A stretch of 63,032 nt of DNA, counting the filler, from Hausera hauseri (Eukaryota), in assembly GCA_046269625.1 (NCBI GenBank). It is 10 parts of 10 records of this genome, joined end to end, with 100 filler letters (N's around TTAATTAATTAA, not from the genome) between each part and the next. Parts side by side here need not be neighbours in the genome. Positions count along the whole stretch, not along the records: positions 11,682 to 21,799 come from JBJURY010236628.1; 9 more parts are not named here. One strand, written 5' to 3'. Positions 1 through 63,032 of this stretch are shown one piece after another; within the stretch, counting starts at the first letter, position 1, and each line of letters begins with the position of its first letter. Position numbers and translations under genes: made by a program. The notes beneath the pieces were generated by a model, which was not told the origin of the DNA, made no database searches, and was given only the letters and a program-made list of their open reading frames with translations.

Positions 1-486
1 TATCTGACTTCCTTTACCGAGTCGAAGAAACAGATATTCAAAAATAATATGCTGATTACCTCATACGTTACAAAAATTTCAAAACTGCGGTTCCTATGCA
101 TATTGCACATCCACAGCACACAATCCGCAGAACTGCCGTGAACATTGCAGAGCTACTACGGACAAACATAGAACCGGATCCAGTATTATATTTTTCCATG
201 ATGGGAGACTGTACTTGACTCATTATACAAGAACTTTTATTAAAATCACAAGACGCATTTGACAGACTTCAAGTCAAAGTCCAAGAAGACGATCTTCAAT
301 GAGCAACATAAGCCTGTTATTGCAGCAGCTGCTGCACAGCCATTTCCACACACTTCACCGCAGCACACCTTGATGCAGAATACTGGATCAATGGCGCAGT
401 AGCACACAGGATTAAAGTGCGCAGCGGCAAACATTCCAAATACACCACCAAAAAGTCAAAGGCAGCGAACAGTTGCTATAATAGCA

Positions 487-3480
487 TTGAAGAGGAAAGT
501 CCGAAGATATGTCATATCTGCAACTGATGAAACAATGCTTCATGAGTTTCTGGAATATACAAAGGATGAAATAAAGGGGAGTCTTCAAGACAACATGGTG
601 AAGCTCAAGGCCCTTAAAATCAATTTAAAATTAGAGGCCACATTCACCAATGTTGATGGTAACGAATGAAATAGGGCCTTCAAGACTAAAAATAGGCCAA
701 TATTGGAAACCACCAATATTTCAAAATTCTTGCATGAGGAACATGCGAAGCTGATACATTAAGCTGACGAGAGCTAAGACAAGAAGAGCGGATGGACACT
801 GGCAACCATAAAGAGATTGCTTGTGTTTGTGCACAAGTACTCCCCCATACGAGGCAGCTCCTATATGCAGCTTCCGAAATAGTTCGTTAAGAAAAAGCAT
901 GCATCAATGTCCCTAATGATGATGCAGTGTGTTTCGAATACCCTATTCTTTCAAAACTCGTACCGGATCAAAAATATGCATGTCCAGTTTGGTTGTATAA
1001 TTATCTACGGCACAATTATGACTTTCAACGTATTACGTTCCCGCCATCTATAGATGAAGATAAAAAATTCGGGCGACTTAACAATATATCCATCAATGTC
1101 TTTGAATTGGAGGAGGATAAATTATATCCGCTACAAATATGTGATTCCGAATTGGAAGATCATAAGGATCTGCTCCTCCTAGATGATGGAGAGTAGAGAC
1201 ATTTCATCTGGATCAAGAACTTTGAGCGTGTAGTAATATCCCAAATAACAAAAGACGACTATAGAATTGAAATCTGCAAACGATGGCTATCCCATTTCAG
1301 TGACAAATTAGCTGTGGATAGGCTTGTGAAGCACAAAACGTATTGCAAAAATAATTTCTGTATGAGGATAGAATTTCCCAAGAAAGACCATATAGAATTA
1401 AAAGAGTTGGAAAAGAAGCTCAAGATTTCAAAATTCATTTATTGCGACTTTGAAGCATTCTTGAGTCCAGTTCAGAGTTGCATCCCAAATCCGCAACAAA
1501 GCAGCACAACGTCATACCAATATCAGGAACTCTTGTTATATTATATGTATGCAAAAGGACTAGACAAGGAGCCATTTCTATCCAGGGATCTAAGCGCAGC
1601 AGTACATTTTATGAAGCGATTAGAAGAAATTGCACATAGGATTGAAGTCATGTTGCAGCAGCATAAGGATTTGGATAAAATGACCATGTCAAAGGAGCAT
1701 GAAGAAGAATGATCCGAGGCAACGACATGCTACTTGTGCTTCAAATCATTCAAAACGGAGAATTGCAAAGTCAGGGTCACTGCCGTTTTACAGAAAGGTA
1801 TCGAAGCGCAGCCTGCAGCAATCGCAATCTACGTTGCAGAACAATGACATTAGTGCCTGTAGTATTTCACAATATCCGTGGCTATGAATCCCATTTCATA
1901 GTTCGAGATTTGGAAAGATTGAGGGTAACATCGATGTGATTCCCAACAGAGAGGAGAAATATGTCACCTTTACAAAGTATGTCGGAAACGTCAGACTCCG
2001 CTTCATAGACAGCTTCCGATTCATGTCTTCTTCACTTGACAGCCTCGTGAAGAACTTTCCATCGGAATAACTTAAGGAAACGAAGCGGTTCTTTACAACA
2101 ATATTTGAATTGGTCAAGAGGAAAGGAGTGTTTCAAAGGGATGACTGGATAAAACATCATTGCCGTTCAAGAAGGACTTTTACAGTCAGCTCTGAAACAG
2201 TGATATCAGCAAGTGATATCAGTGATATCAGTGATATTTGCACGCCACAGGCTAGATCCAGCTCATTTCTTCACAGCTCCAGGAATAAGTTGAGCAGCAA
2301 TGATGCGATTTACCCGAATTACGTTGTAGATCCTTAATGCCTCATGATCAAGAGAGGCATTAGGGGTGGAATATGCCAGGCCACTCACCGGTATAGTGAG
2401 ACTAACAACAAGTACATGGCCGAATATGACCCATCAAAGCCATCCTCGTTTATCACATATTTGGATTCCAGAAATTTGTATGGATGGGAAATGAACGCCC
2501 AAGAGACATCGCAATACAAGATGTAAATACCAATTGAGATATGGGCTACATACTGAAGGTGAATGTGAAATTTGACTAGTAAATCCACACAAGGCATGAA
2601 CAGCTGCCCTTTTCTGCCATAGAGCAAGCAGCCACCTAATGGGAAATTCAGAAAGCTACAATGTCATATGGAGAATAGGGAGAGATATGTAGCTTACTAC
2701 ATCAATCTCCAGCGAGCAACGAAGAATGGACTCCACATAACCAAGATCCATGGAGCCCTGCAGTTCAGCCAGTCCATGTAGTTACAACTATATATTGACT
2801 TCAATACGCAGCTGTGGGCGAATGCTAAAAGCGACTTCGAGAAGAATTAGTTCAAGCTGTATAACAACAAGTTTTTGGCAAAAGGATGGTAACATCTGAA
2901 ACAGGATTAATATCCAACTGGTATGTGATTGGAAAAGGCCCAAGAAGCTCATTGTTAAGCCAAACTTCCACAGCAGCACGATATATGCTGAAAACCTCGT
3001 GAGTATCCATATGTTAAAGACATCACTGGAGTTCAATAAGTCAATAATGTGGGCATGTCTATAATGAATATATAAAAGACCTTTATGTACGACTTCCACT
3101 ACAACATCATGGTCCCCACATTTAAGGATCAACAGCTTATGTACATAGATACTCATAGCTTCATATATCAGATCCATACAGATGATATCTTTGACAACTT
3201 TGCTGAATTGGTCCAGCATATGGATAAATCGGACTATCCCAAAGACCATAGAAATTATTCTGTTTGAAATAAGAAGGGACTTGGGAAATTCAAAGATTAG
3301 CTGAATGGGGGAATCATCTCAAGATTTGTAACTCCTAGTTCAAAAATGTACGCCATTGACGTTAGTGGTCAAGTAAAAAGGCGAGCTAAGGATGTGCAAA
3401 GAGCCACATTAGCAAAGAAAATCAGCTTCGCCGACTATGTAAGAGTTCTGCAGGAGCAGAATCACAAGTAGGTATAAGTG
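487..3480 (+). pseudogene. polB: Polinton/adintovirus-type protein-primed family B DNA polymerase with EndoVII-like insert, heavily disrupted
   Basis: Motifs across frames in the expected order: GSSYMQLP..CINVPNDD..CF, FIYCDFEA (ExoI), HCRFTERYRSAACSNRNL (EndoVII-like), VFHNIRGYESHFI (ExoII), FIDSFRFMSSSL, RGIRGG..YLDSRNLYGW (motif A), KLYNN (motif B), MYIDTHS (decayed YxDTDS), LGKFKD. Many stops and frameshifts. Confidence 0.9.
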
Positions 3481-3513
3481 AGCTTGCTTTCATATTTCAT
3501 CCAATCGACTCCA

Positions 3514-4426
3514 AAACCACTTTCCCCGCCTATTGGTGAAAGTTGGTCAGACCTCCTTGGCCAAAAAGGAGGTCAAGCAATGGACTTTGGACCGAGTCAA
3601 ATCGGTAGCACTTGACGAGGCGAACAAAAGTTTACAGCGCGACGAAGCTCATAAATATAACCGCGACGAACTACAATACAAAAAGCAAAACAGGAAATGT
3701 GCCACGAGTAACATGATGCAAGTTGCTGACACTTTAATATGCTGTGAAAAGATGAAATGGATGTCGACAAATTGAATGTACATATTTTCAAGCTCGTTCA
3801 AACATGGAAACATGGAGAAAAATGAAGGGGCAATTTTCAAACTCACCAAATCTCCCCTTGTATCAGTCGGCCGCTGATGGGAATCGGTTAGATACGTAGC
3901 CCGTCACAAGATCTACATTTCATATTATAGACGCCTCACGACCAGATGCCCGGGAGATGGTAAAAACGGCACGAAACGCATTAATGTTAAAAATCATCAT
4001 TGTAAGAATGAAGTAGTAAGTAGAAGTGTCATTCCTGCCTCACTTCTCTGATTGGTCAGAAAACCACTTTTCCCCACTTCATTGGCTATAACGATCTTTT
4101 CACTCAATTTTCTCACGACCCCACCCCCTGGCAAAAAAAAGGAATTCCTGCAATTGACCATAGACTGAATCAAATCGGTAGCGTGTGACGAGACGAGCAA
4201 AAGTTTATAGCACGGGGGGATCACAAATGTAAGCTTGAATAGCAAAAAAGAAAAACAAAAAATGCGCCACGAGTAACGCGATACACGTTGATAGAACACT
4301 AATACACTGAACAAAGGTGAAATCGATGTCGGCAAATAAAATGGACACGGTTTCAAGCTAGTTTAAACATGGAAACATGGGGAAAAATGCAGGGGAAAAT
4401 GTCAAACGGCAAAAATTTCCCCTTGT
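3514..4426 (+). repeat. Two diverged ~350-bp direct repeats (about 3514-3860 and 4060-4426)
   Basis: Collinear shared blocks: AAAACCACTTT, TCAAATCGGTAGC, CAAAAGTTTA, GCCACGAGTAAC, AAACATGGAAACATGG, CCCCTTGT. Confidence 0.8.
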
Positions 4427-4659
4427 TAGGGTCTGACGATCAGACGATTGTAATGTCGCAAAAATTAACGCGCACGCGTTGCTAAAACTGTGTAATTTTG
4501 AAAAATCTGCCAAATTGTACGCCTCTGTACGTCAATGACGACGACAACGGTGAAATTTGAGTCTAATAGTAGAGGAAACCGCTATATGCATTAACACAAC
4601 AAAATTATATATTTAAAATACACAAAGCTGTAGTACAAAGCAAACAAAACGTTCTGCTA

Positions 4660-5054
4660 CTGATGTACACAAAAGTCTCTGTAAATTAAGCCCCAATAAG
4701 CAGTAAAGTCTACACAGTAGTCATTGGATGTTGATAATGAAGTCTATTATATTCAAAACAATGATCTGTTGATCGTCTTTCGATTTGTGAAACTAACGAT
4801 GAGGGATAGTAAAATCCGAGCGGGTCAAATACTCTGACGATGGTCGGATGTACGTACACAGCAATACAATGTTCGCCCGGTAACGCCGACGTGTGTGTAT
4901 TGACAATAAAACTACCAGTTTCTCGTAAGCCACACGGCACACGGTCCAGTGGCAGCACACCGTGAAATTTCGTACACAAGAGCCGTTTCCCGTTGTGACT
5001 GAGATCAGTGGAGCCAAACGTAAACATAACAAAATTAATAATTAACCACTTCAT
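4660..5054 (-). pseudogene. Adenain-like cysteine protease (Polinton PRO)
   Basis: FIVNTHTSALPGEHCIAVY..VFDPLGF..YQHPMTTV. The catalytic CGxYC region is frameshifted at about 4710 and continues as RLYCLL. Confidence 0.85.
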
Positions 5055-5089
5055 GGCACTAAGAAAAAGAGAGACATTGGATTTTATTT

Positions 5090-5930
5090 ATACAATGTTT
5101 GTTGAGCAGTTGTTTAAGTGTAACGAGCATAAATTTTTGCCAATCACATACTACCAAAACAACGCGTCCTTATAGAACGACGTTGAACCTTTGGGTATGG
5201 TGTAAAACACGAGTTTGGTGCGTTGTAATGGACAACAGGCATTCTGTGTTTCCAAACCCAATTGATATCCCATGAGCACAGATGGTTCTACCTTTACATG
5301 ACGTACGTATAATCGTGCCTCGGTAATTTTCAGTATGAACTTAAGATTTGCAACCGTAGTTTTTAGGCAGAAGACATTATCGTTGCGTTTAAGTCGAATC
5401 ATAGATTTAACATCAGGTAGCAGGTATTTCAGCTGATCGAAAAAGTCAAAATACAGCGGTCCGCACATTGTAAATGCTTTTGATTCTGCCACGCATGCCT
5501 GACGGTTTGATTCAGTGACGTCATATCCGATGGTTGTTGTCAAATGAATTGTTTTCGTGTCTGTGCTGTAATTCAGAGCCGTTTCAATGAGTGCTTTGAT
5601 ACTGTATAGAGTGGTGTTGCCTTCAATTTTGACGCTGTTTAGAATCTGTGAAGCCTCATGGAACTGTGTGAGAAAAGGGTAATTGGCTCGTGTAACAGTG
5701 TCTGTTGCAGCGAGAACCGTTTATGCATCCTTTTTAACAATGACTTTTACATGTAGTAGCATGTCGTTCAAATCCACGTATTCATTTCCCGATGCCATAA
5801 TTTTGAATTGAATGTCAGCGTTATCGACCGTTGAAACCGAATCAACGTGTAGATTTCTTTAAATGCCGCATTGTCAAAATCAACTTGTGGCACGGCTTTG
5901 TCAAATATATGCAATTCAGATTTTGCAGGT
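5090..5930 (-). pseudogene. Polinton major capsid protein (double jelly-roll), disrupted and C-terminally deleted
   Basis: IQFKIMASGNEYVDLNDMLLHVKV, YSIKALIETALNYS, GPLYFDFFDQLKYLLPDV, ITEARLYVRHVKVEPSV..CPLQRTKLVFYTIPKG. Sits between the penton and protease genes, as in Polintons. Confidence 0.85.
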
Positions 5931-5949
5931 GCCATTTGCCTGTCAAGAG

Positions 5950-6260
5950 AAAATCGTACGACGACGTTTGTTTATAGCTAAAAAACCAGCTGATCTACCA
6001 TGTTGTTTTTTGTTTTTTTTGATTGATTCAACGACTCACGGTGCAGCGCTTTTTATTCCTGTCAAGGCGTGTTCCTTCAGTGATTGTAAAATTGATTGTT
6101 TTTCATATTGTACATCCTGTTCTGTTTTTGCTGCCACGAATCCAATACGCTTCAACACCGGAAATGTTAAACGTGCCAATGTATGGAACTGTATAGAACC
6201 ATATTGTTTACCAACGAAATACGGCAGTCACCGCCTTGCTGCGGTTTACTGTAAATGGAT
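5950..6260 (-). pseudogene. Small Polinton virion core / membrane-active precursor protein (frameshifted)
   Basis: Manual translation QGGD/LPYFVGKQYGSIQFHTLARLTFPVLKRIGFVAAK: a GG site followed by an amphipathic helix, located between penton and MCP. Confidence 0.6.
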
Positions 6261-7303
6261 ACGATTTCAGAATCAATCACATTGTTGGTTTCGACGGAAA
6301 TTCAATAAGAAAGCCCACGTCACATCTGATATTGACTTCAACAGTGTTTATAGATGTACATGCCACAGGTAGGTACATTGGATTATCGAGCTTGACACTG
6401 TCGACAGCAGTATACTTGCTGCTTTCCGGATAAATTGCACGGAGTAGCGGTACACGTACTCCACCAACCAAAATAGGTTCGGTGACGTTTACGTAAATGT
6501 ACATTTGACTTAGTCCAGTTTTCAGTTTAGGTTTAAGTGTTACAACATGTGCCGTCTTCATATTCGATGCCCCAAACCGCTGTTTTCAAAACCCAATACC
6601 ATAGCCAAAGCTTTGTCCAATAAAATGTCGACAATATCCTTAACTAGTTAAAATTTAATGTATCCATTTGTATCTGACTCAGAAACTTTAAATATCGCCT
6701 TGTATTTTTGAATTGAAAAGAAGTGTTGACAGAGATGTGCTATTGATTGGCAATAGACATTGGCTCCAATCGATACGTATGATATTGACACCCTATCTGC
6801 TGTATAGGTAAATTTCACCATTGTCTGGTAATATACGGAACTTAATCTTGGACCAACTACATATTCACTTTTAATATCTTTACCTTTGTACTCTGTATCT
6901 TTGTATCCCAATTTCTGCGCCATATCAGAGGACTCAAACGTCACAGTAAATTCAAAATCTGCTATAAAATATAAGTTTTGATCTAAAATAAAAACACCGG
7001 TCTTGCCGTGTGAACCGTAATTTGCTTTGGGCGTGCAAATGGCCGATTCTCCAACTGTTATTTTATTGTTAATAAGTGTCAGAGGTCAATGGTTTCAGTA
7101 ACAATCTTGTTGTACGTTATTTTCATTCTGCACTTCAATGTTACCATTACGTAGTAAAAGTTAAATTCTGTTAGTACAACCTTCCATTTTCCAGATAAAT
7201 CTAAAGGATCGTTCCAATATACAACGTATTCACTGGCTGAATTGTTCGGACGAGTCGTCGGACAAATGTTGCTCGGCAACACTATGTAAATAGTTATATT
7301 CAC
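6250..7303 (-). pseudogene. Polinton minor capsid (penton) protein, fragmented
   Basis: N-terminal YIVLPSN..PNNSASEY..LDLSGKWKVVLTE and C-terminal MYIYVNVTEPILVGGVRVPLLR..NPMYLPV..INTVEVNIRCDVG. Confidence 0.85.
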
Positions 7304-7394
7304 AATGATGTCAATGATGATTATGCAGTTTTTTTATTATTGACTACGTCCAAAATGTAACGTCACATAGATCGTTGATCCAATTAGAAATTTA

Positions 7395-7494
7395 NNNNNN
7401 NNNNNNNNNNNNNNNNNNNNNNNNNNNNNNNNNNNNNNTTAATTAATTAANNNNNNNNNNNNNNNNNNNNNNNNNNNNNNNNNNNNNNNNNNNN
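7395..7494. other. Artificial contig-joining spacer (first of nine)
   Basis: 44 N + TTAATTAATTAA (stops in all six frames) + 44 N. Identical spacers at 11582-11681, 21800-21899, 26138-26237, 33194-33293, 37453-37552, 41966-42065, 46378-46477 and 57624-57723. Confidence 0.98.
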
Positions 7495-7849
7495 GACTAA
7501 AGGGGCCGTAGTCGGAGTCGATTTGTGTCCCACTCCACAGCCCTGTACTCGACGATTCATCATGTTACTGTGATCACGCACCTTGATGGTTTTGATCACA
7601 TGGAATTCCGCAGTTAGGTAGTACATTACATGTCTTCACAGTCCAAGGAAAATAATCAAAGAATGGTTACATTGCTTCTATCTCACATAGCCCAACCCCG
7701 CGTCCGTGTCGTGGGAGATTTCAAACAGACAAATTAGGGAATTGCAGGAATCAGATGGCGTATGACATGGGTTTGCATCCACAGGACCCCTGCGGTCATC
7801 ATGAAGGCTGCTACAACTACTACTTCCTGTTCGTCCCATTGACGGAGCA

Positions 7850-8070
7850 TCACAGTAGTTTTCCATCTTTCACGATCCAATGTGTATATTCTTATTCTGT
7901 TCCACGATATATTCTCTACGTTAATCTCGAGCGTCATGAGACCTTCTATAGAATGTTGGTCTTTTGACCTTACTCTTTCCCTCGGGTTCCATTGCAACGC
8001 ATGTCTGGCAATGTTGCTTTTCTCTTTCTGTGAAGTGGCTATCACTTTCTGATGTTGTCCATATTTGCTT
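7850..8070 (-). mobile_element. 3' fragment of RTE-like non-LTR retrotransposon ORF
   Basis: NIARHALQWNP..ISWNRI..LDRERWK resembles the RTE-clade C-terminal domain. Confidence 0.6.
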
Positions 8071-8999
8071 CCCGTCCCGTCCTCTCTAGTAGATCTTTAT
8101 TTTTATCTTGTCACTTAACACAGATTATTTGTCTACGTTTTTCGCTGTTTTTACTGTGCTGCATTTAGGAATTTGTGTTCGTCACTTAATTACCGAGCTT
8201 CGTGCTCGAAATGACACTGTGGCTGCAATTTTGCTTGAGGTGCATTGGACGTGTCTGTGTGTCGGCTCTAATGCACAACAAACTTGTCTGGGATTACGAT
8301 GTTTTTTTTTTTTTTAAATGTTTCTGTGTTAGATGCGCGCTGTATCTGCTGAGATAGTGAGTGACCTTACAGTTATATTCATAATGCCATTTATACACTG
8401 ATTTGACCAAACACTCTGTACGGAGGAGCTGATGACCTCAAGTTGACAGCTGCTTTCTTCCGAAATATTCAAGTTGACATTTGAAGACGTACTAAGAAGA
8501 AGAAGAAGATATGCCGGTTTACTGATCCTTGTAGCGACGGACATTCTTCAAGAACGCAGTCATTTATTCTCTGCGGCATTTGCTCCTACAGGCGGCGGGG
8601 CAGCTACAGGATTATCTCGTTTCCAGTCGTGCCGAAACCGTAACACTAACTAATGAACTAAATTTATTCACAAATGTTTGTAGTTTGCGTTTCACTGTCC
8701 CGAGTTTTTCTTTCAAATTTTCTGAGCCATAAAACATAACTTATTTGACGCTGGAGTTAAAATGTGAAGGCCGATATCATCAGAGGCTGTGATCTTTCCA
8801 TATATTTTTTTAGTGACACAAGGGCGCGGCTTGTCTTGTTAATTCTGGTTTTTATGTCCGTTTCCGTGTGTGCGAACTACTTTAATAATACATTAGGTTT
8901 TCGTCCAGACATCTGTCTTGTCCAGCCTTTATTTTCATTAATTTGGTTTTTATATGTGCTTAACTCTAGACCTGATAGGTTTGCAGTTTATTAAAATAA

Positions 9000-11090
9000 C
9001 ATTTCTGTCTTTTCCTGCATCTCTTTTCCTGTATGTAGAGAAGACATAAGTCATCAATAAAGCCCAATGCCTCCAATCTTTCGGTTTGGGCTCACTGAAT
9101 TCCCGTAGATGGGCCCAGTGTTTCATTACTCAGTTTATAAAAATGCATAAGATAAAGGTAGACAGTATACATCCTTGTCTTAATCCTGTTCTAACCTCAA
9201 ATGGTTGTTAGATCGCTGTTATGTGCTACTCTGAATATTTTGTTAGTGCATAGGCTCTAAATCATGTTGACGGTTACGTAGGTGCTATTTTGGCGGCGAA
9301 TTAGTCGGTCAAGATCCTTTACCTACGTCCAAGTCGTGAGTCCGGGCAACTGTTGGGAAACCTACCAGACGGGCGGAGGCTCGGGATGGTCCCCAGTTGA
9401 GTGGTGGTTCACTTCTAGGAGGACAAATATTGCACTAGAGCCTGGGGGAACTCAGTCAAGTTCCTAGATCCCATTGGTACAGCAGGAATACTCAGCTATC
9501 CTCCTCCATAGTCTTTCTTAGAACTCCTACAGCCCTTCTCATGACTCATCTGGAAGAACTGACGCTCAGTGATGTGGAGATTGAATAAAACAACAATGAT
9601 GTTGAGGATTATTGTGGTTATTGTTGTGACAGTCTTTGTTGTGTAAGGATTCTTCACTTAATTTCCCTACCAACCATACAAATGTTTTTTTGTTTAATCA
9701 ATGAAGTTAATGTATAGGCGTGATTGGTATTCCAGTGAGTGCTCTATTATTAACCACAAGGTTGCTATGTGATCTTTGCATGCTGTAGATTTCCTAAAGC
9801 CAGAAGGTTCTTTTCTCAATGTTTCATCAAAAGCGTCTTTAATCCTTTTCAGTACGATTCTGGCGAGAACCTTGATTGGTAATGTCTCTCCGGTTGTTGT
9901 ATTTTCTGGATCTCATTTTTTTTGGTGGAGATTTTCAGCCAATATCTCTTATACTTGACTCATCATGAAGGTTGTCTATGGAAGTGGGTTGCATGCTTTC
10001 AGAGTCTCTGGGGCTATATTATCAGGTCTAGGCACTTTTCCATTCTTAAGTTTTCCTATCTTTTTTTTTCTTTTTGGTTATTGGTTCTATGTTGATATTT
10101 AGGTCATTTCCTACATCAGTACGTGGTATATACTATGATTATTTGTCATTTAGCAAAATGCTGAAGTATTCTTTCCATCGTTATAGTTGATTATAGAGTC
10201 TCTGAATTGTTTTTTCCATTTACATGATTTGGTCTGATTATTTTCTGGTAATTTCATAAAGTGTTTTGTGTCATGTTTTCCCGCTTCCTGTTGTGCTTCA
10301 CTGGCCAGTTTATTGATTTTACCCCTTTTATCTTTTCTGACTTTTTTCTTAAATTCTTTCTTTTTTTCGTAGCATTCTTTCTGAGCTTGTCGGCTTTCAG
10401 ATCTTGTCTTCGCCATCTATAGCTTCTCCCAGTTTGTGTTGACTGTGTACTATGACTTTTGTATGTTTTCTCTACGTTTTTCGTTTCCTGTTTCTGTAAA
10501 CGGCTCCTTGATTCTCTGCCAGGTCTTTTCTGTCGACCAATCCTCCAGTTCTCACAGAGTATGAAATATGTTTGATAATGCATACTATAATGAATTCTTG
10601 CCTTGCTCTTGCGTCCACAATTGTTTTAGTGTTACATTTTTGTTGTGGTTGGGGTTTTCTTTGCAATAATTACGTAGTGATCGCTCGCTGCATCTGCTCC
10701 TTGGTATAACTGATCATTCAGTAAATTAACTAATCATTCGTTTTGTGGTAATGTGGTATATTTGTTCACTTTTGTCCTGTCTAGAGATTTCCTTGTCAGC
10801 TTATGGGTCTATCGATGAAGGATAATAGTTTCTTCTATGATCATCTCCTTTAAGCTGCAGAATTAGTGAACAGTTCTCCATTTTGATCCATAGTTTCCAA
10901 GCCATTGCTTTTCACTTTGTTTTCTCTTCCTTTGTTTTCCTTTCTCACTTTGACATTCATTCCTCCCATAGCAAACAGTATATCTCTTTTTGACATTTGG
11001 TTTGTTGTAGAACATTTCTTTGGTAGAATCTTCTGCATTATTTCTAAATTTTCCATGAAATCATGCTGTCGTCATCATTTCATTTAATGC
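9000..11090 (-). mobile_element. Decayed RTE-like LINE (APE endonuclease and RT N-terminal remnants)
   Basis: RDILFAMGGMNVKV..NGELF (decayed MGDxNAKVG..NENGE), KKKVRKDKR..LASEAQQ, GKVPRPDNIAPETLK. Many frameshifts. Boundaries approximate. Confidence 0.7.
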
Positions 11091-11246
11091 CTCCCACTGC
11101 ATTAGACTCTTTTGACCCTCTACTTTTCACCAGTGGCAGAGCGTGGAATTTTTTATAGTGTTAGCACATTGTTTGTACAATGTTCAGTTTGTCCAATGTT
11201 ACTACTCACTACCCATAGAGTAAGGCATTAAGGAAAGTTTTTACTA

Positions 11247-11575
11247 GATAAGATAAGATAAGATATGATAGATAAGACAAGATCTTTATTTAATCAGGGT
11301 TGATAAACAGACAGTATTGCATTTTAAACATTACTGCCCTGGAGGTAGATTTTTCCTATAATTTTTTTCCAGACAGCGGCCGTTAGTACTACTCTTTTTC
11401 CATTTCTAACTGCCAAGGGGTTTTTAACGTGCATGACAATGAATACGGACGTCCAATCTCACCATCCAGAGATCAGGCGAATTTATTACTAGAAGATCCA
11501 GGAAAAAAAAATCCCAAGTGCTTCCACCGGGATTCGAACCACGTACCTCTAGCACTCGAGGCGAACGGAAAAACA
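11247..11575 (-). mobile_element. tRNA-derived SINE, possibly MetaSINE-type
   Basis: Minus strand has Pol III B box GGTTCGAATCCC (about 11529-11540), a central CATGCACGTTAAAAACCCC resembling the Meta domain (from memory), and a (TCTTA)n tail at 11247-11284. Confidence 0.65.
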
Positions 11576-12140
11576 AATTTCNNNNNNNNNNNNNNNNNNN
11601 NNNNNNNNNNNNNNNNNNNNNNNNNTTAATTAATTAANNNNNNNNNNNNNNNNNNNNNNNNNNNNNNNNNNNNNNNNNNNNGCTTTGTGCTTATTTTTGC
11701 TACTATCAGCTTCTTCTGCTATTTTAGCTACTATTAAGCTGTTTTATGCTAATTTCAGCTTTTTCAGATACTTCCAACTGTATTTTGCTTCTTTCTGCTA
11801 TTTCAGAGAAGATTCAGCTGTTTTTAGCTAATTCTTGAACAAATGGCATTCACACATGCATTTTCACAGGAAATGAAATTTTCTCTAGTTATTATTTAAT
11901 TTTAATTTTTTAAATTAAGCATCTATGAGAATTTAGTAGCGCTCTGGTATTGTTTCGGTCAAGACTTTGAGTCAAGAACAAACACTGTTTAAAGAGGTTT
12001 GCATCTCCCCCTGACCCAAACCCCCAACCCCCCGGTGGCCGAACCTACTACTCGCACATATATTAATAAACACAACGTAGAACATCATAGTTTTATTTAG
12101 GGAAAAAACATAAATTCTATAAAATCTATTACCTTTAACA

Positions 12141-13523
12141 ATGGGCACATCTCAGAGTAAAAATACTCCTTTAGAAGGAGATGAAAAGTTTATGTCACAG
12201 AAACATCCAGACAGCTTGAAATACGCAAATAAATGGAACAAGGAAGGAGTGAAGTGCACTCTGAAAGTACAAACATGGCAGAGTTTAATATGTAAACTCG
12301 AGGCGGAGAAAGAAAAAACAAAAGGAAAGAAAGACAGAGAAAAGTTGAACAGTGAGATAGAACAGGCGAAAATCTGGTTAAACGAAGCGAAAAACCGGAG
12401 AGGACAAATTGAAAAGTCAAAAGAGCGAAAACGGGCCAACGCCCTGTTACTCAAATCAGAAGACAATGAAACCCCAGCCAGACCCCCTTCTGGGGCAAAA
12501 CCAAAACCAACCCAAACCTCCTCCTCCTCCTACAACTTAAGAGACACAGCTAAAAGAAATTTAGAAGGGGCCATGGGGGAAGACGAGCCCCATTCAGGTG
12601 AAAAAGAACAGAAAAAGGGCCAGGGAAGCATCTACCCCCTCATAGAGGTGGCCAATCCTATTCCAAAGAACGACACAGACCTAACCACCTATGTCTTCCG
12701 CCCCTGGACCCTGACCGAGGCCCAAGCCGCTGTGCAGGGTGTGACCCCACCCCAAGCTGACCCAGAACAATGGATAGTTGACATGCAGGGTGTGATACAA
12801 TCTTATAGATTAAATGCCCACGAAGCCGGTCAGGCTATACAGTCTAGCTTGGGAAAAGACTGGGCCAGAGTTAGAGGTAATTACTCGGGTCGAAACCAGC
12901 TGGGAGAGGTCTTCCCTTATGATTTGTCGAAACTAGATGGGATGGGGATAGCATATAAGGCCGAATGGGTAGCTCTGTGCACGAGGGTAAGAGAAACGTT
13001 TAAAAAGCGCCCAAATTATGCCGAATTAGAAGCCGTAAAACAAAAACCCGGAGAAAGCTGTGAAGATTTTAGGCATCGGTATGAAGTGGCTTTTAAAGTA
13101 CATAGCGGCATCCCCATGGAAGATGGAGACGCATCCACCTACCAACAACAACTAAAACAGGGCATTATGAGAGGACTCCACACCCACATAGCTCAGTGGG
13201 TGACAAAACATTATGTTAATCTGCCGACTTCCTCATTAGCCGAAACTATGAATTGGGTGAGGCACGCAGAACAATTGAAGAAAAATAATAAAGGAGGTGT
13301 TTTTTATGCCACAATGCCTTATCGGGGACCACGCGGGCGAGGACGCGGCCGCATTAGACGGGGTGGGAGAGGCCGACAGGATTACCTAGGAAAAGGCCCA
13401 GATAGACAAAACTTCGCACAAAAGATTTATGGGGGCGACGGATGTTGGATTTGTGGTGACATGGATCATTGGAGTAGAGAATGTCCGAATAACACGAGTG
13501 GACTGAATGAAAAACAGGCGTGA
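12141..13523 (+). CDS. gag: Retroviral Gag
   Basis: Myristoylation start MGTSQS, IYPLI late-domain-like motif, major homology region VKQKPGESCEDFRHRY, RG-rich tract, single CCHC knuckle CWICGDMDHWSREC. Confidence 0.95.
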   Translation: MGTSQSKNTPLEGDEKFMSQKHPDSLKYANKWNKEGVKCTLKVQTWQSLICKLEAEKEKTKGKKDREKLNSEIEQAKIWLNEAKNRRGQIEKSKERKRANALLLKSEDNETPARPPSGAKPKPTQTSSSSYNLRDTAKRNLEGAMGEDEPHSGEKEQKKGQGSIYPLIEVANPIPKNDTDLTTYVFRPWTLTEAQAAVQGVTPPQADPEQWIVDMQGVIQSYRLNAHEAGQAIQSSLGKDWARVRGNYSGRNQLGEVFPYDLSKLDGMGIAYKAEWVALCTRVRETFKKRPNYAELEAVKQKPGESCEDFRHRYEVAFKVHSGIPMEDGDASTYQQQLKQGIMRGLHTHIAQWVTKHYVNLPTSSLAETMNWVRHAEQLKKNNKGGVFYATMPYRGPRGRGRGRIRRGGRGRQDYLGKGPDRQNFAQKIYGGDGCWICGDMDHWSRECPNNTSGLNEKQA

Positions 13524-14489
13524 CTAGGCGTGGCCGACACTGAAAACCCACAACACCCGAATCTAGATGATCCACGTGACATAGTAAACGTATATTCAGC
13601 TTGGGATTTGTTAAATGCATTAAAAGAAAAACCCTACGTGACCCTTAAGGTCAACGAACAAAATGTTGAATTTTTATGTGACACAGGGGCCTGTAGAACC
13701 GTGTTGAGAGACACGGTCAAAGGACTTGTTGAATCTAACGCCTACCTGTGGGTGCACTCAGCTGATGGACAGACTAATAAAGAGCCCCTCTCAAAACCCA
13801 CGCGCTTTGAGGACCCAGAGTCAGGAAAAGTTGTTTATGCTTCCATAGTTATTTCTCCTAAGTGTCCCGTTAACCTTCTGGGCCGAGACTTGATGCAAAA
13901 GTTGCATTTGGGAATTGTCCCAACACAAAAAGGGATGAAAGTCATGAGACAGGGGGAAGGGGTGTTCCTGACAAACACCCAACTTGACTCATATGCGTCT
14001 CTTGATATCCTCCCACATGACCAGGCTAATTTACACATTACAGCTGACCTGATGAAAGAAGCAAAAGCAACCCTATCTAACCTGGAAGATGAACAGTTTT
14101 GGGACAAATTACATGTTACCCTAGCCCTATTCTCTTCAGATGATGACCAGGGGATCCCTGAGAAGGTTTCACTCCTGGCACCGGTCACACTGGCCATTGA
14201 GTGGATGTACACTGACAGGTGCTCATTCACAGCAGCCACGGTTCTATTGCCCTCGATGGCGCAAGACTTGTTTTGTTTAAATGCGACCTCTGTACCACAT
14301 GTGAGTTTAATCAAGGCACACAGAAATAGTTGGAAAGATACTGGACCCAGGTTGAGAGTGGCACAAGCTTGCATTGATTTTTTCCCCACAGAAAACTCTG
14401 CCTGGTTTTACAGCCCCAGCTGCGGACTTTGGAAAAGACCTGAGACGTACTTGTTGCTAGCAAAACCCCGACTCCACCCCCTGGCATGA
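13524..14489 (+). CDS. pro: Retropepsin protease fused to a 2H phosphoesterase domain, in frame with gag after a UGA
   Basis: FLCDTGA (Asp at 13680) and NLLGRDL, then two HxT/S motifs, LHVTL (14112) and PHVSL (14298), followed by WKDTG. Confidence 0.92.
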   Translation, partial: LGVADTENPQHPNLDDPRDIVNVYSAWDLLNALKEKPYVTLKVNEQNVEFLCDTGACRTVLRDTVKGLVESNAYLWVHSADGQTNKEPLSKPTRFEDPESGKVVYASIVISPKCPVNLLGRDLMQKLHLGIVPTQKGMKVMRQGEGVFLTNTQLDSYASLDILPHDQANLHITADLMKEAKATLSNLEDEQFWDKLHVTLALFSSDDDQGIPEKVSLLAPVTLAIEWMYTDRCSFTAATVLLPSMAQDLFCLNATSVPHVSLIKAHRNSWKDTGPRLRVAQACIDFFPTENSAWFYSPSCGLWKRPETYLLLAKPRLHPLA

Positions 14490-17400
14490 CAATCAGTGGC
14501 CCTACTTTCAGAGGACGATGAGACCCTTATTGCAGGTCTCCCTGAGACCCTTTGGTCCCAGGGACCCTCTGATGTAGGGCTATTAAATAGCATACCTCCA
14601 GTTAGAATAACACCAAAAGGTCCATACCGTCCAAATGTAAAACAATACCCTTTGAAGCCAAACGCAGAAATAGGAGTAGAACCTGTGGTGCGAGACCTGC
14701 TTACAGCAGGCATCATCATCCCTTGCACCACCTCCCCCTGTAACACGCCCATCTTTCCTGTACCAAAGGCAAACAATCTGTCCTGGAGGATGGTCCAAGA
14801 CTTACGCGCAGTAAATCAGGCTGTGGTGTCTCGGGCCCCTAATGTCCCTGACCCACACACTTTGCTGAACTCAGTTGAATCAGGTTCACAATGGTTCTCC
14901 GTTATAGATTTGAGCAATGCGTTTTTCTCAGTTCCTCTACATGAGGATTCGCAGTTTTGGTTTGCCTTTACATACAGAAATAAAAAATACACTTATACCC
15001 GTCTTCCTCAGGGGTTCACAGACAGCCCCACTATATTCACGCAAGCTATCACCAGTTGCTTACAAAATTTTCAACCCAAGTCCAGCCAACTTTTGATCTA
15101 TGTAGATGATTTGCTTTTGTGTTCAAAAACGAGAGCTGACTGTGAGTCAGACACGCTCTCTCTGCTTCATTATTTAGCAGAAACAGGAAACAAAGTCACT
15201 AAAGAAAAAATGCAGTTGGTCAAACAGGAAGTCACATATTTGGGTCAGAGCATTTCAGCTGAAGGCAGACGAGTACACACAGACAGAAAGCACACCATTA
15301 CAAATGCACCACAACCCCAAACAAAAAAACAGATGATGCAATTCCTGGGTTTGTGCAACTACTGCAGGGCGTGGATTCCAGATTATGCTGGAGTCACACA
15401 GCCCCTCTTGGACATGATCTATTTTAAACCAATGGCAATGTCTGAAATGATCACATGGACTCCTGTTGGAGAAAAAGCTTTTACAGATCTGAAACAACTC
15501 CTTATACAAAGTACGACTTTGCTGTTGCCAGACTACAAGAAAAGTTTTGTCCAAATGGTAGATTGTAAAGACGGTTTCATGGTATCAGTTTTGCTACAAG
15601 CGCATGGAGGTAAAAACAAACCCTTGGCGTTCTACTCTAAGAGGTTAGATCCAGTTGCTAGAGCACTACCTCCATGTGTACAGGCAGTGTGTGCTGCTGC
15701 GCTAGCGGTAGAAGCCTCAGCGGACGTCGTGCTGTTTCACCCGACTATGTTAATGGTCCCGCATGCGGTTGATGTGCTGTTGTTACAAAGCAGGCTTACA
15801 TCACTCTCACCAGCCAGACAAATAACCTACACAGCGCTGCTCCTTTCTCAGCCCCACATCACCATTCAGCGCTGCAATGTGCTGAATCCAGCAACCTTGC
15901 TCCCATGCCCCACAGAAGGCAAACCACATAGTTGCATAGAGCAGGCTGAAGCCCTGCAACTGCCCAGACCGGATCTCTCTGACACACCCCTTACTGAAGG
16001 CGAAACTTGGTTTGTTGATGGCTCTTGTTCAAAAGCCCCAGATGGAAAGAATCTTTCAGGTTTTGCAGTAGTGAAACTACCAAACACGATTTTATGTGCA
16101 CAACAACTACCCGCCCATTACTCAGCACAAGCTGCTGAAATACTGGCACTTACTGCGGCCTGCGACATGGGCAAGAATAAAATTATTACTGTCTACACAG
16201 ATAGCCAGTATGCATTCTCAACACTATTTTATTTTGCTAAGCAGTGGGAGAGGCGAGGCATGACAACATCTACAGGAAAACCTGTCACACATGCACAACT
16301 GCTGACAAATCTATTAGAAAAAGCACAACTTCCGGAAAAACTTGCGGTTTGTAAATGTACGGCACACACCCGAGGCACAGACTCAGTGACAAGAGGTAAT
16401 GCTTTTGCTGATGAAATAGCGAAACAGGCAGCTGCAGGACAACACGACAGAGGACATTTTCTTGCACAGACAGACAACTTCATAAATGAGGAAGTGTTGT
16501 TTTCAGCACAAGACAATGCACCACATGCTGAAAAACAATCATGGCTCCTTAGGGGAGCTACTAAAACCGACAAATGGATGCTGAATGAAAAACCCATCCT
16601 GCCTAAATCCCTATTCAGAGCAGCTGCCCTAGCGACACATGGACTATGTCATGTTTCGACAGGAGGAATGATTAAGATAATACAGGACCACTTTTTCACT
16701 ATAGGTTTAGAGGCTTACTTGAAACAATTTTGCAAACAGTGTACAATATGCATTAAACACAATCCACAAGGAAACATGAGACCTAAAAGAGGAGCATTTC
16801 CAAAACCACAATACCCATTTCAAAACATGCACATGGACTTCATCGAACTAAACCAGAGTGGGCCATACAAGTACTGTTTAGTGATGGTGGACGCATTCTC
16901 TAAATGGGTAGAAATAGTACCGACAACAAAACCAGATGCTATCTCCGTGGCTAAAGCTATCTGTAAAAACATCATCCCAACACATGGGGTCCCAGAAATA
17001 CTGTACTCAGACAATGGCACACACTTTGTAAATGAAGTAATTCAAACAATGGCCGACCATCTGAAAATAAAGTTGAAAAACCACTGTGCCTACCACCCAC
17101 AAAGCGCAGGCCTTGTGGAAAGAATGAATGGAACAGTAAAAAGTCGTTTGAAAAAATGCATTGAAGAGACAGGTAGGCCCTGGCCAGAATGTCTAGATCT
17201 GGTCAAACTCTATATGAGAATCACTCCAACAACAGCAGGCCCAACGCCTTATGAGATCCTATATGGAAAGCCATATAGACTTCCAATATTTGACTTAGAC
17301 AAAGCAGAGGAAGAAAACACGCTGGCAGACTACATGGTACAAACAATGAAACTGAAAGAAGTTCAGTATGCAAATTTACTGCCGCATGATTCTCTTCCTC

Positions 17401-17591
17401 CACAGGCAGTGACCGTGTCCCCGGGAGATTGGGTGTTCATCAAGGTGATAAAGAAGAAAACCTGGAACAGCCCACGCTGGGAGGGACCATACCAAGTTCT
17501 GCTGGCCACCCCCACGGCAGTGAAGGTGGCAGAGAGAACATCTTGGATCCATCTCAGTCACTGTAAGTTGCAAAAGGTGCTCGATCCCTAA
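14490..17591 (+). CDS. pol: Pol: reverse transcriptase, RNase H and integrase, in frame after a second UGA
   Basis: WRMVQDLRAVN, IDLSNAFFS, LPQGF, YVDD (15099). RNase H WFVDGS, SAQAAE, YTDSQYA. Integrase H-H-C-C, MDF, SDNGTHF, GLVERMN, WEGPY. Confidence 0.97.
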   Translation, partial: QSVALLSEDDETLIAGLPETLWSQGPSDVGLLNSIPPVRITPKGPYRPNVKQYPLKPNAEIGVEPVVRDLLTAGIIIPCTTSPCNTPIFPVPKANNLSWRMVQDLRAVNQAVVSRAPNVPDPHTLLNSVESGSQWFSVIDLSNAFFSVPLHEDSQFWFAFTYRNKKYTYTRLPQGFTDSPTIFTQAITSCLQNFQPKSSQLLIYVDDLLLCSKTRADCESDTLSLLHYLAETGNKVTKEKMQLVKQEVTYLGQSISAEGRRVHTDRKHTITNAPQPQTKKQMMQFLGLCNYCRAWIPDYAGVTQPLLDMIYFKPMAMSEMITWTPVGEKAFTDLKQLLIQSTTLLLPDYKKSFVQMVDCKDGFMVSVLLQAHGGKNKPLAFYSKRLDPVARALPPCVQAVCAAALAVEASADVVLFHPTMLMVPHAVDVLLLQSRLTSLSPARQITYTALLLSQPHITIQRCNVLNPATLLPCPTEGKPHSCIEQAEALQLPRPDLSDTPLTEGETWFVDGSCSKAPDGKNLSGFAVVKLPNTILCAQQLPAHYSAQAAEILALTAACDMGKNKIITVYTDSQYAFSTLFYFAKQWERRGMTTSTGKPVTHAQLLTNLLEKAQLPEKLAVCKCTAHTRGTDSVTRGNAFADEIAKQAAAGQHDRGHFLAQTDNFINEEVLFSAQDNAPHAEKQSWLLRGATKTDKWMLNEKPILPKSLFRAAALATHGLCHVSTGGMIKIIQDHFFTIGLEAYLKQFCKQCTICIKHNPQGNMRPKRGAFPKPQYPFQNMHMDFIELNQSGPYKYCLVMVDAFSKWVEIVPTTKPDAISVAKAICKNIIPTHGVPEILYSDNGTHFVNEVIQTMADHLKIKLKNHCAYHPQSAGLVERMNGTVKSRLKKCIEETGRPWPECLDLVKLYMRITPTTAGPTPYEILYGKPYRLPIFDLDKAEEENTLADYMVQTMKLKEVQYANLLPHDSLPPQAVTVSPGDWVFIKVIKKKTWNSPRWEGPYQVLLATPTAVKVAERTSWIHLSHCKLQKVLDP

Positions 17592-17787
17592 GGTGGAGTT
17601 GTGGTGAAAATCCTGGCTACAAAGGGGTTGTGAGCAATTTAGAGTCACTTCGTCTCAAACCAGGTGAAGAAACCAACAGATCCCTGCTCCATTTAGACCT
17701 TGGGGTAAGCGGTTTTGCAATTTAAGCAGCAATATCAGTCTCTAGTGAAGCCACTGAGAGCTGACCTACCTGTGTAGTGAACTGAGC

Positions 17788-19965
17788 ATGGAAATAACTA
17801 TGATTAGACTGATGGACAGGGCTCCAACCCGACCACCACCAGAAGAACCAGAAGATCCAGAACCAGAGGGGATGATGCCACAGTCGACATGGCAACAAGT
17901 CAAACAAAAAATACAAATGTGTCCCTGGTTTGATGGAATCCCTTGCTTTGTATATTTGCTAGCTTTCACTGTTGGAGCTGCAAGTATGTTTTTCATTACG
18001 TTTTGGTTTATCTATCCTGTTTTAGCAGGAAGACCCCCGTTTTCAAACCCCTGGAAGGTTGACAGCGTGGTCACCATAAGAAAAAGAGGGAATAATGGAC
18101 AACGAGCGGACAGAAATCATTTCAAATCTCATTGTACTGAGGGAAAACAAAATGTGACGGTGGTAAAGGGTGAGACCAGCACAATAATGTTAAATCCATG
18201 TGAATATTTTAATTGCCAGTCCCAATCCCATTTGGGTTGGGCTACCATATATGTCTGTTGGGTATGGAAAGTGGAAAACTGCCCCATATGTAGATCCTGG
18301 GCACAGGCTGCCTGGACCACCGCGACCACCGATTGGGGGTACACCTACCCGGATGACCCCACCCAGCTAAAGAACAGACTGTCCCTCTGGAAAGTAAATA
18401 ACACATCTCCAGTCGTTTTCTTGCGCCTGTCTAATACTACACAGGCCGATGAGGGGTATTTTATGGTCTGCGCTGAAGTGTCAGGAACAGACCCATGTGC
18501 ACCGTGGTGGTTACAAATAGTTGATAAAGAAACGCCCACACAACGTGTAACGCAGGTGTTCACAGCCCTCTCAGTTATAACATACCACCCCATGTCCCCA
18601 GACTCCCCAAGGGAGTATCAATGGGATCATAACCATCCAATGTTGACTGGAAATAGATGGTATTCAGTTCTTAGGCAATTAACCGCTGCAGGTGGTGTAA
18701 ACACATCATGTTATGCCTGTACCTTGTTCCCCAGAGACAACCTTGGGGCGATGCCTGTGAAACCACACCCGCTGACCAAGGAACAGGTAGCTTGCACCAT
18801 GATGGCATTAACCCCTCCTTTCCAGAGAACAGACAGCGTCTGGAATTTAACCAGGGCTAACTTAACAGGCCCATGCTCACAATTTAGCAATTTGACAATC
18901 AGAACCCCCAGTGGTCAGAAATTCAGAAATAAGGAAATGAACTTATTCGCGCCATTAGGCTCAGTTCACCCTAACCACGCTAATATCCAACACCCAGTTT
19001 GTATCACTAGAAAGGCTGTAGGACGTCGAGTTTTCTTAGGCCATGTGGGAGGTTGTCTTACAGTTTACTACGCCACTCGTGAGAAAACCCAAACCCAGGG
19101 TTTGAGTTCTGGCCGGGAAAGGTTAGTTAACTTGACTAATCTGCTGAATTTGACCTTTCTGGCAGAAGGTGTCTGGCCCTCGGATGAAGGTGCGGGGACC
19201 CTGAGGGACAGCCTGTGGCTGTGTGGAGACCATTATCACCAGGCCCTACCATCTCTCTGGGCAGGGACCTGTGCTCTGGTGGAACTGCGTCCAGCAGTGA
19301 CCCTCATGGATCAGCTGGTATATTCAACGCACCATTACCCTCATTTTCAGCCCCGCCAAGACGCTCTACAAAGAGAGAAAAGAGATGAGAAAGTTGTTAT
19401 TTCAGCAGATACAAAATTTTTGAGTGGCATTTTGCCCTGGTGGGGTACTGTTAATAATGCCCACCACATCGACAAGCTCCACATGGAATTAGAAAACTTA
19501 ACCTCCTTAGTCACAGATGGCTTTACTGCCCTCACACCTTACATAGCAGCTTCTCGGAACATGTTAACACAACACCAGATGGCTTTAGACTTGTTATTTG
19601 CCTCGCAAGGAGGCCTTTGCCACGTCATCGGTGACTCTTGCTGTACCTTCCTCCCCAACCCAACTGGAAATATGTCCGAAACCATCGCTCACCTAAATTC
19701 CCTTTTAGCTAAGATGAAGGAAGAGGAACTTGATGTCCCGCAAGGGTGGGATTGGTGGGCCTGGCTCACGGGCGGGGGGTGGAAAGCATGGGTGGCAAGG
19801 ATTTTAGTCCCCCTAGCAATTTTTCTTTTGTTGGTCTTGCTTTTCACATGTTGCATTGTGCCCGCCGTAAAAAAATGTATCAATTCGCTGTTTTCTAATC
19901 TCTTTTACCATCATATCCAGCAGTATGCTGTGGTGACTCAGGAAGACGACGGGCTTGAATCCTGA
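17788..19965 (+). CDS. env: Gamma-type Env glycoprotein with long leader and Ig-like N-terminal SU region
   Basis: Hydrophobic signal-anchor at about aa 52-80, CYAC (CxxC), furin site REKR (19372-19383), ISD-like QHQMALDLLFASQGGLC, CX6CC (CHVIGDSCC), Trp-rich membrane-proximal region, TM helix. Confidence 0.95.
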   Translation: MEITMIRLMDRAPTRPPPEEPEDPEPEGMMPQSTWQQVKQKIQMCPWFDGIPCFVYLLAFTVGAASMFFITFWFIYPVLAGRPPFSNPWKVDSVVTIRKRGNNGQRADRNHFKSHCTEGKQNVTVVKGETSTIMLNPCEYFNCQSQSHLGWATIYVCWVWKVENCPICRSWAQAAWTTATTDWGYTYPDDPTQLKNRLSLWKVNNTSPVVFLRLSNTTQADEGYFMVCAEVSGTDPCAPWWLQIVDKETPTQRVTQVFTALSVITYHPMSPDSPREYQWDHNHPMLTGNRWYSVLRQLTAAGGVNTSCYACTLFPRDNLGAMPVKPHPLTKEQVACTMMALTPPFQRTDSVWNLTRANLTGPCSQFSNLTIRTPSGQKFRNKEMNLFAPLGSVHPNHANIQHPVCITRKAVGRRVFLGHVGGCLTVYYATREKTQTQGLSSGRERLVNLTNLLNLTFLAEGVWPSDEGAGTLRDSLWLCGDHYHQALPSLWAGTCALVELRPAVTLMDQLVYSTHHYPHFQPRQDALQREKRDEKVVISADTKFLSGILPWWGTVNNAHHIDKLHMELENLTSLVTDGFTALTPYIAASRNMLTQHQMALDLLFASQGGLCHVIGDSCCTFLPNPTGNMSETIAHLNSLLAKMKEEELDVPQGWDWWAWLTGGGWKAWVARILVPLAIFLLLVLLFTCCIVPAVKKCINSLFSNLFYHHIQQYAVVTQEDDGLES

Positions 19966-20077
19966 GTCTAAACTTTAAAGCTGATTTTTTTGTAACTCTT
20001 ATTTTTTGGTTCTGGACTTTATTATTCCGATGTACAAATTCTATCGTCATAAGTTTGACTTTCCACAGTTAGAGCAC

Positions 20078-20091
20078 AAACAGGAGGGAAA
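20078..20091 (+). promoter_or_regulatory. Polypurine tract
   Basis: AAACAGGAGGGAAA immediately before the TG that starts the LTR. Confidence 0.8.
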
Positions 20092-20587
20092 TGTGAAAGT
20101 TATCTAAGCAAAGTTTTGTGCCTAACTGTGCAGCGAGCTGTTTTTATTTTGTTTGTTTGTTTTTTATCTACATAGCCTGACATACCAGAACAAGCTCTTC
20201 TTGCCCCCTCTACATATTTCCTTTTCTGCCCGAAACTAGACACACACCCCATTCCCTTTAGCCAATGTAGGAGTGATCAAAATGTTTCTTGTTCTTCTCA
20301 CGCAATGTGTTTTCAAATGTTATCCCCTCCCCTCAGCAACAGTAAAAGTAACTTCATGCTGATTGGAGGGTTCTGTCTTTGCACAATCTATGCACCTAAT
20401 AAATATGATCACGCAGCCTCACGAGGGCAGAGCTTCTTTGGATCTTGACTGCCATTAAGTTAAGTACAACGAACCTCTCCCTTTGCAAAGCGTATCATTT
20501 CAAAATCTCACTCTGCCTCCTTGCCTCTTTTGTTGGTTCACCTGGGTTGTTTGTTAATTTAATATTTTACAGAGAAAATATCCAACA
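20092..20587 (+). repeat. Retroviral LTR (496 bp, TG...CA)
   Basis: Bounded by the PPT and PBS. Begins TGTGAA, ends CCAACA. Contains CCAAT/ATTGG boxes and TAATAAAT at about 20397 (TATA versus polyA role ambiguous). Confidence 0.85.
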
Positions 20588-20591
20588 TTAA

Positions 20592-20609
20592 TGGTGCCGT
20601 GGCCCGGAT
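20592..20609 (+). promoter_or_regulatory. Primer binding site, tRNA-His
   Basis: TGGTGCCGTGGCCCGGAT matches 16/18 to the complement of the vertebrate tRNA-His 3' end (TGGTGCCGTGACTCGGAT). tRNA-His priming is known for epsilonretroviruses such as WDSV. Confidence 0.85.
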
Positions 20610-20889
20610 GGAATAGATCCTACACTGACGAGCGGAGGAAGACGCGTCGAACCCAGTGCACGGGCAGACCGTTGTGTCTGAAGTAAAGACCCGGAGGACT
20701 CCGTTTCTTCACAGGCCGACGTTGTAGGTCCGATCCCACCTGTCAGTGTTGGATTATCTCCATCCACACTGGGTGACAGGCAACGGCAGAGAGTGAGTAA
20801 AAGACACATAAAGATCTAGGGTTGAAAGTTATTGTACAAAAAACAAAACAAAACAAAAAAAAATAGAATAAAAACTACAGTTTAGAATA

Positions 20890-21070
20890 GCCACCCAGTC
20901 GTCGAACTGGTTCGTAAAAAGTGTCGTCGAACACAGTAAATAGGCCGTCGAGCCGCCCAGTCGTCGAACTGGTTCGTAAAGAGTGTCGTCGAACACAGAA
21001 AACAGGCCGTCGAGCCGCCCAGTCGTCGAACTGGTTTGTAAAGTGTGTCGTCGAACACACAGAAAACAGG
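20890..21070 (+). repeat. Three tandem 62-nt leader repeats built from CGTCGA-loop hairpins
   Basis: Units start at 20890, 20952 and 21014. Hairpins CCAGT-CGTCGA-ACTGG, GTGT-CGTCGA-ACAC and GGC-CGTCGA-GCC. Confidence 0.92.
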
Positions 21071-21279
21071 AAGGACGTCGTCCCTTTGATGAGTGAATGA
21101 GGAATGCATGGATGAGTGACGTGACCGAAAAATAATCATCATATTCACGCGGAAACCTGACGAGGTCAACAGAAAAGTACATTGATTTTTATTTTTAATT
21201 TTAACTTTTTATTTTATTTATTTTTATTATTTTTATTTTTTTGATTGATTTACTTTATTTATTTCTTTATTTATTTGAT

Positions 21280-21799
21280 TCTCCTATAATTTTTGTGCTA
21301 ATTTCAACTACTCATATGTCGACATGTTCAGCTCATTTAGGACAATTGTGCTATGACTTTTGGTAATGGTGCAACTTTAGTTATTTGAAATATTTAGCCA
21401 TTTCTGCCATTTTTAGCCCATTGAAAATGAATGGAGCTTATTTTACATCCTTTATATCTTTAGATCTATTTACAATATTTCACTACTCCTTTCTCATTTT
21501 GGAACAGCTCAGCTTCCTTCAGGTTCCTTCTAAATTTATTTAAAAACTTTCAGCTAATTTCAGCTATTTCTTCAACTGTTTTGTGCTCTTTTCAGTTTTA
21601 TTCAGCTTACTTCGACATTCTTGTACTTCTACTGACTTACTTCTGCTAAATTTCAGATCATTATGCTCCTTTCAGCTAATTTTTGAACGATTCAGATATT
21701 TCTGCTATTTCAGATTTTTTCGGCTTTGTGCTTATTTTTGCTACTATCAGCTTCTTCTGCTATTTTAGCTACTATTAAGCTGTTTTATGCTAATTTCAG
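21280..21799 (+). repeat. Degenerate T-rich minisatellite in the retroviral leader (continues at 11682-11840)
   Basis: Recurrent GCTA(A/T)TTTCAG / TTTTAGCT units. Confidence 0.65.
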
Positions 21800-21899
21800 N
21801 NNNNNNNNNNNNNNNNNNNNNNNNNNNNNNNNNNNNNNNNNNNTTAATTAATTAANNNNNNNNNNNNNNNNNNNNNNNNNNNNNNNNNNNNNNNNNNNN

Positions 21900-22940
21900 A
21901 TCAGAGAAGTGCGGTAGAGTGGACACTTCTACCTACTCTTATGCAGAATTCAATCTTACAATCATTGAATGACGTTGAGGTAGGAATGGTAGAAACGCGA
22001 TCTACTAACATATACATTTTTATGGAGACCGGGAAGTTGCTTTAGCAGATTTTACATTCACTTACAAACCAAGTATTCTTACAAATGTAGTGAAGATTAA
22101 ATATCACAAGATGAAAAATATAACGATTTAAAACCTTTATGAAATTGAGCATCTTAGAGGTGATTGTGTAGTTTCAAAGATAGAACATGATTTCAAAGTA
22201 GAACCGGTTTTCATAGGAAAGTTTCCAACTATTTCTCTACTTGAAAATAAACTTCTCAATTCACATAACAATGATGTAAAGTTGAATCTTTTGGATGCAG
22301 TTGCAGCAAAATATCTTGGTTTTACGGGTACAAAAGTCGAAAGAAACTATGCCAATGGAGAAGTACAAATAATTGCCGAAAATGAAGTAGATTCATCTGA
22401 TTATAGTTATCTTGTTGAATTAAAATTTACAACAGTACTTGTAGAAGAACTACAATTTGAAATTGTAGGCGGTCATTAATTTCGGAACATTGATAAATTG
22501 TGTGAATATCTTAAGAGCACATGGTCAGATGTGTGTGTTATATATAACTGTAAAATGACATGTTCAATATACAGTTTATTTCAGATATTGTTCAAATAGA
22601 ATTTGATCTATCTTTGGTAAAAAGGTTAGGATTAGATAAAATTATATTTGGTAGAAATGAAATTAAAGCACTTTCATCTCCAAGACTGTACACTGGAATA
22701 AGTAACCTTTACATTTAAATAAGTTTAAGTGAACTTCTTCTTGCTGGTGATGTTTGTGTCTCTCTGTTAAAGTCACTTGGGTTGGATCATACTAAATTTA
22801 AAATCGAAGATGTTAACCCGAAAATTTCCATGTATTTACTGGTAGCTTCATCATCATAGACAAAATTGAAATTAACATTCGAGATAATTCTCTCTGACTA
22901 CTTGTTATAAGAAAACAGATTTACAATAAAATTCGTTTCC
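21900..22940 (+). pseudogene. Decayed Polinton minor capsid (penton) gene
   Basis: VEVGMVE near the 5' end; GISNLYI*ISLSELLLAGDVCVSLLKSL..IDKIEINIRDN near the 3' end, matching the C-terminus of the penton at 6277-6561. Confidence 0.6.
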
Positions 22941-22985
22941 TTGTAAGTCGAAAATCATAACTCATAATGAATTAAATGCTCAAAT

Positions 22986-24006
22986 TGTGTTAATTTTTAT
23001 AACAATTTACCGGACCGGGCTTCCTGGCTACAGCCCGTAAACCATTACCGTAATCCTCAACTGACTTCATCAATAACCTTGTGAGTAACACAATACTTAA
23101 ATTTAAATGTGTTTGTAGTTCACAAATTTTTATTCATTGAAAAATCAAGTCTGATAAATCTGCCTTTATTTCAAACGTGACAATAATTTTACAATCAAAT
23201 CAATGTGTATTCAATTGGATATGTTTAGTCGATTCTCCACACAAGAAAAAAGTTAAATCATAATAAATCTACTCACTGTTAAAAGTAGACTATTTAGAAT
23301 TTCGGTGAACTTTCAAAACTTACTCTTTCTGGAATAGCCATGGGAACGACGATGGGATTTGCTCGGCAAATCGACCGATTTCCTAAATTTGTCATTTCTA
23401 TAAAAATATTATTTTCAACGTTCGCCGATTCAACTTCAAATGTTTCAAATGAACTCGACGTGACTTCTTTCGAATGTTCTGCGATCGGTGGCCTAGGTGC
23501 AGTTCTGTTTGGAGATTGTTTGGGGAGACTGATTGGACGAAAATTCTGGAGGAGTAAGAGTAAATTGGTGTAGTTTGACGATGGGTTCGATTTATTAATG
23601 AGACTCGGAATACTGGCACAAAATATTCACAGAGACTTTTTCATTTCATAGTTGGAGCATTCGTGAATAACTTTGTGACCTTCACAGGTCTGAAGTTTTC
23701 TGTAAAATTTTATGTAAGCAAAGGCATTCGGAGTTTGACCAATGAGGCAAGGAAATATAATGATGGTCGAGAGAGTCGAGAGTTTTGTTTGAGCCGCTTG
23801 ATTTCATTCTTGGATATTCGACTCTTGGGCTTGACCTGACATTGGAGAATCCGTGGCTACTTCTAAATACATACGAATGTCGGATACAAAGAGTCGGAAG
23901 ATCGGGCCCGATTATGGACCCAACGCGGCGGCGACGAAAGCCCGGCTGTACCCAACCAAATGGGCCAGAAGGCGCCGGCCACTCGGCACCACATCACCCC
24001 CCTCCC
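22986..24006 (-). repeat. Probable 3' LTR (starts at 23993 on the minus strand) and PPT of a Ty3/Gypsy element
   Basis: Minus strand reads GGGAGGGGGTGA-TGTGGTG downstream of the integrase. The distal LTR end (about 22986) is a guess. Confidence 0.55.
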
Positions 24007-24899
24007 ATGGCAAAGTAAAAACTATAAAGGGGAAATAAGGGAGAGAAAAAAACGCAAAACTGGAAAGTGTGTGTGTGTCAGTCGGTATTAATGTGGACAA
24101 GACGTTGGGTGCCTTCTATTGATTTTTCCCTGCTATACTTGCTAAATGTGATTCTGCGTGTTTTGTTTTTATTCTGTGTGTTTGTTTGCAAAGGTTGAAG
24201 TTGGGGAAAAAATTGTCGGATTTTGTTGTGAGAGTTGTGTCGTGCGAAGACAAATCAGAATGAAAAGAAGACGAAAGTGAAGGAGGAAGAGAGATTGTTG
24301 AAGATGAAGGAATGATTAAAGGTGTAGTGGCGGATAAAGGAAGAGAGAAAGAAGTTGGAGTAAAAACCGGAATGAAATTGTGTGAAAGAGTGGAAATGGA
24401 AGATGAAGCAGGGGTAGTGGTAGAGAGTGGAAGAGAGATAGGAATAAAAGCAAAGAGAGGAGGAAGTTGTGAAACGGAAGTGAAAGGAGTAAAAGTTGAT
24501 GTGTGAGGAGAAAGGGGGGAAGAAAGTGCCGAAGATGAGAAAGGCGTGGAAAGAGAGAGACAGAGAAAAATTGGAAGACTGCGAAGAGGTACAAAGCGAA
24601 AGAGAGCGACAAGATGGAGAAGGCAAAGAAAAGTAGTTGGATAGTAGTGTGCAAGAGGTTGGAATGATGAAAGGTGTAGATAGAGGGATTGGTGGAATGG
24701 AAATGGTGTTTGATGCAGGGACTGCTGTAAAAGGAGAAAGCAGGTTGTTGTGAGAAGATGAGGAAGGTGTTGGAAGGCTTGAAGGTGCAAAATCGGAGAG
24801 GGAGAAAGAGGCTGGATTGTGAGAAGAAATTGAAGTGGAAATTTTAGGAGAAAACGTAGGCAAAAGTGAATTAAGAAATTGAGCAAAGATGGAAGGTAG

Positions 24900-26137
24900 A
24901 TTGTTAGATTGCTGCGCGTCGTGTAAAGATGTTGGTGGAAAAGTGGTTTCGATAGGAGACGTGTCGGCTGGTAAGGTGTCGTTAACGAAGAAATAGGACT
25001 TTAAGTTGGTAATATGTACTGTAAGTTCTTTGCCATCTTTAGAGATAATGGCGTTGTGTGAGTGTAGCTGTATCAGTTTATAGGGCCCCAGGTACAGTGG
25101 TTAGAAACCCGAAGGCGCTTGATTCTTTAGCCATACGAATTTTGCCGAATAGAAATCTTCGTCTAACTATGTTTTGTCTTTGTGAAGTAGTTTGCAGAAC
25201 GAATCTTTGCTAACCTCGACGAAGTGATTTTGCGCCGCCCTTATCGTCTCGTCCGTGGGAGTGTCGTCTAGGGCAGTTAGTTCAAACAATGATCGTACAG
25301 GAGCTCCGAATAAGGCTTCAGTAGGTGAGCATCCCGTAGAAGTGGACGGAGTATTCCGCCAGCCGAGCAGAACAAACGGAAGAATATTCGTCCAACTAGT
25401 GTTGGACTCTGCCAAAATTCTTAGTGACGTTTTCAATGTTCGGTGGAAACGTTTTAGAATGTCATTCTATTGGGGGTAATAAGGCGTAGTATGTATATTA
25501 TGAATCCCCAATCAGTTAATATGGGATTTGAACAGGTTGGATTCAAACTGTGGACCGTGGTCCTTGATGATGAAGCGAGGTGGTCCAAACTTGTTAATCT
25601 ATGTGCGAATGAAAACATCAGCTATAGTGTCGGTATTTGTGTCCCGCAGAGGGATGGCTTCTGACCATCACGAGGAACGGTCTATCATGGTGAGAATGAA
25701 TTTATGGCTGTTGTCTGGGGGGAAGAAAGCCGGTGATTTCAATATGCACGGATTTGAAACGCGATGTGCAGGGAAAGTGGAACAGTGGTGGCTTTAAATG
25801 CTTAGTTGTTTTGTATTTTTGGCAAACCACACACTCCTTAACCAATGCCTGCACATCAGAAAGCATTGACGGCTAAATTACTTGTCGATGGAGTAAACGA
25901 AAAGTGGCTTTAGCACCAGGATGGTGTAGTGAATGCACGCTGTGAAATGCATGCCTTTGTAATGATGGTGCTAGAATTATTACGGAATGGCCTGGTTTGG
26001 AAGTGTCTAAAGCCACGCCGTCAACGATTGTGCAAGATTTGAAAGACTTAAGCATGTCTTGAGGTGGCTGGTTCTGTTGGAGTTGTTCTTGCGTAAAAAT
26101 CGGAGAAAAATTAATAGAACTAACCGACCTAGATAAA
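24900..26137 (-). mobile_element. Ty3/Gypsy integrase pseudogene
   Basis: HSLHHPGAKAT..CVVCQ (HHCC), FILTMIDRSSWWSEAIPL, FGPPRFIIKDHGPQF, RFHRTLKTSL, LPFVLLGWRNTP..SPTEALFG, YLGPY. Stops and frameshifts present. Confidence 0.88.
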
Positions 26138-27677
26138 NNNNNNNNNNNNNNNNNNNNNNNNNNNNNNNNNNNNNNNNNNNNTTAATTAATTAANNNNNNN
26201 NNNNNNNNNNNNNNNNNNNNNNNNNNNNNNNNNNNNNTTAACAAATCTGTCAATCTTATCGATTATTGTATTATCAATGTTTGTTCTCGTTGTATAAATT
26301 GCGATTTTTCGATTAGTTACCAAAAATTGCTATTATAAGCACCATAAAACCAAAGTGAGAGAATTAAGGATAATGGAGACCCAAGACAAAACCTATGATG
26401 AAATAACCTGACAACTACAGGTCGGGTTATTTCATCATCTAACAAAGAATTGGTTTTATTTTAAAACAATATTTTGTTATAGGATTAATCCTTATTATTT
26501 ATTTTTCACAGCGGTAAGTATTACAATGGCAATCAGAACCGACGACGAGCGACGTAGTATAGACGAATTCTTCCAGAAATGCATCACCGTACTTATTCCT
26601 CAATCAAAATCTATTTACCGGCAAATCAATAACAAGTTGTACAAAAAATCCCACGTGGTATATAATCAAACAAGTGAAATCCCCAATAATATAAAAAGGA
26701 CGACAGAAAAGACCGAATCATCTATCTCTATGCCATGAGAGACAATAAAGAGGCAAGTTCATATTCTCTGAACCAACTGGCTAAAATTGAACCGGTATAT
26801 TATCAGAATATATGCATTCACCTCGCGGACGGCAAACTCTATTACCGATTAAAGAATCAGCCATGGGACGCAAGTAAAGGAAGGCAGTACAGATTTAGTA
26901 CCTTCCAAATGTGTAGTGGGGATATCCGCCACTACAACTGAAAATTGGAGTTCCGAGTCGCGGCACTGCCGATAAAGTTAATGATAGAAGTCACATATGA
27001 AGACGCGCCCTTTAGCTAATTGCCCTTGTTGCAGTTCAAATGCCAACCAACAGAAAGAGTACAAGATGATCATTTAGGCTCCTACCGACTCTTTTAAGAT
27101 AGAAGAAACATACGGATCATTGAAGTAAATTACTGAGAAAGGGACGATGGTGAATATATTCCCATCAAGGTCTCCATTCTGGAAATAAATGGCGTAGAAG
27201 TATACTGTAATGTAATTAGTCCCCGGAAACGAGTCAGAGAAATCTATGCAGAGGTTACCGGAATCAAAAAGGAACAACTAGTTCGAGGCAAAGACATTAA
27301 CTTGCTCAGAATGGAAGTCATGAATGGCCTATATGGATGGGTTCTCGCCGGATACAAGGTTGAAGAAATTGTGGAAAAATTAGAAATACCACATACCTAC
27401 ATAGCAGGAGTCCGAGAAATGGAAATCCGTTCTATAATTACGCAACAATTGGAAAGACTTCTCGAAGAGAAAAATAGCTGCTTGCTCATGACCATAAAAG
27501 GTCGATTTAAGTTTATGTTGGAAGCTATGAACAGCAAGCATATTAAGATAAGCCGTCGTCTGACCGCTGGTCAAAGAACACAGTGCTTACGGGATATATA
27601 TCACACTGAAGTGGGATCATGAGAAGACCCCAAAAAACCCAAAACAGAATCTACTCAGTCCCACCGACCCGAATAAA

Positions 27678-28361
27678 TTGAGTGAACGTCACAGAAAGCA
27701 CTTCGGGCCATATTCGCCCCGCAGGATGGTCGAACCGTCGAACCAAGGAAACTATCGGATAACCATTCAGGGACCTTGTGCAATACAGACTGCTACAAAT
27801 TCCCCGATAAAATTTAAAATACCAGAAACCCCAAAGAAGTATCAGAAAGAAGTCGAAGAAGAAGACAACCTCAAGAAACCGAAAATCGAGACATCGTCCT
27901 CTACAAGGAAGCAAACCTCGTTGTATGAGTACATATTCAAGAAAAAGGATACAAGAGCGAAAGCCATGGAAATAGTAAAAAGTCCCAGTGGAAAAAAGCC
28001 TATATCTTCAAACCAAATTCAAAGTTCGGAACCAAGACAACCACAGAAAAACAAAACTAGGACTTCCTTCGAAATTGCGGAAAACCAAATAAAACCCAGT
28101 ACCTCCAGAAAACAGGAACCTGTAAGACGTTCGAAAATTAAGACGCCAGAAAAGGGAAAACCCCAACCAAAACCACATATCACCGAGGTGAATTTATTAC
28201 GCAAAAGAAGATCCAATGAAGATGTTCATTATGCCATGACTGATGACCATGCAAAATTATTAATCATGGCAGAATATTGCAATCATCACAGAATTAAGGA
28301 GGCCGTATTCTATGTGAAGGCCGTAGAAGCCGGCGCCACATTGGAAGACGTTTACATATGA
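27678..28361 (+). CDS. Hypothetical Lys/Ser/Pro-rich protein, function unknown
   Basis: 227-codon ORF in a run of co-oriented, partly broken ORFs (26526-28361). No motif recognised. Confidence 0.3.
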   Translation: MSERHRKHFGPYSPRRMVEPSNQGNYRITIQGPCAIQTATNSPIKFKIPETPKKYQKEVEEEDNLKKPKIETSSSTRKQTSLYEYIFKKKDTRAKAMEIVKSPSGKKPISSNQIQSSEPRQPQKNKTRTSFEIAENQIKPSTSRKQEPVRRSKIKTPEKGKPQPKPHITEVNLLRKRRSNEDVHYAMTDDHAKLLIMAEYCNHHRIKEAVFYVKAVEAGATLEDVYI

Positions 28362-29115
28362 GAAAATCCGAAAGTCAGACGTTATTTAGTCTTCATATCC
28401 AAATCGAAAAGAACCGGAAAAGTGTTCCTGCCGGTCGACGCCCAAGTCAATCTAATGTTTGTAAGTAGATCGCGTCTCTACCATCCCGACCTCAACAACA
28501 CTTGATGATTGCAAAATTGATTTATCCATAAGATATTTATTATAAAAGTTTATATAACATTTATATCCTTCATTCGGGAAATGAGCCTTATTTTCCTTCT
28601 TTTTTGAATTTCCTGACTTTCTGTCGGCTGTTTACTGAATTACCTTTGAATTAAGTTTAAACCTTAATATCCGTTTCAATTTCTCCTTACACCGTGTATT
28701 TCGTATCACGCTTACACGTAGATTCGGAGCAGTGACACCAGCAGATGGCGAAGTAGTACATTATTGGGATTGACACATATCTACGTCCCACGTGCAATAC
28801 TTCAACGCAGTGCCAATACCCCGACTTTTATGAGATGCACAAGCATCATCTCCGGCCGCTTACGCGGTCCCAAAAGATGATGCTTGCGCATTGCCCCACA
28901 TACCCACGTTACTGTACTAGTAGAGTGCATAACGTTGCTGGTTGTCATACTGCAATGGAGCAATACTATGGCACAACCACAATGCTTCACGGTAAACGGG
29001 CCTAAGTTTGTCCCGGTTGTTCTATAGTTGATGACGATCAAATCAACTATGAACAATTTTATAATCAACACAAGGGCCACTTGAACCAGTTTAAGCGGTC
29101 GAAAAAACAGATACT

Positions 29116-32079
29116 CATGGACGCAACAAAAAGCAACAACAACAACAACAACATCCTCTCAGCAACAACAACAACAAGAACAAGAAAACGTCAAGCATCC
29201 ACAAGCCTGAACGAATACGCGCAAAGCGGCAGCAGCAACAGCAGTAACAACAGAAGGAGGAGGAGGAACCACTCATTACCGTCAAATACGACCTAAACAG
29301 ATCGTATGTGGACATGAATGTGGACATGTCCGCGAACACAAAAACACAATAGAGCCATGTCCCGTCGGGTGTGCGAAACCGACTGGAAGCTGAAGTGCGG
29401 AAATTCAAACACTGCAGAATGCAGTATTACGCACTTGAAAAATTTGAAAACGTGCAAGGTGCTAGGAAACAATGGTACCTGTCACATCGAGCTGTGCCCT
29501 ATTCAGAGGATTCTATTGGCGACTTAGGCGAAAAGCTTGACGAAAAAATCGTCATTTGTACGGAAAAAGGCATGTATATCATCCTCGGCTTTATTATAAC
29601 AAAGTCGGTTGACATAATTTACCTGTCCGAACGTACATTCTTACCGACACCTGAGGCTCTGAAACACTTACATGCGATAGTGAATGTGAAAAATACTGAT
29701 GATGAATACTGTTTTCTATACAATATTCTAGAAGTATTAAAATATAACAAAGTGTCCAGGCAACATGCAAATTGTCCAAGTAAGTATCGGCAGCATTTTT
29801 CGGAACTGAATTTCGATGAAAGCTGGATGCCAATGAAACTAAAAACAGTTGTAAGATTTGAAGGGCGCAATCCGACACTGGCAAACAACGTGTTCCGGTA
29901 CAACACAATAGCTGAAATACCGGCAGATGACGAGATATACAAAAATCCATATGTGAATATAATCTACCGCAGTCGAAACCTGAATGGACAACCAATATAT
30001 TTGTTGTTGTTGGAGCAGAAAGAAAAGTTTCATTACGCTGCAGTGACAAATCTAGGCAGACTGCTGAACATGGCACATGACCAGTTCATCAAAAAACGAA
30101 TAGAATATAAATGGTGTCCTGTATGCTTACACGGATTTAGGTCACAAACTACATGGGAAAAGCATGTGACACTGTGTAGACAACATTGCTTAGAAACAAC
30201 AATGTACGTCATGCCCGTCAAAAAAGCTTTAAAATTCAGTCACTGGTCAAAAACAGACAGTCCGGCATACGTCGTATAGGCCGATATCGAAGAAGTTCTA
30301 CCACAGCATAACGTGTGTGACCAGATGCATGTTTCAATCGCGTCAGAATGCTGGTTGTGCCTACTAAAGCCGAAGGACAACCACAATACTATGTTTTCCA
30401 CGAAGGGAATTGTGTACATGATTTCCTATATCAATTCAAAACTACAGTGGAAACGGAAATCGCGCCGTGGTATCGAAATAATAGCACTAAACCCTTGGTC
30501 TGGGCAGGCGAATATGAACCGCTGCTTTTTGCTACCACTGACAAATGTTACCTCTGACACCACAAAATATTGCCGTTCGATGCAGAGGAACGGCTCGTAC
30601 TGGACCATGATCATTTCACCGGTCGATACTTAAGAGCTGCGTGAAACGCATGCAATTTGGCAAGAAGGGTTCGGCCATTCCTGCCGATGATATTTTATAA
30701 TTTTCGAGGTTATGACTGTCACCATATTCTGAAATAAGCCGTCACCGAATTTCCACACTGGGAGCTATCCATAATCCCAACAACAATGGAGAAGGACCTG
30801 TCCCTATCGGTACACATAAACCGGTTTATGGTACGGTTTCTTGACTTATTGTAGTTCCTCAAAGAGTCTCTAGGAAAGCTCGTAAGTGCCTTGCTAGATG
30901 TGCCGATAACGCCGAAGCAGTTTCCTGCGCATATTGCACATAACAAAGGTATATTCCCATATGACTTTGCTGTGTCATACGAGCGGCTTCAAACAACAGA
31001 GGAATTGTCGCCACGATGGGCCGGAATTACAGAGGACAAGTACCACAGAGCACAGGAAGCGTGGACAGAGCTCTGCTGCAGAAACATGTTGGAGTACATG
31101 CTCCAGTACCTGAAACAGGACGTGTACTTGTTAGCCGATGTGTTTCAGACATTTCGTGCTAAGGCGTTGGTGGAAGATAGGCTGGAGCCGCTAAACTTTT
31201 ACTCCATACCGGGGACGAGTTGGGTATCGGCACTAATATCGCTGGACAAGAAAATTGGACTGTTGCAAGACCCGGAAATATACCGACTATTTGATGTTGG
31301 TATTTGTGGAGGCATGTCATTTGTCAACAAGCATCAGGTCCGTGCTACTGATACCCCATCACTGCTGTATATTGATATTAATAACATATATGGCTGGGCG
31401 CTTTTGCAACCCTTGCCGTACCGTTCATTCGAATGGATAATGGATAAACAAGAACTGGATACATTGCCGGACAGTCTGCCAACAGCAGGAAACACGACAG
31501 AAAGCAGCTTAGTCGGCTACCTAATGGAAATCGATCTTTTGGTACCAGATGAGCATGTTACCGGCAAATGTTCGACGGCTGTTAGATCAGTATCGTTGCC
31601 GGTGACACAGCCAGCTTTTTCCTTGAGCCGAAAAACGTCAATCGCGACCAACGGCTCCGGAAAATGATGACAGATGGACTACTGGACACGTCCAATTACA
31701 CACAGAATCATCCGCTGTATAGTAACGCCATCGTGAACAAAATCGGCTGCTTCAAGGATGAAAGCGAAGGCCGTGTTCAGTACCGAGAATGGATATTCCT
31801 GCGCCCAAAGTGCTACAGTCTTTTACGGACTGTGGACCAAAAATGCGAGCAAAAGGAGTCCAGCTGAGACAGCCGGAAATCGACCACGTTGATTATCGCC
31901 GTATCTATGAAGAAGGAGGACAATCAAAGGTTTTTGTATCTCAAACGATCATCCGATCGATTAAGCACCAGCTGTATACGGTAACGAATAAAAAAGTCGC
32001 TTTATCATGCAATGATGATAAGCGTAAGTGGATGAGGCGAAATAAGAGTTGGGCGTACGGTCATTGGCGTTTGGAATAA
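29116..32079 (+). pseudogene. polB: Polinton-type pPolB, disrupted, with an internal deletion removing motif B
   Basis: IVNVKNTDDEYCFLY, CPVCLHGF..HVTLC, DHDHFTGRYLRAA (EndoVII-like), FYNFRGYD, KGIFPYD, YIDINNIYGW, AGDTASFF, IGCFKDE, FLRPKCYS, KKVALSCNDDKR..AYGHW. Confidence 0.9.
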
Positions 32080-32369
32080 AATAACACGTTTAGTGATCAC
32101 AAATAGTTCAGTGCAAACATGCAGTTCAGTCCAGTTAGATCATTGACATTTGTGATCTTTATTTTACATTCATCTGCTGTACATGTTTTTTATATATGAT
32201 CAATAACGTATTTGTACACTAGTTTTTGTCTTCTGTTTTATAACAAGGAAATGGGGCTTAGTTGGGTTATCGAAAATAAATTAAAAATGTGATTTTAATC
32301 AAAAACTCACATACTTTCCATTATTAANNNNNNNNNNCTAACAACACCAAAAACCAAAAAGAATATGTG

Positions 32370-32800
32370 AAGTCAATCCATTAGGGTAAACTTCCCTAAC
32401 TTCCACATTGGCGATTTAATACCGCGTAGTTCTTATATCCTTTCAAGTTCATTGTCAAGTATCCTTTTACCCCTTCCGTTGGCAAAACTGTTTTTTGTCC
32501 ACTCGCATTAACAATTTTCGCCACGTTGCCTTTAAGGAAAAGCGAGGATGTGTCCCGAATACCATTGGACAACATCAAATCATTATCCACTTTCTTCATC
32601 GTTTCCTCCAATGCATCTAAGTTACTGTCACCGATTTTCTTTGCCAATAGGCCATATTTTACCTGCTTCATTTTTATCGGTGTTGATAATTGCACTAGAA
32701 TGGGGGTTCACAGGAAGTGTAGATTGTACCCGTTGTACATTCTAGACTGTCTGAGGGAATGCGGGCCGTACGTGGACTCACTGTTGCTTTCTAAATGCAT
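32370..32800 (-). pseudogene. Frameshifted paralog of the conserved ORF at 40861-41298
   Basis: MHLESNSESTYGPHSLRQSR / LSTPIKMKQVKY..KGYLTMNLKGYK aligns with the intact copy. Same convergent position after polB. Confidence 0.8.
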
Positions 32801-33293
32801 ATTAAGGACAAAAAGAAAAAATGAAATGGACTTACTGCAACCTTGCACAATTGAACTGTCGGCTGCTGCTGCAGATGCTGATGTTTTGTTGTGCAGACAC
32901 TGTAGAGACAAAGTAAAATGAAAAGATATACATATTTATACCAAATCTGCTCAAATCGGTTTATTTCATTGTAAACAATGGACCAAATATGTACCAACCG
33001 GTTTGCTTTCATTAGACAAACAGTAGACAAACTGTCAATAACACCCGTGACGCCGTCTGTATTAACAGTCATTCATAGTAAATGCACCTACTACTCTCGC
33101 AATCATCTCATTATCAAGTACTTGCCACCATCGTACCAAGTCGGAAATTGATAATCCTTCAAAATTTTGCAACTGCGTCAGTTAATTAACTATNNNNNNN
33201 NNNNNNNNNNNNNNNNNNNNNNNNNNNNNNNNNNNNNTTAATTAATTAANNNNNNNNNNNNNNNNNNNNNNNNNNNNNNNNNNNNNNNNNNNN

Positions 33294-33780
33294 CTGTAAT
33301 ATCGGTGGTTTTCATGGATAAGTTCAATTTTTCGCTAATTAAACTATGTCCACCGAGCTGCAGACCCTTTGAGCGCACACTGACAGATTGAAAACCGCAT
33401 GACTGAGCGTCGGTTAGTGATTTAAATTGCAATTCAATTAAATGTTTGTGTTTTAGCACAAATCAATTGTTTAAATGAAAAATATAAACCGGGAAATATT
33501 GTCACTTGTAATTGTGAACGTGAAATGTTCCATTAGATTCTTGGACTAACTGCAAACGACTAGATGCAGGAGATTGTCTTAGTACAGTATAGTATATTCC
33601 ACTGTTCTCACGTATTGTTGTTGGTGAAAATGTAAATGTGAATTCCGCAAAAGCCACTTCCCAGGCTCCCTGGCGTAAATCGAGCTACTGGTCCAACGCC
33701 ATAGTCAACCGTTCAGCGGTGTTGTTGTTGTTGTTGTTGTTGTCATGTTGTGATAATCTGTTACTATCAAGTACCAAATA
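33294..33780 (-). pseudogene. Polinton penton N-terminal fragment
   Basis: NNTAERLTMALDQ*LDLRQGAWEVAFAEFTF directly downstream of the integrase. Confidence 0.7.
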
Positions 33781-34850
33781 AATGCTCATCAATCAATGTG
33801 CGATGCAAATATCTAACTCGGTGTAGTGTATCCGTGCCACTTGACAAGATATTGTTTATTAGAACCTTTGCTGCGTGAATGTAGAATTTCCTGAATACGA
33901 TACACATACGGTTTTTCCAATAGTATTTGCAGTTCCTGTTTGTAAAATTTGCCACGTATTTCGTCACAATTTTCATCTTCTAAAACGTGCATAACCGGAC
34001 CTTGTTTTGTGTTGATTGCTGAAATTCGGAAAACCTCGTCGTCCCAGTTTTGATTGAAATTCGTAATGCATGATATCGTACTCAGCTTTAAAATACGCAC
34101 ATAATCACCGATTTTATATTTTTGCCGTTTAATTGCCTGTCATTTTTGTTGATTGTTTTGATAAAGCCACATGTGCACATCATCGATTTCATCAACCGGC
34201 CGTAATCCATTGATTCCACGTTGTGTAAGATGATTGTGTGCATGAATAATATCCGGCAGCATTGTTTGCCTTGCTTCGTAAAGAATTTGCTTAGGCGACG
34301 ACGTTATGTCCGATTAAATCGTTCAACGATTGTCACATTGTATTGGGAAAACACCGAGTAGTGGTTTACGCCGAACCGTTTCAAGACCGCTTCAACGTGG
34401 GCGTTGTAGAATTTCTTACCCAAATCCGTTTGTAAATGCTTCGGTAACTGTTGTTGTTGTTGTATCAGTGTCTAAACTGCGTCGGCAATCTCTTTATCTG
34501 ATTTAGATTTCACGGCAATTGCACGTGCCAAACCACTAAACGCATCAACGCATGTCAGCACGTACCGATACTCATTGTTGATGCTGGCGTACGGAATTAT
34601 TTCCATCAGATCCATTTGCCATACATTATTTACACCCGCAGCATAGTATGAACGAGTTAGAAACCGCCTTCTTATCGGTTTGTTTAGGCTGTAAGATAAC
34701 TGTTTCCCGAGGCAACGTTGGGTCTGTTGCCGAGTCTGTTTGACAGTCATTGCTAGTTTGTCGACGCCAGTATACCCGACGGGATGACGCAAGTCGAACC
34801 ACACATCGCCCATCGTTGCCGTCGATGGTGTCGGTTTTGCTTGCATTACA
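33770..34850 (-). pseudogene. Polinton retroviral-like (rve) integrase with C-terminal chromodomain
   Basis: HPVGYTG, WQMDL, YVLTCVDAFS, LQTDLGKKFYN, VERFNRT, NWDDEVFRI, GKFYKQELQ, YRIQEIL..QYLVKWHGY. Confidence 0.92.
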
Positions 34851-34959
34851 ACAATTAGAACGAAACGTGAATGAAAGATTTGATAAACTTGGACAGAAAG
34901 ATGAAAACCATGCACCCATATCGTCGAATCATCATATACTTACCGTCATTGTTTATACT

Positions 34960-35292
34960 AAACTGTTCCACCCATGTGTCCACCCAGTAATGACGTGACA
35001 ACCGGTAGAACTGCACCAAAGAATCCGCCATCTTGCTGGTACATGACCTCTCGTTTCAGTAGTTTACTACGAGCGTTGGCAAGCCTAATGAATTGTTTTC
35101 GATACTTTAGTAAATTCCGCTTCCCACTGTCAATGTCAACGTGTAGAAAATTTCCATCAAATTGTCTACTACGAACTGTTGGAATGATTGTAACAAGTTT
35201 CGCTTATGTCTCGTAGGTACCTTGAGCAAAGCAATAAAGTACGTCTCACTACGTTTGAATCGCATTTTTTGAACGTATTGATGCTGAGACAT
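34960..35292 (-). pseudogene. Small basic Polinton virion protein ending in GG-F plus an amphipathic helix
   Basis: The frameshifted C-terminus reads KREVMYQQDGGFFGAVLPVVTSLLGG. Lies between the ATPase and integrase genes. Confidence 0.6.
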
Positions 35293-35479
35293 AATTGTTT
35301 ATAACCGTTGCAACTTAGACGGTAATTTGCATCTAGTTGCTGCTGCTGTTGTTCGAAGCACAAAATTAATTAATCGCTTGACTGTAGCTGTACGTTTTGA
35401 TACATGTTTCTTGCCGGACATCCGCTTGGTAGGTTTACGTTGAACGATTGTTTTTCGGAAATTCTTCATTTTATCACAA

Positions 35480-36063
35480 TCATGTCGTCGATTTTCGAAT
35501 TTGTTTATAGACACATACATCACTTTTGTGATTGAAAATATCCGTTCGTACACGCATGTCATCGGGACACTGTTGTGTAAAGTCAATGAACAAGTATCCA
35601 TGTGGCTCGGTCGTAGCATCATGATATGCATCTATCAAGTAGGCTCGATTATGAGGAAATGCTTGTCGTGCAACATAGTCAGTGATAGTCTTATCACGGG
35701 GAATTTTGAACAACACCAAATAGTGTACGTTTAGATTTCTTGTTCGATGCTGTCCGCCCTGATGGAACATGTTTTGAGTAAAGAAAATAACCGTCACACC
35801 ACGGTGTCGTGCAATCTTCCTGAACAGGTTGTTGAATTCCGATTGTTTCGTAGCTTCCTGAAATAAATCGTTGATAACAATAACGTCACAGTAGAGTAAT
35901 CTCTTAGACCATCATCACCAGAACCCTGATGCCAGTAAATGTGATTATATCGCGGTGAATAGAACATGTTACGGTAGTTCTGCAACAGTTTGCACAAAAA
36001 ATGTGTTTTGTCACTTCCACTTGAGCCTACAATATGGAAAATTGCATCATTCTGCAGCTTCAT
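35480..36063 (-). pseudogene. A32/FtsK-like DNA packaging ATPase, split and partly deleted
   Basis: IVGSSGSDKT (decayed Walker A), VIFFTQNMF..RTRNLNVHYLVLFKIPRD, DAYHDAT..PHGYLFIDF..MRVRTDIF. Confidence 0.88.
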
Positions 36064-36157
36064 CTAATAATATTAATACAATCTTTCCTCACATGATTTG
36101 ATTATGATCGTGTTACACACATATATAAATAGATATACTATAAACATTCTTTCCATA

Positions 36158-36620
36158 ATGTTAGCTAATATCAACTATCGCGAACGTTACCGAGTGTGAC
36201 ATTAACACACTACCTTTTAATCAATGGAAGCCGAGGCAGTATGTCCTCAAGTGTACACCATATTTTACGTGCATCATATTTCAATTGGAAAAGTGTCGTA
36301 TTATGGGTTGTCGCAAACTAATCACAGCCAACAACAATAACAGTAAACTACTATCATTCGGAATTGTCACTGAAAAAATCCAATCAATAACGGTAACGAC
36401 TCAGTTAGACTACCAAACAATCAGTCTGTACAAATTAGCAATAGCCAATAAATGTACGTATGAACCCAAACTGTTTTCTACACTGAAGCTGATGTCGTTT
36501 CGCCCACTTTGTGTCAATGTGTTTAGCAGTGGAAAAATTGTTGTACTCGGTACTCGGACAGTAGATTATGAACCTATTATTAATCAAATTAAAAACCACA
36601 TAAATATTTTAGTGAATCAA
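36158..36620 (+). pseudogene. TATA-binding-protein-fold gene (two repeats, one frameshift near the 5' end)
   Basis: Repeat 1: NINYR/..TCIIFQLEKCRIMGC. Repeat 2: IQSITVT..YEPKLFSTL..VNVFSSGKIVVLG, compared with TBP YEPELFPGL..LLIFVSGKVVLTG. Confidence 0.8.
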
Positions 36621-36683
36621 AATATTGTACATTACACAACAAACTATAAATACCATTCCCATGCTCATTTAGACATTGCTGCC

Positions 36684-37271
36684 ATGGAAGACGACGACGA
36701 CAAAACGATTCTACTCAATAATGCTTGTGCGAATGATGAAAGTTCGGATTGGCCGTGGTTGTTTGGTTACAAAAGTGATAATTCTAATGTCAAATTTCTG
36801 GAAACAAAAACAGAACCTGTCCAACAATTAGAAAAACCGTATGATTGTATGCAGGGCGATTGTCTGGAAACGAAAAAGGAATTTGCTCAGAAATCATCAG
36901 CAGCAAAACCGATGTTAAAAAGGCAAAATCCAATGATTGGAATACATAAACAAAAATCCAAACCGTCGTGCCAAATACAGACATTTTTACCGAAACAAAT
37001 TTTTCGCAAGTATGAAATGCATTTTCTGCAAACGCCCGTACTGAATTCATTGAATGATCCCGTGTTTCTATGTGCACCCAAGTACAGCTATCGTATAAAA
37101 TGGCTATCGGGTGAAAATTTGGATAAACTTTCTAATGCTATACATAAATTAAACGTGGATTTAAAGTTGAACGAATCAACCGTGCAACAGGAATCTGTTG
37201 TTTTATCGGCGCAGAAAAGCAAAATTATTTCATTTTATCGGTTGCGAAATTTGTCATGTACCCGATTATGA
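36684..37271 (+). CDS. Hypothetical protein, in frame with the TBP-like region and probably a separate gene
   Basis: gccATGG start context (MEDDDDK...) within the 328-aa ORF. No motif recognised. Confidence 0.4.
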   Translation: MEDDDDKTILLNNACANDESSDWPWLFGYKSDNSNVKFLETKTEPVQQLEKPYDCMQGDCLETKKEFAQKSSAAKPMLKRQNPMIGIHKQKSKPSCQIQTFLPKQIFRKYEMHFLQTPVLNSLNDPVFLCAPKYSYRIKWLSGENLDKLSNAIHKLNVDLKLNESTVQQESVVLSAQKSKIISFYRLRNLSCTRL

Positions 37272-37552
37272 TGGTTTAAAGTGTCGACTGAATATTGAAT
37301 TGCAAGGACACAAGGAAAAAGCCTGTATCAGTAGCCCGATTTGGCGTGTATCTGAATCACATTTTAGTTATCAATAAATTTTTGTTTTGTATTACCATTC
37401 TTCTCCTTCTTCTTTCAATAACCCAATTAACGAGTATAAATATACGTGTAATNNNNNNNNNNNNNNNNNNNNNNNNNNNNNNNNNNNNNNNNNNNNTTAA
37501 TTAATTAANNNNNNNNNNNNNNNNNNNNNNNNNNNNNNNNNNNNNNNNNNNN

Positions 37553-40500
37553 CGGGCGATCATTCATACCGACACCTGCAGCTCTGAAGCAGTCTCTGGC
37601 GGTAGTGAATATAAAAAATACTAACGACGAATACTGTTTTCTTTACAGTATTCTGCCGATACTGAAATATAACGAAATGGACAGATATAATGCATCTCGT
37701 CCAAAACATTATCAGAAATATTTTTCCGAATTGGATTTTGATGAAAGCTGGATGCCGGTGAAACTGAAATCCATTCCGACATTTGAATGGCGTAATCCGA
37801 CACTGATAATCAACGTGTTCCGGTACAACACAGTCGTAGGAATACCGGCGGATGAAGAAATTTACAAAAAACCCCCATGTGGATATAATCTACCGAAGTC
37901 GAAACCCAAATGGCTGCCCAATAAATTTGTTGTTACTGGAGCAAAAGGAAAAATTCCACTACATTGCAGAGACAAATCTGGACAGACTGTTGAACATGGG
38001 ACATGACCAGTTCATCGAAAAGTGAATACAATGTAATGGTGTCCCATGTGTCTGCACGGATTCAGATCAGCGACAAAATGGGAGAAACACATGACTCTGT
38101 GCAGACAAAATTCAACAGGAACAACCATGTACGTAATGCCACTCAAAAAGGGAGCTCCGATTCGGTGACTGGTCGAAAATGGACAGTCCGGCATATATTA
38201 TATATGTCGATATCGAAGTTATCTTACCACGGCAAAACATATATGACCAAAAAAATGTTCCAGTCGCCGTCGGTATGTTTTTTGTCCCAATAAAACCCGC
38301 AGGTCAACAGCAATATCATGTTTTTCATGGCTGGAACTGCGTACGCGATTTCCTGCATCAGTTGGAAACAATAGTAGAAACGGAAGTGGCACCCTGGTAC
38401 AATAGAAATAGCAATAAATCCTTGATATGGTCAGAAGAAGATGAACGCCTGACGTTTGCAATCACGGATGAATGTTATCTGTGCCACCACAAAATATTGC
38501 TCTTTGATGCAGAGAAACGGCTCGTACCGGATCATGATCATTTTACCGGTCGATATCTCGGAGCAGCATGCAATTTATGCATTTTGGCAAGAAGGGTTCG
38601 GCCATTCCTGTCGGTGATTTTTCATAACTTCCGGAGTTATGATTGTCACCATTTTTGAAATGGGTCATCAGTGAATTTTCGCACTGGGAGCTATCGATAA
38701 TCCCAACAACAATGAAGAACTACCTGTCCCTATCGGCGCGCATAAACCGGTTTCAGGTACGGTTTCTTGACTCATTGCAGTTCCTCATTGAGTCTCTAGG
38801 AAAGCTCGTAAGTGTCTTGCCGGATGTGCCGATAACGCTGACACAGTCCCCTGCGCATATTGCATGCAGCCAAGGCATATTTCCATATGACTTTGCTATG
38901 TCGTACGAGCGGCTTCAAACAACAGAGGAATTGCCTCCCCGATGAGCTGGAATCACAGAGGACGAGTATGATAGAGCACAAGAAGTGTGGACAGAGCTCG
39001 GCTGCAGAAACATGTTGGAGTACATGCTCCAGTATCTGAAACTGTACGTGTACTTCTTAGCTGACGTATTCCAAGCGTTTCGGGGTAAAGTGTTGGCGAA
39101 AGATGGGTTGGAACCGCTCAACTTTTACTCAATATCGGGAATGAGTTGGGCATCGGTACTAGAGTCACTTGATCGGGACATTGAGCTGCTGCAAGACGCA
39201 GAAATGTACCGCTTGCTTGACGGTGGCATTCGTGGCGGCATGACGTTTGTCAACAAGCATCACGTAACCAGTGATGATAACACATCAATGTTGTACATAG
39301 ACATTAATAACCTGTACGGCTGGCCGCTTTCGCAACCCTTGCCGTACGGCTCATTTGAATGGGTTGTCGAAAACCGAAATTGGATGCATTAATGGACAGT
39401 CTGACAGCAGCAGCAGCCGAAAACACGACAAAATTCAGCTCAGTCGGCTACCTGATGGAAGTTGATCTCACCGTTCCAGATGAGCTGCATGACGCTTTGG
39501 ACGAATTACCCTTGGCACGAATCAGCCATTGTCCACCCGGCGGCTCAACAAAAGTAAAGAAACTGCTCATGACGCATGAACCGAAGCTGAATTACGTGGT
39601 TTATTGGCGTCTGCTGCAGTTTTACATGCAGTTTGGTGTACGCGTCACACAGTTGTATTGTGCAATCCGCTTCAATCAGGCGCCGATATTACAGGCGTAC
39701 ATTGATGGAAATTCAGAAAAACGAGCCGCAGCTTGTGCAAAGTTCGAAAAGGACTATTACAAGTTGAAAAATAATTCTCTTTACGGCAAATTGATAGAGA
39801 ATTTCATGGAGCAGCTCAATGTGCGTCTGTGCAACAACGAAAAGCGGCTGGTTACGTACACAAGCAAGACTCAGTTCAGGCGGTCGTTGCACACTGCCGA
39901 CGGATTAGTCGCCGTGCTTCCCAACAGGGAAGAAGTAGTATTGGACCAGCCAAGCTACATCGGACAAGTAGTACTAAACTTGAGCAAGTTGCGCATGTAC
40001 GAGCTCCAGTATCGTGACTTGGCACGTTATCGGCAAATGTTCGGCGGCGACTGTGAGATCAGTATCGTTGCCACGAACATAGACAGCTTTTTCTTGCATC
40101 TGAAAAACATCGATCGGGACCAACTGCTCCGATAAATGATGGTAAATGGACTACTGAACACGTCCAACTACCCACCGGTTCATCCGCTGTACACCAGCGC
40201 GATAACAAACAAAATTGGCTGCTTCAAGGACGAATGCGAAGACCGGGTCCAGTACAGTAAATGGATATTTTTGCGCCCAAAGTGTTACAGTCTGCTGACG
40301 GACTGTGGGACGAAAATGCGGGCAAAAGACATTTGGCTGAAACAGACGGAAATAAATCACGGTGATTATCGCCGCGTTTGTGATGGACAAGAATACGGAG
40401 AAGATGGAGGAAAGGCTGTTTTCTCTCAAACGACTATACGATCGATTGAGCACAAGCTGTATATCATCACAAATAAAAAGGTTGCTTTGTCATGCAACGA

Positions 40501-40564
40501 TGAGAAGCGAAAGTGGGAGGGGCGAAATAAGAGTTGGACGTATGGACATTGGCGTATGAGGTAA
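37553..40564 (+). pseudogene. polB: Polinton-type pPolB, close paralog of 29116-32079, 5'-truncated by the contig edge
   Basis: IYVDIE, DHDHFTGRYLGAAC, FHNFRSYD, FLDSLQF, GGIRGG..YIDINNLYGW, YKLKNNSLYGK, TNIDSFF, IGCFKDE, FLRPKCYS. Confidence 0.92.
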
Positions 40565-40860
40565 CACACGCTCATTTCTCAGTAACAGAACAACAGTTCA
40601 GTCAGTACAAAGATGCAATTCAAATAAGTCAGCCAGGTCATTGACTTTTGTGACCTTTGTTTGTTTTACATTCATCTGCTGTACATGTGATCAATAACGT
40701 ATTTGTACACTAGCTTTTGTCTTCTGTTTTATAACAAGGAAATGAGGCTTAAGTTAGGTTATCGAAAAAAAACTCATATTACACCAAACCTCAAATACTT
40801 TTCACAACACAACATAACACAACACCAAAAGCTCAAATAAATTTTATTAGAAATAATAAA

Positions 40861-41298
40861 CTACAGTAAATTCGTTAGGGTAAACTTTTCCAATTTCCAC
40901 ATTGGCCATTTAATACCATACAGTTCCTTATATCCTTTTAGCTTCATTGTTACATATCCTTTTACCTCTTCCGTTGGCAAAACTGCTGTTTGTTTACATG
41001 CTGCACTCACAATTTTCGCTATGTTGCCTTTAATGAAAAGCAAGGATGCGTCCCGAATATCATTGGATAACATCAAATCACTGTCCACTTTCTTCATCGT
41101 TTCCTCAAATGCATTCCAGTCACTGTCAACTATTTTCCTTGCCAACAGATTATATTTTACCTGTTTCATTTTGATCGGTGTTGATAATTTCACTAGAATG
41201 GGGGTTCGCAGGAAATGACGATTGCACCCGTTATATACTCTGGACTGTCTGAGGGAATACGGGCCGTACTTAGACACACTGTTGCTTTCTAAATACAT
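40861..41298 (-). CDS. Conserved 145-aa Polinton-associated hypothetical protein convergent with polB
   Basis: Intact ORF from MYLESNS, conserved with the copy at 32370-32800. Confidence 0.7.
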   Translation of the reverse strand: MYLESNSVSKYGPYSLRQSRVYNGCNRHFLRTPILVKLSTPIKMKQVKYNLLARKIVDSDWNAFEETMKKVDSDLMLSNDIRDASLLFIKGNIAKIVSAACKQTAVLPTEEVKGYVTMKLKGYKELYGIKWPMWKLEKFTLTNLL

Positions 41299-41674
41299 GT
41301 TAAGGACAAAAAGAGTAAAAATGAATGGACTTACTGCAACCTGGCACAACTGAACTGTCGGTGTTGTTGTTGTTGTTGTTGCTGCTGCAGATGCTATTGT
41401 TTTGTTGTGCAAACATTTCAGAGACAAAGTGAAATGAAAAGACATCCATATTTCTATCAACTTTTGTTTTCATTGTAAGCAATATATATTTACTTTGTGA
41501 GTATTGTCACATCATAAATTGCTTCAATTCATCAATTATTTTCATAATTATTATTTTTTTTATTACTGTAACCTACCCGTATTTATAGCTCGAACTATTC
41601 AAATGACCAATATTGCGGACCTTGGTTACAGAAAGAAAGAAAGAAAGAAACAGAGAATTACGTATATATTTATT

Positions 41675-41965
41675 TCATGAAATATAGTCAATGCAAAGCC
41701 GCAGACATTTTTTGTAAGCACAATGTGGACCATGATCACGATACGGACATCGGATATTGTCAGGTACCATCGCTAGCAAGCTATTTGATGTTGATGTTGA
41801 ATACGTCGTCATGCGCAACTCGGGAAACTGTAAATGGAATTGTTTAAACTTTTGGCCATCAATTTGATTTCTAATGTAAAATATGGTGTTTTCAATGTCA
41901 AAACAATCACAAATTTCTCCCATAATACACTGCACACAAAACGTTGAATTGCCTTCATACCAATG
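41675..41965 (-). CDS. Cys-rich hypothetical protein fragment
   Basis: CVQC..CDC and CPY..HCAYKKC..C clusters. Open to the contig edge. Confidence 0.3.
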   Translation of the reverse strand, partial: HWYEGNSTFCVQCIMGEICDCFDIENTIFYIRNQIDGQKFKQFHLQFPELRMTTYSTSTSNSLLAMVPDNIRCPYRDHGPHCAYKKCLRLCIDYIS

Positions 41966-42792
41966 NNNNNNNNNNNNNNNNNNNNNNNNNNNNNNNNNNN
42001 NNNNNNNNNTTAATTAATTAANNNNNNNNNNNNNNNNNNNNNNNNNNNNNNNNNNNNNNNNNNNNTAAAAAATGATACTAATCCTGTATGAAATAAAATA
42101 GTTATGGAATATTTTGTGCTTTGCCATTTTAATCCGAAAATAACGCACGCACCCTGTATATATATAGTAGTAATTGTATGTTAATAATTTTGAATATAGG
42201 TTGTTCTGATAGATTTGAAAAAATTTTAAATCTAATAAAGTTTCATTCTCTCATTGAAATTTTTTTATTCTCTCATTGGAATTAATTATGAAGGGATTCC
42301 TACCAAGAGTATCCAAATTACAATGGTGTCAGAATGTTTCATATCATGATCTCATTACGGATTTACAGATTTTGAATATCTCATATGATGATCTCAATAC
42401 AAATAATCTCAGTAATTGTCTCAGTGTTGATCACGTACCAGCACCAATACTCAATCAAATAGCAAATTCGAAATTACAACTTATCTGCACAATGGAACAT
42501 ATTGTATTGGAATCAGTCTCATCATGGTATGATCGATGTACGAAAATTACCATAAGCACTGTTGAGCAACTCGTCAAAGATTTCGGATTGGATTGTGACT
42601 TCAACTTGGTTAAACAATACGCATTTAGTATGTGTCGGAATTTAACTACTGGTCTGTGTTTGGTCACTGCCCGTGAGATTATTGGTACGTCGTTGATTGC
42701 CAACGATAATTGTTAATTAGATGAGCCATCGTCAAAGTCCAATTTACTGTTGAATTCAATTGATTGTTTGACAGACAAATGATATCAGTAAG

Positions 42793-44812
42793 ATGACTTA
42801 CTCACACATGAATGGGGTAGAAAGTCTTTACGTTATCCCCAAATCTGCATCAATCAATTCAGTCAGCTCATCTATGCAAAATTCTCAATCTGTTGTTATC
42901 CGTTATCAGAATCCTGACTCATTCATCAGGCCTACCGATGAAAATCGTATTTTGAAAAACATTGGTAAATCTCATGACAACAAAAGTGCCTCATTTTCAC
43001 GATTATTTCGTCGGGAAAGTTCATTGGAAAATCTGGCCGAAGATATAACCGATGTGCATTGTTTGTCGAACACGACCATTAACGTTATTCCCGAATCTGT
43101 TAACATGACAGAAAACTCCAAACTCAACACTACAAAGAAAATTCAGCCTGGTTCCCGAGTTAGACGAACATTATCCTCATTATTTCCTTGCTGCACTATT
43201 CAGTCACGAAGTTTGAATTCATCTCAGAAAGGCCATTTTCCTGTCGAAACAACGTGTACCACAGAATCAGATAAAATGTCCAATCCATCCGTCAGATGCT
43301 TTACGGAAATCAAACCTTATATCAGTTTTAATTTTCTGAAATTAAGGAAGTTTCGCGACATATTTGACGAACCAGATGCTGCATCTAAACGGCTACAGCA
43401 GAAAATGACGCGAACTGTCGTAATGTCGCCACCAATGAGAGACGGAGACAAATCCGTCTCACCGACGAAATCCATTAAGTCCGATGATAATTTTCAGTCA
43501 GAAAATGGAGGCCCGAAAATGTCAGAGAGTAACTCGCATATCGATTTTATCGTCCCACGGCCAGAATAATTGTCGACAATGACGAAACCTGTTACTGGGG
43601 CCAATGCGTCATCAGGACCTAAGAAGAAAGTTATTTATAGTTGATCTCCACGAGACATTGGTTCATAGTTCATTTAAGACGGTGGAGAAAGCAGATTTCA
43701 AAGTTGGTGTAGAGATTGAAGTCCATACCGTGTACGTACTCAAACGACCTTATGTCGATGTATTTCTGCAGAAAATGGGCAGAATATTCGAATGTGTATT
43801 ATTTACGGCTAGTCTGGCAAAGGTATGTCATACGACACATTTGATTTGTTGTCATCACTATTGCAATTAGTATGCAGATCCAGTCGCCGATTTCCTCGAT
43901 AAATGGCGAGTATTCAGGTGGCGTCTATTCAGAGAATCGTGTGTATTTCATCGGGGGAATTATGTGAAAGATCTTGATATGTTGGGTCGTCAGACTGACC
44001 AGATTGCCATACTTGACAATTCTCCTGCATCTTACATGTTTCATCCGGATCATGCTGTGCAAATAACCAGTTGGTTTGATGATTCTCGTGATACTGCTCT
44101 ACTCGATCTCATTCCCTTCTTTGAGCAACGAGCCGTTAGTAAGTCTGTACCGACATTTCTGGCCACTCATAAACCACCATCACGAGCCACTGTACCAGTC
44201 ACTGTTATGATGGTGCCATTAGCTGCCTCATCAAATTCACAACAACCGTCGTACTCATCTTCCACTCCAATTGCCGATATTTCCCCTCCTCCTTCCTATC
44301 CACCACCACCTCCTAATGATACATCAAGTTCATCTGATGACAGTGCTGTTAGCATTTTCAGTCCAACATCATCATACTGCACAAAATTGCAGTCAGCTGT
44401 ATCAATGCCGAATGTTGTAACAATGGAAGGACAAACAAATAATCAATCTAGACCAGCACGTAGTGAAACTGACATCACGATGATTCAGCAGTTATCCATA
44501 ATGATGACATCATCACCAAATAGCAATTGCATCATCACAGATAACAAACGAATACGGCATCAACGTAGTCGCAGTTTGCCAACTAAATATCCACACATTT
44601 CCTTTACTCGTCTGATATCTCCTAGTCTGCCAGTGCTTTCATTCGGTCCTATGAACGTCATTGGACGTAAAAACGTTGCACAGATAAACAATAACAATAA
44701 TCATCGATTGATTCGTTCAGTCTCTTTATTTTCATCATGTTCTGATGGAATAATACATGCACAACAGTTGACTAATCGGGCATCATTACGAATGTCACTG
44801 TCGATAAAATGA
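42793..44812 (+). CDS. CTD small phosphatase (SCP/CTDSP, FCP1-like HAD) homolog, possibly inactive or pseudogenised
   Basis: [34 protein letters not shown], then a 48-nt GT-AG intron (43823-43870), then [42 protein letters not shown]. The upstream ORF has SSLFPCC, like the SCP palmitoylation motif, but is out of frame at about 43570-43590. Confidence 0.85.
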
Positions 44813-45149
44813 TGAACAATCACAACAACAACAACAACAGTTCAATTTGATCTCGGATTAATGATGTAATGTATGCGTGTGTATTACGTAACTCGAATGC
44901 AGCATCATCGACAAACAAAACAGAATACATTTCTGTACAAATATAAATATATAAATTTACTGTTACCACATATACATATTTATCAACTATTATTACTCTA
45001 CTGCAGTCGGACTAGTCACGTCGTCATGGACAGACATAATATATGGTTGATGACGACATGGGCAACTGTCGTTCACAGCACGTCTGCTGCTGTAATGAGA
45101 TTTTGTTATTTTGCTCTATAAACTTAGTAATTGTTTTCTTCTAATGTTT

Positions 45150-45325
45150 CTGTGTCTGTGTTTCTTGTGTGTTTGTATGTGACTGTGTTTGTGTTTGTAT
45201 GTGACTGTGTTTGTATGTGACTGTCTGTGTTTGTATGTGACTGTCTGTGTTTGTATGTGACTGTATTTGTGTTTGTATGTGACTGTTTGTGTTTCTCTCC
45301 ATGCTTGTGTGTCTGTGACTGTTTA
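45150..45325 (+). repeat. Minisatellite of GTGTTTGTATGTGACT-type units
   Basis: At least six imperfect 16-22 nt units. Confidence 0.85.
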
Positions 45326-46631
45326 TGTGGGGGGGATGCGTACCGATTTTCTGTTCATTATTCTTATTTGGATTTAAATTTCGTGTGTGCAGGAGGTTAC
45401 CATTTTTAAATTATTTTTCATATTTAATTGGTTACGTGGGCCATAAAATATCGATTAGATATTCAGTGATGCTAATACGACAATTTTCCTTAATCTGTTT
45501 ATCACCTTTAATTTCATTTATCTAAAAGCCAATAAAGTTGGATATTTTAACTGAAGTCTATATGGATATGCATCACTGAATTCATCATTTGGCATATGAA
45601 AAGTCTATTGATTCGTTGTGAAAACATTCGTTAAGAAGACATTTTACAACACGACAGTGGATTTAGGTTATATTCAAGTCATTTTGCCTAGGTCAATACT
45701 TTAATGTATTCACAATTATTGAATCGTATATTCGTCCTCAAATGGTCTTCATACTATTTTCATCAGATTTGAAAAATGAAAATGTATTTAATGACTGTGA
45801 AAGGAAGCAATGCTGTGGATTCCTTTATATATATATCAGATTGGATGGGAAATTAATCATGGATTCATTATTGGTCTTTTCTGCAAATGACAACAAATAG
45901 CACATTCAATATTTCATGCATTGTTTGTATTGAATTGTTATAACTTCTTTTGATATTTTGTTGACTAATATTTTTAATTTGCACAATAACTTACCCATTA
46001 TATTTGCACAATAAGTTAACAGTCCTTAATTGTGTTAACACAAAGTTTTGTTATCTCTCTCCCTCTCTCATCATCTATTTCATGCACCTTTTAAACGACG
46101 ATCATTTACTATCGTTATGATTCTACAGCCATGTTTTATCTCTACAGTCCATCGGTGAAGTGATGTAAACAATGAATCACAAAATTATTTGGATATAAAT
46201 ACATGGGAATTCGGGTAAAGAGAATCAAAACATTTGATAAAATCATCAACAACATTCAAATAAAACCATGTTCTCATGTTTATAATTCTCATTTAAAAGT
46301 TGACATTTCCTGCATCATTGAGTATTTCTGTCCTCATGTCATTTTAATAAATAATTTATAGACACACGCATAAACTTNNNNNNNNNNNNNNNNNNNNNNN
46401 NNNNNNNNNNNNNNNNNNNNNTTAATTAATTAANNNNNNNNNNNNNNNNNNNNNNNNNNNNNNNNNNNNNNNNNNNNATCAGTAGCCAACAAAATTTGCA
46501 GTGTAAATTCTCCATTTCACTGGATTTTTGCTGGGCACTTGCTGTGGCCTAGTTGTATTCTGATTACAAGTCATAAATTTAACTGAAACACCCCTTTCTG
46601 TTGATCACATTTAGTCATTTGTGCATAGTAC

Positions 46632-47522
46632 TAGTGCTGGGCGGTATACCGGTTCGTACCAAAAACTTGTTTTATTTTTGTTTTGATCTGAATTTTCTGA
46701 ATACTGTAGGGCTGACCTGGAATAGTTGCTGATTCGACTATTTGATTCGGAGGACTCTGATTCGGCTATAAACGTCATAGTCGAATGTTGTTTGTAATCA
46801 AGATCGTACCATTCTGATTACATGGGGGTGCCCAAGGCTGCCAAGCATTAGTTGTTACATGGAAAGTCTTTGTTTTTGTTATATATAGCCTTTTGTCAAA
46901 CAAAATCATCCTAATTTCTGTTAATAAAAAAATGAAAAGATGTTTGCATTTAAACAATAAGCTTCTTTCTTACTACACATTAAATCACCCACTGCTGTTG
47001 CACAATCCAAATGAGCAGAGCTGAACACGTTACTGAACCTTCAGCATCTGCCAGTGTATTGGCTCATGATGGCTACTAAAAAAACTTCCAAAGTGTGGGA
47101 GTATTTTGAAAAAGATAAAGATGAACCCAAGAAAGTAAAGTGCAAGTTATGTCAGCAACGTCTTGCATATCACACGACAACAACCAACATGGCATATCAT
47201 TTAAAACGGGTAAGGCGGAAAAAAAAATGTTCAGCCGTTTGTCGATGCAGGCATTGAATAAAACACGTGTCATTTTCTGACAGTTACACCCGCAGAGTCA
47301 TGACGACAGCTCAGCCAGCACGTCTGCAGCATCAGCAGCCCCAAGATTAACGCAAAAAAAAATTGATTTGAGACCACCACTTTCACAGAAAAGAAAAACG
47401 GAAATTACTGAAAAAATTGCAGAGTTTGTTGCGCTTGATATGAGACCAGTGCGCATTGTTGAGGGCGAGGGATTTAAAGAACTTTTGCGCACACTTGAGC
47501 CAGGCTACACCGTCCCTACAAG
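46632..47522 (+). mobile_element. 5' part of a hAT DNA transposon (BED zinc-finger, ZBED1-like transposase), truncated by a second insertion
   Basis: SKVWEYF..CKLC..NMAYHLKR, intron 47210-47283, then LHP..IAEFVALDMRPVRIVEGEGFKELLRTLEPGYTVP. TIR-like TAGTGCTGGGCG (46632) and TAGGGCTG (46707). CAGTGGCG insertion end at 47523. Confidence 0.85.
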
Positions 47523-60786: not shown

Positions 60787-63032
60787 ATGTATGAAGCGAG
60801 AATCCGTATCAAGCCCGTAAAAGTTGCATTGGAAAGTCATGTAAGGAAAATAAGCAACTTTGAAGGTGAAACATCGGTGACGCTTTCAGAGAAATTGAAA
60901 CCTCTGTCTACAAATTATGCTATAAATGATGATAGCAAAACGTCTGTTCGTATTGAAAGGACTAAAAGACGTGAAGATATAGGATTAAACGGAGGTAATA
61001 AAAGGGTTGAAAATGACACACATGATAAAGACGAAAAATTTGCTGTCCAAGCTGACACTAAGAAGAAACAGATACGTTGTGGAGGATGGAATTCCACAGT
61101 GGATTCAACTGATATCCAGACATATTATGAGCTCATCGTTATTATAAACAAAAATCTGAATATTAAAGAAGGATTCATTTTATTCCGTGCTGGAAGACCG
61201 TTACGTACGGATAGAGAAGTGAAAAATCTAAAACATGGCTCAACAATTCAAACGATGTTTCTGTTGAGAGGAGGAAGTGAATTGACTTCAGAGGAGCTTG
61301 AAGACCGCATGGCTGAGCGACGGAGATCTACAAATGAATTAACCTCGATTAGAAGGAGATTAATGAATGTAAATTTAAGCGATTACGACTACAATGTATT
61401 TTACCAAAATTATGAAAGAAATTTTTCAAAGGTCCAAGAAGAGCTGTTTTTGTTGGCAACTGCAGCCAGAAAGTTGAAGAAAAAAGCAAATGTAACACTA
61501 TTGGAGAACGAAATGGAAAAATTGGACGAACAAAATGAAAAGATTGATGCAATCATACACGAACGGAGTTTGCGAGAGAACAAAATGATCGCTGACGAGA
61601 CAAAACAGATAAGGAATGACGAAATGAGAGAAAAGATAATCTTGACAAAATTACAAAGATTGGAGTTACCAAAATTCAGTGGTGCAATTATAGAATATGA
61701 CCGGTGGCGAAGGACTTTCGACGCGTTTGTAGATAAAACGTCGATGCCCATCTTATGTAAACAATTACAGTTAGAACGGAGCTTGTATGGCGAGACGAAA
61801 AGATTAATAGAAAATTTCGACTTATCGTAGGAAGGGTACAGAGCATGCATGGAAAGTTTGGAATCTTACTATGGTGGCAAACAACGCTCTTATGCAGCGT
61901 TCATGACCGTTCATAAGGTTCCGGACTGTTGAAGAAGGAGACATTATCGGGTTAGATGAGTTCGTAGTGCTGTTAAATGGAATAATAGTAAGATTAAAGA
62001 ATCTAGAAAGAACGGTAGAGCTTCGTGGTGGTTTGCTATATCAAAACTTTATGGAGAAACTCCCAGAATCAATTGTACTATTATGGGAAAGGAATTTCAT
62101 TAAAAAACGGTTAGACAGAACTGTTGAAGAATTGAAAAACTGGGTGGAGATGGAAGCAAGGGTCAGGAGAAACGCCATTGAGAGAGTAAAAGGAATAGAA
62201 ATATTTAACACGAACCAAGGTGGTTGGTACATGTCAGTTGAAGACGGGCGAACATACTTTACAAGGAAATCACTGACAGAAAAGAAAGAATTAGAGGGTT
62301 CTAATTTCAATAAAAGGATAGAGAAAATAAAAAATGGATGCAAATTAATTACTCCAATACAGAGCTGGAAGTTCGGTTCCAAAGATGTTGGAATTATAAT
62401 AAATATGGCCAACGCAGATTCGGGGAAAATTGCAAATATTCTCACGAACCTAGTAAATATGATCAAGAAAGGATATGTAAGTACTTCAAAGAAGGAAAAT
62501 GCAGGTATGGGAAAGACTGTAAGTTCTTATACAAAAAAAATGGTAAAAAAGAAAATGATAACAATAATGGTAACAGAAATGGGCTAGAGCAAGATACCAA
62601 AAGTCCTTGTAAAAGAATAGAGCAAGAGGACCTAGAGATGTCGGAACTTGGGAAGAGAAGGAACAAAGAGATAGGAAGAGTTGAAAACCAGCAAAAGAAC
62701 GTTAGAACCTATGTAACCCAAGGCTCTCAGAATATAAACGAAGAAGAGGTCGTAGCTTTGAGGACAGTGGAAGTATGGTTGAAAAACGGAGAAAAAAGGC
62801 AAAGGGAAATAATGTTGTTGGACGACGCGAGCACGGAGAGTTTCATCGATTCAAAGGTATGCGAAGAATTAGGTATTGATAAGAAGACAGAAAGTCAAAC
62901 GGTGACAGTTTTTGGAGGAAGAAAAATCAAAATGATAATTGATAGGGTTAAAATGGAATTGCTAAGCATGGATCGTTCAATAGATGTCCGTTTCGAAGCA
63001 TTGGCAATGAAGAACCCGACCGGAAAATGAGG
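60787..63032 (+). mobile_element. BEL/Pao LTR retrotransposon gag-protease (Ubl domain, coiled coil, DUF1759-type Gag, CCCH fingers, aspartic protease), disrupted
   Basis: LQRLELPKFSG..YDRWRRTF..L..SLYGE, EKLPE..W..LKNWVEMEAR, VALRTV..LKNG..LLDDASTESFI. Stop at 61828 and frameshifts at about 61930 and 62340. Confidence 0.88.

Follow-up and report, generated by a model that had tools for sequence, protein, structure and literature searches.

Two in-frame UGA codons at the gag–pro border and the pro–pol border of a fish class I retrovirus suggest expression by double readthrough

Introduction

How is the polymerase of a retrovirus made when two stop codons stand in the single reading frame that leads to it? 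The translation strategy serves as a defining trait of retroviral groups, with one readthrough in class I, frameshifts in class II and splicing in the foamy viruses. An element in the DNA analysed here (the window: 63,032 nucleotides, filler included, in 10 joined parts from the Hausera hauseri assembly GCA_046269625.1) departs from the usual class I layout of one suppressible stop after gag followed by a continuous pro-pol, in that it has a second stop at 14487. Both stops are UGA codons in readthrough-type contexts, they lie at domain borders between intact genes, and the break between pro and pol recurs across the element's clade. It is likely that the two codons are read through in series, which would yield Gag, Gag-Pro-2H and Gag-Pro-2H-Pol.

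Organization of the element

The part of JBJURY010236628.1 at 11682–21799 carries an intact fish class I (gamma/epsilon-like) retrovirus. The ORF listing gives contiguous, same-frame ORFs at 12123–13523, 13524–14489 and 14490–17591, and an env ORF at 17758–19965. No further stop or frameshift appears in gag, pro-2H, pol or env in this listing of the window, in agreement with a preliminary description in which gag, pro-2H and pol shared one frame interrupted solely at 13521 and 14487, with no other lesion in gag, pol or env. The same description placed both stops at domain boundaries, and this is borne out by the Pfam matches (ORF1 ends in the zinc knuckle, ORF2 carries protease, and ORF3 carries RT, RNase H and integrase) and by the predicted 2H fold, the last strand of which ends 2 residues before stop 2. 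The features are as follows.

12141–13520, plus strand: gag, 460 codons counting from its first ATG, with a single CCHC zinc knuckle near the C-terminus
13521–13529, plus strand: stop 1, UGA with CUAGGC after it (leaky vertebrate context, type II), without predicted 3′ structure
13524–13970, plus strand: aspartic protease region, with a Pfam RVP match over residues 34–131 and active site CDTGA
13971–14486, plus strand: putative 2H phosphoesterase domain, with the two HxT/S motifs (H197/T199 and H259/S261) intact
14487–14495, plus strand: stop 2, UGA with CAAUCA after it (type I context, CAR-YYA)
14495–14584, plus strand: predicted extended stem-loop, a candidate readthrough stimulator, from folding
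14490–17591, plus strand: pol, 1033 codons, with RT, RNase H and integrase with an MLV-type C-terminal domain
17758–19965, plus strand: env ORF, gamma-type TLV_coat, first ATG at 17788, intact
20080–20091, plus strand: polypurine tract, from sequence
20092–20587, plus strand: single LTR, TG...CA, AATAAA at 20398, boundaries read by eye
20592–20609, plus strand: primer-binding-site-like sequence beginning TGG, which we take to be tRNA-His-like
20889–21070, plus strand: leader tandem repeat, 62 nt × 2.9, 3′ of the primer-binding-site-like sequence

The contig has one LTR and a 77-nt terminal repeat, and is read as a collapsed circle. The window contains PF00429 (gamma-type Env), PF18697 (MLV-type integrase C-terminal domain) and PF00098 (one CCHC knuckle), together with the class I trait of gag, pro and pol in a single frame, and its RT falls with those of fish class I retroviruses in the RT tree, where the named relatives are teleost gene models. 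The gag–pro border codon is UGA, in contrast to the UAG of the genus Epsilonretrovirus (WDSV and WEHV; the WDSV stop context is from the consulted extract of PMC13517186). No Epsilonretrovirus-type accessory ORF of at least 100 codons is present on the plus strand in the env-to-LTR gap or the leader.

The two stops and their contexts

The first junction reads GCG-TGA-CTA-GGC (13518–13529; TGA at 13521–13523) and the second GCA-TGA-CAA-TCA (14484–14495; TGA at 14487–14489). Given the base composition, the chance probability of CTAG following a stop is 0.0037 and that of CARYYA 0.0028; the product, 1e-5, overstates the case because both motifs were chosen post hoc from a short list. The vertebrate leaky context of the CUAGGC type is described in an extract of PMC13517186, which also gives >15% readthrough in HEK293T cells for contexts derived from CAAUUA and CUAGGC where these follow UGA.

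A distant relative, the metagenome locus L003 (41% identity to the window in Pro and 55% in RT), has both UGAs in frame, as TGA-CTAGAC and TGA-CAAACA. The type II context UGA-CUA(G) is thus found at stop 1 in both elements. The extended 3′ stem-loop of type II is not predicted at stop 1 when 120–150 nt are folded (z +1.0 in the window and −1.5 in L003). At stop 2, the CAR of the CAR-YYA signal proposed in the preliminary description is kept in both elements, but the YYA is not: CAA-UCA of the window fits, whereas CAA-ACA of L003 departs from it and fits the looser CAR-NBA readthrough motif quoted in PMC3159437. A −1 frameshift is ruled out at either junction of the window, the ORFs being contiguous in the same frame and no slippery heptamer being present.

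Assembly error is ruled out as the source of the stops. Contigs of runs X9 and X15 span both junctions, with no listed difference at the stops or their contexts (40 of 41 differences listed for X9; for X15, the stop-2 contig has all 17 listed and the stop-1 contig 19 of 20). Contigs of run X22 span neither junction, and run X4 has single differences on its junction contigs that are left out of the listed set. The X9 and X15 copies are approximately 1.6% diverged and have most differences in common, so this comparison shows that the stops are genuine and fixed within the family, but not that they are under selection. The pN/pS in pol is 0.24 against X9 (11 differences).

A clade-wide break between pro and pol

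Relatives of Pro-2H were taken from an unfiltered protein search (best 150 of 887) and relatives of Pol as the best 120 of 324, from 8000 scored candidates; an earlier length-filtered protein search was unable to show fused forms and hence was not used. Trees were built using FastTree, with SH-like supports. In the Pro-2H tree, the clade of the window comprises 62 sequences with a support of 1.0 among the matches listed; 58 of these end at the boundary, three end earlier and one at +16, and none runs into RT. Outside this clade, again among the matches listed, 51 of 59 run on into RT and two likewise end at the boundary. The boundary-ending proteins among these matches are 24–51% identical to that of the window. 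Across the matches listed, 81 of the 113 proteins that reach the second HxS motif end within −6 to +15 residues of the profile end (67 of 99 after removal of the profile seeds).

The RT tree (best 120 of 324) gives the complementary picture. No protease or 2H match lies upstream in any of the 47 clade proteins, 45 of which start at or inside the junction; outside the clade, 72 of 73 extend at least 36 residues upstream, 60 of them with a Pro/2H match. The Pro-2H and RT frames break at one point without overlap, which is what an in-frame stop predicts. Clade proteins display the break itself, stop versus frameshift and context being readable from DNA, and junction DNA was read for two distant lineages, the family of the window and L003. 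The preliminary description had named a sense codon at 14487–14489 in related copies as grounds for rejection; instead, the break recurs across the clade and L003 keeps both UGAs in frame. These sequences confirm stop 2 as, to all appearances, a clade-wide trait and not a private lesion. In the Xenopus protein P0314, which shares a cluster with the basal clade member P0285, protease and RT are fused without a stop, so the trait stops short of the RT clade's base. Separately, a further fixed break, the third, lies between RNase H and integrase in one subclade.

Among the control loci, 11 of 12 gamma-like loci caught by the motif pattern lack any stop from protease to RT, and so does L002, which is SSSV-like by its UGAAGA hexamer and has a 2H-like region between protease and RT. 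Searches of viral contigs returned no clade member, only one weak 51-residue match (L001), L002, and 26 loci at 25–37% identity that served as controls; the genome contigs gave 0 loci, and the 'longer' protein search gave two distant proteins. In the metagenome search, which found five loci, L003 is the sole clade member. L006 is placed in the fused sister clade of the RT tree, and L004, L005 and L007, all degraded, look similar to L006 by eye.

The 2H domain

The motifs and the predicted fold both identify the region before stop 2 as a putative 2H phosphoesterase. H197, T199, H259 and S261 are invariant in 16 of 16 aligned sequences. The best fold match of the model of residues 150–320 is 2xmi, a vertebrate CNPase (Z-score of 15.2 and r.m.s.d. 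of 3.7 over 162 aligned residues), the next 2H fold having a Z-score of 8.4, and Atlas features score 0.95 to the tRNA_lig_CPD cluster and 0.93 to the 2H-SAK cluster. A Foldseek search against the PDB returned only proteases among the best 50 matches listed.

The preliminary description had taken stop 2 to make 2H more abundant. This is less likely, since L003, a degraded copy, lacks the 2H domain and keeps both stops, which makes it more likely that the second stop uncouples protease from RT and integrase.

A predicted stem-loop after stop 2

Folding predicts a strong 3′ stem-loop at stop 2, a feature missed in the preliminary description. It begins 6 nt downstream of the stop and pairs 14495–14505 with 14574–14584 and 14508–14514 with 14566–14572 (−48.2 kcal/mol, z −4.76, 0 of 200 shuffles as strong). 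It ranks first among 194 sliding windows on a grid anchored on stop 2 and is matched by 0 of 300 synonymous shuffles. L003 retains 14 of the 18 pairs in register, four of them through changes on both sides; in the outer helix, 9 of 11 pairs are retained (P = 0.013). The covariation is equalled in 31 of 500 column shuffles. The helix lies outside the minimum-energy fold of L003 (pair probabilities of 0; −20.0 versus −26.5 kcal/mol).

Double readthrough and its alternatives

Under double readthrough, ribosomes would pass each UGA in turn, to give Gag, less Gag-Pro-2H and still less Gag-Pro-2H-Pol. A near-cognate tRNA would decode stop 1 with the CUAGGC context as sole help, and stop 2 with the help of the CAR context and the stem-loop; the viral protease may then release RT a few residues past stop 2. 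The purpose would be to set the amount of protease, plus 2H where present, separately from that of RT and integrase, an outcome that the beta- and deltaretroviruses attain through two frameshifts. As the Pol yield is the product of two rates (for illustration, 10% × 20% = 2%), an unusually high efficiency is required at one site or both.

It is improbable that Pol comes from a spliced RNA lacking stop 2, whether a pol message of the foamy-virus kind or the product of an in-frame splice from gag/pro to pol. A CAG lies at +5 to +7 after stop 2 in the window and L003, and the acceptor-like site of the window at 14496 has a pyrimidine fraction of 0.61, but that of L003 is only 0.28, and the best local acceptor of the window (14391, 0.78) is upstream of stop 2 and so would not bypass it. 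Pol has no AUG of its own before codon 101, its first Met being residue 101. The clade proteins P0174 and P0183 do join gag-like pieces to RT; the joins, however, fall at differing internal points, scrambled with env or integrase pieces, and resemble gene-model or deletion artefacts. Splicing would also leave the readthrough-type contexts and the kept frame unexplained.

Termination at stop 2 followed by reinitiation, or by internal initiation nearby, would give free Pol, and is very unlikely. An AUG overlaps stop 2 (AUGA at 14486) and codon 3 of pol is GUG, yet the overlapping AUG is ruled out as the pol start, being out of frame and closing after 11 codons, and the first codons in L003 include neither AUG nor GUG. 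Among the 47 clade proteins (best 120 of 324), 15 are called from a start at most 6 codons from the junction, a share of about one-third that we estimate to be near chance for ATG/GTG/TTG calling, and 10 begin only at approximately residue 100 or later. Pol is packaged by way of Gag in retroviruses, and free Pol would have no such route.

Scarcely credible is a recoding of UGA by other means, through A-to-I editing of the stop on RNA or selenocysteine insertion. Both stops are UGA and a long predicted duplex adjoins stop 2, but stop 2 itself lies outside that duplex, and both stops sit in domain-border linkers and not at catalytic positions; Rfam gives 0 matches at E ≤ 1 in 11682–21799 and so no SECIS-like element, which counts weakly. 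Finally, the idea that stop 2 is a nonsense mutation, the copy being dead or dependent on a helper, can be dismissed: endogenous retroviruses gather stops, and 9 of 121 Pro-2H tree proteins end early among the matches listed, but the boundary shared in both trees and the in-frame stop of L003 rule out a private mutation, and the pol behind stop 2 is open with a low pN/pS.

Implications

If double readthrough holds, the use of two readthrough sites by a class I clade would add a retroviral translation strategy, and the uncoupling of protease from RT and integrase would have been reached independently by another recoding mechanism. Intact and possibly active fish retroviruses would be scored as broken, or mis-annotated as split or spliced genes. 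The clade would also hold dozens of natural, selected readthrough cassettes for vertebrate cells, some necessarily efficient. The literature searched gave no description of a retrovirus with two readthrough stops, and the consulted part of a 2026 readthrough review gives few verified cases from animal viruses, with no fish retrovirus among them.

A wider reading, plausible but slightly more doubtful than probable, is that a large, still-intact teleost clade uses serial readthrough as a fourth retroviral strategy, which arose once from single-readthrough ancestors and pairs a vertebrate UGA-CUAG signal with a CAR signal of the plant-virus type plus stem-loop; in the subclade, the third break would then give four tiers, with integrase tuned apart from RT.

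Comparison with known systems

Stop 2 resembles the tobamovirus type I signal (stop-CAR-YYA) in reading CAA-UCA. It differs in that natural cases generally have UAG and reportedly require no structure, and in the CAA-ACA of L003. Outside plants, the insect virus Providence virus comes into consideration. It is given as type I in the extract of PMC3542737, whereas that of PMC13517186 states type I to be absent from animal viruses; neither extract names a retrovirus with this signal. CARYYA works after UGA too (PMC3542737, section 14).

The alphavirus type II signal combines UGA-CUA/CGG with an extended stem-loop, which in VEEV and CHIKV begins at +9 to +12 (PMC13517186, Table 1; PMC3542737, section 14). 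Stop 1 of the window shares the UGA-CUA and stop 2 the extended stem-loop with its starting position; alphaviruses have both at a single site, whereas in the window motif and structure are at different stops.

The closest solved fold to the modelled 2H domain, that of vertebrate CNPase, is 16% identical in sequence, and the domain of the window is embedded in a viral polyprotein. A 2H domain is known in fish retroviruses (PMC9503650, in part).

The SSSV/ZFERV group and the epsilonretroviruses are likewise fish class I viruses with gag-pro-pol in one frame, and SSSV and ZFERV have UGA at the gag border (PMC13517186, section 4.1.2). In these viruses there is a single stop, and Pro-2H-Pol is fused (1387 codons in L002), whereas the window adds an in-frame UGA before RT; their contexts are UGAAGA, UGACGA or UAG-R, against UGA-CUAG and UGA-CAR in the window.

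The beta- and deltaretroviruses (MMTV and HTLV) share the nested Gag, Gag-Pro and Gag-Pro-Pol products, with breaks at the identical two borders. Where betaretroviruses follow a −1/−1 frameshift pattern (PMC1224870, in part), the class I element of the window, free of slippery heptamers, keeps both junctions in frame and marks each with a stop.

Organization of the provirus

The retrovirus lies on one of the contigs that are strung together, with N spacers between them, in the window. This contig (11682–21799) has a 77-nt repeat at both termini, a single LTR copy, a polypurine tract and a primer-binding-site-like sequence, and we infer that it represents a provirus whose two near-identical LTRs were collapsed during assembly. 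As the preliminary description had it, gag, pro-2H and pol share a single frame that is split by two TGA codons.

Features of the proviral contig (domains from Pfam)
12123–13523, ORF1 (gag), same frame as ORF2 and ORF3, zinc knuckle
13521, stop 1 junction, GCG-TGA-CTA-GGC
13524–14489, ORF2 (pro-2H), same frame, protease; second half, 2H phosphoesterase
14487, stop 2 junction, GCA-TGA-CAA-TCA
14490–17591, ORF3 (pol), same frame, RT/RNase H/integrase
17758–19965, env, downstream of ORF3, gamma-type Env
about 20092–20587, LTR, single copy

If the contig is a circle, the leader (20592–21799 plus 11682–12140) spans approximately 1.6 kb; it carries a 62-nt tandem repeat (2.9 copies) and AT-rich degenerate repeats, and may in part be host repeat sequence. 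Two predicted RNA structures, ranked second and third (z of −3.6 and −3.2), lie in the integrase region upstream of env (17087–17326) and could be linked to env splicing. Unrelated to the retrovirus, 29636–32787 and 37561–41285, on separate contigs, share 75–85% identical blocks across approximately 3 kb.

The stops in other sequencing runs

Half or more of the words of the stretch are present in 22 of 24 listed runs (22 organism codes), the best of which may be the source of the window itself, and contigs of four runs (X4, X9, X15 and X22) were compared with the window. A single X9 contig crosses both junctions with 41 differences, of which 40 are listed, none at the stops or their contexts. 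X15 also covers both junctions (all 17 differences listed on one contig and 19 of 20 on the other), again with none at these sites, and the two runs bear out the stops as read. X4 covers both junctions with one unlisted difference on each junction contig; X22 covers neither. At a divergence of 1.6%, the comparison excludes error and a private lesion, and does not demonstrate selection on the stops. Over the 40 differences, pN/pS is 0.49 in gag, 0.30 in pro-2H and 0.24 in pol (small counts).

Conservation of stop 2

A profile of 16 Pro-2H sequences, applied with no length filter, gave 887 matches; with the best 150 listed, 113 of 162 proteins extend to the second HxS motif. Among these, 81 end between −6 and +15 residues from the profile end, 13 end earlier and 19 continue (67, 13 and 19 of 99 with seeds removed). 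The 59 boundary-ending proteins are 24–51% identical to that of the window. A Pro-2H tree of 121 domain-spanning sequences, taken from 282 scanned proteins, the window and the SSSV-like control locus L002, places the window in a clade of 62 (support 1.0), in which 58 members end at the boundary, 3 end earlier, 1 ends at +16 and none reaches RT; of the other 59 sequences, 51 continue, 6 are short and 2 end at the boundary.

The Pol side breaks at the same point. In an RT tree from the best 120 of 324 Pol matches, the window, the distant metagenome locus L003 and 47 proteins (50–67% identity) form a clade of 49 (support 0.993). Protease and 2H are absent ahead of RT in all 47; 45 begin at or within the junction and 2 bear gag-like pieces. 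Outside this clade, 72 of 73 reach farther upstream, and 60 of these match Pro/2H there. Contig ends may cut single proteins, yet would not align their ends. Since both frames break at one point without overlap, we infer an in-frame stop for most of the clade, whose named members are teleost gene models (for example Poecilia, Oryzias, Oreochromis, Gymnodraco and Syngnathus).

L003, the sole distant junction DNA obtained, is 41% (protease) and 55% (RT) identical to the window and degraded farther downstream. It has TGA-CTAGAC after gag and TGA-CAAACA ahead of pol, both in frame; both TGAs and the CTAG of the proposed contexts are kept, and CAAACA stands in place of CAATCA at stop 2. Its protease ORF (L003:835–1332, 165 codons) has no 2H domain, yet retains both UGA stops and contexts. 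The in-frame TGA of L003 and the 58 shared ends contradict the private nonsense mutation at stop 2 that had been named as refuting; judged from these sequences, the position of stop 2 is a clade trait. At its edge, Xenopus tropicalis P0314, a cluster mate of the basal protein P0285, has protease fused to RT, with neither 2H nor stop. The controls carry a single stop: in 11 of 12 gamma-like control loci caught by the motif pattern there is no stop from protease to RT, and L002 encodes a fused 1387-codon Pro-Pol, unlike the Pro-2H/pol break of the window.

Eight Pol proteins (P0176–P0179, P0181, P0187, P0190 and P0249; 60–80% mutual identity, one RT-tree neighbourhood) end at the column of window pol residues 698/699 (approximately 16581–16586), between the RNase H domain and the zinc finger of integrase, where the window is open. 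Five neighbours reaching this column continue past it, and 8 of 9 further members of the P0177 cluster end at the same residue. This third break is possibly a programmed stop or frameshift.

The 2H domain

The two HxT/S motifs are conserved without exception in the 16 aligned sequences. The structure model (pLDDT of 84.9), whose final 2H strand stops two residues short of stop 2, matches mouse CNPase (Z-score of 15.2 and r.m.s.d. of 3.7 over 162 residues). The fold of 13971–14486 is far nearer vertebrate CNPase than other 2H enzymes, viral 2-5A phosphodiesterases among them (Z-scores of 8.4 or less), and going by the model the domain may have been captured from host CNPase. The clade member P0014 has a Macro domain (PF01661) N-terminal to protease and 2H, and ends at the usual boundary.

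Candidate readthrough signals

The available sections of a 2026 review (PMC13517186) give UAG-CAR-YYA as the type I signal and UGA-CUA/CGG as the type II signal, and report at least about 1.3% readthrough for UGACUAG and >15% in HEK293T cells for CAAUUA- and CUAGGC-derived contexts after UGA. Stop 1 has exactly UGA-CUAGGC, with no predicted 3′ structure (z of +1.0). Stop 2 is followed from +9 (U of UGA being +1) by a predicted stem-loop (−48.2 kcal/mol, z of −4.76, 0 of 200 shuffles), which ranks first of 194 gag-pol-env windows on a grid anchored on stop 2 and is matched by 0 of 300 synonymous shuffles; 3′ structures of this kind are described as readthrough stimulators in the portions available of PMC3542737 and PMC3159437. 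In L003, 14 of 18 stem pairs hold in register (4 through double changes), a count well beyond that of slid registers, and 9 of 11 outer pairs are kept (P=0.013 against synonymous shuffles). Conservation of the helix is only suggestive, because it is missing from the best fold of L003 and its covariation is equalled in 31 of 500 column shuffles.

Expression of Pol

Serial readthrough of stop 1 and then stop 2 is probably the best reading of these sequences, and would give products of 460, 782 and 1816 residues. Pol yield would be the product of two rates, so stop 2 is predicted to be more efficient than stop 1. No slippery heptamer was found at either junction. Splicing is unlikely: the CAG downstream of stop 2 resembles an acceptor in both the window and L003, but that of L003 lacks a pyrimidine tract (pyrimidine fraction of 0.28). 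Reinitiation is less probable again, as the AUG that overlaps stop 2 lies in another frame, which closes after 11 codons, and the first Met in pol is residue 101, within RT. Editing or selenocysteine ranks slightly lower still, and a dead copy is highly improbable.

Because L003 has both stops without 2H, setting protease apart from RT and integrase is the likelier purpose. Of the raised protease and 2H output proposed earlier, the protease part is favoured over 2H as the driver; any surplus of 2H would be incidental or an added advantage.

Comparison with known systems

Double readthrough occurs in a plant carmovirus. The phrase itself is present in available parts of Drosophila papers. Full-text searches turned up no account of a retrovirus with two readthrough sites, a passing mention being possible in the original SSSV/ZFERV papers, Repbase/Dfam or subscription journals. 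PMC13517186 uses neither the term double readthrough nor second stop; its fish and amphibian retrovirus section has gag-border stops only, with readthrough termed unverified. The accessible portions of PMC8672886, PMC1224870, PMC5009743, PMC9503650 and PMC2684134 hold nothing on this layout. Double readthrough in general is already known. Beta- and deltaretroviruses also have three tiers of expression, but reach them through frameshifting.

Follow-up and report, generated by a model that had tools for sequence, protein, structure and literature searches.

A contig of the Hausera hauseri assembly (GCA_046269625.1) carries a reading frame resembling the TATA-binding protein (TBP) beside a packaging ATPase gene, and the question it raises is whether a mobile element of the Polinton/Maverick (adintovirus-like) type has a basal transcription factor of its own and, if so, what this factor would be for. 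Our preferred answer, to which we give a probability of roughly 0.6, is that the locus represents the decayed remains of a Polinton gene coding for a minimal TBP fold (mini-TBP), the intact protein of which likely binds the box TATAAAC(A) and likely brings host TFIIB and Pol II to the packaging and virion genes, turning them on.

Results

Gene layout of the contig and its surroundings

The stretch of DNA analysed (the window; 63,032 nucleotides, filler included) is made up of separate contigs with N-linker-N spacers between them. The mini-TBP gene lies on contig G000:C729323, which corresponds to positions 33294-37452, and only this part is contiguous with it, so that PolB and capsid pieces found elsewhere in the window need not come from the same element copy. 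On the contig, which also carries a retroviral-type integrase gene, the ATPase gene starts with its ATG at 36063 on the minus strand and the mini-TBP ATG occupies 36158-36160 on the plus strand, the two genes thus standing head-to-head across 94 bp, in line with the distance of about 95 bp from a divergent ATPase that an earlier note on this DNA had claimed (Table 1). The intact ATPase of a related locus (L044) matches Pox_A32 at E 3.8e-6 in Pfam, and the counterpart there of the small basic gene (L044:882-1217) shows a weak match to Adeno_PX (E 0.017).

Table 1. Features of the contig carrying the mini-TBP gene (window positions)
Feature	Position	Strand	Basis or remark
Retroviral-type integrase with C-terminal chromodomain, broken	33816-34846	-	rve E 7.8e-6; Chromo E 9.2e-5
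TATAAAC box	34951-34957	-	between core-protein-like gene and integrase
Small basic gene, putatively core-protein-like, broken	34961-35292	-	tblastn to L044:882-1217
TATAAAC box	35297-35303	-	upstream of the small basic gene
A32/FtsK-type packaging ATPase, frameshifted	35480-36063	-	weak Pox_A32 match, E 0.024; tblastn to intact L044 ATPase
TATAAAC box	35503-35509	-	within 3' end of ATPase gene; site shared with other copies and with distant elements
Divergent intergenic stretch, ATPase/mini-TBP	36064-36157		ATPase-strand TATAAAC decayed in the window copy
Ordinary TATA-type box TATATAAAT	36122-36130	+	27 nt before mini-TBP ATG
TATAAACA box	36139-36146	+	19 nt (start to start) before mini-TBP ATG
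mini-TBP pseudogene	36158-36632	+	PF00352, E 4.1e-9; frame break at ~36180-36186; frame enters next gene without a stop
Gene after mini-TBP	36687-37268	+	C-terminal part in predicted T7 gp2.5/Enc34-type single-stranded DNA-binding OB-fold family (family alignment)

For the gene that follows the mini-TBP gene, sequence searches of the Atlas and the PDB returned no identity and a fold search alone provided one: the model of its relative L034:1788-2135 (pLDDT 91.2) superimposes on 5odk_A with Z 8.4 and an rmsd of 2.8 over 103 aligned residues. Genes of this SSB-like family occur in the window at 36687-37268 (+), 40864-41469 (-) and 32429-32949 (-), with two paralogues per element; the family often adjoins mini-TBP in metagenomes and has many unnamed look-alikes in giant viruses. 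Decayed Polinton fragments on separate contigs make up 1769-7288, 29377-32949 and 37554-41962 (PolB, protease, putative capsids, an exonuclease-like gene), the first of them being ~80% identical to capsid-side loci of the mini-TBP Polinton family.

An endogenous retrovirus at 11682-21799, with plus-strand ORFs at 12141-13523, 14790-17591 and 17788-19965, has long open frames: the gag-like one contains a zinc knuckle, pol encodes RT, RNase H, integrase and an MLV-type C-terminus, and env matches TLV_coat at E 2e-17. Identical repeats of 77 nt lie close to the two ends of its contig. Eukaryotic genes that are highly divergent and either AT-rich or poor in introns are found at 41966-46377 as well as on L175:844-1752 and L168; they include a NIF phosphatase at 43979-44809 and, elsewhere in G000, a TFIIB-like and a Brf1-like gene. 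Found beside a vertebrate-type retrovirus, such genes suggest that DNA of two or more organisms is mixed in the assembly.

A broken copy of a repeated gene

The plus-strand frame 36165-36620 passes the Pfam cut-off for TBP (36.6 bits vs 22.9), the match spanning residues 71-134, that is, the second repeat only. The ATG at 36158 belongs to a different frame, which closes after 13 codons. Since 49 of the 66 copies compared are separated from the window copy by a gap at ~36180-36186, the frameshift that had been suspected near 36180 is genuine. Several residues conserved in the family alignment are lost as well, including the second glutamate of the acidic pair for TFIIB. Judged by its sequence, the window copy is a pseudogene, unable to make protein.

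Of the upstream signal reported earlier, TATATAAAT about 30 nt before the ATG, the position holds (Table 1) and the exact string does not: the core shared by 44 of 53 distinct intergenic stretches is TATAAAT, and the string is in part the slip of a neighbouring dinucleotide run. This box is most likely the ordinary promoter of the mini-TBP gene itself, used by host TBP, and not the special target of the mini-TBP. The TATAAACA box is retained in 38/53 copies of the Hausera hauseri family. Counted by eye among metagenome TBP genes, a TATAAAC box lies within 90 nt of only 1/30, and the TATAAACA box is possibly an autoregulatory feature atypical of the family at large.

Searching the genome with the DNA gave 1799 candidates, 40 of which were scored and, the window's own contig aside, show 86-92% identity, and searching with the protein gave 5001, of which 150 were scored (74-86% identity apart from the query's own place); both totals are search candidates and not copy numbers. 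Internal stops interrupt 30 of the 55 distinct full-length copies examined, and at least one more distant mini-TBP subfamily (38-48% identity) is present within the same assembly. Another repeated, decayed TBP-like family (L142, L143, L144 and L137 in G000; ~26-36% identity to cellular TBP), with one copy beside a retrotransposon-like frame, is unrelated to mini-TBP by tblastn.

A trimmed TBP saddle with a rewired DNA face

Searches and folding were done with a natural open-frame copy, unaltered (L008:1344-1820; P0001). The model obtained from an alignment of 82 sequences (pLDDT 91.4, pTM 0.84) retrieved TBP chains in all 44 Foldseek matches listed at E <= 0.001, the best at E 1.5e-9. Its structural alignment to human TBP reached Z 13.2 with an rmsd of 2.5 over 149 residues, the first unrelated row standing at Z 6.6, and 149-150 of the 159 model residues align to cellular TBPs. 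As modelled, mini-TBP is a two-lobed TBP saddle over the whole chain, which bears out the TBP-like fold that the earlier note had read from the sequence.

The resemblance to cellular TBP (PF00352; 1ytb, 1cdw, 7egb) comprises the two-lobed saddle, three of the four intercalating Phe, the C-lobe helices and the E-P-E-L-F loop. The differences are equally consistent: mini-TBP is carried by a mobile element, has ~20-25% identity to cellular TBP, is reduced to ~150 aa, lacks the N-lobe helices, has Pro in place of the first Phe and shows fixed polar changes on the DNA face. Both C-lobe helices are present in the model and the N-lobe consists of strands and short turns with no helix of 4 or more residues; alignment with canonical TBPs places two deletions that match the absent helices H1 and H2. 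F42, F107 and F123 (in the motifs IIF, [E/K]LF and NVF) occur in 82/82 family members, in accordance with the earlier count of three retained Phe, and the first intercalating position is Pro in 77/82. The acidic pair contacting TFIIB (C.L3.2/C.L3.4) is kept, with E103 in 79/82 and E105 in 81/82. Hence, of the features of a canonical eukaryotic TBP/TRF, the acidic pair is present and the full set of four Phe is absent, as are H1/H2 with their basic patch for regulators. Substituted positions on the DNA face are near-fixed in turn (R48 in 81, M50 in 82, N121 in 82, S77 in 78, N6 in 77 and P26 in 77 of 82), and T79 is also among the fixed changes; N6, R48, M50, S77, T79 and N121 are at positions that we take to face DNA in cellular TBP. 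Unnamed TBP-like proteins (P0113-P0157) lie between cellular TBP and mini-TBP, their N-lobe helices being shortened.

A Polinton gene under selection

The intronless and, in the window, broken gene could be thought a retrocopy of host TBP that came to adjoin the element by chance. Its surroundings speak against this origin. The ATPase gene is found beside mini-TBP at a fixed position in 60/67 genome loci, representing 56/63 distinct contigs, and 6 of the 7 loci lacking it end ~90 nt or less from the start of the mini-TBP gene. PolB shares a contig with the TBP gene on L006, L085, L087, L094 and L097, protease and TBP occur together on L152, and putative capsid genes accompany TBP on L086 and L152. 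The labels of putative major and minor capsid genes were assigned from size and order on L086, L152, L034, L039 and L044, with no Pfam capsid match. None of the contigs examined reaches across a complete element. Peptidase_C5 was identified by Pfam on L044 and DNA_pol_B_2 on a separate fragment of the window.

Relatives at 37-56% identity are carried by 37 metagenome loci, on contigs that independently link mini-TBP to ATPase, integrase and protease. The markers used there derive from L044 and L034, with ATPase and integrase confirmed by Pfam and, for L044, the protease too. A core Polinton gene is present on 10/37 of these loci and a core or accessory gene on 15/37; the 27/37 loci without a core gene are mostly short, and at lengths of at least 4 kb a core gene is found on 4/6 and missing from 2/6. 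Gene order around the TBP gene varies among lineages. Near metagenome mini-TBP (L028:4008-4316, L039:225-719), a dual-specificity phosphatase and a ubiquitin-conjugating enzyme are among the accessory genes. In IMG/VR, neither the TBP alignment nor an ATPase and two capsid-type queries found relatives, and no additional control elements were gained there. On the evidence of linkage, which the earlier note had named as a test, the mini-TBP gene belongs to a Polinton element.

A second Polinton type, apparently low-copy, was observed on G000:C45553 (L140/L141), with open PolB, integrase, ATPase and a PF21738 capsid; it has ordinary TATA boxes and no TBP match on the contig. Apart from C45553, the genome search for other Polinton types gave only fragments lacking a virion module.

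The family comprises 9 close proteins and 48 representatives at E <= 1e-30, one of which is a canonical TBP; intact relatives are stand-alone ORFs of ~150 aa. Among the metagenome pairs, the 54/435 with dS of 0.05-1.5 show dN/dS of 0.055-0.57, and all 20 with dS of 0.05-1 fall between 0.055 and 0.49, the pairs not being independent of each other. By these ratios the mini-TBP family is under purifying selection. The dN/dS of 0.57 for the Hausera hauseri copies (1485 pairs) is biased by the choice of best-scoring copies and was not used for function.

A quick tree of 70 rows unites 34 of the 36 that are labelled mini-TBP in one clade (SH-aLRT 95), and in it a branch with SH-aLRT of 100 splits the mini and intermediate forms from cellular TBPs, the latter including the assembly's canonical TBP pieces, which group with eukaryotic TBPs. 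The separation of the family from host TBP, which the earlier note had left to a tree, is thereby clear; the long branches make the donor of mini-TBP unreadable from it. Linkage and tree together, with a family found in unrelated elements and under purifying selection, rule out the host retrocopy.

A TATAAAC box ahead of packaging and virion genes

In the packaging/virion modules of five TBP-carrying elements, which are not fully independent since L036 is related to L044, TATAAAC is found on the sense and antisense strands 9/0, 8/0, 4/0, 4/0 and 4/2 times, compared to 1.8, 1.7, 0.8, 0.4 and 1.4 expected; shuffles reached the observed count in 0/200 cases for four elements and in 10/200 for the fifth. 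Within a window picked after the data had been seen (15-110 nt before an ORF start), 24 of the 29 sense-strand boxes are placed, with ~3.9 expected, and 24/32 ORFs of the five modules have a box, 8/32 being without. When three genome loci with no TBP gene on the contig are added, 29 of 38 boxes precede ORF starts (4.6 expected). Ordinary TATAAA[AT] subjected to the same test gave 5/23 (2.5 expected). The base after TATAAAC is A in 35/38. Some boxes fall outside coding sequence and others inside upstream genes, there in two different reading frames, and they are therefore not merely a protein motif.

The box ahead of the ATPase gene is kept in 41/53 distinct intergenic stretches of the Hausera hauseri family, and TATAAAC recurs ahead of core-protein-like, PX-like, major-capsid-like and exonuclease-like genes. 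The window copy has lost its pre-ATPase box and retains three other boxes on the minus strand. The control is a single, incomplete contig of 12.2 kb from a Polinton of a different type, with a PF21738 capsid and no TBP match along its length; TATAAAC stands there before 0/7 distinct ORFs and TATAAA[AT] before 5/7.

These placements have a different explanation if mini-TBP replaces host TBP at every promoter of the element, as a general factor resistant to control, with TATAAAC read by host TBP or a forkhead-type factor and box and gene only co-inherited. Such a scenario, unlikely in our judgement, takes account of the TBP gene of the Hausera hauseri family bearing both box types, of the control being a single element, and of the sequence ATAAACA, which also fits the consensus site of forkhead factors. 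Moreover, in the solved structure 1qn3 wild-type plant TBP is bound to the adenovirus TATA box with C at -25, so that a host-type TBP is able to bind a box of this kind. The scenario is disfavoured by boxes that are strand-polar and placed like core promoters, unlike orientation-free enhancer sites, and the fixed substitutions on the DNA face would be needless for the role it assigns to the protein.

Discussion

Proposed mechanism

Mini-TBP as a reader of TATAAAC for packaging and virion genes, the reading we prefer, can be laid out in steps. Expression would start early, driven by an ordinary TATA box, in an arm that the gene shares with the SSB-like genes and PolB, although the TATAAAC box that the mini-TBP gene has for itself in the Hausera hauseri family (38/53) blurs the division into early and late. 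The rewired concave face of the protein would prefer TATAAAC. The N-lobe of cellular TBP is turned towards the 3' end of the box, where the Phe pair of this lobe kinks the DNA. The N-lobe is also the most altered lobe of mini-TBP, and the altered lobe would consequently meet the altered base (C). The retained E-P-E loop would dock TFIIB of the host, a partner suggested by the finding of no TFIIB borne by the element: a Pfam search for TFIIB in the genome gave 23 candidates vs 5001 for mini-TBP, and none was present among 44 neighbour proteins. Loss of the N-lobe helices would entail loss of the basic patch, borne by the longer of the two, for Mot1/BTAF1, TAF1, TFIIA and Brf1, and we propose that mini-TBP, relieved of this patch, escapes host control and acts outside TFIID.

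Two other roles for the protein draw on the same residue pattern. As a decoy or dominant-negative factor, mini-TBP would titrate host TFIIB or block host TATA promoters (host shut-off) with no activation of element genes; a truncated competitor might well look like it, with the TFIIB loop retained, the TFIID/TFIIA-side helices gone and one Phe lost. We consider this improbable, because it leaves the element's own variant box unexplained and because a DNA face both invariant and rewired suggests that the protein reads DNA specifically. The earlier note had offered both possibilities, a factor steering Pol II to late promoters or a decoy; strand- and position-biased TATAAAC before packaging-side genes strengthens the former, and the decoy comes out weaker. 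Alternatively, the TBP fold could have been co-opted for DNA bending in replication or packaging and not for transcription, a role that would suit a gene with SSB-like neighbours and with PolB close by on several contigs. It is rendered very improbable by the near-invariance of both glutamates contacting TFIIB and by the location of the boxes ahead of ORF starts.

The recruitment of host TFIIB and Pol II to TATAAAC promoters may be taken further. A whole Polinton lineage would then have a one-protein switch for late transcription: a minimal TBP, its N-lobe trimmed and rewired in step with its own TATAAAC box, would engage TFIIB and Pol II of the host directly, independent of TFIID and beyond Mot1/NC2. 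We put this forward tentatively, at slightly less than even odds.

Relation to known viral TBP systems

The nearest functional precedent is in herpesviruses. According to the available part of PMC4893493, the TBP mimics BcRF1/ORF24/UL87 of beta/gamma-herpesviruses pair with a TATT late box; they are large, have ~10% identity to TBP and work in a six-protein viral complex. The analogy would lie in a DNA virus of the nucleus that encodes no RNA polymerase and uses a TBP-fold protein with a variant late TATA box. Mini-TBP, in contrast, is a shortened TBP and nothing more, equipped with a TFIIB loop; no other viral transcription factor was identified with it, and as a stand-alone protein of ~150 aa it lacks the defining form of a UL87-type vPIC component, a large protein in a six-gene complex. 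The best reading is that the herpesvirus mimics are a functional analogue of mini-TBP, not a shown relative.

The accessible text of Ravarani et al. 2020 (PMC7221094), in which the words polinton and adintovirus are absent, gives human E284/E286 as TFIIB contacts and states that TFIIA, TAF1, Brf1 and BTAF1/Mot1 bind the basic patch on H2 of the N-lobe. It describes viral TBPs as mostly losing the acidic pair, the first glutamate being ~40% conserved, and as coming with a viral TFIIB. As far as this text and the BFVD matches go, the TBPs of NCLDVs resemble mini-TBP in being a viral TBP fold with the N-lobe regulator signature lost; they differ in mostly having a viral TFIIB and a variable acidic loop, whereas mini-TBP has both glutamates kept, H2 deleted and no element-borne TFIIB found.

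A TBP-like gene on Polinton-related elements has an antecedent in Starrett et al. 2021 (PMC8502044; preprint 10.1101/697771), where the accessible text has 'TBP' in the legend of Fig. 5 for MELD viruses with adintovirus-like PolB. The label belongs to the section on non-animal datasets and is a legend entry without analysis, in the parts available, and the gene so labelled is a candidate relative of mini-TBP; the visible part of the supplement contains no TBP text or mini-TBP motifs. The available portions of PMC12220804 and PMC10675990 hold nothing on a Polinton TBP. Within the literature covered, which included few subscription papers and some sources in part, we found no account of a mini-TBP family in Polintons, of the deletions in it or of a TATAAAC box. 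On sequence grounds, mini-TBP is real and element-borne, and it would be a variant of viral TBP-based transcription control, for which a specific mechanism is proposed here.

Biological significance

The window copy is dead, and the value of the finding rests with the family. A dedicated TBP with a matching box would offer a handle on the timing of Polinton capsid genes and on independent virion production, and TATAAAC is a candidate sequence marker for Polinton late genes. In separating the DNA face and the TFIIB loop from the regulator-binding helices, mini-TBP constitutes a natural deletion experiment on TBP, and protein and box together may be a ready-made TBP/box pair of altered specificity. 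If the one-protein switch is true, it would be the smallest known viral system of promoter specificity and would provide evidence for a staged, virion-making cycle of the Polintons' own.
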